Part shown: one piece after another, positions 1 through 64,000 of the stretch
Position numbering within the stretch: the stretch's first letter is position 1
Layout of the letters: every line of letters starts with the position of its first letter
Position numbers and translations under genes: made by a program
Origin: Eledone cirrhosa
Taxonomy: Eukaryota
Assembly: GCA_964016885.1 (NCBI GenBank)
Contig: OZ024740.1
Coordinates: 419,988,001 to 420,052,000 of the forward strand
DNA length: 64,000 bases
Direction of reading: 5' to 3'
Notes under the pieces: generated by a model
Told to the model about the DNA's origin: nothing
The model's input: only the letters and a program-made list of their open reading frames with translations
Database searches by the model: none

Positions 1-3000
1 CACTTAGATACATTGCCACACTCTGCTGATCTCTCTCAGATGAGCCACTGGTCTGTATTTTACTTAGATACATTGCCACACTTTGCTGATCTCTCTCAGA
101 TGAGCCACTGGTCTGTATTTCACTTAGATACATTGCCACACTCTGCTGATCTCTCTCAGATGAGCCACTGGCCTGTATTTCACTTAGATACATTGCCACA
201 CTCTGCTGATCTCTCTCAGATGAGCCACTGGTCTGTATTTCACTTAGATACATTGCCACACTCTGCTGTTCTCTCGCAGGTGAGCCACTGGTCTGTATTT
301 CACTTAGATACATTGCCACACTCTGCTGATCTCTCTCAGATGAGCCACTGGTCTGTATTTCACTTAGATACATTGCCACACTCTGCTGATCTCTCGCAGG
401 TGAGCCACTGGTCTGTATTTCACTTACATACATTGCCACACTCTGCTGATCTCTCTCAGATGAGCCACTGGTCTGTATTTCACTTAGATACATTGCCACA
501 CTCTGCTGATCTCTCTCAGATGAGCCACTGGTCTGTATTTTACTTAGATACATTGCCACACTTTGCTGATCTCTCTCAGATGAGCCACTGGTCTGTATTT
601 CACTTACATACATTGCCACACTCTGCTGATCTCTCTCAGGTGAGCCACTGGCCTGTATTTCACTTAGATACATTGCCACACTCTGCTGATCTCTCGCAGG
701 TGAGCCACTGGTCTGTATTTCACTTAGATACATTGCCACACTCTGCTGATCTCTCTCAGGTGAGCCAATGGCCTGTATTTCACTTACATACATTGCCACA
801 CTCTGCTGATCTCTCTCAGGTGAGCCACTGGTCTGTATTTCACTTACATACATTGCCACACTCTGCTGACCTCTCTCAGGTGGGCCACTGGTCTGTATTT
901 CACTTAGATACATTGCCATACTCTGCTGATCTCTCTCAGGTGAGCCACTGGTCTGTATTTCACTTACATACATTGCCACACTCTGCTGATCTCTCTCAGA
1001 TGAGCCACTGGTCTGTATTTCACTTAGATACATTGCCACACTCTGCTGATCTCTCTCAGATGAGCCACTGGTCTGTATTTCACTTAGATACATTGCCACA
1101 CTCTGCTGATCTCTCTCAGGTGAGCCACTGGTCTGTATTTCACTTAGATACATTGCCACACTCTGCTGATCTCTCTCAGATGAGCCACTGGCCTGTATTT
1201 CACTTAGATACATTGCCACACTCTGCTGATCTCTCTCAGATGAGCCACTGGTCTGTATTTCACTTACATACATTGCCACACTCTGCTGATCTCTCTCAGG
1301 TGAGCCACTGGCCTGTATTTCACTTAGATACATTGCCACACTCTGCTGATCTCTCGCAGGTGAGCCACTGGTCTGTATTTCACTTACATACATTGCCACA
1401 CTCTGCTGATCTCTCTCAGGTGAGCCACTCGCCTGTATTTCACTTAGATACATTGCCACACTCTGCTGATCTCTCTCAGGTGAGCCACTGGCCTGTATTT
1501 CACTTACATACATTGCCACACTCTGCTGATCTCTCTCAGGTGAGCCACTGGTCTGTATTTCACTTAGATACATTGCCACACTCTGCTGATCTCTCTCAGG
1601 TGAGCCACTGGTCTGTATTTCACTTACATACATTGCCACACTCTGCTGACCTCTCTCAGGTGGGCCACTGGTCTGTATTTCACTTAGATACATTGCCATA
1701 CTCTGCTGATCTCTCTCAGGTGAGCCACTGGTCTGTATTTCACTTACATACATTGCCACTCTCTGCTGATCTCTCTCAGATGAGCCACTGGTCTGTATTT
1801 CACTTAGATACATTGCCACACTCTGCTGATCTCTCTCAGATGAGCCACTGGTCTGTATTTCACTTAGATACATTGCCACACTCTGCTGATCTCTCTCAGG
1901 TGAGCCACTGGTCTGTATTTCACTTAGATAAATTGCCACACTCTGCTGATCTCTCGCAGGTGAGCCACTGGTCTGTATTTCACTTACATACATTGCCACA
2001 CTCTGCTGATCTCTCTCAGGTGAGCCACTGGTCTGTATTTCACTTAGATACATTGCCACACTCTGCTGATCTCTCGCAGGTGAGCCACTGGTCTGTATTT
2101 CACTTACATACATTGCCACACTCTGCTGATCTCTCTCAGATGAGCCACTGGTCTGTATTTCACTTAGATACATTGCCACACTCTGCTGATCTCTCTCAGG
2201 TGAGCCACTGGTCTGTATTTCACTTAGATACATTGCCACACTCTGCTGATCTCTCTCAGATGAGCCACTGGCCTGTATTTCACTTAGATACATTGCCACA
2301 CTCTGCTGATCTCTCGCAGGTGAGCCACTGGTCTGTATTTCACTTACATACATTGCCACACTCTGCTGATCTCTCTCAGGTGAGCCACTGGTCTGTATTT
2401 CACTTAGATACATTGCCACACTCTGCTGATCTCTCGCAGGTGAGCCACTGGTCTGTATTTCACTTACATACATTGCCACACTCTGCTGATCTCTCTCAGA
2501 TGAGCCACTGGTCTGTATTTCACTTAGATACATTGCCACACTCTGCTGATCTCTCTCAGATGAGCCACTGGTCTGTATTTTACTTAGATACATTGCCACA
2601 CTTTGCTGATCTCTCTCAGATGAGCCACTGGTCTGTATTTCACTTAGATACATTGCCACACTCTGCTGATCTCTCTCAGATGAGCCACTGGCCTGTATTT
2701 CACTTAGATACATTGCCACACTCTGCTGATCTCTCTCAGATGAGCCACTGGTCTGTATTTCACTTAGATACATTGCCACACTCTGCTGTTCTCTCGCAGG
2801 TGAGCCACTGGTCTGTATTTCACTTAGATACATTGCCACACTCTGCTGATCTCTCTCAGATGAGCCACTGGTCTGTATTTCACTTAGATACATTGCCACA
2901 CTCTGCTGATCTCTCGCAGGTGAGCCACTGGTCTGTATTTCACTTACATACATTGCCACACTCTGCTGATCTCTCTCAGATGAGCCACTGGTCTGTATTT

Positions 3001-5413
3001 CACTTAGATACATTGCCACACTCTGCTGATCTCTCTCAGATGAGCCACTGGTCTGTATTTTACTTAGATACATTGCCACACTTTGCTGATCTCTCTCAGA
3101 TGAGCCACTGGTCTGTATTTCACTTACATACATTGCCACACTCTGCTGATCTCTCTCAGGTGAGCCACTGGCCTGTATTTCACTTAGATACATTGCCACA
3201 CTCTGCTGATCTCTCGCAGGTGAGCCACTGGTCTGTATTTCACTTAGATACATTGCCACACTCTGCTGATCTCTCTCAGGTGAGCCAATGGCCTGTATTT
3301 CACTTACATACATTGCCACACTCTGCTGATCTCTCTCAGGTGAGCCACTGGTCTGTATTTCACTTACATACATTGCCACACTCTGCTGACCTCTCTCAGG
3401 TGGGCCACTGGTCTGTATTTCACTTAGATACATTGCCATACTCTGCTGATCTCTCTCAGGTGAGCCACTGGTCTGTATTTCACTTACATACATTGCCACA
3501 CTCTGCTGATCTCTCTCAGATGAGCCACTGGTCTGTATTTCACTTAGATACATTGCCACACTCTGCTGATCTCTCTCAGATGAGCCACTGGTCTGTATTT
3601 CACTTAGATACATTGCCACACTCTGCTGATCTCTCTCAGGTGAGCCACTGGTCTGTATTTCACTTAGATACATTGCCACACTCTGCTGATCTCTCTCAGA
3701 TGAGCCACTGGCCTGTATTTCACTTAGATACATTGCCACACTCTGCTGATCTCTCTCAGATGAGCCACTGGTCTGTATTTCACTTAGATACATTGCCACA
3801 CTCTGCTGATCTCTCTCAGATGAGCCACTGGCCTGTATTTCACTTAGATACATTGCCACACTCTGCTGATCTCTCGCAGGTGAGCCACTGGTCTGTATTT
3901 CACTTAGATACATTGCCACACTCTGCTGATCTCTCTCAGGTGAGCCACTGGTCTGTATTTCACTTAGATACATTGCCACACTCTGCTGATCTCTCGCACG
4001 TGAGCCACTGGTCTGTATTTCACTTAGATACATTGCCACACTCTGCTGATCTCTCTCAGATGAGCCACTGGTCTGTATTTCACTTACATACATTGCCACA
4101 CTCTGCTGATCTCTCTCAGATGAGCCACTGATCTGTATTTCACTTAGATACATTGCCACACTCTGCTGATCTCTCTCAGATGAGCCACTGGTCTGTATTT
4201 CACTTACATACATTGCCACACTCTGCTGATCTCTCTCAGGTGAGCCACTGGCCTGTATTTCACTTAGATACATTGCCACACTCTGCTGATCTCTCACAGG
4301 TGAGCCACTGGTCTGTATTTCACTTACATACATTGTCACACTCTGCTGATCTCTCTCAGGTGAGCCACTGGCCTGTATTTCACTTAGATACATTGCCACA
4401 CTCTGCTGATCTCTCTCAGGTGAGCCACTGGCCTGTATTTCACTTAGATACATTGCCACACTCTGCTGATCTCTATCAGGTGAGCCACTGGTCTGTATTT
4501 CACTTAGATACATTGCCACACTCTGCTGATCTCTCTCAGGTGGGCCACTCGTCTGTATTTCACTTAGATACATTGCCACACTCTGCTGACCTCTCTCAGG
4601 TGAGCCACTGGTCTGTATTTCACTTGCATACATTGCCACACTCTGCTGATCTCTCTCAGATGAGCCACTGGCCTGTATTTCACTTACATACATTGCCACT
4701 CTCTGCTGATCTCTCTCAGGTGAGCCACTGGTCTGTATTTCACTTAGATACATTGCCACACTCTGCTGATCTCTCTCAGGTGAGCCACTGGTCTGTATTT
4801 CACTCAGATACATTGCCACACTCTGCTGATCTCTCTCAGGTGAGCCACTGGTCTGTATTTCATTTACATACATTGCCACACTCTGCTGATCTCTCTCAGA
4901 TGAGCCACTGGTCTGTAGTTCACTTAGATACATTGCCACACTCTGCTGTTCTCTCTCAGATGAGCCACCCTGTCTGTATTTCACTTAGATACATTGCCAC
5001 ACTCTGCTGATCTCTGTCAGATGAGCCACTGGCCTGTATTTCACTTACATACATTGCCACACTCTTCTGTTCTCTCTCAGATGAGCCACTGGCCTGTATT
5101 TCACTTACATACATTGCCACACTCTGCTGATCTCTCTCAGATGAGCCACTGGCCTGTATTTCACTTACATACATTGCCACACTCTGCTGATCTCTCTCAG
5201 GTGAGCCACTGGCCTGTATTTTACTTAGATACATTGCCACACTCTGCTGATCTCTCTCAGGTGAGCCACTGGCCTGTATCTCACTTAGATACATTGCCAC
5301 ACTCTGCTGATCTCTCTCAGATGAGCCACTGGCCTTGTATTTCACTTACATACATTGCCACACTCTGCTGATCTCTCTCAGATGAGCCACTGGCCTGTAT
5401 TTCACTTACATAC
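1..5413. repeat. 60-bp tandem minisatellite/satellite array, about 90 copies visible, truncated by the window start
   Basis: Unit CACTTA[G/C]ATACATTGCCACACTCTGCTGATCTCTC[T/G]CAG[A/G]TGAGCCACTGG[T/C]CTGTATTT stays in exact 60-bp register from 1 to about 4968. Two +1 insertions follow (about 4970 and about 5335), and the array ends at ...CACTTACATAC (5413). Confidence 0.99.
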
Positions 5414-5472
5414 GTTCCCATATTCTTTATCATGGCTCCAACACTAGGGAGATTGTCACATCTTTGACACAA
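5410..5472 (-). CDS. Candidate 63-nt phase-0 internal exon (LCQRCDNLPSVGAMIKNMGTY), product unknown
   Basis: Minus strand reads cttttcAG|TTGTGT...ACGTAT|GTAAGT. The length is a multiple of 3 and only one of three frames is open. The pyrimidine tract is short and abuts an RTE relic, and no homologue was recognised. Confidence 0.3.
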
Positions 5473-5482
5473 CTGAAAAGTC

Positions 5483-5584
5483 CCCTTTTGTTGTTAACAG
5501 GAGTAGCAGAACCCTAAACTTCTTCCAACCTATCCTTATTCTAGCTACTGTGCTCTCCAAGCACCCTCATCCATAGCTAATTAG
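5483..5584 (-). mobile_element. Decayed RTE-clade non-LTR retrotransposon fragment (C-terminal part of the RT region)
   Basis: Minus-strand translation LISYG*GCLESTVARIRIGWKKFRVLLLLLTTKG matches the RTE-type 'GGC..S..ARIR..W.KFRELLPLL..KG' segment recalled from the family. It contains an in-frame stop. Confidence 0.8.
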
Positions 5585-5631
5585 TACAGTCCTTTGAGTG
5601 TTGACCCTGGGGGGTTTGCTCAGGCTCTCAG

Positions 5632-5700
5632 TACTCTGAGTTCCAATCTTACTGTCGTCAAGTTTGCCTTTCATCCTTTCTCAGTTTAAAAATAAAATAG
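5632..5700 (+). mobile_element. Degenerate tRNA-derived SINE fragment (B-box and core)
   Basis: B-box-like GTTCCAATC at 5640-5648 is followed by GTCAAGTTTGCCTTTCATCCTTTC and an A-rich tract. This resembles the octopus SINE core (...GTCGACTTTGCCTTTCATCCTTTC...) as recalled from memory. Confidence 0.6.
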
Positions 5701-5757
5701 CAGCCCAGGATTGTGGATTGGCAGAATAGCTAGAGCATTAGATAAGATGCTCTACAG

Positions 5758-6012
5758 CAGGGTTTCCCAAACTTTTTCAAATGTGGAACCTCTTTTGGTT
5801 CAGCAACTTTTGTGGGAACCCAAAACTCTAATACTGTTATATGGTCGTAATATAAATATACTTCTCTACTGTCATATGGTCATAATATAAATATACTCCT
5901 CTACCTCCCCAAACTCTAATACTGTTATATGGTTGTAATATAAATATATTCCTCTACCTTTTTTCATGGAACCCCAGACATTCCTTTGCGGAATTCACTT
6001 TGGGAACTACTG
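5758..6012. mobile_element. Non-autonomous hAT (Charlie-like) MITE, 255 bp
   Basis: Imperfect TIRs: CAGGGTTTCCCAAA and the reverse complement of the right end, CAGTAGTTCCCAAA (11/14). An 8-bp TSD CTCTACAG (5750-5757) / CTTTACAG (6013-6020) has one mismatch. 8-bp TSDs and CAG termini are hAT hallmarks. Confidence 0.8.
5820..5960. repeat. About three imperfect tandem copies (35-50 bp) inside the hAT MITE
   Basis: The core TGT[T/C]ATATGGT[C/T][G/A]TAATATAAATATA[C/T]T[T/C]CTCTAC occurs three times, and two copies carry the CCCAAA(A)CTCTAATAC leader. Confidence 0.9.
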
Positions 6013-6538
6013 CTTTACAGTGTCTGTTCTGGATCTTTTTGTTCTGACATCATCACCTATGACAACACTAGTGCCATGCTGTATCAGCGCTTACTTTTCC
6101 TAAGACAGCATTGCTGGTGGAGAGACTTGTATGTATGCACAACTGCTGGTTTTACATGAAAAACAAAACCTTACCCAGGCCTTCACACATTTTGCAAGTG
6201 CAGATCTATGCCCTTAAGAAACTCCGCCCTGTATATGATAGCTAAATCCATGGACCATCAAGCCAACATATTGTGTGGCGTTTGGTTATATCCCATTCCT
6301 CCTACTGAGATCAATAAAATCTAAATAGGAAAGATATTGTAGCAGAAGTTATGAATCAGTAGATTACTGGACAAAAGTTTTTACAATATTTGGTTGTTAT
6401 TTCATATTTTATATTCCAATATTTCTGAGGTTGATTTGTCTGTCTTAGTTTTGTAATCAATAAAATATATACCAGTTAAATACTCTCATTGAATTCACTA
6501 TTGTTTCTTCTAAAATTGGTGGTCTTCTACATATGTAA

Positions 6539-6744
6539 CCCTTTAACATTTACATTACGCTATATTTACTATTGTATTTTCATGGTAAAGGCTTTATCTC
6601 ACTTAATTATCTCACATAATATCGAATCTATGAGATTTTGGGAACAATACCTTAACATCAATATAAGCAGCCAGTTACAGCTGGTTTGTACAAAAAGAGG
6701 TGAGAGAATTCTGACCAGATATGGCTGGTATAACTGCTAAAGGG
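6539..6744. mobile_element. piggyBac-like MITE (CCC...GGG termini, TTAA target site), 206 bp
   Basis: Left end gTAA|CCCTTTAACATT and right end ACTGCTAAAGGG|TTAA form TIRs matching 10/12. The right TSD is TTAA (6745-6748) and the left is GTAA (6535-6538). There is no transposase. Confidence 0.75.
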
Positions 6745-9700
6745 TTAAGAAATCATATATATAGGGCAGATTATAGTTTTAACTGCTAAAGGGTTAAGAC
6801 ATCATATATATAGGACAGATTATAGTTTTAACTGTTAAAGGGTTAAGACATCATATATATAGGACAGATTATAGTTTTAACTGCTAAAGGGTTAAGACAT
6901 CATATATATAGGACAGATTATAGTTTGAACTACTAAAGGGTTAAGACATCATATATATAGGACAGGTTATAGTTTTAACTGCTAAAGGGTTAAGACATCA
7001 TATATATAGGACAGATTATAGTTTTAACTGCTAAAGGGTTAAGACATCATATATATAGGACAGGTTATAGTTTTAACTGCTAAAGGGTTAAGACATCATA
7101 TATATAGGGCAGATTATAGTTTTAACTGCTAAAGGGTTAAGAAATCATATATATAGTGCAGATTATAGTTTTAACTGCTAAGGGGTTAAGACATCATATA
7201 TATAGGACAGATTATAGTTTTAAATGTTAAAGGGTTAAGACATCATATATATAGGACAGGTTATAGTTTTAACTGTTAAAGGGTTAAGACATCATATATA
7301 TAGGACAGGTTATAGTTTTAACTGCTAAAGGGTTAAGACATCATATATATAGGACAGGTTATAGTTTTAACTGTTAAAGGGTTAAGACATCATGTATATC
7401 GGACAGATTATAGTTTTAACTGCTAAAGGGTTAAAACATCATATATATAGGACAGATTATAGTTTTAACTGCTAAAGGGTTAAGACAACATATATATAGG
7501 GCAGATTATAGTTTTAACTGCTAAAGGGTTAAGACATCATATATATAGGACAGATTATAGTTTTAACTGTTAAAGGGTTAAGACATCATATATATAGGAC
7601 AGATTATAGTTTTAACTGCTAAAGGGTTAAGACATCATATATATAGGACAGATTATAGTTTTAACTGTTAAAGGGTTAAGACATCATATATATAGGACAG
7701 ATTATAGTTTTAACTGCTAAAGGGTTAAGACATCATATATATAGGGCAGATTATAGTTTTAACTGCTAAAGGGTTAAGACATCATATATATAGGACAGAT
7801 TATAGTTTTAACTGTTAAAGGGTTAAGACATCATATATAAAGGACAGATTATAGTGTTCACTGCTAAAGGGTTAAGACATCATATATATAGGGCAGATTA
7901 TAGTTTTAACTGCTAAAGGGTTAAGACATCATATATATGGTGCAGATTATAGTTTTAGCTGCTAAAGGGTTAATACATCATATATATAGGACAGATTATA
8001 GTTTTAACCCCTAAAGGGTTAAAACATCATATATATAGGACAGATTATAGTTTTAACTGTTAAAGGATTAAGACATCAAATATATAGGACAGATTATAGT
8101 TTTAACTGCTAAAGGGTTAAGACATCATATATATAGTGCACATTATAGTTTTAACTGCTAAAGGGTTAAGACATCGTATATATATAGGACAGATTATAGT
8201 TTTAACTGCTAAAGGGTTAAGACATCATATATATAGGGCAGATTATAGTTTTAGCTGCTAAAGGGTTAAGACATCATATATATAGGACAGATTATAGTTT
8301 TAACTGTTAAAGGGTTAAGACATCATATATATAGGACAGATTATAGTTTTAAACCCTAAAGGGTTAAGACATATATATATAGGACAGATTATAGTTTTAA
8401 CAGTTAAAGGGTTAAGACATCATATATATAGAACAGATTATAATTTTAACTGCTAAAGGGTTAAGACATCATATATATAGGACAGATTATAGTTTTAACT
8501 GCTAAATGGTTAGTTAAGACATCATATATATAGGACAGATTATAGTTTTAACTGCTAAATGGTTAAGACATCATATATATAGGACAGATTATAGTTTTAA
8601 CTACTAAAGGGTTAAGACATCATATATATAGGACAGATTATAGTTTTAACTGTTAAAGGGTTAAGACATCATATATATAGGACAGATTATAGTTTTAACT
8701 GCTAAAGGGTTAGTTAAGACATCATATATATAGGGCAGATTATAGTTTTAACTTCTAAAGGGTTAAGACATCATATATATAGGACAGATTATAGTTTTAA
8801 CTGTTAAAGGATTAAGACATCATATATATAGTGCAGATTATAGTTTTAACTGCTAAAGGGTTAAGACATATATATAGGACAGATTATAGTTTTAACTGTT
8901 AAAGGGTTAAGACATCATATATATAGGACAGATAATAGTTTTAACTGCTAAAGGGTTAAGACATCATATATATAGTGCAGATTATAGTTTTAGCTGCTAA
9001 AGGGTTAATACATCTTATATATAGGACGGATTATAGTTTTAACCCCTAAAGGGTTAAGACATCATATATATAGGACAGATTATAGTTTTAACTGTTAAAG
9101 GATTAAGACATCAAATATATAGGACAGGTTATAGTTTTAACTGCTAAAGGGTTAAGACATCATATATATAGGACAGGTTATAGTTTTAACTGTTAAAGGG
9201 TTAAGACATCATGTATATCGGACAGATTATAGTTTTAACTGCTAAGGGGTTAAAACATCATATATATAGGACAGATTATAGTTTTAACTGCGAAAGGGTT
9301 AAGACATCATATATATAGGACAGATTATAGTTTTAACTGCTAAAGGGTTAAGACAACATATATATAGGGCAGATTATAGTTTTAACCGCTAAAGGGTTAA
9401 GACATCATATATATAGGACGGATTATAGTTTTAACTGTTAAAGGGTTATGACATCATATATATAGGACAGATTATAGTTTTAACTGCTAAAGGGTTAAGA
9501 CATCATATATATAGGACAGATTATAGTTTTAACTGTTAAAGGGTTAAGACATCATATATATAGGACAGATTATAGTTTTAACTGCTAAAGGGTTAAGACA
9601 TCATATATATAGCGCAGATTATAGTTTTAACTGCTAAAGGGTTAAGACATCATATATATAGGACAGATTATAGTTTTAACTGTTAAAGGGTTAAGACATC

Positions 9701-12700
9701 ATATATAAAGGACAGATTATAGTTTTCACTGCTAAACGGTTAAGATATCATATATATAGGGCAGATTATAGTTTTAACTGCTAAAGGGTTAATACATCAT
9801 ATATATAGGACAGATTATAGTTTTAACCCCTAAAGGGTTAAGACATCATATATATAGGACAGATTATAGTTTTAACTGTTAAAGGATTAAATATAGGACA
9901 GATTATAGTTTTAACTGCTAAAGGGTTAAGACATCATATATATAGTGCACATTATAGTTTTAACTGCTAAAGGGTTAAGACATCATATATATATAGGACA
10001 GATTATAGTTTTAACTGCTAAAGGGTTAAGACATCATATATATAGGGCAGATTATAGTTTTAGCTGCTAAAGGGTTAAGACATCATATATATAGGACAGA
10101 TTATAGTTTTAAACCCTAAAGGGTTAAGACATATATATAGGACAGATTATAGTTTTAACAGTTAAAGGGTTAAGACATCATATATATAGAACAGATTATA
10201 ATTTTAACTGCTAAAGGGTTAAGACATCATATATATAGGTCAGATTATAGTTTTCACTGCTAAAGGGTTAAGACATCATATATATAGGACAGATTATAGT
10301 TTTAACTGCTAAAGGGTTAAGACATCATATATATAGGACAGATTATAGTTTTAACTGCTAAAGGGTTAAGACATCATATATATAGGACAGATTATAGTTT
10401 TAACTGTTAAAGGGTTAAGGCATCATATATATAGGACAGATTATAGTTTTAGCTCCTAAAGGGTTAAGACATCATATATATAGGACAGATTATAGTTTTC
10501 ACTGCTAAAGGGTTAAAACACCAAATATATAGTGCAGATTATAGTTTTAACTGCTAAAGGCTTAAGACATCCTATATATAGGACAGATTATAGTTTTAAC
10601 TGCTAAAGGGTTAAGATATCATATATATAGGACAGATCATAATTTTAACTGTTAAAGGGTTAAGACATCATATATATAGGACAGATTATAGTTTTAACTA
10701 CTAAAGGGTTAAGACATCATATATATAGGACAGATTATAGTTTTAACTGCTAAAGGGTTAAGACATCATATATATAGGACGGATTATAGTTTTAACTGTT
10801 AAAGGGTTAAGACATCATATATATAGGACAGATTATAGTTTTAACTGCTAAAGGGTTAAGACATCATATATATAGGGCAGATTATAGTTTTAACTGCTAA
10901 AGGGTTAAGACATCATATATATAGGACAGATTATAGTTTTAACTGTTAAAGGGTTAAGACATCATATATATAGGACAGGTTATAGTTTTAACTGTTAAAG
11001 GGTTAAGACATCATGTATATCGGACAGATTATAGTTTTAACTGCTAAAGGGTTAAAACATCATATATATAGGACAGATTATAGTTTTAACTGCTAAAGGG
11101 TTAAGACAACATATATATAGGGCAGATTATAGTTTTAACTGCTAAAGGGTTAAGACATCATATATATAGGACAGATTATAGTTTAAACTGTTAAAGGGTT
11201 AAGACATCATATATATAGGACAGATTATAGTTTTAACTGCTAAAGGGTTAAGACATCATATATATAGGACAGATTATAGTTTTAACTGTTAAAGGGTTAA
11301 GACATCATATATATAGGACAGATTATAGTTTTAACTGCTAAAGGGTTAAGACATCATATATATAGGGCAGATTATAGTTTTAACTGCTAAAGGGTTAAGA
11401 CATCATATATATAGGACAGATTATAGTTTTAACTGTTAAAGGGTTAAGACATCATATATAAAGGTTAGTTAAGACATCATATATATAGGGCAGATTATAG
11501 TTTTAACTTCTAAAGGGTTAAGACATCATATATATAGGACAGATTATAGTTTTAACTGTTAAAGGATTAAGACATCATATATATAGTGCAGATTATACTT
11601 TTAACTGCTAAAGGGTTAAGACATCATATATATAGGACAGATTATAGTTTTAACTGTTAAAGGGTTAAGACATCATATATATAGGACAGATAATAGTTTT
11701 AACTGCTAAAGGGTTAAGACATCATATATATAGTGCAGATTATAGTTTTAGCTGCTAAAGGGTTAATACATCTTATATATAGGACGGATTATAGTTTTAA
11801 CCCCTAAAGGGTTAAGACATCATATATATAGGACAGATTATAGTTTTAACTGTTAAAGGATTAAGACATCAAATATATAGGACTGGTTATAGTTTTAACT
11901 GCTAAAGGGTTAAGACATCATATATATAGGACAGGTTATAGTTTTAACTGTTAAAGGGTTAAGACATCATGTATATCGGACAGATTATAGTTTTAACTGC
12001 TAAAGGGTTAAAACATCATATATATAGGACAGATTATAGTTTTAACTGCGAAAGGGTTAAGACATCATATATATAGGACAGATTATAGTTTTAACTGCTA
12101 AAGGGTTAAGACAACATATATATAGGGCAGATTATAGTTTTAACTGCTAAAGGGTTAAGACATCATATATATAGGACGGATTATAGTTTTAACTGTTAAA
12201 GGGTTAAGACATCATATATATAGGACAGATTATAGTTTTAACTGCTAAAGGGTTAAGACATCATATATATAGGACAGATTATAGTTTTAACTGTTAAAGG
12301 GTTAAGACATCATATATATAGGACAGATTATAGTTTTAACTTCTAAAGGGTTAAGACATCATATATATAGGGCAGATTATAGTTTTAACTGCTAAAGGGT
12401 TAAGACATCATATATATAGGACAGATTATAGTTTTAACTGTTAAAGGGTTAAGACATCATATATAAAGGACAGATTATAGTTTTCACTGCTAAACGGTTA
12501 AGACATCATATATATAGGGCAGATTATAGTTTTAACTGCTAAAGGGTTAATACATCATATATATAGGACAGATTATAGTTTTAACCCCTAAAGGGTTAAG
12601 ACATCATATATACAGGACAGATTATAGTTTTAACTGTTAAAGGATTAAATATAGGACAGATTATAGTTTTAACTGCTAAAGGGTTAAGACATCATATATA

Positions 12701-15700
12701 TAGTGCACATTATAGTTTTAACTGCTAAAGGGTTAAGACATCATATATATATAGGACAGATTATAGTTTTAACTGCTAACGGGTTAAGACATCATATATA
12801 TAGGGCAGATTATAGTTTTAGCTGCTAAAGGGTTAAGACATCATATATATAGGACAGATTATAGTTTTAAACCCTAAAGGGTTAAGACATATATATAGGA
12901 CAGATTATAGTTTTAACAGTTAAAGGGTTAAGACATCATATATATAGAACAGATTATAATTTTAACTGCTAAAGGGTTAAGACATCATATATATAGGTCA
13001 GATTATAGTTTTCACTGCTAAAGGGTTAAGACATCATATATATAGGACAGATTATAGTTTTAACTGCTAAAGGGTTAAGACATCATATATATAGGACAGA
13101 TTATAGTTTTAACTGCTAAATGGTTAGTTAAGACATCATATATATAGGACAGATTATAGTTTTAACTGCTAAAGGGTTAAGACATCATATATATAGGACA
13201 GATTATAGTTTTAACTGTTAAAGGGTTAAGGCATCATATATATAGGACAGATTATAGTTTTAGCTCCTAAAGGGTTAAGACATCATATATATAGGACAGA
13301 TTATAGTTTTCACTGCTAAAGGGTTAAAACACCAAATATATAGTGCAGATTATAGTTTTAACTGCTAAAGGCTTAAGACATCCTATATATAGGACAGATT
13401 ATAGTTTTAACTGCTAAAGGGTTAAGATATCATATATATAGGACAGATCATAATTTTAACTGTTAAAGGGTTAAGACATCATATATATAGGACAGATTAT
13501 AGTTTTAACTACTAAAGGGTTAAGACATCATATATATAGGACAGATTATAGTTTTAACTGCTAAAGGGTTAAGACATCATATATATAGGACGGATTATAG
13601 TTTTAACTGTTAAAGGGTTAAGACATCATATATATAGGACAGATTATAGTTTTAACTGCTAAAGGGTTAAGACATCATATATATAGGGCAGATTATAGTT
13701 TTAACTGCTAAAGGGTTAAGACATCATATATATAGGACAGATTATAGTTTTAACTGTTAAAGGCTTAAGACATCATATATAAAGGACAGATTATAGTGTT
13801 CACTGCTAAAGGGTTAAGACATCATATATATAGGGCAGATTATAGTTTTAACTGCTAAAGGGTTAAGACATCATATATATAGTGCAGATTATAGTTTTAG
13901 CTGCTAAAGGGTTAATACATCATATATATAGGACAGATTATAGTTTTAACCCCTAAAGGGTTAAAACATCATATATATAGGACAGATTATAGTTTTAACT
14001 GTTAAAGGATTAAGACATCAAATATATAGGACAGATTATAGTTTTAACTGCTAAAGGGTTAAGACATCATATATATAGTGCACATTATAGTTTTAACTGC
14101 TAAAGGGTTAAGACATCATATATATATAGGACAGATTATAGTTTTAACTGCTAAAGGGTTAAGACATCATATATATAGGGCAGATTATAGTTTCAGCTGC
14201 TAAAGGGTTAAGACATCATATATATAGGACAGATTATAGTTTTAACTGTTAAAGGGTTAAGACATCATATATATAGGACAGATTATAGTTTTAAACCCTG
14301 AAGGGTTAAGACATATATATATAGGACAGATTATAGTTTTAACAGTTAAAGGGTTAAGACATCATATATATAGAACAGATTATAATTTTAACTGCTAAAG
14401 GGTTAAGACATCATATATATAGGACAGATTATAGTTTTAACTGCTAAATGGTTAGTTAAGACATCATATATATAGGACAGATTATAGTTTTAACTACTAA
14501 AGGGTTAAGACATCATATATATAGGACAGATTATAGTTTTAACTGTTAAAGGGTTAAGACATCATATATATAGGACAGATTATAGTTTTAACTGCTAAAG
14601 GGTTAGTTAAGACATCATATATATAGGGCAGATTATAGTTTTAACTTCTAAAGGCTTAAGACATTATATATATAGGACAGATTATAGTTTTAACTGCTAA
14701 AGGGTTAGTTAAGACATCATATATATAGGGCAGATTATAGTTTTAACTTCTAAAGGGTTAAGACATCATATATATAGGACAGATTATAGTTTTAACTGTT
14801 AAAGGATTAAGACATCATATATATAGTGCAGATTATAGTTTTAACTGCTAAAGGGTTAAGACATCATATATATAGGACAGATTATAGTTTTAACTGTTAA
14901 AGGGTTAAGACATCATATATATAGGACAGATAATAGTTTTAACTGCTAAAGGGTTAAGACATCATATATATAGTGCAGATTATAGTTTTAGCTGCTAAAG
15001 GGTTAATACATCTTATATATAGGACGGATTATAGTTTTAACCCCTAAAGGGTTAAGACATCATATATATAGGACAGATTATAGTTTTAACTGTTAAAGGA
15101 TTAAGACATCAAATATATAGGACAGATTATAGTTTTAACTGCTAAAGGGTTAAGACATCATATATATAGTGCAGATTATAGTTTTAGCTGCTAAAGGGTT
15201 AATACATCATATATATAGGACAGGTTATAGTTTTAACTGCTAAAGGGTTAAGACATCATATATATAGGACAGATTATAGTTTTAACTGTTAAAGGGTTAA
15301 GACATCATATATATAGGACAGATTATAGTTTTAACTGCTAAAGGGTTAAGACATCATATATATAGGACAGATTATAGTTTTAACTGTTAAAGGGTTAAGA
15401 CATCATATATATAGGACAGATTATAGTTTTAAACCCTAAAGGGTTAAGACATATATATATAGGACAGATTATAGTTTTAACAGTTAAAGGGTTAAGACAT
15501 CATATATATAGAACAGATTATAATTTTAACTGCTAAAGGGTTAAGACATCATATATATAGGACAGATTATAGTTTTAACTGCTAAATGGTTAGTTAAGAC
15601 ATCATATATATAGGACAGATTATAGTTTTAACTGCTAAATGGTTAAGACATCATATATATAGGACAGATTATAGTTTTAACTACTAAAGGGTTAAGACAT

Positions 15701-18700
15701 CATATATATAGGACAGATTATAGTTTTAACTGTTAAAGGGTTAAGACATCATATATATAGGACAGATTATAGTTTTAACTGCTAAAGGGTTAGTTAAGAC
15801 ATCATATATATAGGGCAGATTATAGTTTTAACTTCTAAAGGGTTAAGACATCATATATATAGGACAGATTATAGTTTTAACTGTTAAAGGATTAAGACAT
15901 CATATATATAGTGCAGATTATAGTTTTAACTGCTAAAGGGTTAAGACATATATATAGGACAGATTATAGTTTTAACTGTTAAAGGGTTAAGACATCATAT
16001 ATATAGGACAGATAATAGTTTTAACTGCTAAAGGGTTAAGACATCATATATATAGTGCAGATTATAGTTTTAGCTGCTAAAGGGTTAATACATCTTATAT
16101 ATAGGACGGATTATAGTTTTAACCCCTAAAGGGTTAAGACATCATATATATAGGACAGATTATAGTTTTAACTGTTAAAGGATTAAGACATCAAATATAT
16201 AGGACAGGTTATAGTTTTAACTGCTAAAGGGTTAAGACATCATATATATAGGACAGGTTATAGTTTTAACTGTTAAAGGGTTAAGACATCATGTATATCG
16301 GACAGATTATAGTTTTAACTGCTAAGGGGTTAAAACATCATATATATAGGACAGATTATAGTTTTAACTGCGAAAGGGTTAAGACATCATATATATAGGA
16401 CAGATTATAGTTTTAACTGCTAAAGGGTTAAGACAACATATATATAGGGCAGATTATAGTTTTAACCGCTAAAGGGTTAAGACATCATATATATAGGACG
16501 GATTATAGTTTTAACTGTTAAAGGGTTATGACATCATATATATAGGACAGATTATAGTTTTAACTGCTAAAGGGTTAAGACATCATATATATAGGACAGA
16601 TTATAGTTTTAACTGTTAAAGGGTTAAGACATCATATATATAGGACAGATTATAGTTTTAACTGCTAAAGGGTTAAGACATCATATATATAGCGCAGATT
16701 ATAGTTTTAACTGCTAAAGGGTTAAGACATCATATATATAGGACAGATTATAGTTTTAACTGTTAAAGGGTTAAGACATCATATATAAAGGACAGATTAT
16801 AGTTTTCACTGCTAAACGGTTAAGATATCATATATATAGGGCAGATTATAGTTTTAACTGCTAAAGGGTTAATACATCATATATATAGGACAGATTATAG
16901 TTTTAACCCCTAAAGGGTTAAGACATCATATATATAGGACAGATTATAGTTTTAACTGTTAAAGGATTAAATATAGGACAGATTATAGTTTTAACTGCTA
17001 AAGGGTTAAGACATCATATATATAGTGCACATTATAGTTTTAACTGCTAAAGGGTTAAGACATCATATATATATAGGACAGATTATAGTTTTAACTGCTA
17101 AAGGGTTAAGACATCATATATATAGGACAGATTATAGTTTTAACTGTTAAAGGGTTAAGACATCATATATATAGGACAGATTATAGTTTTAACTGCTAAA
17201 GGGTTAAGACATCATATATATAGCGCAGATTATAGTTTTAACTGCTAAAGGGTTAAGACATCATATATATAGGACAGATTATAGTTTTAACTGTTAAAGG
17301 GTTAAGACATCATATATAAAGGACAGATTATAGTTTTAACAGTTAAAGGGTTAAGACATCATATATATAGAACAGATTATAATTTTAACTGCTAAAGGGT
17401 TAAGACATCATATATATAGGTCAGATTATAGTTTTCACTGCTAAAGGGTTAAGACATCATATATATAGGACAGATTATAGTTTTAACTGCTAAAGGGTTA
17501 AGACATCATATATATAGGACAGATTATAGTTTTAACTGCTAAAGGGTTAAGACATCATATATATAGGACAGATTATAGTTTTAACTGTTAAAGGGTTAAG
17601 GCATCATATATATAGGACAGATTATAGTTTTAGCTCCTAAAGGGTTAAGACATCATATATATAGGACAGATTATAGTTTTCACTGCTAAAGGGTTAAAAC
17701 ACCAAATATATAGTGCAGATTATAGTTTTAACTGCTAAAGGCTTAAGACATCCTATATATAGGACAGATTATAGTTTTAACTGCTAAAGGGTTAAGATAT
17801 CATATATATAGGACAGATCATAATTTTAACTGTTAAAGGGTTAAGACATCATATATATAGGACAGATTATAGTTTTAACTACTAAAGGGTTAAGACATCA
17901 TATATATAGGACAGATTATAGTTTTAACTGCTAAAGGGTTAAGACATCATATATATAGGACGGATTATAGTTTTAACTGTTAAAGGGTTAAGACATCATA
18001 TATATAGGACAGATTATAGTTTTAACTGCTAAAGGGTTAAGACATCATATATATAGGGCAGATTATAGTTTTAACTGCTAAAGGGTTAAGACATCATATA
18101 TATAGGACAGATTATAGTTTTAACTGTTAAAGGGTTAAGACATCATATATATAGGACAGGTTATAGTTTTAACTGTTAAAGGGTTAAGACATCATGTATA
18201 TCGGACAGATTATAGTTTTAACTGCTAAAGGGTTAAAACATCATATATATAGGACAGATTATAGTTTTAACTGCTAAAGGGTTAAGACAACATATATATA
18301 GGGCAGATTATAGTTTTAACTGCTAAAGGGTTAAGACATCATATATATAGGACAGATTATAGTTTAAACTGTTAAAGGGTTAAGACATCATATATATAGG
18401 ACAGATTATAGTTTTAACTGCTAAAGGGTTAAGACATCATATATATAGGACAGATTATAGTTTTAACTGTTAAAGGGTTAAGACATCATATATATAGGAC
18501 AGATTATAGTTTTAACTGCTAAAGGGTTAAGACATCATATATATAGGGCAGATTATAGTTTTAACTGCTAAAGGGTTAAGACATCATATATATAGGACAG
18601 ATTATAGTTTTAACTGTTAAAGGGTTAAGACATCATATATAAAGGTTAGTTAAGACATCATATATATAGGGCAGATTATAGTTTTAACTTCTAAAGGGTT

Positions 18701-21700
18701 AAGACATCATATATATAGGACAGATTATAGTTTTAACTGTTAAAGGATTAAGACATCATATATATAGTGCAGATTATACTTTTAACTGCTAAAGGGTTAA
18801 GACATCATATATATAGGACAGATTATAGTTTTAACTGTTAAAGGGTTAAGACATCATATATATAGGACAGATAATAGTTTTAACTGCTAAAGGGTTAAGA
18901 CATCATATATATAGTGCAGATTATAGTTTTAGCTGCTAAAGGGTTAATACATCTTATATATAGGACGGATTATAGTTTTAACCCCTAAAGGGTTAAGACA
19001 TCATATATATAGGACAGATTATAGTTTTAACTGTTAAAGGATTAAGACATCAAATATATAGGACTGGTTATAGTTTTAACTGCTAAAGGGTTAAGACATC
19101 ATATATATAGGACAGGTTATAGTTTTAACTGTTAAAGGGTTAAGACATCATGTATATCGGACAGATTATAGTTTTAACTGCTAAAGGGTTAAAACATCAT
19201 ATATATAGGACAGATTATAGTTTTAACTGCGAAAGGGTTAAGACATCATATATATAGGACAGATTATAGTTTTAACTGCTAAAGGGTTAAGACAACATAT
19301 ATATAGGGCAGATTATAGTTTTAACTGCTAAAGGGTTAAGACATCATATATATAGGACGGATTATAGTTTTAACTGTTAAAGGGTTAAGACATCATATAT
19401 ATAGGACAGATTATAGTTTTAACTGCTAAAGGGTTAAGACATCATATATATAGGACAGATTATAGTTTTAACTGTTAAAGGGTTAAGACATCATATATAT
19501 AGGACAGATTATAGTTTTAACTTCTAAAGGGTTAAGACATCATATATATAGGGCAGATTATAGTTTTAACTGCTAAAGGGTTAAGACATCATATATATAG
19601 GACAGATTATAGTTTTAACTGTTAAAGGGTTAAGACATCATATATAAAGGACAGATTATAGTTTTCACTGCTAAACGGTTAAGACATCATATATATAGGG
19701 CAGATTATAGTTTTAACTGCTAAAGGGTTAATACATCATATATATAGGACAGATTATAGTTTTAACCCCTAAAGGGTTAAGACATCATATATACAGGACA
19801 GATTATAGTTTTAACTGTTAAAGGATTAAATATAGGACAGATTATAGTTTTAACTGCTAAAGGGTTAAGACATCATATATATAGTGCACATTATAGTTTT
19901 AACTGCTAAAGGGTTAAGACATCATATATATATAGGACAGATTATAGTTTTAACTGCTAACGGGTTAAGACATCATATATATAGGGCAGATTATAGTTTT
20001 AGCTGCTAAAGGGTTAAGACATCATATATATAGGACAGATTATAGTTTTAAACCCTAAAGGGTTAAGACATATATATAGGACAGATTATAGTTTTAACAG
20101 TTAAAGGGTTAAGACATCATATATATAGAACAGATTATAATTTTAACTGCTAAAGGGTTAAGACATCATATATATAGGTCAGATTATAGTTTTCACTGCT
20201 AAAGGGTTAAGACATCATATATATAGGACAGATTATAGTTTTAACTGCTAAAGGGTTAAGACATCATATATATAGGACAGATTATAGTTTTAACTGCTAA
20301 ATGGTTAGTTAAGACATCATATATATAGGACAGATTATAGTTTTAACTGCTAAAGGGTTAAGACATCATATATATAGGACAGATTATAGTTTTAACTGTT
20401 AAAGGGTTAAGGCATCATATATATAGGACAGATTATAGTTTTAGCTCCTAAAGGGTTAAGACATCATATATATAGGACAGATTATAGTTTTCACTGCTAA
20501 AGGGTTAAAACACCAAATATATAGTGCAGATTATAGTTTTAACTGCTAAAGGCTTAAGACATCCTATATATAGGACAGATTATAGTTTTAACTGCTAAAG
20601 GGTTAAGATATCATATATATAGGACAGATCATAATTTTAACTGTTAAAGGGTTAAGACATCATATATATAGGACAGATTATAGTTTTAACTGCTAAAGGG
20701 TTAAGACATCATATATATAGGGCAGATTATAGTTTTAACTGCTAAAGGGTTAAGACATCATATATATAGGACAGATTATAGTTTTAACTGTTAAAGGCTT
20801 AAGACATCATATATAAAGGACAGATTATAGTGTTCACTGCTAAAGGGTTAAGACATCATATATATAGGGCAGATTATAGTTTTAACTGCTAAAGGGTTAA
20901 GACATCATATATATAGTGCAGATTATAGTTTTAGCTGCTAAAGGGTTAATACATCATATATATAGGACAGATTATAGTTTTAACCCCTAAAGGGTTAAAA
21001 CATCATATATATAGGACAGATTATAGTTTTAACTGTTAAAGGATTAAGACATCAAATATATAGGACAGATTATAGTTTTAACTGCTAAAGGGTTAAGACA
21101 TCATATATATAGTGCACATTATAGTTTTAACTGCTAAAGGGTTAAGACATCATATATATATAGGACAGATTATAGTTTTAACTGCTAAAGGGTTAAGACA
21201 TCATATATATAGGGCAGATTATAGTTTCAGCTGCTAAAGGGTTAAGACATCATATATATAGGACAGATTATAGTTTTAACTGTTAAAGGGTTAAGACATC
21301 ATATATATAGGACAGATTATAGTTTTAAACCCTGAAGGGTTAAGACATATATATATAGGACAGATTATAGTTTTAACAGTTAAAGGGTTAAGACATCATA
21401 TATATAGAACAGATTATAATTTTAACTGCTAAAGGGTTAATACATCATATATATAGGACAGATTATAGTTTTAACTGCTAAATGGTTAGTTAAGACATCA
21501 TATATATAGGACAGATTATAGTTTTAACTACTAAAGGGTTAAGACATCATATATATAGGACAGATTATAGTTTTAACTGTTAAAGGGTTAAGACATCATA
21601 TATATAGGACAGATTATAGTTTTAACTGCTAAAGGGTTAGTTAAGACATCATATATATAGGGCAGATTATAGTTTTAACTTCTAAAGGCTTAAGACATTA

Positions 21701-24700
21701 TATATATAGGACAGATTATAGTTTTAACTGCTAAAGGGTTAGTTAAGACATCATATATATAGGGCAGATTATAGTTTTAACTTCTAAAGGCTTAAGACAT
21801 TATATATATAGGACAGATTATAGTTTTAACTGCTAAAGGGTTAGTTAAGACATCATATATATAGGACAGATTATAGTTTTAACTGTTAAAGGATTAAGAC
21901 ATCATATATATAGTGCAGATTATAGTTTTAACTGCTAAAGGGTTAAGACATCATATATATAGGACAGATTATAGTTTTAACTGTTAAAGGGTTAAGACAT
22001 CATATATATAGGACAGATAATAGTTTTAACTGCTAAAGGGTTAAGACATCATATATATAGTGCAGATTATAGTTTTAGCTGCTAAAGGGTTAATACATCT
22101 TATATATAGGACGGATTATAGTTTTAACCCCTAAAGGGTTAAGACATCATATATATAGGACAGATTATAGTTTTAACTGTTAAAGGATTAAGACATCAAA
22201 TATATAGGACAGATTATAGTTTTAACTGCTAAAGGGTTAAGACATCATATATATAGTGCAGATTATAGTTTTAGCTGCTAAAGGGTTAATACATCATATA
22301 TATAGGACAGGTTATAGTTTTAACTGCTAAAGGGTTAAGACATCATATATATAGGACAGATTATAGTTTTAACTGTTAAAGGGTTAAGACATCATATATA
22401 TAGGACAGATTATAGTTTTAACTGCTAAAGGGTTAAGACATCATATATATAGGGCAGATTATAGTTTTAACTGCTAAAGGGTTAAGACATCATATATATA
22501 GGACAGATTATAGTTTTAACTGTTAAAGGGTTAAGACATCATATATAAAGGACAGATTATAGTTTTCACTGCTAAAGGGTTAAGACATCATATATATAGG
22601 GCAGATTATAGTTTTAACTGCTAAAGGGTTAATACATCATATATATAGGACAGATTATAGTTTTAACCCCTAAAGGGTTAAGACATCATATATATAGGAC
22701 AGATTATAGTTTTAACTGTTGAAGGATTAAATATAGGACAGATTATAGTTTTAACTGCTAAAGGGTTAAGACATCATATATATAGTGCACATTATAGTTT
22801 TAACTGCTAAAGGGTTAAGACATCATATATATATAGGACAGATTATAGTTTTAACTGCTAAAGGGTTAAGACATCATATATATAGGGCAGATTATAGTTT
22901 TAGCTGCTAAAGGGTTAAGACATCATATATATAGGACAGATTATAGTTTTAACTGTTAAAGGGTTAAGACATCATATATATATAGGACAGATTATAGTTT
23001 TAAACCCTAAAGGGTTAAGACATATATATAGGACAGATTATAGTTTTAACAGTTAAAGGGTTAAGACATCATATATATAGAACAGATTATGATTTTAACT
23101 GCTAAAGGGTTAAGACATCATATATATAGGTCAGATTATAGTTTTCACTGCTAAAGGGTTAAGACATCATATATATAGGACAGATTATAGTTTTAACTGC
23201 TAAAGGGTTAAGACATCATATATATAGGACAGATTATAGTTTTAACTGCTAAATGGTTAGTTAAGACATCATATATATAGGACAGATTATAGTTTTAACT
23301 GCTAAAGGGTTAAGACATCATATATATAGGACAGATTATAGTTTTAACTGTTAAAGGGTTAAGACATCATATATATAGGACAGATTATAGTTTTAGCTGC
23401 TAAAGGGTTAAGACATCATATATATAGGACAGATTATAGTTTTCACTGCTAAAGGGTTAAAACACCAAATATATAGTGCAGATTATAGTTTTAACTGCTA
23501 AAGGCTTAAGACATCCTATATATAGGACAGATTATAGTTTTAACTGCTAAAGGGTTAAGATATCATATATATAGGACAGATCATAATTTTAACTGTTAAA
23601 GGGTTAAGACATCATATATATAGGACAGATTATAGTTTTAACTACTAAAGGGTTAAGACATCATATATATAGGACAGATTATAGTTTTAACTGCTAAAGG
23701 GTTAAGACATCATATATATAGGACGGATTATAGTTTTAACTGTTAAAGGGTTAAGACATCATATATATAGGACAGATTATAGTTTTAACTGCTAAAGGGT
23801 TAAGACATCATATATATAGGGCAGATTATAGTTTTAACTGCTAAAGGGTTAAGACATCATATATATAGGACAGATTATAGATTTAACTGTTAAAGGGTTA
23901 AGACATCATATATAAAGGACAGATTATAGTTTTCACTGCTAAAGGGTTAAGACATCATATATATAGGGCAGATTATAGTTTTAACTGCTAAAGGGTTAAT
24001 ACATCATATATATAGGACAGATTATAGTTTTAACCCCTAAAGGGTTAAGACATCATATATATAGGACAGATTATAGTTTTAATTGTTAAAGGATTAAATA
24101 TAGGACAGATTATAGTTTTAACTGCTAAAGGGTTAAGACATCATATATATAGTGCACATTATAGTTTTAACTGCTAAAGGGTTAAGACATCATATATATA
24201 TAGGACAGATTATAGTTTTAACTGCTAAAGGGTTAAGACATCATATATATAGGGCAGATTATAGTTTTAGCTGCTAAAGGGTTAAGACATCATATATATA
24301 GGACAGATTATAGTTTTAACTGTTAAAGGGTTAAGACATCATATATATATAGGACAGATTATAGTTTTAAACCCTAAAGGGTTAAGACATATATATATAG
24401 GACAGATTATAATTTTAACAGTTAAAGGGTTAAGACATCATATATATAGAACAGATTATAATTTTAACTGCTAAAGGGTTAATACATCATATATATAGGT
24501 CAGATTATAGTTTTCACTGCTAAAGGGTTATGACATCATATATATAGGACAGATTATAGTTTTAACTGCTAAAGGGTTAAGACATCATATATATAGGACA
24601 GATTATAGTTTTAACTGCTAAATGGTTAGTTAAGACATCATATATATAGGACAGATTATAGTTTTAACTGCTAAAGGGTTAAGACATCATATATATAGGA

Positions 24701-27700
24701 CAGATTATATTTTAACTGCTAAAGGGTTAAGATATCATATATACAGGGCAGATTATAGTTTTAACTGTTAAAGGGTTAAGACATCATATATATAGAACAG
24801 ATTATAGTTTTAACTGTTAAAGGGTTAAGACATCATATATATAGTGCAGATTATAGTTTTAACTGCTAAAGGCTTAAGACATCATATATATACGACAGAT
24901 TATAGTTTTAACTGCTAAAGGGTTAAGACATCATATATATAGGACAGATTATAGTTTTAACTGCTAAAGGGTTAAGACATCATATATATAGGACAGATTA
25001 TAATTTTAACTGTTAAAGGGTTAAGACATCATATATATAGAACAGATTATAATTTTAACTGCTAAAGGGTTAAGACATCACACATATAGTGCAGATTATA
25101 GTTTTAACTGCTAAAAGCTTAAGACATCATATATATAGGACAGATTATAGTTTTAACTGCTAAAGGGTTAAGACATCATATATATAGGACAGATTATAGT
25201 TTTAACTGTTAAAGGGTTAAGACATCATATATATAGGACAGATTATAGTTTTAACTGCTAAAGGGTTAAGACATCATATATATAGGACAGATTATAGTTT
25301 TAACTGCTAAATGGTTAGTTAAGACATCATATATATAGGACAGATTATAGTTTTAACTGCTAAAGGGTTAAAACATCATATATATAGGACAGATTATAGT
25401 TTTAACTACAAAAGGGTTAAGACATCATATATATAGGACAGATTATAGTTTTAACTGCTAAAGGGTTAAGACATCATATATATAGGGCAGATTATAGTTT
25501 TAACTGCTAAAGGGTTAAGACATCATATATATCGGACAGATTATAGTTTTTACTGCTAAAGGGTTAGTTAAGACATCATATATATAGGGCAGATTATAGT
25601 TTTAACTTCTAAAGGCTTAAGACATTATATATATAGGACAGATTATAGTTTTAACTGCTAAAGGGTTAGTTAAGACATCATATATATAGGGCAGATTATA
25701 GTTTTAACTTCTAAAGGGTTAAGACATCATATATATAGGACAGATTATAGTTTTAACTGTTAAAGGATTAAGACATCATATATATTGTGCAGATTATAGT
25801 TTTAACTGCTAAAGGGTTAAGACATCATATATATAGGACAGATTATAGTTTTAACTGTTAAAGGGTTAAGACATCATATATATAGGACAGATAATAGTTT
25901 TAACTGCTAAAGGGTTAAGACATCATATATATAGTGCAGATTATAGTTTTAGCTGCTAAAGGGTTAATACATCTTATATATAGGACGGATTATAGTTTTA
26001 ACCCCTAAAGGGTTAAGACATCATATATATAGGACAGATTATAGTTTTAACTGTTAAAGGATTAAGACATCAAATATATAGGACAGATTATAGTTTTAAC
26101 TGCTAAAGGGTTAAGACATCATATATATAGTGCAGATTATAGTTTTAGCTGCTAAAGGGTTAATACATCATATATATAGGACAGGTTATAGTTTTAACTG
26201 CTAAAGGGTTAAGACATCATATATATAGGACAGATTATAGTTTTAACTGTTAAAGGGTTAAGACATCATATATATAGGACAGATTATAGTTTTAACTGCT
26301 AAAGGGTTAAGACATCATATATATAGGGCAGATTATAGTTTTAACTGCTAAAGGGTTAAGACATCATATATATAGGACAGATTATAGTTTTAACTGTTAA
26401 AGGGTTAAGACATCATATATAAAGGACAGATTATAGTTTTCACTGCTAAAGGGTTAAGACATCATATATATAGGGCAGATTATAGTTTTAACTGCTAAAG
26501 GGTTAATACATCATATATATAGGACAGATTATAGTTTTAACCCCTAAAGGGTTAAGACATCATATATATAGGACAGATTATAGTTTTAACTGTTGAAGGA
26601 TTAAATATAGGACAGATTATAGTTTTAACTGCTAAAGGGTTAAGACATCATATATATAGTGCACATTATAGTTTTAACTGCTAAAGGGTTAAGACATCAT
26701 ATATATATAGGACAGATTATAGTTTTAACTGCTAAAGGGTTAAGACATCATATATATAGGGCAGATTATAGTTTTAGCTGCTAAAGGGTTAAGACATCAT
26801 ATATATAGGACAGATTATAGTTTTAACTGTTAAAGGGTTAAGACATCATATATATATAGGACAGATTATAGTTTTAAACCCTAAAGGGTTAAGACATATA
26901 TATAGGACAGATTATAGTTTTAACAGTTAAAGGGTTAAGACATCATATATATAGAACAGATTATAATTTTAACTGCTAAAGGGTTAAGACATCATATATA
27001 TAGGTCAGATTATAGTTTTCACTGCTAAAGGGTTAAGACATCATATATATAGGACAGATTATAGTTTTAACTGCTAAAGGGTTAAGACATCATATATATA
27101 GGACAGATTATAGTTTTAACTGCTAAATGGTTAGTTAAGACATCATATATATAGGACAGATTATAGTTTTAACTGCTAAAGGGTTAAGACATCATATATA
27201 TAGGACAGATTATAGTTTTAACTGTTAAAGGGTTAAGACATCATATATATAGGACAGATTATAGTTTTAGCTGCTAAAGGGTTAAGACATCATATATATA
27301 GGACAGATTATAGTTTTCACTGCTAAAGGGTTAAAACACCAAATATATAGTGCAGATTATAGTTTTAACTGCTAAAGGCTTAAGACATCCTATATATAGG
27401 ACAGATTATAGTTTTAACTGCTAAAGGGTTAAGATATCATATATATAGGACAGATCATAATTTTAACTGTTAAAGGGTTAAGACATCATATATATAGGAC
27501 AGATTATAGTTTTAACTACTAAAGGGTTAAGACATCATATATATAGGACAGATTATAGTTTTAACTGCTAAAGGGTTAAGACATCATATATATAGGACAG
27601 ATTATAGTTTTAACTGCTAAAGGGTTAAGACATCATATATATAGGGCAGATTATAGTTTTAACTGCTAAAGGGTTAAGACATCATATATATAGGACAGAT

Positions 27701-30700
27701 TATAGTTTTAACTGTTAAAGGGTTAAGACATCATATATAAAGGACAGATTATAGTTTTCACTGCTAAAGGGTTAAGACATCATATATATAGGGCAGATTA
27801 TAGTTTTAACTGCTAAAGGGTTAATACATCATATATATAGGACAGATTATAGTTTTAACCCCTAAAGGGTTAAGACATCATATATATAGGACAGATTATA
27901 GTTTTAACTGTTAAAGGATTAAATATAGGACAGATTATAGTTTTAACTGCTAAAGGGTTAAGACATCATATATATAGTGCACATTATAGTTTTAACTGCT
28001 AAAGGGTTAAGACATCATATATATATAGGACAGATTATAGTTTTAAACCCTAAAGGGTTAAGACATATATATAGGACAGATTATAATTTTAACAGTTAAA
28101 GGGTTAAGACATCATATATATAGAACAGATTATAATTTTAACTGCTAAAGGGTTAATACATCATATATATAGGTCAGATTATAGTTTTCACTGCTAAAGG
28201 GTTATGACATCATATATATAGGACAGATTATAGTTTTAACTGCTAAAGGGTTAAGACATCATATATATAGGACAGATTATATTTTAACTGCTAAAGGGTT
28301 AAGATATCATATATACAGGGCAGATTATAGTTTTAACTGTTAAAGGGTTAAGACATCATATATATAGAACAGATTATAGTTTTAACTGTTAAAGGGTTAA
28401 GACATCATATATATAGTGCAGATTATAGTTTTAACTGCTAAAGGCTTAAGACATCATATATATACGACAGATTATAGTTTTAACTGCTAAAGGGTTAAGA
28501 CATCATATATATAGGACAGATTATAGTTTTAACTGCTAAAGGGTTAAGACATCATATATATAGGACAGATTATAATTTTAACTGTTAAAGGGTTAAGACA
28601 TCATATATATAGAACAGATTATAATTTTAACTGCTAAAGGGTTAAGACATCACACATATAGTGCAGATTATAGTTTTAACTGCTAAAAGCTTAAGACATC
28701 ATATATATAGGACAGATTATAGTTTTAACTGCTAAAGGGTTAAGACATCATATATATAGGACAGATTATAGTTTTAACTGTTAAAGGGTTAAGACATCAT
28801 ATATATAGGGCAGATTATAGTTTTAACTGCTAAAGGGTTAAGACATCATATATATAGTGCAGATTATAGTTTTAGCTGCTAAAGGGTTAATACATCATAT
28901 ATATAGGACAGATTATAGTTTTAACCCCTAAAGGGTTAAAACATCATATATATAGGACAGATTATAGTTTTAACTGTTAAAGGATTAAGACATCAAATAT
29001 ATAGGACAGATTATAGTTTTAACTGTTAAAGGGTTAAGACATCATATATAAAGGACAGATTATAGTTTTCACTGCTAAAGGGTTAAGACATCATATATAT
29101 AGGGCAGATTATAGTTTTAACTGCTAAAGGGTTAATACATCATATATATAGGACAGATTATAGTTTTAACCCCTAAAGGGTTAAGACATCATATATATAG
29201 GACAGATTATAGTTTTAACTGTTAAAGGATTAAATATAGGACAGATTATAGTTTTAACTGTTAAAGGGTTAAGACATCATATATATATAGGACAGATTAT
29301 AGTTTTAAACCCTAAAGGGTTAAGACATATATATAGGACAGATTATAGTTTTAACAGTTAAAGGGTTAAGACATCATATATATAGAACAGATTATAATTT
29401 TAACTGCTAAAGGGTTAATACATCATATATATAGGTCAGATTATAGTTTTCACTGCTAAAGGGTTATGACATCATATATATAGGACAGATTATAGTTTTA
29501 ACTGCTAAAGGGTTAAGACATCATATATATAGGACAGATTATAGTTTTAACTGCTAAATGGTTAGTTAAGACATCATATATATAGGACAGATTATAGTTT
29601 TAACTGCTAAAGGGTTAAGACATCATATATATAGGACAGATTATAGTTTTAACTGCTAAAGGGTTAAGATATCATATATACAGGACAGATTATAATTTTA
29701 ACTGTTAAAGGGTTAAGACATCATATATATAGAACAGATTATAATTTTAACTGCTAAAGGGTTAAGACATCACACATATAGTGCAGATTATAGTTTTAAC
29801 TGCTAAAGGCTTAAGACATCATATATATAGGACAGATTATAGTTTTAACTGCTAAAGGGTTAAGACATCATATATATAGGACAGATTATAGTTTTAACTG
29901 TTAAAGGGTTAAGACATCATATATATAGGACAGATTATAGTTTTAACTGCTAAAGGGTTAAGACATCATATATATAGGACAGATTATAGTTTTAACTGCT
30001 AAATGGTTAGTTAAGACATCATATATATAGGACAGATTATAGTTTTAACTGCTAAAAGGTTAAAAGATCATATATATAGGACAGATTATAGTTTTAACTA
30101 CAAAAGGGTTAAGACATCATATATATAGGACAGATTATAGTTTTAACTGTTAAAGGGTTAAGACATCATATATATAGGACAGATTATAGTTTTAACTGCT
30201 AAAGGGTTAAGACATCATATATATAGGGCAGATTATAGTTTTAACTGCTAAAGGGTTAAGACATCATATATATCGGACATATTATAGTTTTTACTGCTAA
30301 AGGGTTAAGACATCATATATATAGGACAGATTATAGTTTTAACTGTTAAAGGGTTAAGACATCATATATAAAGGACAGATTATAGTTTTAAACCCTAAAG
30401 GGTTAAGACATATATATAGGACAGATTATAGTTTTAACAGTTAAAGGGTTAAGACATCATATATATAGAACAGATTATAATTTTAACTGCTAAAGGGTTA
30501 AGACATCATATATATAGGTCAGATTATAGTTTTCACTGCTAAAGGGTTAAGACATCATATATATAGGACAGATTATAGTGTTCACTGCTAAAGGGTTAAG
30601 ACATCATATATATAGGGCAGATTATAGTTTTAACTGCTAAAGGGTTAAGACATCATATATATAGTGCAGATTATAGTTTTAACTGCTAAAGGGTTAAGAT

Positions 30701-33700
30701 ATCATATATATAGGACAGATCATAATTTTAACTGTTAAAGGGTTAAGACATCATATATATAGGACAGATTATAGTTTTAACTACTAAAGGGTTAAGACAT
30801 CATATATATAGGACAGATTATAGTTTTAACTGCTAAAGGGTTAAGACATCATATATATAGGACGGATTATAGTTTTAACTGTTAAAGGGTTAAGACATCA
30901 TATATATAGGACAGATTATAGTTTTAACTGCTAAAGGGTTAAGACATCATATATATAGGGCAGATTATAGTTTTAACTGCTAAAGGGTTAAGACATCATA
31001 TATATAGGACAGATTATAGTTTTAACTGTTAAAGGGTTAAGACATCATATATAAAGGACAGATTATAGTGTTCACTGCTAAAGGGTTAAGACATCATATA
31101 TATAGGGCAGATTATAGTTTTAACTGCTAAAGGGTTAAGACATCATATATATAGTGCAGATTATAGTTTTAGCTGCTAAAGGGTTAATACATCATATATA
31201 TAGGACAGATTATAGTTTTAACCCCTAAAGGGTTAAAACATCATATATATAGGACAGATTATAGTTTTAACTGTTAAAGGATTAAGACATCAAATATATA
31301 GGACAGATTATAGTTTTAACTGTTAAAGGGTTAAGACATCATATATAAAGGACAGATCATAGTTTTCACTGCTAAAGGGTTAAGACATCATATATATAGG
31401 GCAGATTATAGTTTTAACTGCTAAAGGGTTAATACATCATATATATAGGACAGATTATAGTTTTAACCCCTAAAGGGTTAAGACATCATATATATAGGAC
31501 AGATTATAGTTTTAACTGTTAAAGGATTAAATATAGGACAGATTATAGTTTTAACTGCTAAAGGGTTAAGACATCATATATATAGTGCACATTATAGTTT
31601 TAACTGCTAAAGGATTAAGACATCATATATATATAGGACAGATTATAGTTTTAACTGCTAAAGGGTTAAGACATCATATATATAGGGCAGATTATAGTTT
31701 TAGCTGCTAAAGGGTTAAGACATCATATATATAGGACAGATTATAGTTTTAACTGTTAAAGGGTTAAGACATCATATATATATAGGACAGATTATAGTTT
31801 TAAACCCTAAAGGGTTAAGACATATATATAGGACAGATTATAGTTTTAACAGTTAAAGGGTTAAGACATCATATATATAGAACAGATTATAATTTTAACT
31901 GCTAAAGGGTTAATACATCATATATATAGGTCAGATTATAGTTTTCACTGCTAAAGGGTTATGACATCATATATATAGGACAGATTATAGTTTTAACTGC
32001 TAAAGGGTTAAGACATCATATATATAGGACAGATTATAGTTTTAACTGCTAAATGGTTAGTTAAGACATCATATATATAGGACAGATTATAGTTTTAACT
32101 GCTAAAGGGTTAAGACATCATATATATAGGACAGATTATAGTTTTAACTGCTAAAGGGTTAAGATATCATATATACAGGACAGATTATAATTTTAACTGT
32201 TAAAGGGTTAAGACATCATATATATAGAACAGATTATAATTTTAACTGCTAAAGGGTTAAGACATCACACATATAGTGCAGATTATAGTTTTAACTGCTA
32301 AAGGCTTAAGACATCATATATATAGGACAGATTATAGTTTTAACTGCTAAAGGGTTAAGACATCATATATATAGGACAGATTATAGTTTTAACTGTTAAA
32401 GGGTTAAGACATCATATATATAGGACAGATTATAGTTTTAACTGCTAAAGGGTTAAGACATCATATATATAGGACAGATTATAGTTTTAACTGCTAAATG
32501 GTTAGTTAAGACATCATATATATAGGACAGATTATAGTTTTAACTGCTAAAAGGTTAAAAGATCATATATATAGGACAGATTATAGTTTTAACTACAAAA
32601 GGGTTAAGACATCATATATATAGGACAGATTATAGTTTTAACTGTTAAAGGGTTAAGACATCATATATATAGGACAGATTATAGTTTTAACTGCTAAAGG
32701 GTTAAGACATCATATATATAGGGCAGATTATAGTTTTAACTGCTAAAGGGTTAAGACATCATATATATCGGACATATTATAGTTTTTACTGCTAAAGGGT
32801 TAAGACATCATATATATAGGACAGATTATAGTTTTAACTGTTAAAGGGTTAAGACATCATATATAAAGGACAGATTATAGTTTTAAACCCTAAAGGGTTA
32901 AGACATATATATAGGACAGATTATAGTTTTAACAGTTAAAGGGTTAAGACATCATATATATAGAACAGATTATAATTTTAACTGCTAAAGGGTTAAGACA
33001 TCATATATATAGGTCAGATTATAGTTTTCACTGCTAAAGGGTTAAGACATCATATATATAGGACAGATTATAGTTTTAACTGCTAAAGGGTTAAGACATC
33101 ATATATATAGGACAGATTATAGTTTTAACTGCTAAATGGTTAGTTAAGACATCATATATATAGTGCAGATTATAGTTTTAACTGCTAAAGGCTTCAGACA
33201 TCCTATATATAGGACAGATTATAGTTTTAACTGCTAAAGGGTTAACATATCATATATACAGGGGAGATTATAGTTTTAACTGTTAAAGGGTTAAGACATC
33301 ATATATATAGGACAGATTATAGTTTTAACTGTTAAAGGGTTAAGACATCATATATATAGTGCAGATTATAGTTTTAACTGCTAAAGGCTTAAGACATCAT
33401 ATATATACGACAGATTATAGTTTTAACTGCTAAAGGGTTAAGACATCATATATATAGGACAGATTATAGTTTTAACTGCTAAAGGGTTAAGACATCATAT
33501 ATATAGGACAGGTTATAGTTTTAACTGCTAAAGGGTTAAGACATCATATATATAGGACAGATTATAATTTTAACTGTTAAAGGGTTAAGACATCATATAT
33601 ATAGAACAGATTATAGTTTTAACTACTAAAGGGTTAAGACATCATATATATAGGACAGATTATAGTTTTAACTGTTAAAGGGTTACGACATCATATATAT

Positions 33701-36700
33701 AGGACAGATAATAGTTTTAACTGCTAAAGGGTTAAGACATCATATATATAGTGCAGATTATAGTTTTAACTGCTAAAGGGTTAAGACATCATATATATAT
33801 AGGACAGATTATAGTTTTAACTGCTAAAGTGTTAAGACATCATATATATAGGGCAGATTATAGTTTTAACTGCTAAAGGATTAAGACATCATATATATAG
33901 GACAGATTATAGTTTTAACTGTTAAAGGGTTAAGACATCATATATATAGGACAGATTATAGTTTTAACCCCTAAAGGGTTAAGACATCATATATATAGGA
34001 CAGATTATAGTTTTAGCTGCTAAAGGGTTAAGACATCATATATATAGGACAGATTATAGTTTTCACTGCTAAAGGGTTAAAACACCATATATATAGTGCA
34101 GATTATAGTTTTAACTGCTAAAGGCTTAAGACATCCTATATATAGGACAGATTATAGTTTTAACTGCTAAAGGGTTAAGATATCATATATATAGGACAGA
34201 TCATAATTTTAACTGTTAAAGGGTTAAGACATCATATATATAGGACAGATTATAGTTTTAACTGCTAAAGGGTTAAGATATCATATATACAGGGCAGATT
34301 ATAGTTTTAACTGTTAAAGGGTTAAGACATCATATATATAGGACAGATTATAGTTTTAACTGTTAAAGGGTTAAGACATCATATATATAGGACAGATTAT
34401 AATTTTAACTGTTAAAGGGTTAAAACATCATATATATAGGACAGATTATAGTTTTAACTGCTAAAGGGTTAAGACATCATATATATAGAACAGATTATAA
34501 TTTTAACTGCTAAAGGGTTAAGACATCATATATATAGAACAGATTATAATTTTAACTGCTAAAGGCTTAAGACATCATATATATAGGACAGATTATAATT
34601 TTAACTGTTAAAGGGTTAAAACATCATATATATAGGACAGATTATAGTTTTAACTGCTAAAGGGTTAAGACATCATATATATAGGACAGATTATAGTTTT
34701 AACTCTTAAAGGGTTAAGACATCACACATATAGTGCAGATTATAGTTTTAACTGCTAAAGGCTTAAGACATCATATATATAGGACATATTATAGTTTTAA
34801 CTGCTAAAGGGTTAAGACATCATATATATAGGACAGATTATAGTTTTAACTGTTAAAGGGTTAAGAAATCATATATATAGGACAGATTATAGTTTTAACT
34901 GCTAAAGGGTTAAGACATCATATATATAGGACAGATTATAATTTTAACTGTTAAAGGGTTAAGACATCATATATATAGAACAGATTATAATTTTAACTGC
35001 TAAAGGGTTAAGACATCATATATATAGGACAGATTATAGTTTTAACTACTAAAGGGTTAAGACATCATATATATAGGACAGATTATAGTTTTAACTGTTA
35101 AAGGGTTAAGACATCATATATATAGGACAGATTATAGTTTTAACTGCTAAAGGGTTAAGACATCATATATATAGGACAGATTATAATTTTAACTGTTAAA
35201 GGCTTAAAACATCATATATATAGGACAGATTATAGTTTTAACTGCTAAAGGGTTATGACATCATATATATAGGACAGATTATAGGTTTAACTGTTAAAGG
35301 GTTAAGACATCACACATATAGTGCAGATTATAGTTTTAACTGCTAAAGGCTTAAGACATCATATATATAGGACAGATTATAGTTTTAACTGCTAAAGGGT
35401 TAAGACATCATATATATAGGACAGATTATAGTTTTAACTGTTAAAGGGTTAAGACATCATATATATAGGACAGATTATAGTTTTAACTGCTAAAGGGTTA
35501 AGACATCATATATATAGGACAGATTATAGTTTTACCTACTAAATGGTTAGTTAAGACATCATATATATAGGACAGATTATAGTTTTAACCCCTAAAGGGT
35601 TAAGACATATATATAGGACAGATTATAGTTTTAGCTGCTAAAGGGTTAAGACATCATATATATAGGACAGATTATAGTTTTCACTGCTAAAGGGTTAGTT
35701 AAGACATCATATATATAGGACAGATTATAGTTTTAACTGCTAAAGGGTTAAGACATCATATATATAGGGCAGATTATAGTTTTAACTGTTAAAGGCTTAA
35801 GACATCATATATATAGGACAGATTATAGTTTTAACTGCTAAAGGGTTAAGACATCATATATATAGTGCAGATTATAGTTTTAACTGCTAAAGGCTTAAGA
35901 CATCATATATATAGGGCAGATTATAGTTTTAACTGCTAAAGGGTTAAGACATCATATATATAGGACAGATTATAGTTTTAACTGCTAAAGGGTTAAGACA
36001 TCATATATATAGGACAGATTATAGTTTAAACTGTTAAAGGCTTAAGACATCATTAATATAGGACACATTATATTTTTAACTGTTAAAGGGTTAAGACATC
36101 ATATATATAGGGCAGATTTTAGTTTTAACTGTTAAAGGCTTAAGACATCATATATATAGGACAGATTATAGTTTTAACTGCTAAAGGGTTAAGACATCAT
36201 ATATATAGGACAGATTATAGTTTTAACTGTTAAAGGGTTAAGACATCATATATATATAGTGCAGATTATAGTTTTAACTGCTAAAGGCTTAAGACATCAT
36301 ATATATACGACAGATTATAGTTTTAACTGCTAAAGGGTTAAGACATCATATATATAGGACAGATTATAGTTTTAACTGTTAAAGGGTTAAGAAATCATAT
36401 ATATAGGACAGATTATAGTTTTAGCTGCTAAAGGGTTAAGACATCATATATATAGGACAGATTATAATTTTAACTGTTAAAAGGTTAAGACATCATATAT
36501 ATAGAACAGATTATAATTTTAACTGCTAAAGGGTTAAGACATCATATATATAGGACAGATTATAGTTTTAACTGCTAAAGGGTTAAGACATCATATATAT
36601 AGGTCAGATTATAGTTTTAACTGCTAAAGGGTTAAGACATCATATATATAGGACGGATAATAGTTTTAACTGCTAAAGGGATAAGACATCATATATATAG

Positions 36701-39700
36701 GACAGATTATAGTTTTAACTGTTAAAGGGTTAAGACATCATATATATAGGACAGATAATAGTTTTAACTGCTAAAGGGTTAAGACATCATATATATAGTG
36801 CAGATTATAGTTTTAACTGCTAAAGGGTTAAGACATCATATATATATAGGACAGATTATAGTTTTAACTGCTAAAGTGTTAAGACATCATATATATAGGG
36901 CAGATTATAGTTTTAACTGCTAAAGGGTTAAGACATCATATATATAGGACAGATTATAATTTTAACTGTTAAAGGGTTAAAACATCATATATGTAGGACA
37001 GATTATAGTTTTAACTGCTAAAGGGTTAAGACATCATATATATAGGACAGATTATAGTTTTAACTGTTAAAGGGTTAAGACATCACACATATAGTGCAGA
37101 TTATAGTTTTAACTGCTAAAGGCTTAAGACATCATATATATAGGACATATTATAGTTTTAACTGCTAAAGGGTTAAGACATCATATATATAGGACAGATT
37201 ATAGTTTTAACTGTTAAAGGGTTAAGACATCATATATATAGGACAGATTATTGTTTTAACTGTTAAAGGGTTAAGAAATCATATATATAGGACAGATTAT
37301 AGTTTTAACTGCTAAAGGGTTAAGACATCATATATATAGGACAGATTTTAATTTTAACTGTTAAAGGGTTAAGACATCATATATATAGAACAGATTATAA
37401 TTTTAACTGCTAAAGGGTTAAGACATCATATATATAGGACAGATTATAGTTTTAACTACTAAAGGGTTAAGACATCATATATATAGGACAGATTATAGTT
37501 TTAACTGTTAAAGGGTTAAGACATCATATATATAGGACAGATTATAGTTTTAACTGCTAAAGGGTTAAGACATCATATATATAGGACAGATTATAATTTT
37601 AACTGTTAAAGGCTTAAAACATCATATATATAGGACAGATTATAGTTTTAACTGCTAAAGGGTTAAGACATCATATATATAGGACAGATTATAATTTTAA
37701 CTGTTAAAGGGTTAAGACATCATATATATAGGACAGATTATAGTTTTAACTGCTAAAGGGTTAAGACATCATATATATAGGACAGATTATAATTTTAACT
37801 GTTAAAGGCTTAAAACATCATATATATAGGACAGATTATAGTTTTAACTGCTAAAGGGTTATGACATCATATATATAGGACAGATTATAGGTTTAACTGT
37901 TAAAGGGTTAAGACATCACACATATAGTGCAGATTATAGTTTTAACTGCTAAAGGCTTAAGACATCATATATATAGGACAGATTATAGTTTTAACTGCTA
38001 AAGGGTTAAGACATCATATATATAGGACAGATTATAGTTTTAACTGTTAAAGGGTTAAGACATCATATATATAGGACAGATTATAGTTTTAACTGCTAAA
38101 GGGTTAAGACATCATATATATAGGACAGATTATAGTTTTACCTACTAAATGGTTAGTTAAGACATCATATATATAGGACAGATTATAGTTTTAACCCCTA
38201 AAGGGTTAAGACATATATATAGGACAGATTATAGTTTTAGCTGCTAAAGGGTTAAGACATCATATATATAGGACAGATTATAGTTTTCACTGCTAAAGGG
38301 TTAGTTAAGACATCATATATATAGGACAGATTATAGTTTTAACTGCTAAAGGGTTAAGACATCATATATATAGGGCAGATTATAGTTTTAACTGTTAAAG
38401 GCTTAAGACATCATATATATAGGACAGATTATAGTTTTAACTGCTAAAGGGTTAAGACATCATATATATAGTGCAGATTATAGTTTTAACTGCTAAAGGC
38501 TTAAGACATCATATATATAGGGCAGATTATAGTTTTAACTGCTAAAGGGTTAAGACATCATATATATAGGACAGATTATAGTTTTAACTGCTAAAGGGTT
38601 AAGACATCATATATATAGGACAGATTATAGTTTAAACTGTTAAAGGCTTAAGACATCATTAATATAGGACACATTATATTTTTAACTGTTAAAGGGTTAA
38701 GACATCATATATATAGGGCAGATTTTAGTTTTAACTGTTAAAGGCTTAAGACATCATATATATAGGACAGATTATAGTTTTAACTGCTAAAGGGTTAAGA
38801 CATCATATATATAGGACAGATTATAGTTTTAACTGTTAAAGGGTTAAGACATCATATATATATAGTGCAGATTATAGTTTTAACTGCTAAAGGCTTAAGA
38901 CATCATATATATACGACAGATTATAGTTTTAACTGCTAAAGGGTTAAGACATCATATATATAGGACAGATTATAGTTTTAACTGTTAAAGGGTTAAGAAA
39001 TCATATATATAGGACAGATTATAGTTTTAGCTGCTAAAGGGTTAAGACATCATATATATAGGACAGATTATAATTTTAACTGTTAAAAGGTTAAGACATC
39101 ATATATATAGAACAGATTATAATTTTAACTGCTAAAGGGTTAAGACATCATATATATAGGACAGATTATAGTTTTAACTGCTAAAGGGTTAAGACATCAT
39201 ATATATAGGTCAGATTATAGTTTTAACTGCTAAAGGGTTAAGACATCATATATATAGGACGGATAATAGTTTTAACTGCTAAAGGGATAAGACATCATAT
39301 ATATAGGACAGATTATAGTTTTAACTGTTAAAGGGTTAAGACATCATATATATAGGACAGATAATAGTTTTAACTGCTAAAGGGTTAAGACATCATATAT
39401 ATAGTGCAGATTATAGTTTTAACTGCTAAAGGGTTAAGACATCATATATATATAGGACAGATTATAGTTTTAACTGCTAAAGTGTTAAGACATCATATAT
39501 ATAGGGCAGATTATAGTTTTAACTGCTAAAGGGTTAAGACATCATATATATAGGACAGATTATAATTTTAACTGTTAAAGGGTTAAAACATCATATATGT
39601 AGGACAGATTATAGTTTTAACTGCTAAAGGGTTAAGACATCATATATATAGGACAGATTATAGTTTTAACTGTTAAAGGGTTAAGACATCACACATATAG

Positions 39701-42082
39701 TGCAGATTATAGTTTTAACTGCTAAAGGCTTAAGACATCATATATATAGGACATATTATAGTTTTAACTGCTAAAGGGTTAAGACATCATATATATAGGA
39801 CAGATTATAGTTTTAACTGTTAAAGGGTTAAGACATCATATATATAGGACAGATTATTGTTTTAACTGTTAAAGGGTTAAGAAATCATATATATAGGACA
39901 GATTATAGTTTTAACTGCTAAAGGGTTAAGACATCATATATATAGGACAGATTTTAATTTTAACTGTTAAAGGGTTAAGACATCATATATATAGAACAGA
40001 TTATAATTTTAACTGCTAAAGGGTTAAGACATCATATATATAGGACAGATTATAGTTTTAACTACTAAAGGGTTAAGACATCATATATATAGGACAGATT
40101 ATAGTTTTAACTGTTAAAGGGTTAAGACATCATATATATAGGACAGATTATAGTTTTAACTGCTAAAGGGTTAAGACATCATATATATAGGACAGATTAT
40201 AATTTTAACTGTTAAAGGCTTAAAACATCATATATATAGGACAGATTATAGTTTTAAGTGCTAAAGGGTTATGACATCATATATATAGGACAGATTATAG
40301 TTTTAACTGTTAAAGGGTTAAGACATCACACATATAGTGCAGATTATAGTTTTAACTGCTAAAGGCTTAAGACATCATATATATAGGACAGATTATAGTT
40401 TTAACTGCTAAAGGGTTAAGACATCATATATATAGGACAGATTATAGTTTTAACTGTTAAAGGGTTAAGACATCATATATATAGGACAGATTATAGTTTT
40501 AACTGCTAAAGGGTTAAGACATCATATATATAGGACAGATTATAGTTTTAACTACTAAATGGTTAGTTAAGACATCATATATATAGGACAGATTATAGTT
40601 TTAACCCCTAAAGGGTTAAGACATCATATATATAGGACAGATTATAGTTTTAGCTGCTAAAGGGTTAAGACATCATATATATAGGACAGATTATAGTTTT
40701 CACTGCTAAAGGGTTGACATCATATATATAGTGCAGATTATAGTTTTAACTGCTAAAGGCTTAAGACATCATATATATAGGGCAGATTATAGTTTTAACT
40801 GCTAAAGGGTTAAGACATCATATATATAGGGCAGATTATAGTTTTAACTGTTAAAGGGTTAAGACATCACACATATAGTGCAGATTATAGTTTTAACTGC
40901 TAAAGGCTTAAGACATCATATATATAGGACAGATTATAGTTTTAACTGCTAAAGGGTTAAGACATCATATATATAGGACAGATTATAGTTTTAACTGTTA
41001 AAGGGTTAAGACATCATATATATAGGACAGATTATAGTTTTAACTGCTAAAGGGTTAAGACATCATATATATTGGACAGATTATAGTTTTAACTACTAAA
41101 TGGTTAGTTAAGACATCATATATATAGGACAGATTATAGTTTTAACCCCTAAAGGGTTAAGACATCATATATATAGGACAGATTATAGTTTTAGCTGCTA
41201 AAGGGTTAAGACATCATATATATAGGACAGATTATAGTTTTCACTGCTAAAGGGTTAGTTAAGACATCATATATATAGGACAGATTATAGTTTTAACTGC
41301 TAAAGGGTTAGTTAAGACATCATATATATAGGACAGATTATAGTTTTAACTGCTAAAGGGTTAAGACATCATATATATAGGGCAGATTATAGTTTTAACT
41401 GTTAAAGGCTTAAGACATCATATATATAGGACAGATTATAGTTTTAACTGCTAAAGGGTTAAGACATCATATATATAGTGCAGATTATAGTTTTAACTGC
41501 TAAAGGCTTAAGACATCATATATATAGGGCAGATTATAGTTTTAACTGCTAAAGGGTTAAGACATCATATATATAGGGCAGATTATAGTTTTAACTGTTA
41601 AAGGGTTAAGACATCATATATATAGGACAGATTATAGTTTTAACTGCTAAAGGGTTAAGACATCATATATATAGGACAGATTATAGTTTAAACTGTTAAA
41701 GGCTTAAGACATCATTAATATAGGTCACATTATATTTTTAACTGTTAAAGGGTTAAGACATCATATATATAGGGCAGATTTTAGTTTTAACTGTTAAAGG
41801 CTTAAGACATCATATATATAGGACAGATTATAGTTTTAACTGCTAAAGGGTTAAGACATCATATATATAGTGCAGATTATAGTTTTAACTGCTAAAGGCT
41901 TAAGACATCATTAATATAGGGCAGATTATAGTTTTAACTGTTAAAGGGTTAAGACATCATATATATAGGGCAGATTATAGCTTTAACTGTTAAAGGCTTT
42001 AGACATCATTTATATAGGACAGATTATAGTTTTAACTGTTAAAGGCTTAAGACATCATATATATAGGACGGATTATACTTTT
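6732..42082. repeat. 49-bp AT-rich tandem satellite array, about 35.3 kb and about 720 copies, with multi-kb internal duplications
   Basis: Unit AACTG[C/T]TAAAGGGTTAAGACATCATATATATAGGACAGATTATAGTTTT. Both boundaries are visible. Recurrent length variants include +2 (TA), +4 (TTAG) and short deletions. The ORF track reports nothing inside it. Confidence 0.99.
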
Positions 42083-42093
42083 ATATATAACAG

Positions 42094-42157
42094 ATTTATC
42101 TCATATCTTCAGTGTAATTTCTAACCGATATCCCTTCTCTGAGAACGTATTACTCAG
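42094..42157 (+). CDS. Candidate internal exon of an unidentified host gene ((D)LSHIFSVISNRYPFSENVLL); alternative acceptor gives a start at 42113
   Basis: Reads cttttatatataacAG|ATTTATC...TTACTCAG|GTtaac. This is complex, CpG-containing unique sequence wedged between a satellite and a microsatellite, with an open frame ending in phase 2. The donor is weak and no homologue was recognised. Confidence 0.4.
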
Positions 42158-42171
42158 GTTAACCTTGATTT

Positions 42172-42957
42172 ACTCTCTACCTCTCTCTCTCTCTCTGTTT
42201 GTGAGCTGTGTGTGTGTGTGCAGTATGTTTGTGTGTTCAGTGTTTGTTCTGTGTGCAGTGTGTTTGTGTGTCTGCAGTATGTGTGTGTGTGCAGTATGTG
42301 TGTGTTTGTGCATGCAATGTGTTTGTGTGTATGCAGTATGTATGTGTGTGCAGTGTTTTTGTACGTGTGCTGCATTGTATGTGTTCAGTGTATTTGTGTG
42401 TGTGTATGCAGTGTATATACAGTATGTGCGTATGAAGTATGTGTATATGTGTATGCAGTATGTGTATGTGTGTATGCAGTATGTGTATGTATACAGTATA
42501 TGTGTGTGTATATGCAGTATGTATATATACAGTATGTATGTGTATATGCATTATATGAGTGTGTATATGCAGTATGTATGTGTGTATGCAGTATGTATGT
42601 GTATATGCTGTATGTATGTATATACAGTATGTGTATATGTAGTATGTATGTGTATATGCTATATGTATGTGTATATGTAGTATGTATGTGTATATGCTGT
42701 ATGTATGTATATGCAGTATGTATGTGTATGAGCTGTATGTATGTATATGTAGTATGTACGTGTATATACAGTATGTATGTATATGCAGTATATGTGTGTG
42801 TATATGTAGTATGTATGTGTATATGCTGTATGTATGTATATACAGTATATGTATGTGTGTATGCAGTATATCTGTGTGTATATGTAGTATGTATGTGTAT
42901 GTAGTCCATATGTATATACAGAATATGTATGTGTGTATGCAGTCTATGTGTGTATGG
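42172..42957. repeat. Compound microsatellite: (CT)n, then degenerate (TG)n/(TATG)n punctuated by GCAGTA/GTAGTA
   Basis: Directly visible. It accounts for all the Cys/Val/Tyr- and His/Thr-rich ORFs at 42154-42975. Confidence 0.97.
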
Positions 42958-42982
42958 GAAGTGTGTTATATTTGATACGCAG

Positions 42983-43012
42983 CATGTGTTTACTATCAGG
43001 TAACAGGAGAAG
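42983..43012 (+). CDS. Candidate 30-nt exon (phase 2-2, (S)MCLLSGNRR) following the 42094-42157 exon
   Basis: Reads ttatatttgatacgcAG|CATGTG...GGAGAAG|GTGAGT, a consensus donor. It is phase-compatible with the upstream candidate, giving ...PFSENVLLSMCLLSGNRR... Confidence 0.35.
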
Positions 43013-43261
43013 GTGAGTAGAAAATCCTACTACTTTTCTTTTTACCGCGTGAATTTGATATATTGTTTAAAATAGATTAGCAATTTTAGGGCACCTTCTA
43101 TTTTTAGGGCCTAGCAGGGTATGTAAACATCTCTGTTGATTAGTCCAGTTTTTTTTTAATTGCACCTGTTATAATTACAATTTTATAATTTTCTGTTTAT
43201 CTTTAAAATTATTTATCTGCTAATTACTGTAATATTCACATTAAAAGTCATTAAGCATTTA

Positions 43262-43390
43262 GTAGTGGTGGTATTGATGATGATGATGATGATGATGGTG
43301 ATGGTGATGGTGATGGCGGTGATGGTGGTGGTGGTGGTGGTGATGATGATGGTGGTGGTGGTGATGATCATGGTGATTCTGATGATGGTA
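43262..43390. repeat. Mixed (GAT)n/(GGT)n trinucleotide microsatellite
   Basis: Directly visible. It explains the Met/Val ORF at 43265-43453. Confidence 0.97.
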
Positions 43391-43597
43391 GGGGTGTTGG
43401 CAGGCAGTAATGGCTGTTGTTGTTTAACCCCAGGTTTGTTCTCATTAAGCTAACTTCTGATCCAGCCATGATTATATAAACCATGACTGTCAGTTTTTCT
43501 CCAATATGAGGGGGCAACTGTTATAGTAAAGTGTATCCACAATGATAGGAATGCACTGGTTTTTATTGGTGCTGGGGAGAAGAAGGATGCATAAATG

Positions 43598-44345
43598 ACC
43601 CCTTATGAGAAATTGTTAGATGCAGATAATGAATGAAGGCCTTCTCTAAGTAGACCTAACTAGGGGATCAGCCACCAAAGTGATTAAGGACATGAAGGTA
43701 GGGAAAGGAGCTGAACTGTAACGTATAGTTGTCAAGATGCTAAAAATATCTGGTATGGTAGATTACAAGCTAGTCAGATGCATAATCAATCAAGTGGTAT
43801 GGGGTGGTGTCATTGAGTATCTATGGTACTGCTACTACGGTGAAGGAGACACATTAGTGAGAGATAACTACACAGGCATCAAGTTGATAGACTATGTCAT
43901 GAAAGTTACTGAAAGGGTTATAGGAACAGAATTAAGCTACATGAAATATAGTTCACCTCTTTAGCCAGGTAGGGGTACCACTGATGCCGTCTTCCTTTGT
44001 GAGACAATTGCAGGTGAAGTATTTAGCTAAAGGTAACCCTTTGTACTTAGCATTTATAGATCAGGAGAAGGCTTTTAAAAGAGTTCCCTGTTCTGTAATC
44101 TGGTGGGTGGTGGGTGCTAAGGAAATTAGATATAAATGAATGGCTGATGAAGGCCATACAAGCCATGTATAAAGGTGCAACCAGTAAGGTGAGTGTTGAC
44201 AATTAGTACTGTGACACATTTGGAATTCAGATGTGGGTCTACCAGGGTTCAATGCTCAGTCCCCTCCTTTCAGGTCATAACAGTGGAGTTTAAAACTAGT
44301 ACTGTTTGGGAATTTCTGTGTGCTGATTTAATCCTTATATCTGGA
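43598..44345 (+). mobile_element. Decayed RTE-clade LINE, reverse-transcriptase region up to the catalytic YADD motif (pseudogenised)
   Basis: Colinear RT segments across frameshifts and stops: VIKDMKVGKG, MLKISGMVDYKLVRCIINQVV, GEGDTLVRDNYTGIKLIDYVMKVTERVI, PGRGTTDAVFL, RQLQVKYLAKGNPLYLAFIDQEKAFKRVP, QGSMLSPLL, QVITVEFKTS..WEFLCADLILI (family pattern PWELLYADDL.LIAE). The 5' boundary is approximate. Confidence 0.93.
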
Positions 44346-47300
44346 CATGTAGATCTAGTCCTTATATCTAGACATGTAGATCTAGTCCTTATATCTAGAT
44401 ATGTAGATCTAGTCCTTATATCTGGATATGTAGATCTAGTCCTTATATCTGGATATGTAGATCTAGTCCTTATATCTGGATATGTAGAAGATCTAGTCCT
44501 TATATCTGGATATGTAGAAGATCTAGTCCTTATATCTGGATATGTAGATCTAGTCCTTATATCTGGATATGTAGAAGATCTAGTCCTTATATCTGGATAT
44601 GTAGATCTAGTCCTTATATCTGGATATGTAGAAGATCTAGTCCTTATATCTGGATATGTAGAAGATCTAGTCCTTATATCTGGATATGTAGATCTAGTCC
44701 TTATATCTGGATATGTAGAAGATCTAGTCCTTATATCTGGATATGTAGATCTAGTCCTTATATCTGGATATGTAGAAGATCTAGTCCTTATATCTAGATA
44801 TGTAGATCTAGTCCTTATATCTAGATATGTAGATCTAGTCCTTATATCTAGATATGTAGATCTGGTCCTTATATCTGGATATGTAGATCTAGTCCTTATA
44901 TCTGGATATGTAGAAGATCTAGTCCTTATATCTGGATATGTAGAAGATCTAGTCCTTATATCTGGATATGTAGATCTAGTCCTTATATCTGGATATGTAG
45001 AAGATCTAGTCCTTATATCTGGATATGTAGAAGATCTAGTCCTTATATCTGGATATGTAGATCTAGTCCTTATATCTGGATATGTAGAAGATCTAGTCCT
45101 TATATCTGGATATGTAGAAGATCTAGTCCTTATATCTGGATATGTAGAAGATCTAGTCCTTATATCTGGATATGTAGAAGATCTAGTCCTTATATCTAGA
45201 TATGTAGATCTAGTCCTTATATCTGGATATGTAGAAGATCTAGTCCTTATATCTGGATATGTAGATCTAGTCCTTATATCTAGATATGTAGATCTAGTCC
45301 TTATATCTAGATATGTAGATCTAGTCCTTATATCTGGATATGTAGAAGATCTAGTCCTTATATCTGGATATGTAGATCTAGTCCTTATATCTGGATATGT
45401 AGATCTAGTCCTTATATCTGGATATGTAGAAGATCTAGTCCTTATATCTGGATATGTAGAAGATCTAGTCCTTATATCTAGATATGTAGAAGATCTAGTC
45501 CTTATATCTGGATATGTAGAAGATCTAGTCCTTATATCTGGATATGTAGAAGATCTAGTCCTTATATCTGGATATGTAGATGTAGTCCTTATATCTGGAT
45601 ATGTAGATCTAGTCCTTATATCTGGATATGTAGATGTAGTCCTTATATCTGGATATGTAGATCTAGTGCTTATATCTGGATATGTAGATCTAGTCCTTAT
45701 ATCTAGATATATAGATCTAGTCCTTATATCTAGATATGTAGATCTAGTCCTTATATCTGGATATGTAGATCTAGTCCTTATATCTAGATATGTAGATCTA
45801 GTCCTTATATCTAGATATGTAGATCTAGTCCTTATATCTGGATATGTAGATCTAGTCCTTATATCTAGATATGTAGATCTAGTCCTTATATCTAGATATG
45901 GAGATCTAGTCCTTATATCTAGATATGGAGATCTAGTCCTTATATCTGGATATGTAGATCTAGTCCTTATATCTGGATATGTAGATCTAGTCCTTATATC
46001 TGGATATGTAGATCTAGTCCTTATATCTAGATATGTAGATCTAGTCCTTATATCTAGATATGTAGATCTAGTCCTTATATCTAGATATGTAGATCTAGTC
46101 CTTATATCTAGATATGTAGAAGATCTAGTCCTTATATCTAGATATGGAGATCTAGTCCTTATATCTGGATATGTAGATCTAATCCTTATATCTGGATATG
46201 TAGAAGATCTAGTCCTTATATCTGGATATGTAGAAGATCTAGTCCTTGTATCTAGATATGTATATCTAGTCCTTATATCTAGATATGTAGATCTAGTCCT
46301 TATATCTAGATATGTAGATCTAGTCCTTATATCTGGATATGTAGATCTAGTCCTTATATCTGGATATGTAGATCTAGTCCTTATATCTAGATATGTAGAA
46401 GATCTAGTCCTTATATCTGGATATGTAGAAGATCTAGTCCTTATATCTAGATATGTAGAAGATCTGGTCCTTATATCTAGATATGTAGAAGATCTAGTCC
46501 TTATATCTGGATATGTAGAAGATCTAGTCCTTATATCTGGATATGTAGAAGATCTAGTCCTTATATCTGGATATGTAGAAGATCTAGTCCTTATATCTAG
46601 ATATGTAGAAGATCTAGTCCTTATATCTAGATATGTAGAAGATCTCGTCTTTATATCTAGATATGTAGAAGATCTAGTCCTTATATCTGGATATGTAGAA
46701 GATCTTGTCCTTATACCTGGATATGTAGATCTAGTCCTTATATCTAGATATGTAGATCTAGTCCTTATATCTGGATATGTAGATCTAGTCCTTATATCTG
46801 GATATGTAGATCTAGTCCTTATATCTGGATATGTAGAAGATCTAGTCCTTATATCTGGATATGTAGATCTAGTCCTTATACCTGGATATGTAGAAGATCT
46901 AGTCCTTATATCTGGATATGTAGAAGATCTAGTCCTTATATCTGGATATGTAGATCTAGTCCTTATATCTGGATATGTAGAAGATCTAGTCCTTATATCT
47001 AGACATGTAGATCTAGTCCATATATCTAGATATGTAGATCTAGTCCTTATATCTGGATATGTAGATCTAGTCCTTATATGTAGATATGTAGATCTAGTCC
47101 TTATATCTGGATATGTAGAAGATCTAGTCCTTATATCTGGATATGTAGAAGATCTAGTCCTTATATCTGGATATGTAGAAGATCTAGTCCTTATATCTGG
47201 ATATGTAGAAGATCTAGTCCTTATATCTGGATATGTAGATCTAGTCCTTATACCTGGATATGTAGATCTAGTCCTTATATCTTGATATGTAGATCTAGTC

Positions 47301-50300
47301 CTTATATCTGGATATGTAGAATATCTAGTCCTTATACCTGGATATGTAGATCTAGTCCTTATATCTGGATATGTAGAAGATCTAGTCCTTATATCTGGAT
47401 ATGTAGAAGATCTAGTCCTTATATCTGGATATTTAGATCTAGTCCTTATATCTGGATATGTAGATCTAGTCCTTAGATATGTAGATCTAGTCCTTATATC
47501 TGGATATGTAGATCTAGTCCTTATATCTGGATATGTAGAATATCTAGTCCTTATACCTGGATATGTAGATCTAGTCCTTATATCTGGATATGTAGATCTA
47601 GTCCTTATATCTAGATATGTAGATCTAGTCCTTATATCTGGATATGTAGAAGATCTAGTCCTTATATCTGGATATGTAGAAGATCTAGTCCTTATATCTG
47701 GATATTTAGATCTAGTCCTTATATCTGGATATGTAGATCTAGTCCTTATATCTAGATATGTAGATCTAGTCCTTATATCTAGATATGTAGATCTAGTCCT
47801 TATATCTGGATATGTAGAAGATCTAGTCCTTATATCTGGATATGTAGATCTAGTCCTTATATCTAGATATGTAGATCTAGTCCTTATATCTAGATATGTA
47901 GAAGATCTAGTCCTTATATCTAGATATGTAGAAGATCTAGTCCTTATATCTAGATATGTAGATCTAGTCCTTATATCTAGATATATAGAAGATCTAGTCC
48001 TTATATCTGGATATGTAGATCTAGTCCTTATATCTAGATATGTAGATCTAGTCCTTATACCTGGATATGTAGATCTAGTCCTTATATCTAGATATGTAGA
48101 TCTAGTCCTTATATCTAGATATGTAGATCTAGTCCTTATATCTGGATATGTAGAAGATCTAGTCCTTATATCTGGATATGTAGAAGATCCAGTCCTTATA
48201 TCTGGATATGTAGATCTAGTCCTTATACCTGGATATGTAGATCTAGTCCTTATACCTGGATATGTAGAAGATCTAGTCCTTATATCTGGATATGTAGATC
48301 TAGTCCTTATACCTGGATATGTAGATCTAGTCCTTATATCTGGATATGTAGATCTAGTCCTTATATCTAGATATGTAGATCTAGTCCTTATATCTGGATA
48401 TGTAGAAGATCTAGTCCTTATATCTGGATATGTAGATCTAGTCCTTATACCTGGATATGTAGATCTAGTCCTTATATCTAGATATGTAGATCTAGTCCTT
48501 ATATCTAGATATGTAGATCTAGTCCTTATACCTGGATATGTAGATCTAGTCCTTATATCTGGATATGTAGATCTAGTCCTTATATCTGGATATGTAGAAG
48601 ATCTAGTCCTTATATCTGGATATGTAGAAGATCTAGTCCTTATATCTAGATATGTAGAAGATCTGGTCCTTATATCTAGATATGTAGAAGATCTAGTCCT
48701 TATATCTGGATATGTAGAAGATCTAGTCCTTATATCTAGATATGTAGAAGATCTAGTCCTTATATCTAGATATGTAGAAGATCTAGTCCTTATATCTGGA
48801 TATGTAGAAGATCTAGTCCTTATATCTGGATATGTAGATCTAGTCCTTATATCTGGATATGTAGATCTAGTCCTTATATCTGGATATGTAGATCTAGTCC
48901 TTATATCTGGATATGTAGATCTAGTCCTTATATCTGGATATGTAGATCTAGTCCTTATATCTGGATATGTAGATCTAGTCCTTATATCTGGATATGTAGA
49001 AGATCTAGTCCTTATACCTGGATATGTAGAAGATTTAATCCTTATATCTGGATATGTAGATCTAGTCCTTATATCTGGATATGTAGAAGATCTAGTCCTT
49101 ATATCTGGATATGTAGATCTAGTCCTTATATCTGGATATGTAGATCTAGTCCTTATATCTGGATATGTAGATCTAGTCCTTATATCTGGATATGTAGATC
49201 TAGTCCTTATATCTGGATATGTAGATCTAGTCCTTATATCTGGATATGTAGAAGATCTAGTCCTTATATCTGGATATGTAGAAGATCTAGTCCTTATACC
49301 TGGATATGTAGAAGATTTAATCCTTATATCTGGATATGTAGATCTAGTCCTTATATCTGGATATGTAGATCTAGTCCTTAGATATGTAGATCTAGTCCTT
49401 ATATCTAGATATGTAGATCTAGTCCTTATATCTAGATATGTAGATCTAGTCCTTATATCTAGATATGGAGATCTAGTCCTTATATCTGGATATGTAGAAG
49501 ATCTAGTCCTTATATCTAGATATGGAGATCTAGTCCTTATATCTGGATATGTAGATCTAGTCCTTATATCTAGATATGTAGATCTAGTCCTTATATCTAG
49601 ATATGTAGATCTAGTCCTTATATCTAGATATGTAGATCTAGTCCTTATATCTAGATATGTAGATCTAGTCCTTATATCTAGATATGGAGATCTAGTCCTT
49701 ATATCTGGATATGTAGATCTAGTCCTTATATCTAGATATGTAGATCTAGTCCTTATATCTAGATATGTAGATCTAGTCCTTATATCTAGATATGTAGATC
49801 TAGTCCTTATATCTAGATATGGAGATCTAGTCCTTATATCTGGATATGTAGATCTAGTCCTTATATCTAGATATGTAGAAGGTCTAGTCCTTATATCTAG
49901 ATATGTAGAAGATCTAGTCCTTATATCTGGATATGTAGATCTAGTCCTTATATCTAGATATGTAGAAGATCTAGTCCTTATATCTAGATATGTAGAAGAT
50001 CTAGTCCTTATATCTGGATATGTAGAAGATCTAGTCCTTATATCTAGATATGTAGAAGATCTAGTCCTTATATCTAGATATGTAGAAGATCTAGTCCTTA
50101 TATCTAGATATGTAGAAGATCTAGTCCTTATATCTGGATATGTAGATCTAGTCCTTATATCTAGATATTTAGATCTAGTCCTTATATCTAGATATGTAGA
50201 AGATTTAATCCTTATATCTGGATATGTAGATCTAGTCCTTATGTCTAGATATGTAGATCTAGTCCTTAGATATGTAGATCTAGTCCTTATATCTAGATAT

Positions 50301-53300
50301 GTAGATCTAGTCCTTATATCTGGATATGTAGATCTAGTCCTTAGATATGTAGATCTAGTCCTTATATCTAGATATGTAGATCTAGTCCTTATATCTGGAT
50401 ATGTAGAAGATCTAGTCCTTATATCTGGATATGTAGAAGATCTAGTCCTTATATCTGGATATGTAGATCTAGTCCTTATATCTGGATATGTAGAAGATCT
50501 AGTCCTTATATCTAGATATGTAGATCTAGTCCTTATATCTGGATATGTAGAAGATCTAGTCCTTATATCTGGATATGTAGAAGATCTAGTCCTTATATCT
50601 GGATATGTAGATCTAGTCCTTATATCTGGATATGTAGATCTAGTCCTTATATGTAGATATGTAGAAGATCTAGTCCTTATATCTGGATATGTAGATCTAG
50701 TCCTTATATCTAGATATGTAGATCTAGTCCTTATATCTGGATATGTAGATCTAGTCCTTATATCTGGATATGTAGATCTAGTCCTTATATCTGGATATGT
50801 AGAAGATCTAGTCCTTATATCTAGATATATAGCTCTAGCCCTTATATCTAGATATGTAGATCTAGTCCTTATATCTAGATATGTAGATCAAGTCCTTATA
50901 TCTGGATATGTAGATCTAGTCCTTAGATATGTAGATCTAGTCCTTATATCTGGATATGTAGATCTAGTCCTTATATCTGGATATGTAGAAGATCTAGTCC
51001 TTATATCTGGATATGTAGATCTAGTCCTTATATCTAGATATGTAGATCTAGTCCTTATATCTAGATATGTAGATCTAGTCCTTATATCTAGATATGTAGA
51101 TCTAGTCCTTATATCTGGATATGTAGAAGATCTAGTCCTTATATCTAGATATGTAGATCTAGTCCTTATATCTGGATATGTAGATCTAGTCCTTATATCT
51201 AGATATGTAGATCTAGTCCTTATATCTAGATATGTAGATCTAGTCCTTATATCTAGATATGTAGATCTAGTCCTTATACCTGGATATGTAGATCTAGTCC
51301 TTATATCTGGATATGTAGAAGATCTAGTCCTTATATCTAGATATGTAGATCTAGTCCTTATATCTGGATATGTAGATCTAGTCCTTATATCTAGATATGT
51401 AGAAGATCTAGTCCTTATATCTAGATATGTAGATCTAGTCCTTATACCTGGATATGTAGAAGATCTAGTCCTTATATCTGGATATGTAGATGTAGTCCTT
51501 ATATCTAGATATGTAGAAGATCTAGTCCTTATATCTGGATATGTAGAAGATCTAGTCCTTATATCTGGATATGTAGAAGATCTAGTCCTTATATCTGGAT
51601 ATGTAGAAGATCTAATCCTTATATCTAGATATGTATATCTAGTCCTTATATCTAGATATGTAGATCTAGTCCTTATATCTAGATATGTAGATCTAGTCCT
51701 TATATCTGGATATGTAGATCTAGTCCTTATATCTAGATATGTAGATCTAGTCCTTATATCTAGATATGGAGATCTAGTCCTTATATCTAGATATGGAGAT
51801 CTAGTCCTTATATCTGGATATGTAGAAGATCTAGTCCTTATATGTAGATATGTAGATCTAGTCCTTATATCTGGATATGTAGATCTAGTCCTTATATCTA
51901 GATATGTAGAAGATCTAGTCCTTATATCTGGATATGTAGATGTAGTCCTTATATCTGGATATGTAGATCTAGTCCTTATATCTAGATATGTAGATCTAGT
52001 CCTTATATCTAGATATGGAGATCTAGTCCTTATATCTAGATATGGAGATCTAGTCCTTATATCTGGATATGTAGAAGATCTAGTCCTTATATGTAGATAT
52101 GTAGATCTAGTCCTTATATCTGGATATGTAGATGTAGTCCTTATATCTGGATATGTAGAAGATCTAGTCCTTATATCTGGATATGTAGATCTAGTCCTTA
52201 TATCTAGATATGTAGATCTAGTCCTTATATCTGGATATGTAGATCTAGTCCTTATATCTGGATATGTAGAAGATCTAGTCCTTATATCTAGATATGTAGA
52301 AGATCTAGTCCTTATATCTGGATATGTAGATCTAGTCCTTATATCTGGATATGTAGATCTAGTCCTTATATCTAGATATGTAGATCTAGTCCTTATATCT
52401 AGATATGTAGATCTAGTCCTTATATCTAGATATGTAGAAGATCTAGTCCTTATATGTAGATATGTAGATCTAGTCCTTATATGTAGATATGTAGATCTAG
52501 TCCTTATATCTAGATATGTAGATCTAGTCCTTATATCTAGATATGTAGAAGATCTAGTCCTTATATGTAGATATGTAGATCTAGTCCTTATATCTAGATA
52601 TGTAGATCTAGTCCTTATATCTAGATATGTAGAAGATCTAGTCCTTATATCTAGATATGCAGAAGATCTAGTCCTTATATGTAGATATGTAGATCTAGTC
52701 CTTATATGTAGATATGTAGATCTAGTCCTTATATCTAGATATGTAGAAGATCTAGTCCTTATATGTAGATATGTAGATCTAGTCCTTATACCTGGATATG
52801 TAGATCTAGTCCTTATATCTGGATATGTAGATCTAGTCCTTATATCTAGATATGTAGAAGATCTAGTCCTTATATCTAGATATGTAGAAGATCTAGTCCT
52901 TATATCTGGATATGTAGAAGATCTAGTCCTTATATCTAGATATGTAGAAGATCTAGTCCTTATATCTAGATATGTAGAAGATCTAGTCCTTATATCTAGA
53001 TATGTAGAAGATCTAGTCCTTATATCTGGATATGTAGATCTAGTCCTTATGTCTAGATATTTAGATCTAGTCCTTATATCTGGATATGTAGAAGATTTAA
53101 TCCTTATATCTGGATATGTAGATCTAGTGCTTATATCTGGATATGTAGAAGATTTAATCCTTATATCTGGATATGTAGATCTAGTCCTTATGTCTAGATA
53201 TGTAGATCTAGTCCTTATATCTAGATATGTAGATCTAGTCCTTATATCTGGATATGTAGATCTAGTCCTTAGATATGTAGATCTAGTCCTTATATCTAGA

Positions 53301-56300
53301 TATGTAGATCTAGTCCTTATATCTAGATATGTAGAAGATCTAGTCCTTATATCTGGATATGTAGATCTAGTCCTTATATCTGGATATGTAGATCTAGTCC
53401 TTATATCTGGATATGTAGAAGATCTAGTCCTTATATCTGGATATGTAGAAGATCTAGTCCTTATATCTGGATATGTAGATCTAGTCCTTATATCTAGATA
53501 TGTAGATCTAGTCCTTATATCTGGATATGTAGAAGATCTAGTCCTTATATCTAGATATGTAGATCTAGTCCTTATATCTAGATATGTAGATCTAGTCCTT
53601 ATATCTGGATATGTAGAAGATCTAGTCCTTATATCTAGATATGTAGATCTAGTCCTTATATCTAGATATGTAGATCTAGTCCTTATATCTGGATATGTAG
53701 AAGATCTAGTCCTTATATCTAGATATGTAGATCTAGTCCTTATATCTGGATATGTAGAAGATCTAGTCCTTATATCTAGATATGTAGATCTAGTCCTTAT
53801 ATCTAGATATGTAGATCTAGTCCTTATATCTGGATATGTAGATCTAGTCCTTATATCTGGATATGTAGATCTAGTCCTTATATCTAGATATGTAGATCTA
53901 GTCCTTATACCTGGATATGTAGATCTAGTTCTTATATCTGGATATGTAGAAGATCTAGTCCTTATATCTAGATATGTAGATCTAGTCCTTATATCTAGAT
54001 ATGTAGATCTAGTCCTTATACCTGGATATGTAGATCTAGTCCTTATATCTGGATATGTAGAAGATCTAGTCCTTATCACTAGATATGTAGATCTAGTCCT
54101 TATATCTGGATATGTAGATCTAGTCCTTATATCTGGATATGTAGATCTAGTCCTTATATCTGGATATGTAGATCTAGTCCTTATATCTAGATATGTAGAA
54201 GATCTAGTCCTTATATCTAGATATGTAGAAGATCTAGTCCTTATATCTGGATATGTAGATCTAGTCCTTATATCTGGATATGTAGAAGATCTAGTCCTTA
54301 TCACTAGATATGTAGATCTAGTCCTTATACCTGGATATGTAGATCTAGTCCTTATATCTGGATATGTAGAAGATCTAGTCCTTATATCTAGATATGTAGA
54401 TCTAGTCCTTATATCTGGATATGTAGATCTAGTCCTTATATCTAGATATGTAGATCTAGTCCTTATATCTGGATATGTAGATCTAGTGCTTATGTCTAGA
54501 TATGTAGATCTAGTCTTTATATCTAGATATATAGATCTAGTCCTTATATCTAGATATGTAGATCTAGTCCTTATATCTAGATATGTAGATCTAGTCCTTA
54601 TATCTAGATATGTAGAAGATCTAGTCCTTATATCTAGATATGTAGATCTAGTCCTTATATCTAGATATGTAGATCTAGTCCTTATACCTGGATATGTAGA
54701 AGATCTAGTCCTTATATCTGGATATGTAGATCTAGTCCTTATATCTAGATATGTAGAAGATCTAGTCCTTATATGTAGATATGTAGATCTAGTCCTTATA
54801 TGTAGATATGTAGATCTAGTCCTTATACCTGGATATGTAGAAGATCTAGTCCTTATATCTGGATATGTAGATCTAGTCCTTATATCTAGATATGTAGAAG
54901 ATCTAGTCCTTATATGTAGATATGTAGATCTAGTCCTTATACCTGGATATGTAGATCTAGTCCTTATATCTGGATATGTAGATCTAGTCCTTATATCTAG
55001 ATATGTAGAAGATCTAGTCCTTATATCTAGATATGTAGAAGATCTAGTCCTTATATCTGGATATGTAGAAGATCTAGTCCTTATATCTAGATATGTAGAA
55101 GATCTAGTCCTTATATCTAGATATGTAGAAGATCTAGTCCTTATATCTAGATATGTAGAAGATCTAGTCCTTATATCTGGATATGTAGATCTAGTCCTTA
55201 TATCTAGATATTTAGATCTAGTCCTTATATCTAGATATGTAGAAGATTTAATCCTTATATCTGGATATGTAGATCTAGTCCTTATATCTGGATATGTAGA
55301 AGATTTAATCCTTATATCTGGATATGTAGATCTAGTCCTTATGTCTAGATATGTAGATCTAGTCCTTATATCTAGATATGTAGATCTAGTCCTTATATCT
55401 GGATATGTAGATCTAGTCCTTATATATGTAGATCTAGTCCTTATATCTAGATATGTAGATCTAGTCCTTATATCTAGATATGTAGAAGATCTAGTCCTTA
55501 TATTTGGATATGTAGATCTAGTCCTTATATCTGGATATGTAGATCTAGTCCTTATATCTGGATATGTAGAAGATCTAGTCCTTATATCTGGATATGTAGA
55601 AGATCTAGTCCTTATATCTAGATATGTAGAAGATCTAGTCCTTATATTTGGATATGTACATCTAGTCCTTATATCTGGATATGTAGATCTAGTCCTTATA
55701 TCTGGATATGTAGAAGATCTAGTCCTTATATCTGGATATGTAGAAGATCTAGTCCTTATATCTAGATATGTAGATCTAGTCCTTTTATCTAGATATGTAG
55801 ATCTAGTCCTTATATCTGGATATGTAGATCTAGTCCTTATACCTGGATATGTAGATCTAGTCCTTATATCTGGATATGTAGAAGATCTAGTCCTTATATC
55901 TAGATATATAGATCTAGCCCTTATATCTAGATATGTAGATCTAGTCCTTATATCTAGATATGTAGATCTAGTCCTTATATCTGGATATGTAGATCTGGTC
56001 CTTAGATATGTAGATCTAGTCCTTAGATATGTAGATCTAGTCCTTATATCTAGATATGTAGATCTAGTCCTTAGATATGTGGATCTAGTCCTTATATCTA
56101 GATATGTAGATCTAGTCCTTATATCTGGATATTTAGATCTAGTCCTTATACCTGGATATGTAGATCTAGTCCTTATATCTGGATATGTAGATCTAGTCCT
56201 TATATCTGGATATGTAGAAGATCTAGTCCTTATATCTGGATATGTAGAAGATCTAGTCCTTATATCTGGATATGTAGATCTAGTCCTTATATCTAGATAT

Positions 56301-59300
56301 GTAGATCTAGTCCTTATATCTGGATATGTAGAAGATCTAGTCCTTATATCTAGATATGTAGATCTAGTCCTTATATCTGGATATGTAGATCTAGTCCGTA
56401 TATCTGGATATGTAGATCTAGTCCTTATATCTAGATATGTAGATCTAGTCCTTATATCTAGATATGTAGATCTAGTCCTTATATCTAGATATGTAGATCT
56501 AGTCCTTATATCTGGATATGTAGATCTAGTCCTTATACCTGGATATGTAGATCTAGTTCTTATATCTGGATATGTAGAAGATCTAGTCCTTATATCTAGA
56601 TATGTAGATCTAGTCCTTATACCTGGATATGTAGATCTAGTCCTTATATCTGGATATGTAGAAGATCTAGTCCTTATATCTGGATATGTAGATCTAGTCC
56701 TTATATCTAGATATGTAGATCTAGTCCTTATATCTGGATATGTAGAAGATCTAGTCCTTATATCTAGATATGTAGATCTAGTCCTTATATCTGGATATGT
56801 AGATCTAGTCCTTATATCTGGATATGTAGATCTAGTCCTTATATCTGGATATGTAGATCTAGTCCTTATATCTAGATATGTAGATCTAGTCCTTATACCT
56901 GGATATGTAGATCTAGTCCTTATATCTGGATATGTAGAAGATCTAGTCCTTATATCTAGATATGTAGATCTAGTCCTTATATCTGGATATGTAGATCTAG
57001 TCCTTATATCTAGATATGTAGATCTAGTCCTTATATCTGGATATGTAGATCTAGTGCTTATGTCTAGATATGTAGATCTAGTCTTTATATCTAGATATAT
57101 AGATCTAGTCCTTATATCTAGATATGTAGATCTAGTCCTTATATCTAGATATGTAGATCTAGTCCTTATATCTAGATATGTAGATCTAGTCCTTATACCT
57201 GGATATGTAGAAGATCTAGTCCTTATATCTGGATATGTAGATCTAGTCCTTATATCTAGATATGTAGAAGATCTAGTCCTTATATCTGGATATGTAGAAG
57301 ATCTAGTCCTTATATCTGGATATGTAGAAGATCTAGTCCTTATATCTGGATATGTAGAAGATCTAGTCCTTATATCTAGATATGTATATCTAGTCCTTAT
57401 ATCTAGATATGTAGATCTAGTCCTTATATCTAGATATATAGATCTAGTCCTTATATCTAGATATGTAGATCTGCTCCTTATATCTGGATATGTAGAAGAT
57501 CTAGTCCTTATATCTGGATATGTAAATCTAGTCCTTATATCTAGATATGTAGAAGATCTAGTCCTTATATCTGGATATGTAGATCTAGTCCTTATATCTG
57601 GATATGTAGAAGATCTAGTCCTTATATCTGGATATGTAGTAGATCTAGTCCTTATATCTGGATATGTAGAAGATCTAGTCCTTATATCTAGATATGTATA
57701 TCTAGTCCTTATATCTAGATATGTAGATCTAGTCCTTATATCTAGATATGTAGATCTAGTCCTTATATCTAGATATGTAGATCTAGTCCTTATATCTGGA
57801 TATGTAGATCTAGTCCTTATATCTAGATATGTAGAAGATCTAGTCCTTATATCTGGATATGTAGATCTAGTCCTTATATCTGGATATGTAGAAGATCTAG
57901 TCCTTATATCTGGATATGTAGAAGATCTAGTCCTTATATCTGGATATGTAGAAGATCTAGTCCTTATATCTGGATATGTAGAAGATCTAGTCCTTATATC
58001 TAGATATGTATATCTAGTCCTTATATCTAGATATGTAGATCTAGTCCTTATATCTAGATATATAGATCTAGTCCTTATATCTAGATATGTAGATCTGCTC
58101 CTTATATCTGGATATGTAGAAGATCTAGTCCTTATATCTGGATATGTAGATCTAGTCCTTATATCTAGATATGTAGATCTAGTCCTTATATCTAGATATG
58201 TAGATCTAGTCCTTATATCTGGATATGTAGAAGTTCTAGTCCTTATATCTGGATATGTAGAAGATCTAGTCCTTATATCTGGATATGTAGAAGATCTAGT
58301 CCTTATATCTAGATATGTAGGTCTAGTCCTTATATTTAGATATGTAGATCTAGTCCTTATATCTGGATATGTAGAAGATCTAGTCCTTATATCTGGATAT
58401 GTAGAAGATCTAGTCCTTATATCTAGATATGTAGGTCTAGTCCTTATATTTAGATATGTAGATCTAGTCCTTATATCTGGATATGTAGAAGATCTAGTCC
58501 TTATATCTGGATATGTAGATCTAGTCCTTATACCTGGATATGTAGATCTAGTCCTTATACCTGGATATGTAGATCTAGTCCTTATATCTGGATATGTAGA
58601 AGATCTAGTCCTTATATCTAGATATGTAGATCTAGTTCTTATATCTAGATATGTAGATCTAGTCCTTATATCTGGATATGTAGAAGATCTAGTCCTTATA
58701 TCTAGATATGTAGATCTAGTCCTTATATCTGGATATGTAGATCTAGTCCTTATATCTGGATATGTAGATCTAGTCCTTATATCTGGATATGTAGATCTAG
58801 TCCTTATACCTGGATATGTAGATCTAGTCCTTATATCTAGATATGTAGATCTAGTCCTTATATCTGGATATGTAGAAGATCTAGTCCTTATATCTAGATA
58901 TGTAGATCTAGTCCTTATATCTAGATATGTAGATCTAGTCCTTATATCTGGATATGTAGAAGATCTAGTCCTTATATCTAGATATGTAGATCTAGTCCTT
59001 ATATCTGGATATGTAGATCTAGTCCTTATACCTGGATATGTAGAAGATCTAGTCCTTATATCTAGATATGTAGATCTAGTCCTTATATCTGGATATGTAG
59101 ATCTAGTCCTTATATCTAGATATGTAGATCTAGTCCTTATATCTGGATATGTAGATCTAGTGCTTATGTCTAGATATGTAGATCTAGTCTTTATATCTAG
59201 ATATATAGATCTAGTCCTTATATCTAGATATGTAGATCTAGTCCTTATATCTAGATATGTAGATCTAGTCCTTATATCTAGATATGTAGAAGATCTAGTC

Positions 59301-62300
59301 CTTATATCTAGATATGTAGATCTAGTCCTTATATCTAGATATGTAGATCTAGTCCTTATACCTGGATATGTAGAAGATCTAGTCCTTATATCTGGATATG
59401 TAGATCTAGTCCTTATATCTAGATATGTAGAAGATCTAGTCCTTATATCTGGATATGTAGAAGATCTAGTCCTTATATCTGGATATGTAGAAGATCTAGT
59501 CCTTATATCTGGATATGTAGAAGATCTAGTCCTTATATCTGGATATGTAGAAGATCTAGTCCTTATATCTAGATATGTATATCTAGTCCTTATATCTAGA
59601 TATGTAGATCTAGTCCTTATATCTAGATATGTAGATCTAGTCCTTATATCTAGATATGTAGATCTAGTCCTTATATCTAGATATGTAGATCTAGTCCTTA
59701 TATCTGGATATGTAGATCTAGTCCTTATATCTAGATATGTAGAAGATCTAGTCCTTATATCTGGATATGTAGATCTAGTCCTTATATCTGGATATGTAGA
59801 TCTAGTCCTTATATCTGGATATGTAGATCTAGTGCTTATGTCTAGATATGTAGATCTAGTCTTTATATCTAGATATATAGATCTAGTCCTTATATCTAGA
59901 TATGTAGATCTAGTCCTTATATCTAGATATGTAGATCTAGTCCTTATATCTAGATATGTAGAAGATCTAGTCCTTATATCTAGATATGTAGATCTAGTCC
60001 TTATATCTAGATATGTAGATCTAGTCCTTATACCTGGATATGTAGAAGATCTAGTCCTTATATCTGGATATGTAGATCTAGTCCTTATATCTAGATATGT
60101 AGAAGATCTAGTCCTTATATCTGGATATGTAGAAGATCTAGTCCTTATATCTGGATATGTAGAAGATCTAGTCCTTATATCTGGATATGTAGATCTAGTC
60201 CTTATATCTAGATATGTAGAAGATCTAGTCCTTATATCTGGATATGTAGATCTAGTCCTTATATCTGGATATGTAGAAGATCTAGTCCTTATATCTGGAT
60301 ATGTAGAAGATCTAGTCCTTGTATCTGGATATGTAGAAGATCTAGTCCTTATATCTGGATATGTAGAAGATCTAGTCCTTATATCTAGATAAGTATATCT
60401 AGTCCTTATATCTAGATATGTAGATCTAGTCCTTATATCTAGATATATAGATCTAGTCCTTATATCTAGATATGTAGATCTGCTCCTTATATCTGGATAT
60501 GTAGAAGATCTAGTCCTTATATCTGGATATGTAAATCTAGTCCTTATATCTAGATATGTAGAAGATCTAGTCCTTATATCTGGATATGTAGATCTAGTCC
60601 TTATATCTGGATATGTAGAAGATCTAGTCCTTATATCTGGATATGTAGAAGATCTAGTCCTTATATCTGGATATGTAGAAGATCTAGTCCTTATATCTAG
60701 ATATGTATATCTAGTCCTTATATCTAGATATGTAGATCTAGTCCTTATATCTAGATATGTAGATCTAGTCCTTATATCTAGATATGTAGATCTAGTCCTT
60801 ATATCTGGATATGTAGAAGTTCTAGTCCTTATATCTGGATATGTAGAAGATCTAGTCCTTATATCTGGATATGTAGAAGATCTAGTCCTTATATCTAGAT
60901 ATGTAGATCTAGTCCTTATATTTAGATATGTAGATCTAGTCCTTATATCTGGATATGTAGAAGATCTAGTCCTTATATCTGGATATGTAGATCTAGTCCT
61001 TATACCTGGATATGTAGATCTAGTCCTTATACCTGGATATGTAGATCTAGTCCTTATATCTAGATATGTAGATCTAGTCCTTATATCTGGATATGTAGAA
61101 GATCTAGTCCTTATATCTAGATATGTAGATCTAGTTTTTATATCTAGATATGTAGATCTAGTCCTTATATCTAGATATGTAGATCTTGTCCTTATATCTA
61201 GATATGTAGATCTAGTCCTTATATCTGGATATGTAGAATATCTAGTCCTTATATCTGGATATGTAGAAGATCCAGTCCTTATATCTGGATATGTAGAAGA
61301 TCTAGTCCTTATATCTGGATATGTAGAACATCTAGTCCTTATATCTGGATATGTAGAAGATCTAGTCCTTATATCTAGATATGTAGATCTAGTCCTTATA
61401 TCTGGATATGTAGAGCATCTAGTCCTTATATCTGGATATGTAGAAGATCTAGTCCTTATATCTAGATATGTAGATCTAGTCCTTATATCTGGATATGTAG
61501 AAGATCTAGTCCTTATATCTAGATATTTAGATCTAGTCCTTATATCTAGATATGTAGATCTAGTCCTTATATCTGGATATGTAGATCTAGTCCTTATATC
61601 TGGATATGTAGATCTAGTCCTTATACCTGGATATGTAGATCTAGTCTTTATATCTAGATATGTAGATCTAGTCCTTATATCTGGATATGTAGAAGATCTA
61701 GTCCTTATATCTAGATATGTAGATCTAGTCCTTATATCTGGATATGTAGAAGATCTAGTCCTTATATCTGGATATGTAGATCTAGTCCTTATATCTGGAT
61801 ATTTAGATCTAGTCCTTATATCTGGATATGTAGAAGATCTAGTCCTTATATCTGGATATGTAGAAGATCTAGTCCTTATATCTAGATATGTAGAAGATCT
61901 AGTCCTTATATCTAGATATGTAGATCTAGTCCTTATATCTAGATATGTAGATCTAGTCCTTATATCTAGATATGTAGATCTAGTCCTTATATCTAGATAT
62001 GTACATCTAGTCCTTATATCTGGATATGTAGATCTAGTCCTTATATCTGGATATGTAGAAGATCTAGTCCTTATATCTAGATATGTAGAAGATCTAGTCC
62101 TTATATCTAGATATGTAGAAGATCTAGTCCTTATATCTAGATATGTAGATCTAGTCCTTATATCTAGATATGTAGATCTAGTCCTTATATCTGGATATGT
62201 AGATCTAGTCCTTATATCTAGATATGTAGATCTAGTCCTTATATCTGGATATGTAGAAGGTCTAGTCCTTATATCTGGATATGTAGAACATCTAGTCCTT

Positions 62301-64000
62301 ATATCTGGATATGTAGAACATCTAGTCCTTATATCTGGATATGTAGAAGATCTAGTCCTTATATCTAGATATGTAGATCTAGTCCTTATATCTAGATATG
62401 TAGATCTAGTCCTTATATCTGGATATGTAGAAGATCTAGTCCTTATATCTAGATATGTAGATCTAGTCCTTATATCTAGATATGTAGATCTAGTCCTTAT
62501 ATCTGGATATGTAGAAGATCTAGTCCTTATATCTGGATATGTAGAAGATCTAGTCCTTACATCTGGATATGTAGAAGATCTAGTCCTTATATCTAGATAT
62601 GTAGATCTAGTCCTTATATCTAGATATGTAGATCTAGTCCTTATATCTGGATATGTAGAAGATCTAGTCCTTATATCTAGATATGTAGATCTAGTCCTTA
62701 TATCTGGATATGTAGAAGATCTAGTCCTTATATCATGATATGTAGATCTAGTTCTTATATCTAGATATGTAGATCTAGTCCTTATATCTGGATATGTAGA
62801 AGATCTAGTCCTTATATCTAGATATGTAGATCTAGTTCTTATATCTAGATATGCAGATCTAGTCCTTATATCTAGATATGTAGATCTAGTCCTTATATCT
62901 AGATATGTAGATCTAGTCCTTATATCTAGATATGTAGATCTAGTCCTTATATCTAGATATGTAGATCTAGTTCTTATATCTAGATATGCAGATCTAGTCC
63001 TTATATCTAGATATGTAGATCTTGTCCTTATATCTAGATATGTAGATCTAGTCCTTATATCTGGATATGTAGAATATCTAGTCCTTATATCTGGATATGT
63101 AGAAGATCCAGTCCTTATATCTGGATATGTAGAAGATCTAGTCCTTATATCTGGATATGTAGAACATCTAGTCCTTATATCTGGATATGTAGAAGATCTA
63201 GTCCTTATATCTAGATATGTAGATCTAGTCCTTATATCTGGATATGTAGAGCATCTAGTCCTTATATCTGGATATGTAGAAGATCTAGTCCTTATATCTA
63301 GATATGTAGATCTAGTCCTTATATCTGGATATGTAGAAGATCTAGTCCTTATATCTAGATATTTAGATCTAGTCCTTATATCTTGATATGTAGAAGATCT
63401 AGTCCTTATATCTAGATATGTAGATCTAGTCCTTATATCTGGATATGTAGATCTAGTCCTTATATCTGGATATGTAGATCTAGTCCTTATACCTGGATAT
63501 GTAGATCTAGTCTTTATATCTAGATATGTAGATCTAGTCCTTATATCTGGATATGTAGAAGATCTAGTCCTTATATCTAGATATGTAGATCTAGTCCTTA
63601 TATCTGGATATGTAGAAGATCTAGTCCTTATATCTGGATATGTAGATCTAGTCCTTATATCTGGATATTTAGATCTAGTCCTTATATCTGGATATGTAGA
63701 AGATCTAGTCCTTATATCTGGATATGTAGAAGATCTAGTCCTTATATCTAGATATGTAGAAGATCTAGTCCTTATATCTAGATATGTAGATCTAGTCCTT
63801 ATATCTAGATATGTAGATCTAGTCCTTATATCTAGATATGTAGATCTAGTCCTTATATCTAGATATGTACATCTAGTCCTTATATCTGGATATGTAGATC
63901 TAGTCCTTATATCTGGATATGTAGAAGATCTAGTCCTTATATCTAGATATGTAGAAGATCTAGTCCTTATATCTAGATATGTAGAAGATCTAGTCCTTAT
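44325..64000. repeat. 27/30/21-bp tandem minisatellite array, more than 19.6 kb and about 700 copies, truncated by the window end; derived from the RT catalytic-motif region
   Basis: Unit GATCTAGTCCTTATATCT[G/A]GATATGTA(GAA), with occasional 21-bp units lacking ATATCT. The first unit, GATTTAATCCTTATATCTGGACATGTA, overlaps the LINE codons D-L-I-L-I. Confidence 0.99.

Follow-up and report, generated by a model that had tools for sequence, protein, structure and literature searches.

The window, the whole stretch of 64,000 nucleotides analysed, runs into a minisatellite that we interpret, with a probability of about 0.88, as a single-locus array that began in a broken RTE-type LINE by a neutral local duplication and expanded later, at a site that was likely random. 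Followed into neighbouring assembly stretches, the array spans 44325-68336, ends at 68336/68337 and holds 856 units in 24,012 bp; the minisatellite of more than 19 kb described in the first-pass annotation is thus real. Amplification in place is well supported, based on the confinement of the modal unit, the in-frame LINE on both sides, the homology of the unit to the LINE and the short-read depth (feature coordinates in Table 1).

Table 1. Features of the array and its parent LINE; "extended" positions continue past the window.
Feature	Position	Strand	Remarks
Decayed RTE-type LINE ORF, 5' part	43529..44324	+	Post-endonuclease linker up to the RT motif; broken by several stops and frameshifts
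Degenerate RT catalytic motif WEFLCAD	44307..44327	+	WELLYADD in the family; Tyr to Cys, one Asp codon missing
Minisatellite array, in-window part	44325..64000	+	27-, 30- and 21-bp units matching family DLVLIAESV codons
Longest open segment of the array (RT frame), 4368 codons without a stop	47286..60389	+	No sign of selection
Array beyond the window	to extended 68336 (locus L021 1-4336)	+	Neighbouring assembly stretch
LINE ORF resuming in frame as AELERKFQIWKQNLELKGLKVN...	extended 68337-68525 (L021 4337-4525)	+	Directly after the array
Decayed LINE sequence, then short ATG-type tail	tail near extended 69089-69105	+	Tail presumably the LINE 3' end

The array and its parent LINE

In tblastn searches, two natural ORFs of the LINE family match colinearly over 43529-44369; family residues 268-292 end at 44369 and residues 287-359 start at 68310. 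Identical family copies align to the left and right flanks of the array, and the element is colinear on both sides with nothing skipped, the sole gap being 3 bp at the left edge. As the first-pass annotation described, the reverse transcriptase (RT) relic runs to WEFLCADLILI (44307-44339) and passes without spacer into a first unit at the Asp codon at 44325. Its prediction that the LINE would resume right after the array was borne out beyond 64000, where the ORF continues in frame as AELERKFQIWKQNLELKGLKVN. It had also placed the seed at the catalytic YxDD motif. The codons are those of the motif end, but the motif is already decayed here (CAD-L, with the Tyr changed and an Asp codon missing).

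The LINE flank shares ~70% nucleotide identity with 19 other genomic copies. Since stops interrupt the window's copy, family copies were searched against Pfam instead, with RVT_1 in one (L020, E 2e-32) and Exo_endo_phos_2 in another (L012, E 2e-6). Family copies carry an endonuclease, an RT and a PHD-type Cys/His finger, and in relatives endonuclease and RT lie within single proteins of ~1040 aa. The AP-type endonuclease precedes the RT in one ORF on other family copies, whereas the window's copy is broken: with its stops, frameshifts and CAD-L it lacks the intact ORF with YxDD of an active LINE. We take the element to be of RTE type; the architecture agrees, and there is no named RTE reference among the proteins of the relatives.

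TRF run on the window returned a single array (44325-64000, period 27, 702.5 copies, 91% matches). Over its full length, the 21-30 bp units follow one another head to tail, within the 10-100 bp range of such arrays; 526 of the 856 are 27 bp long, 320 are 30 bp and 10 are 21 bp, so the commonest unit is not the 30-bp form first reported. Long exact repeats occur internally (for example, 1443 bp at offset 1866), as does a 1.9-kb block repeat at 61529/63395, which may be real or an assembly duplication. Units are closest to each other, with a mean pairwise difference of 4.0% against 19-37% from units to family copies, and are homologous to the transposon at the very site of the array.

This homology covers nine or ten LINE codons at the end of the RT active-site motif. 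The nucleotide similarity expected from the first-pass reading is present: in alignments with the DLVLIAESV codons of 14 family copies, 17-22 of the 27 unit bases agree, in line with the ~70% identity of the flank. The mean best match is 18.8/27, a value reached by 0 of 1000 shuffled units, which score 13.0 +/- 0.6. Three unit bases, at positions 16, 20 and 23, match none of the 14 family copies: G is absent from position 16 in 846 of 846 units (T in 796), 845 of 846 have G at position 20 and all 846 have A at position 23. These private bases could come from an unsampled LINE subfamily.

The modal unit has 631 exact matches in the genome, all of them inside the array and none on the reverse strand; the genome-wide exact-match search found none elsewhere. 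A protein-level search with the array start also stayed within the array among the matches listed (150 of 172), although it scored only 150 of 5680 candidates and, saturated by the array itself, is hardly informative on other loci. Exact-match and top-candidate searches, which could miss diverged unit copies, thus reveal no dispersed satellite family with one unit in arrays at several loci. It is barely conceivable that a satellite common elsewhere entered the LINE and that its likeness to the motif is coincidental, the case that the first-pass annotation had named as refuting its reading. We found no evidence supporting such an insertion; the modal unit has no exact match outside the array, and removing the array would also take away the LINE's own DLVLIAESV codons. 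Local exact matches, LINE colinearity and unit homology together refute it.

Copy number, growth and reading frame

Both junctions are crossed by short-read contigs with 0 differences, over 713 bp on the left and 109 bp on the right. The short-read runs come from one sample, possibly the assembly's own, and therefore check the assembly rather than an independent individual. An array length that is largely an assembly artefact, with a short duplication over-expanded by the assembler, seems quite improbable. No listed read or contig spans the array and all support comes from the single sample, but the depth of unit words is about 800-960 times that of the flank, corresponding to about 800-960 copies and in agreement with 856, and the array contains 87 distinct unit types in non-periodic order.

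Based on sequence comparison, we infer an order of decay, duplication and expansion. Neither an unexpanded allele nor an orthologue was seen; for other individuals there were three RAD-seq runs, with little usable coverage of the junctions and none of the array. The LINE copy would have inserted and decayed first, consistent with the three bases (16, 20 and 23) that are foreign to the family yet common to nearly all units. Next, 27-30 bases at the end of the decayed RT motif would have been tandemly duplicated, most likely on a weak GA-N-[C/T]TAG likeness between the D-L codons and the downstream E-L codons. A 30-bp register for this first duplication is somewhat favoured (about 60%) over a 27-bp start (about 40%). 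The family's left border and this copy's right border agree at 6 of 10 bases in the 30-bp register and at ~1 in the 27-bp register. The 30-bp register thus has the better microhomology, itself weak with 3 bases exact, yet both edges of the array are 27-bp units. Growth to 856 units then probably proceeded by repeated unequal exchange or slippage, with block duplication probably giving the repeated runs of variant units of up to 1.4 kb and 3-bp slippage interconverting the 27- and 30-bp forms. Homology and flanks support the earlier proposal that codons at the motif end were duplicated in place, within a parent element that still flanks the array.

The units read YV(E)DLVLIS[G/R], as first described, in a single frame across the entire array with 6 stops. 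The modal unit is stop-free and repeated many times, so that a long open frame arises by construction. It is very unlikely that selection keeps the array in frame for translation as a long hydrophobic repeat protein, (DLVLISGYV)n, even with 24,012 bp in a single frame, a 4368-codon open stretch and unit lengths all divisible by three. The six stops arise from two of the four possible stop mutations, and synonymous changes are not favoured, with 11 of 24 possible (46%) seen against 34 of 62 non-synonymous (55%). Moreover, the LINE ORF upstream is disrupted by stops and frameshifts, and the first 995-codon segment lacks a Met. The spectrum of changes across units is neutral, with no sign that purifying selection maintains the frame, and we reject selection on the long open frame on this basis. 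The array is probably functionless and non-coding, and its 4368-codon open frame, with no sign of a gene, is a warning for annotation.

There is no frameshifting indel in 24 kb of array, while 4 or 5 of 7 neighbouring arrays have off-length spacings, a contrast that amounts to only two or three independent indel events. The in-frame unit lengths count against the neutral explanation, which we nevertheless consider the best.

Position in the LINE and genomic background

The first-pass annotation considered seeding at the active-site codons unusual. This is not supported, since other RTE copies are duplicated there, other ORF positions are duplicated as often or more and, with so many long arrays genome-wide, several such cases are to be expected. 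Among 79 evenly spaced 10-kb samples, 29 minisatellite arrays with differing units make up 14.3% of the sequence (bootstrap 8-21%), and 10 of the 29 are at least 5 kb long. Long repeat arrays thus fill roughly a seventh of the sampled DNA, and the position of this array at the motif is likely a random draw. Assuming random seeding and a 40-bp target, we roughly expect ~28 arrays of at least 1 kb and ~6 of at least 5 kb at the motif by chance, the latter estimate resting on 4 array ends.

The alternative, a hot spot of array birth at the catalytic motif owing to the D-L/E-L microhomology and short palindromes of this region, is quite unlikely. Tandem duplications do lie over or next to the motif in L074 (29 bp x 2) and, in another LINE family, in L159 (47 bp x 2), and L154 repeats the whole WELLYADE motif (49 bp x 5.4) before its parent LINE resumes. 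TE-internal hot spots have also been reported for AluS (PMC3389668). We compared motif and control positions by six exact 11-mer probe searches, one of them with a narrower gap, and opened matches L074, L154, L159, L163, L183-185 and L188 (L185 had no RTE protein match). Three motif probes (11 sample occurrences) gave 7 loci; the 3 that were opened proved LINE-derived, the other 4 looked simple-sequence-like, and one probe gave none. At control positions of the ORF, one probe (8 occurrences) found 9 loci, a second (10 occurrences) 7 loci and a third (17 occurrences) 3031 matches spread over at least 3 loci, leaving a hot spot at YADD unsupported. The four motif-region units also have four different lengths and registers. 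The search of the genome for RTE copies with arrays at the motif, suggested by the first-pass annotation, thus recovered short duplications (L074 and L154) but no second long array in the exact-probe searches.

In 385 of 856 units, those having A at position 19, there is a 12-bp palindrome, and one stretch has a folding z-score of -2.0. Other unit types fold at z = -0.8 and -0.5, and all three values fall between the extremes of -2.8 and +0.7 set by 21 other arrays, which leaves hairpin formation as a special cause without support.

One process appears to act at many positions of this LINE family and in other DNA genome-wide. An RTE ORF, colinear on both sides, also encloses another array 60 kb upstream (54 bp, 269 copies, 14 kb), which keeps no frame, as 105 of its spacings are 53 bp. 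In L163, the C-terminal part of the ORF contains a 38-bp, 21-copy array. A tblastn comparison of the edges of the 29 sampled arrays with the RTE ORF gave only 2 weak flank matches, so most are unproven as derivatives of it; by blastn, 11 of the 29 units match sequence in other loci. Two tested array units appear confined to one strand and region, with ~155 kb and ~0.8 Mb of array. We give even odds to a genome-wide process in which ordinary stretches of 20-100 bp, often in dead transposons, become private arrays of 1 kb to nearly 1 Mb at tens of thousands of loci with a different unit each, accounting for ~14% (some 400 Mb) of the genome; the present array would then be an example with its parent attached. 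If true, this would be a route of genome growth distinct from classical satellite families, with transposon-seeded arrays giving seed rules and rates. In the literature covered, mostly outside subscription journals, so that absence counts for little, we found no minisatellite seeded at an RT motif and no comparable load of private arrays.

Comparison with known tandem repeats

Taken singly, the locus is of minor importance: it is probably a neutral repeat within a dead element, and no special cause is required to explain why it lies at the active site. Of greater interest is the load of private arrays across the genome. How long minisatellites begin is mostly unexplained (PMC3389668), and this array is an unusually complete birth record of a very long one. 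With the seed, the parent on both sides and the family sequence to hand, the seed state, register and later variants can be read. If the background load holds genome-wide, minisatellite beginnings could be tested on thousands of arrays with known ancestral seeds.

Transposon-derived minisatellites formed in place are already known, and the array is a clean further case. In humans, at least 7,276 tandem repeats, 23% of mini/satellites, derive from Alu, L1 and LTR elements (PMC3389668), and B1- and MaLR-derived VNTRs are found in mouse (PMC6947457). Like these, it has a unit ~70% similar to the element at an overlapping position, a local duplication and the parent around it. Unlike these, its parent is an RTE-type LINE ORF. 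At 856 units and 24 kb, it far exceeds the "up to 100 repeat units" stated for minisatellites (PMC6947457), and its LINE copy is long decayed, whereas younger elements are described as more prone to tandem repeat formation (PMC3389668). In the model of Haber and Louis (1998), as presented in PMC6947457, the first duplication occurs between 5-10 bp repeats flanking the future unit, and growth follows by slippage, conversion or unequal crossing-over. The flanking likeness here (6 of 10 bases, 3 exact) fits this weakly.

RTE-2_OV is an RTE-clade LINE with one ORF encoding EN, RT and a zinc finger (PMC9115989). The family copies share this layout, a likeness of architecture, whereas the window's copy is dead. 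Repeats from LINE coding sequence include PROsat and Pvc20 (both L1 ORF2), and further LINE-derived repeats are chicken HinfI/SCR1 (CR1 3' UTR plus part of ORF2) and the common cetacean satellite (L1 3' part), all tabulated in PMC9659126; its account, as far as consulted here, does not mention the catalytic motif. With them, the present array shares a LINE-derived unit, which in some comes from the RT-encoding ORF. They are named repeat families or markers, whereas the array is one locus by exact match, with a very short unit and both parent flanks kept.

A minisatellite continuous with its parent LINE

As the first-pass annotation had stated, WEFLCADLILI is encoded at 44307-44339 and runs into the array at Asp codon 44325. 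With neighbouring stretches of the assembly added, the right end of the array lies at 68336/68337 in extended window numbering, and the whole comprises 24,012 bp in 856 units. The key prediction, that the LINE resumes after the array, was borne out: its frame continues as AELERKFQIWKQNLELKGLKVN past the last unit, left and right flanks align to the same family copies, and in tblastn family residues 268-292 reach 44369 and residues 287-359 begin at 68310. The left junction is spanned by a 713-bp short-read contig with zero differences, and the right junction by one of 109 bp. Word depth over the unit relative to flank depth gave ratios of 947, 839, 799 and 963, a range that brackets 856; these runs all derive from one sample, which may be the source of the assembly.

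The left flank returned 1609 first-look genome candidates; among the 40 of these that were scored, 39 lie at other loci (69-74% identity). Intact family copies read WELLYADDL[V/A]LIAES[M/V]xELExKFQxWK; their domains include RVT_1, an endonuclease and a PHD finger, which occur together in single proteins of ~1040 aa among the relatives. This architecture fits an RTE-clade LINE, a putative clade name, as described in the available part of PMC9115989. In this copy the motif reads CAD-L, and the flanks contain stops and frameshifts.

Features and their locations (negative positions and those beyond 64000 are in extended window numbering)
Feature	Location	Remarks
60-bp array	window 1-5420	TRF; one of three long arrays in window; starts at -4926 in neighbouring stretch L031, 172 copies in all; source of unit looked for and not found
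49-bp array	window 6731-42083	TRF; one of three long arrays in window; 722 copies, 35 kb, several unit lengths, long internal block repeats (e.g. offset 7181); unit matches none of the tested family loci
Degenerate TG/TA-rich repeat and (TGA/TGG)n tract	window 42207-42956 and 43275-43387	between 49-bp array and LINE relic
27-bp array	window 44325-64000	TRF; one of three long arrays in window
54-bp array	-29735 to -15329 (L033-L032)	
46-48 bp arrays	76499-77214, 91520-93018, 105552-105751, 110266-110490 (L022-L025)	units resemble a segment shared with non-coding ends of family loci, also in sample L135; either a true hot spot or a repeat internal to the element could explain them
Young RTE fragment	114605-119018 (L026)	98-99% to loci L012, L015, L017; ends exactly at edge of a 22-bp array
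Motif-region array	L154 1466-1733	
38-bp arrays	G000:C1 557,892 (L163) and C1 6,957,999	6.4 Mb apart; unit from C-terminal part of RTE ORF; recurrent birth or a copied array
24-bp array	L114 (G000:C3 from 342.13 Mb)	10,395 exact matches, one strand; first 100 listed at one place
36-bp array	L076 (G000:C1 from 31.94 Mb)	1,940 exact matches to a 28-mer of the unit, one strand; first 100 listed at one place
PHD-type finger	L020 1012-2823	directly after RT domain; common to many relatives in protein database

The unit and its origin

The unit begins at one Asp codon. In 14 family copies, those of 19 loci in which the motif could be located, 17-22 of its 27 bases agree with the DLVLIAESV codons. 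The mean match was 18.8, against 13.0 +/- 0.6 for shuffles, none of which (0/1000) scored as high. This homology and the colinear flanks support an origin in place from RT-motif codons, with the parent still attached. Exact matches to the modal unit pattern number 631 genome-wide, every one forward-strand and inside the array; by exact matching, the satellite is confined to this locus.

The unit had been described as 30 bp, but its commonest length is 27 bp (526 units, with 320 of 30 bp and 10 of 21 bp); an extra GAA is present in 315 of the 30-bp units. Units fall into 87 types and differ pairwise by 4.0% on average, and exact repeats within the array reach 1443 bp, indicating block duplication. 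Positions 16, 20 and 23 are unlike all 14 family copies (AES to SGY), yet common to nearly all units. The array probably grew from a dead LINE copy, and so no working active site would have been amplified.

Both Asp codons may once have been part of the unit, depending on where the extra GAA came from. The sequence is compatible with three histories: the first unit had 30 bp and included both Asp codons; it had 30 bp and its last codon was the next one of the LINE; or it had 27 bp, with three bases added later through slippage. We lean somewhat towards 30 bp, given its better border likeness (6/10) and the position of all seven internal units with the left-edge variant after a GAA, although 27-bp units stand at both array edges.

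The array keeps one frame throughout, with 6 stops and a longest open stretch of 4368 codons. Every length variant is a multiple of three, and all stem from two or three events. The spectrum of single changes seen among those possible (synonymous 11/24, non-synonymous 34/62, stop 2/4) shows no selection on the frame.

Array load and the catalytic-motif position

Arrays were sought across the 3.0-Gb assembly that holds the window (G000:C1:419988001-420052000) in 79 evenly spaced 10-kb samples (L075-L153, C1-C26), requiring a period of at least 15, at least 300 bp, at least 4 copies, 80% matches and no microsatellite-like character. The 29 arrays that passed, with differing units, cover 14.3% of sampled bases (bootstrap 8-21%); the share is 17.6% on the four largest contigs and 8.5% on the others, and in seven samples a single array takes up the full 10 kb. 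Sampled densities and the first 100 matches of each suggest that the L114 and L076 units are single loci, with arrays of ~0.8 Mb and ~155 kb.

In 194 kb of window and neighbours, TRF found 10 arrays of at least 1 kb (units 22-76 bp, own array counted). A second RTE ORF, on the minus strand, contains a 14.4-kb array of 269 54-bp copies with frequent 53-bp units; the flanks of that array are colinear with the family. The motif region is duplicated as 29 bp x 2 in locus L074 and, in another LINE, as 47 bp x 2 in L159; in L154, an independent array (49 bp x 5.4) covers the whole WELLYADE of another RTE copy, whose sequence then resumes.

RTE copies that include the YADD region number 14 in the samples and ~53,000 when extrapolated genome-wide, for which random seeding would crudely predict ~28 arrays of at least 1 kb at the motif and ~6 of at least 5 kb, the latter derived from 4 array ends. 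Exact-probe genome searches agree with this: one motif probe found no loci and another found 6, two of which were inspected, and control ORF positions gave 9 loci, 7 loci and 3031 matches, among them an array of 21 copies within the ORF at L163; no enrichment at the motif is visible. Seeding at the active site, earlier regarded as unusual, is therefore not supported as having special meaning, since chance predicts several arrays there. Against a chance position, ours is the only long array found at the motif, and the expected handful of others were unseen; an array whose unit has changed, as has happened here, escapes exact probes.

Formation and known systems

The LINE copy would have decayed before the array formed; a first tandem duplication would have arisen on weak microhomology, and the array would then have expanded through unequal exchange or slippage. 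The parts of this mechanism seen directly are location, homology, the single locus, the neutral spectrum and block repeats. Folding energy does not set the array's unit apart from others.

TE-derived minisatellites are common, with at least 7,276 in human according to the available part of PMC3389668, and LINE ORF2-derived repeats are tabulated in that of PMC9659126. A word search of the available part of PMC12988792 did not return 'satellite', and in the portion of the literature covered, main texts only, we found no report that places an array at an RT motif or describes a genome-wide load of this kind. The more novel reading is about this load rather than the single locus. The mechanism proposed here follows the short-flanking-repeat scheme of minisatellite birth, as described in the available part of PMC6947457.
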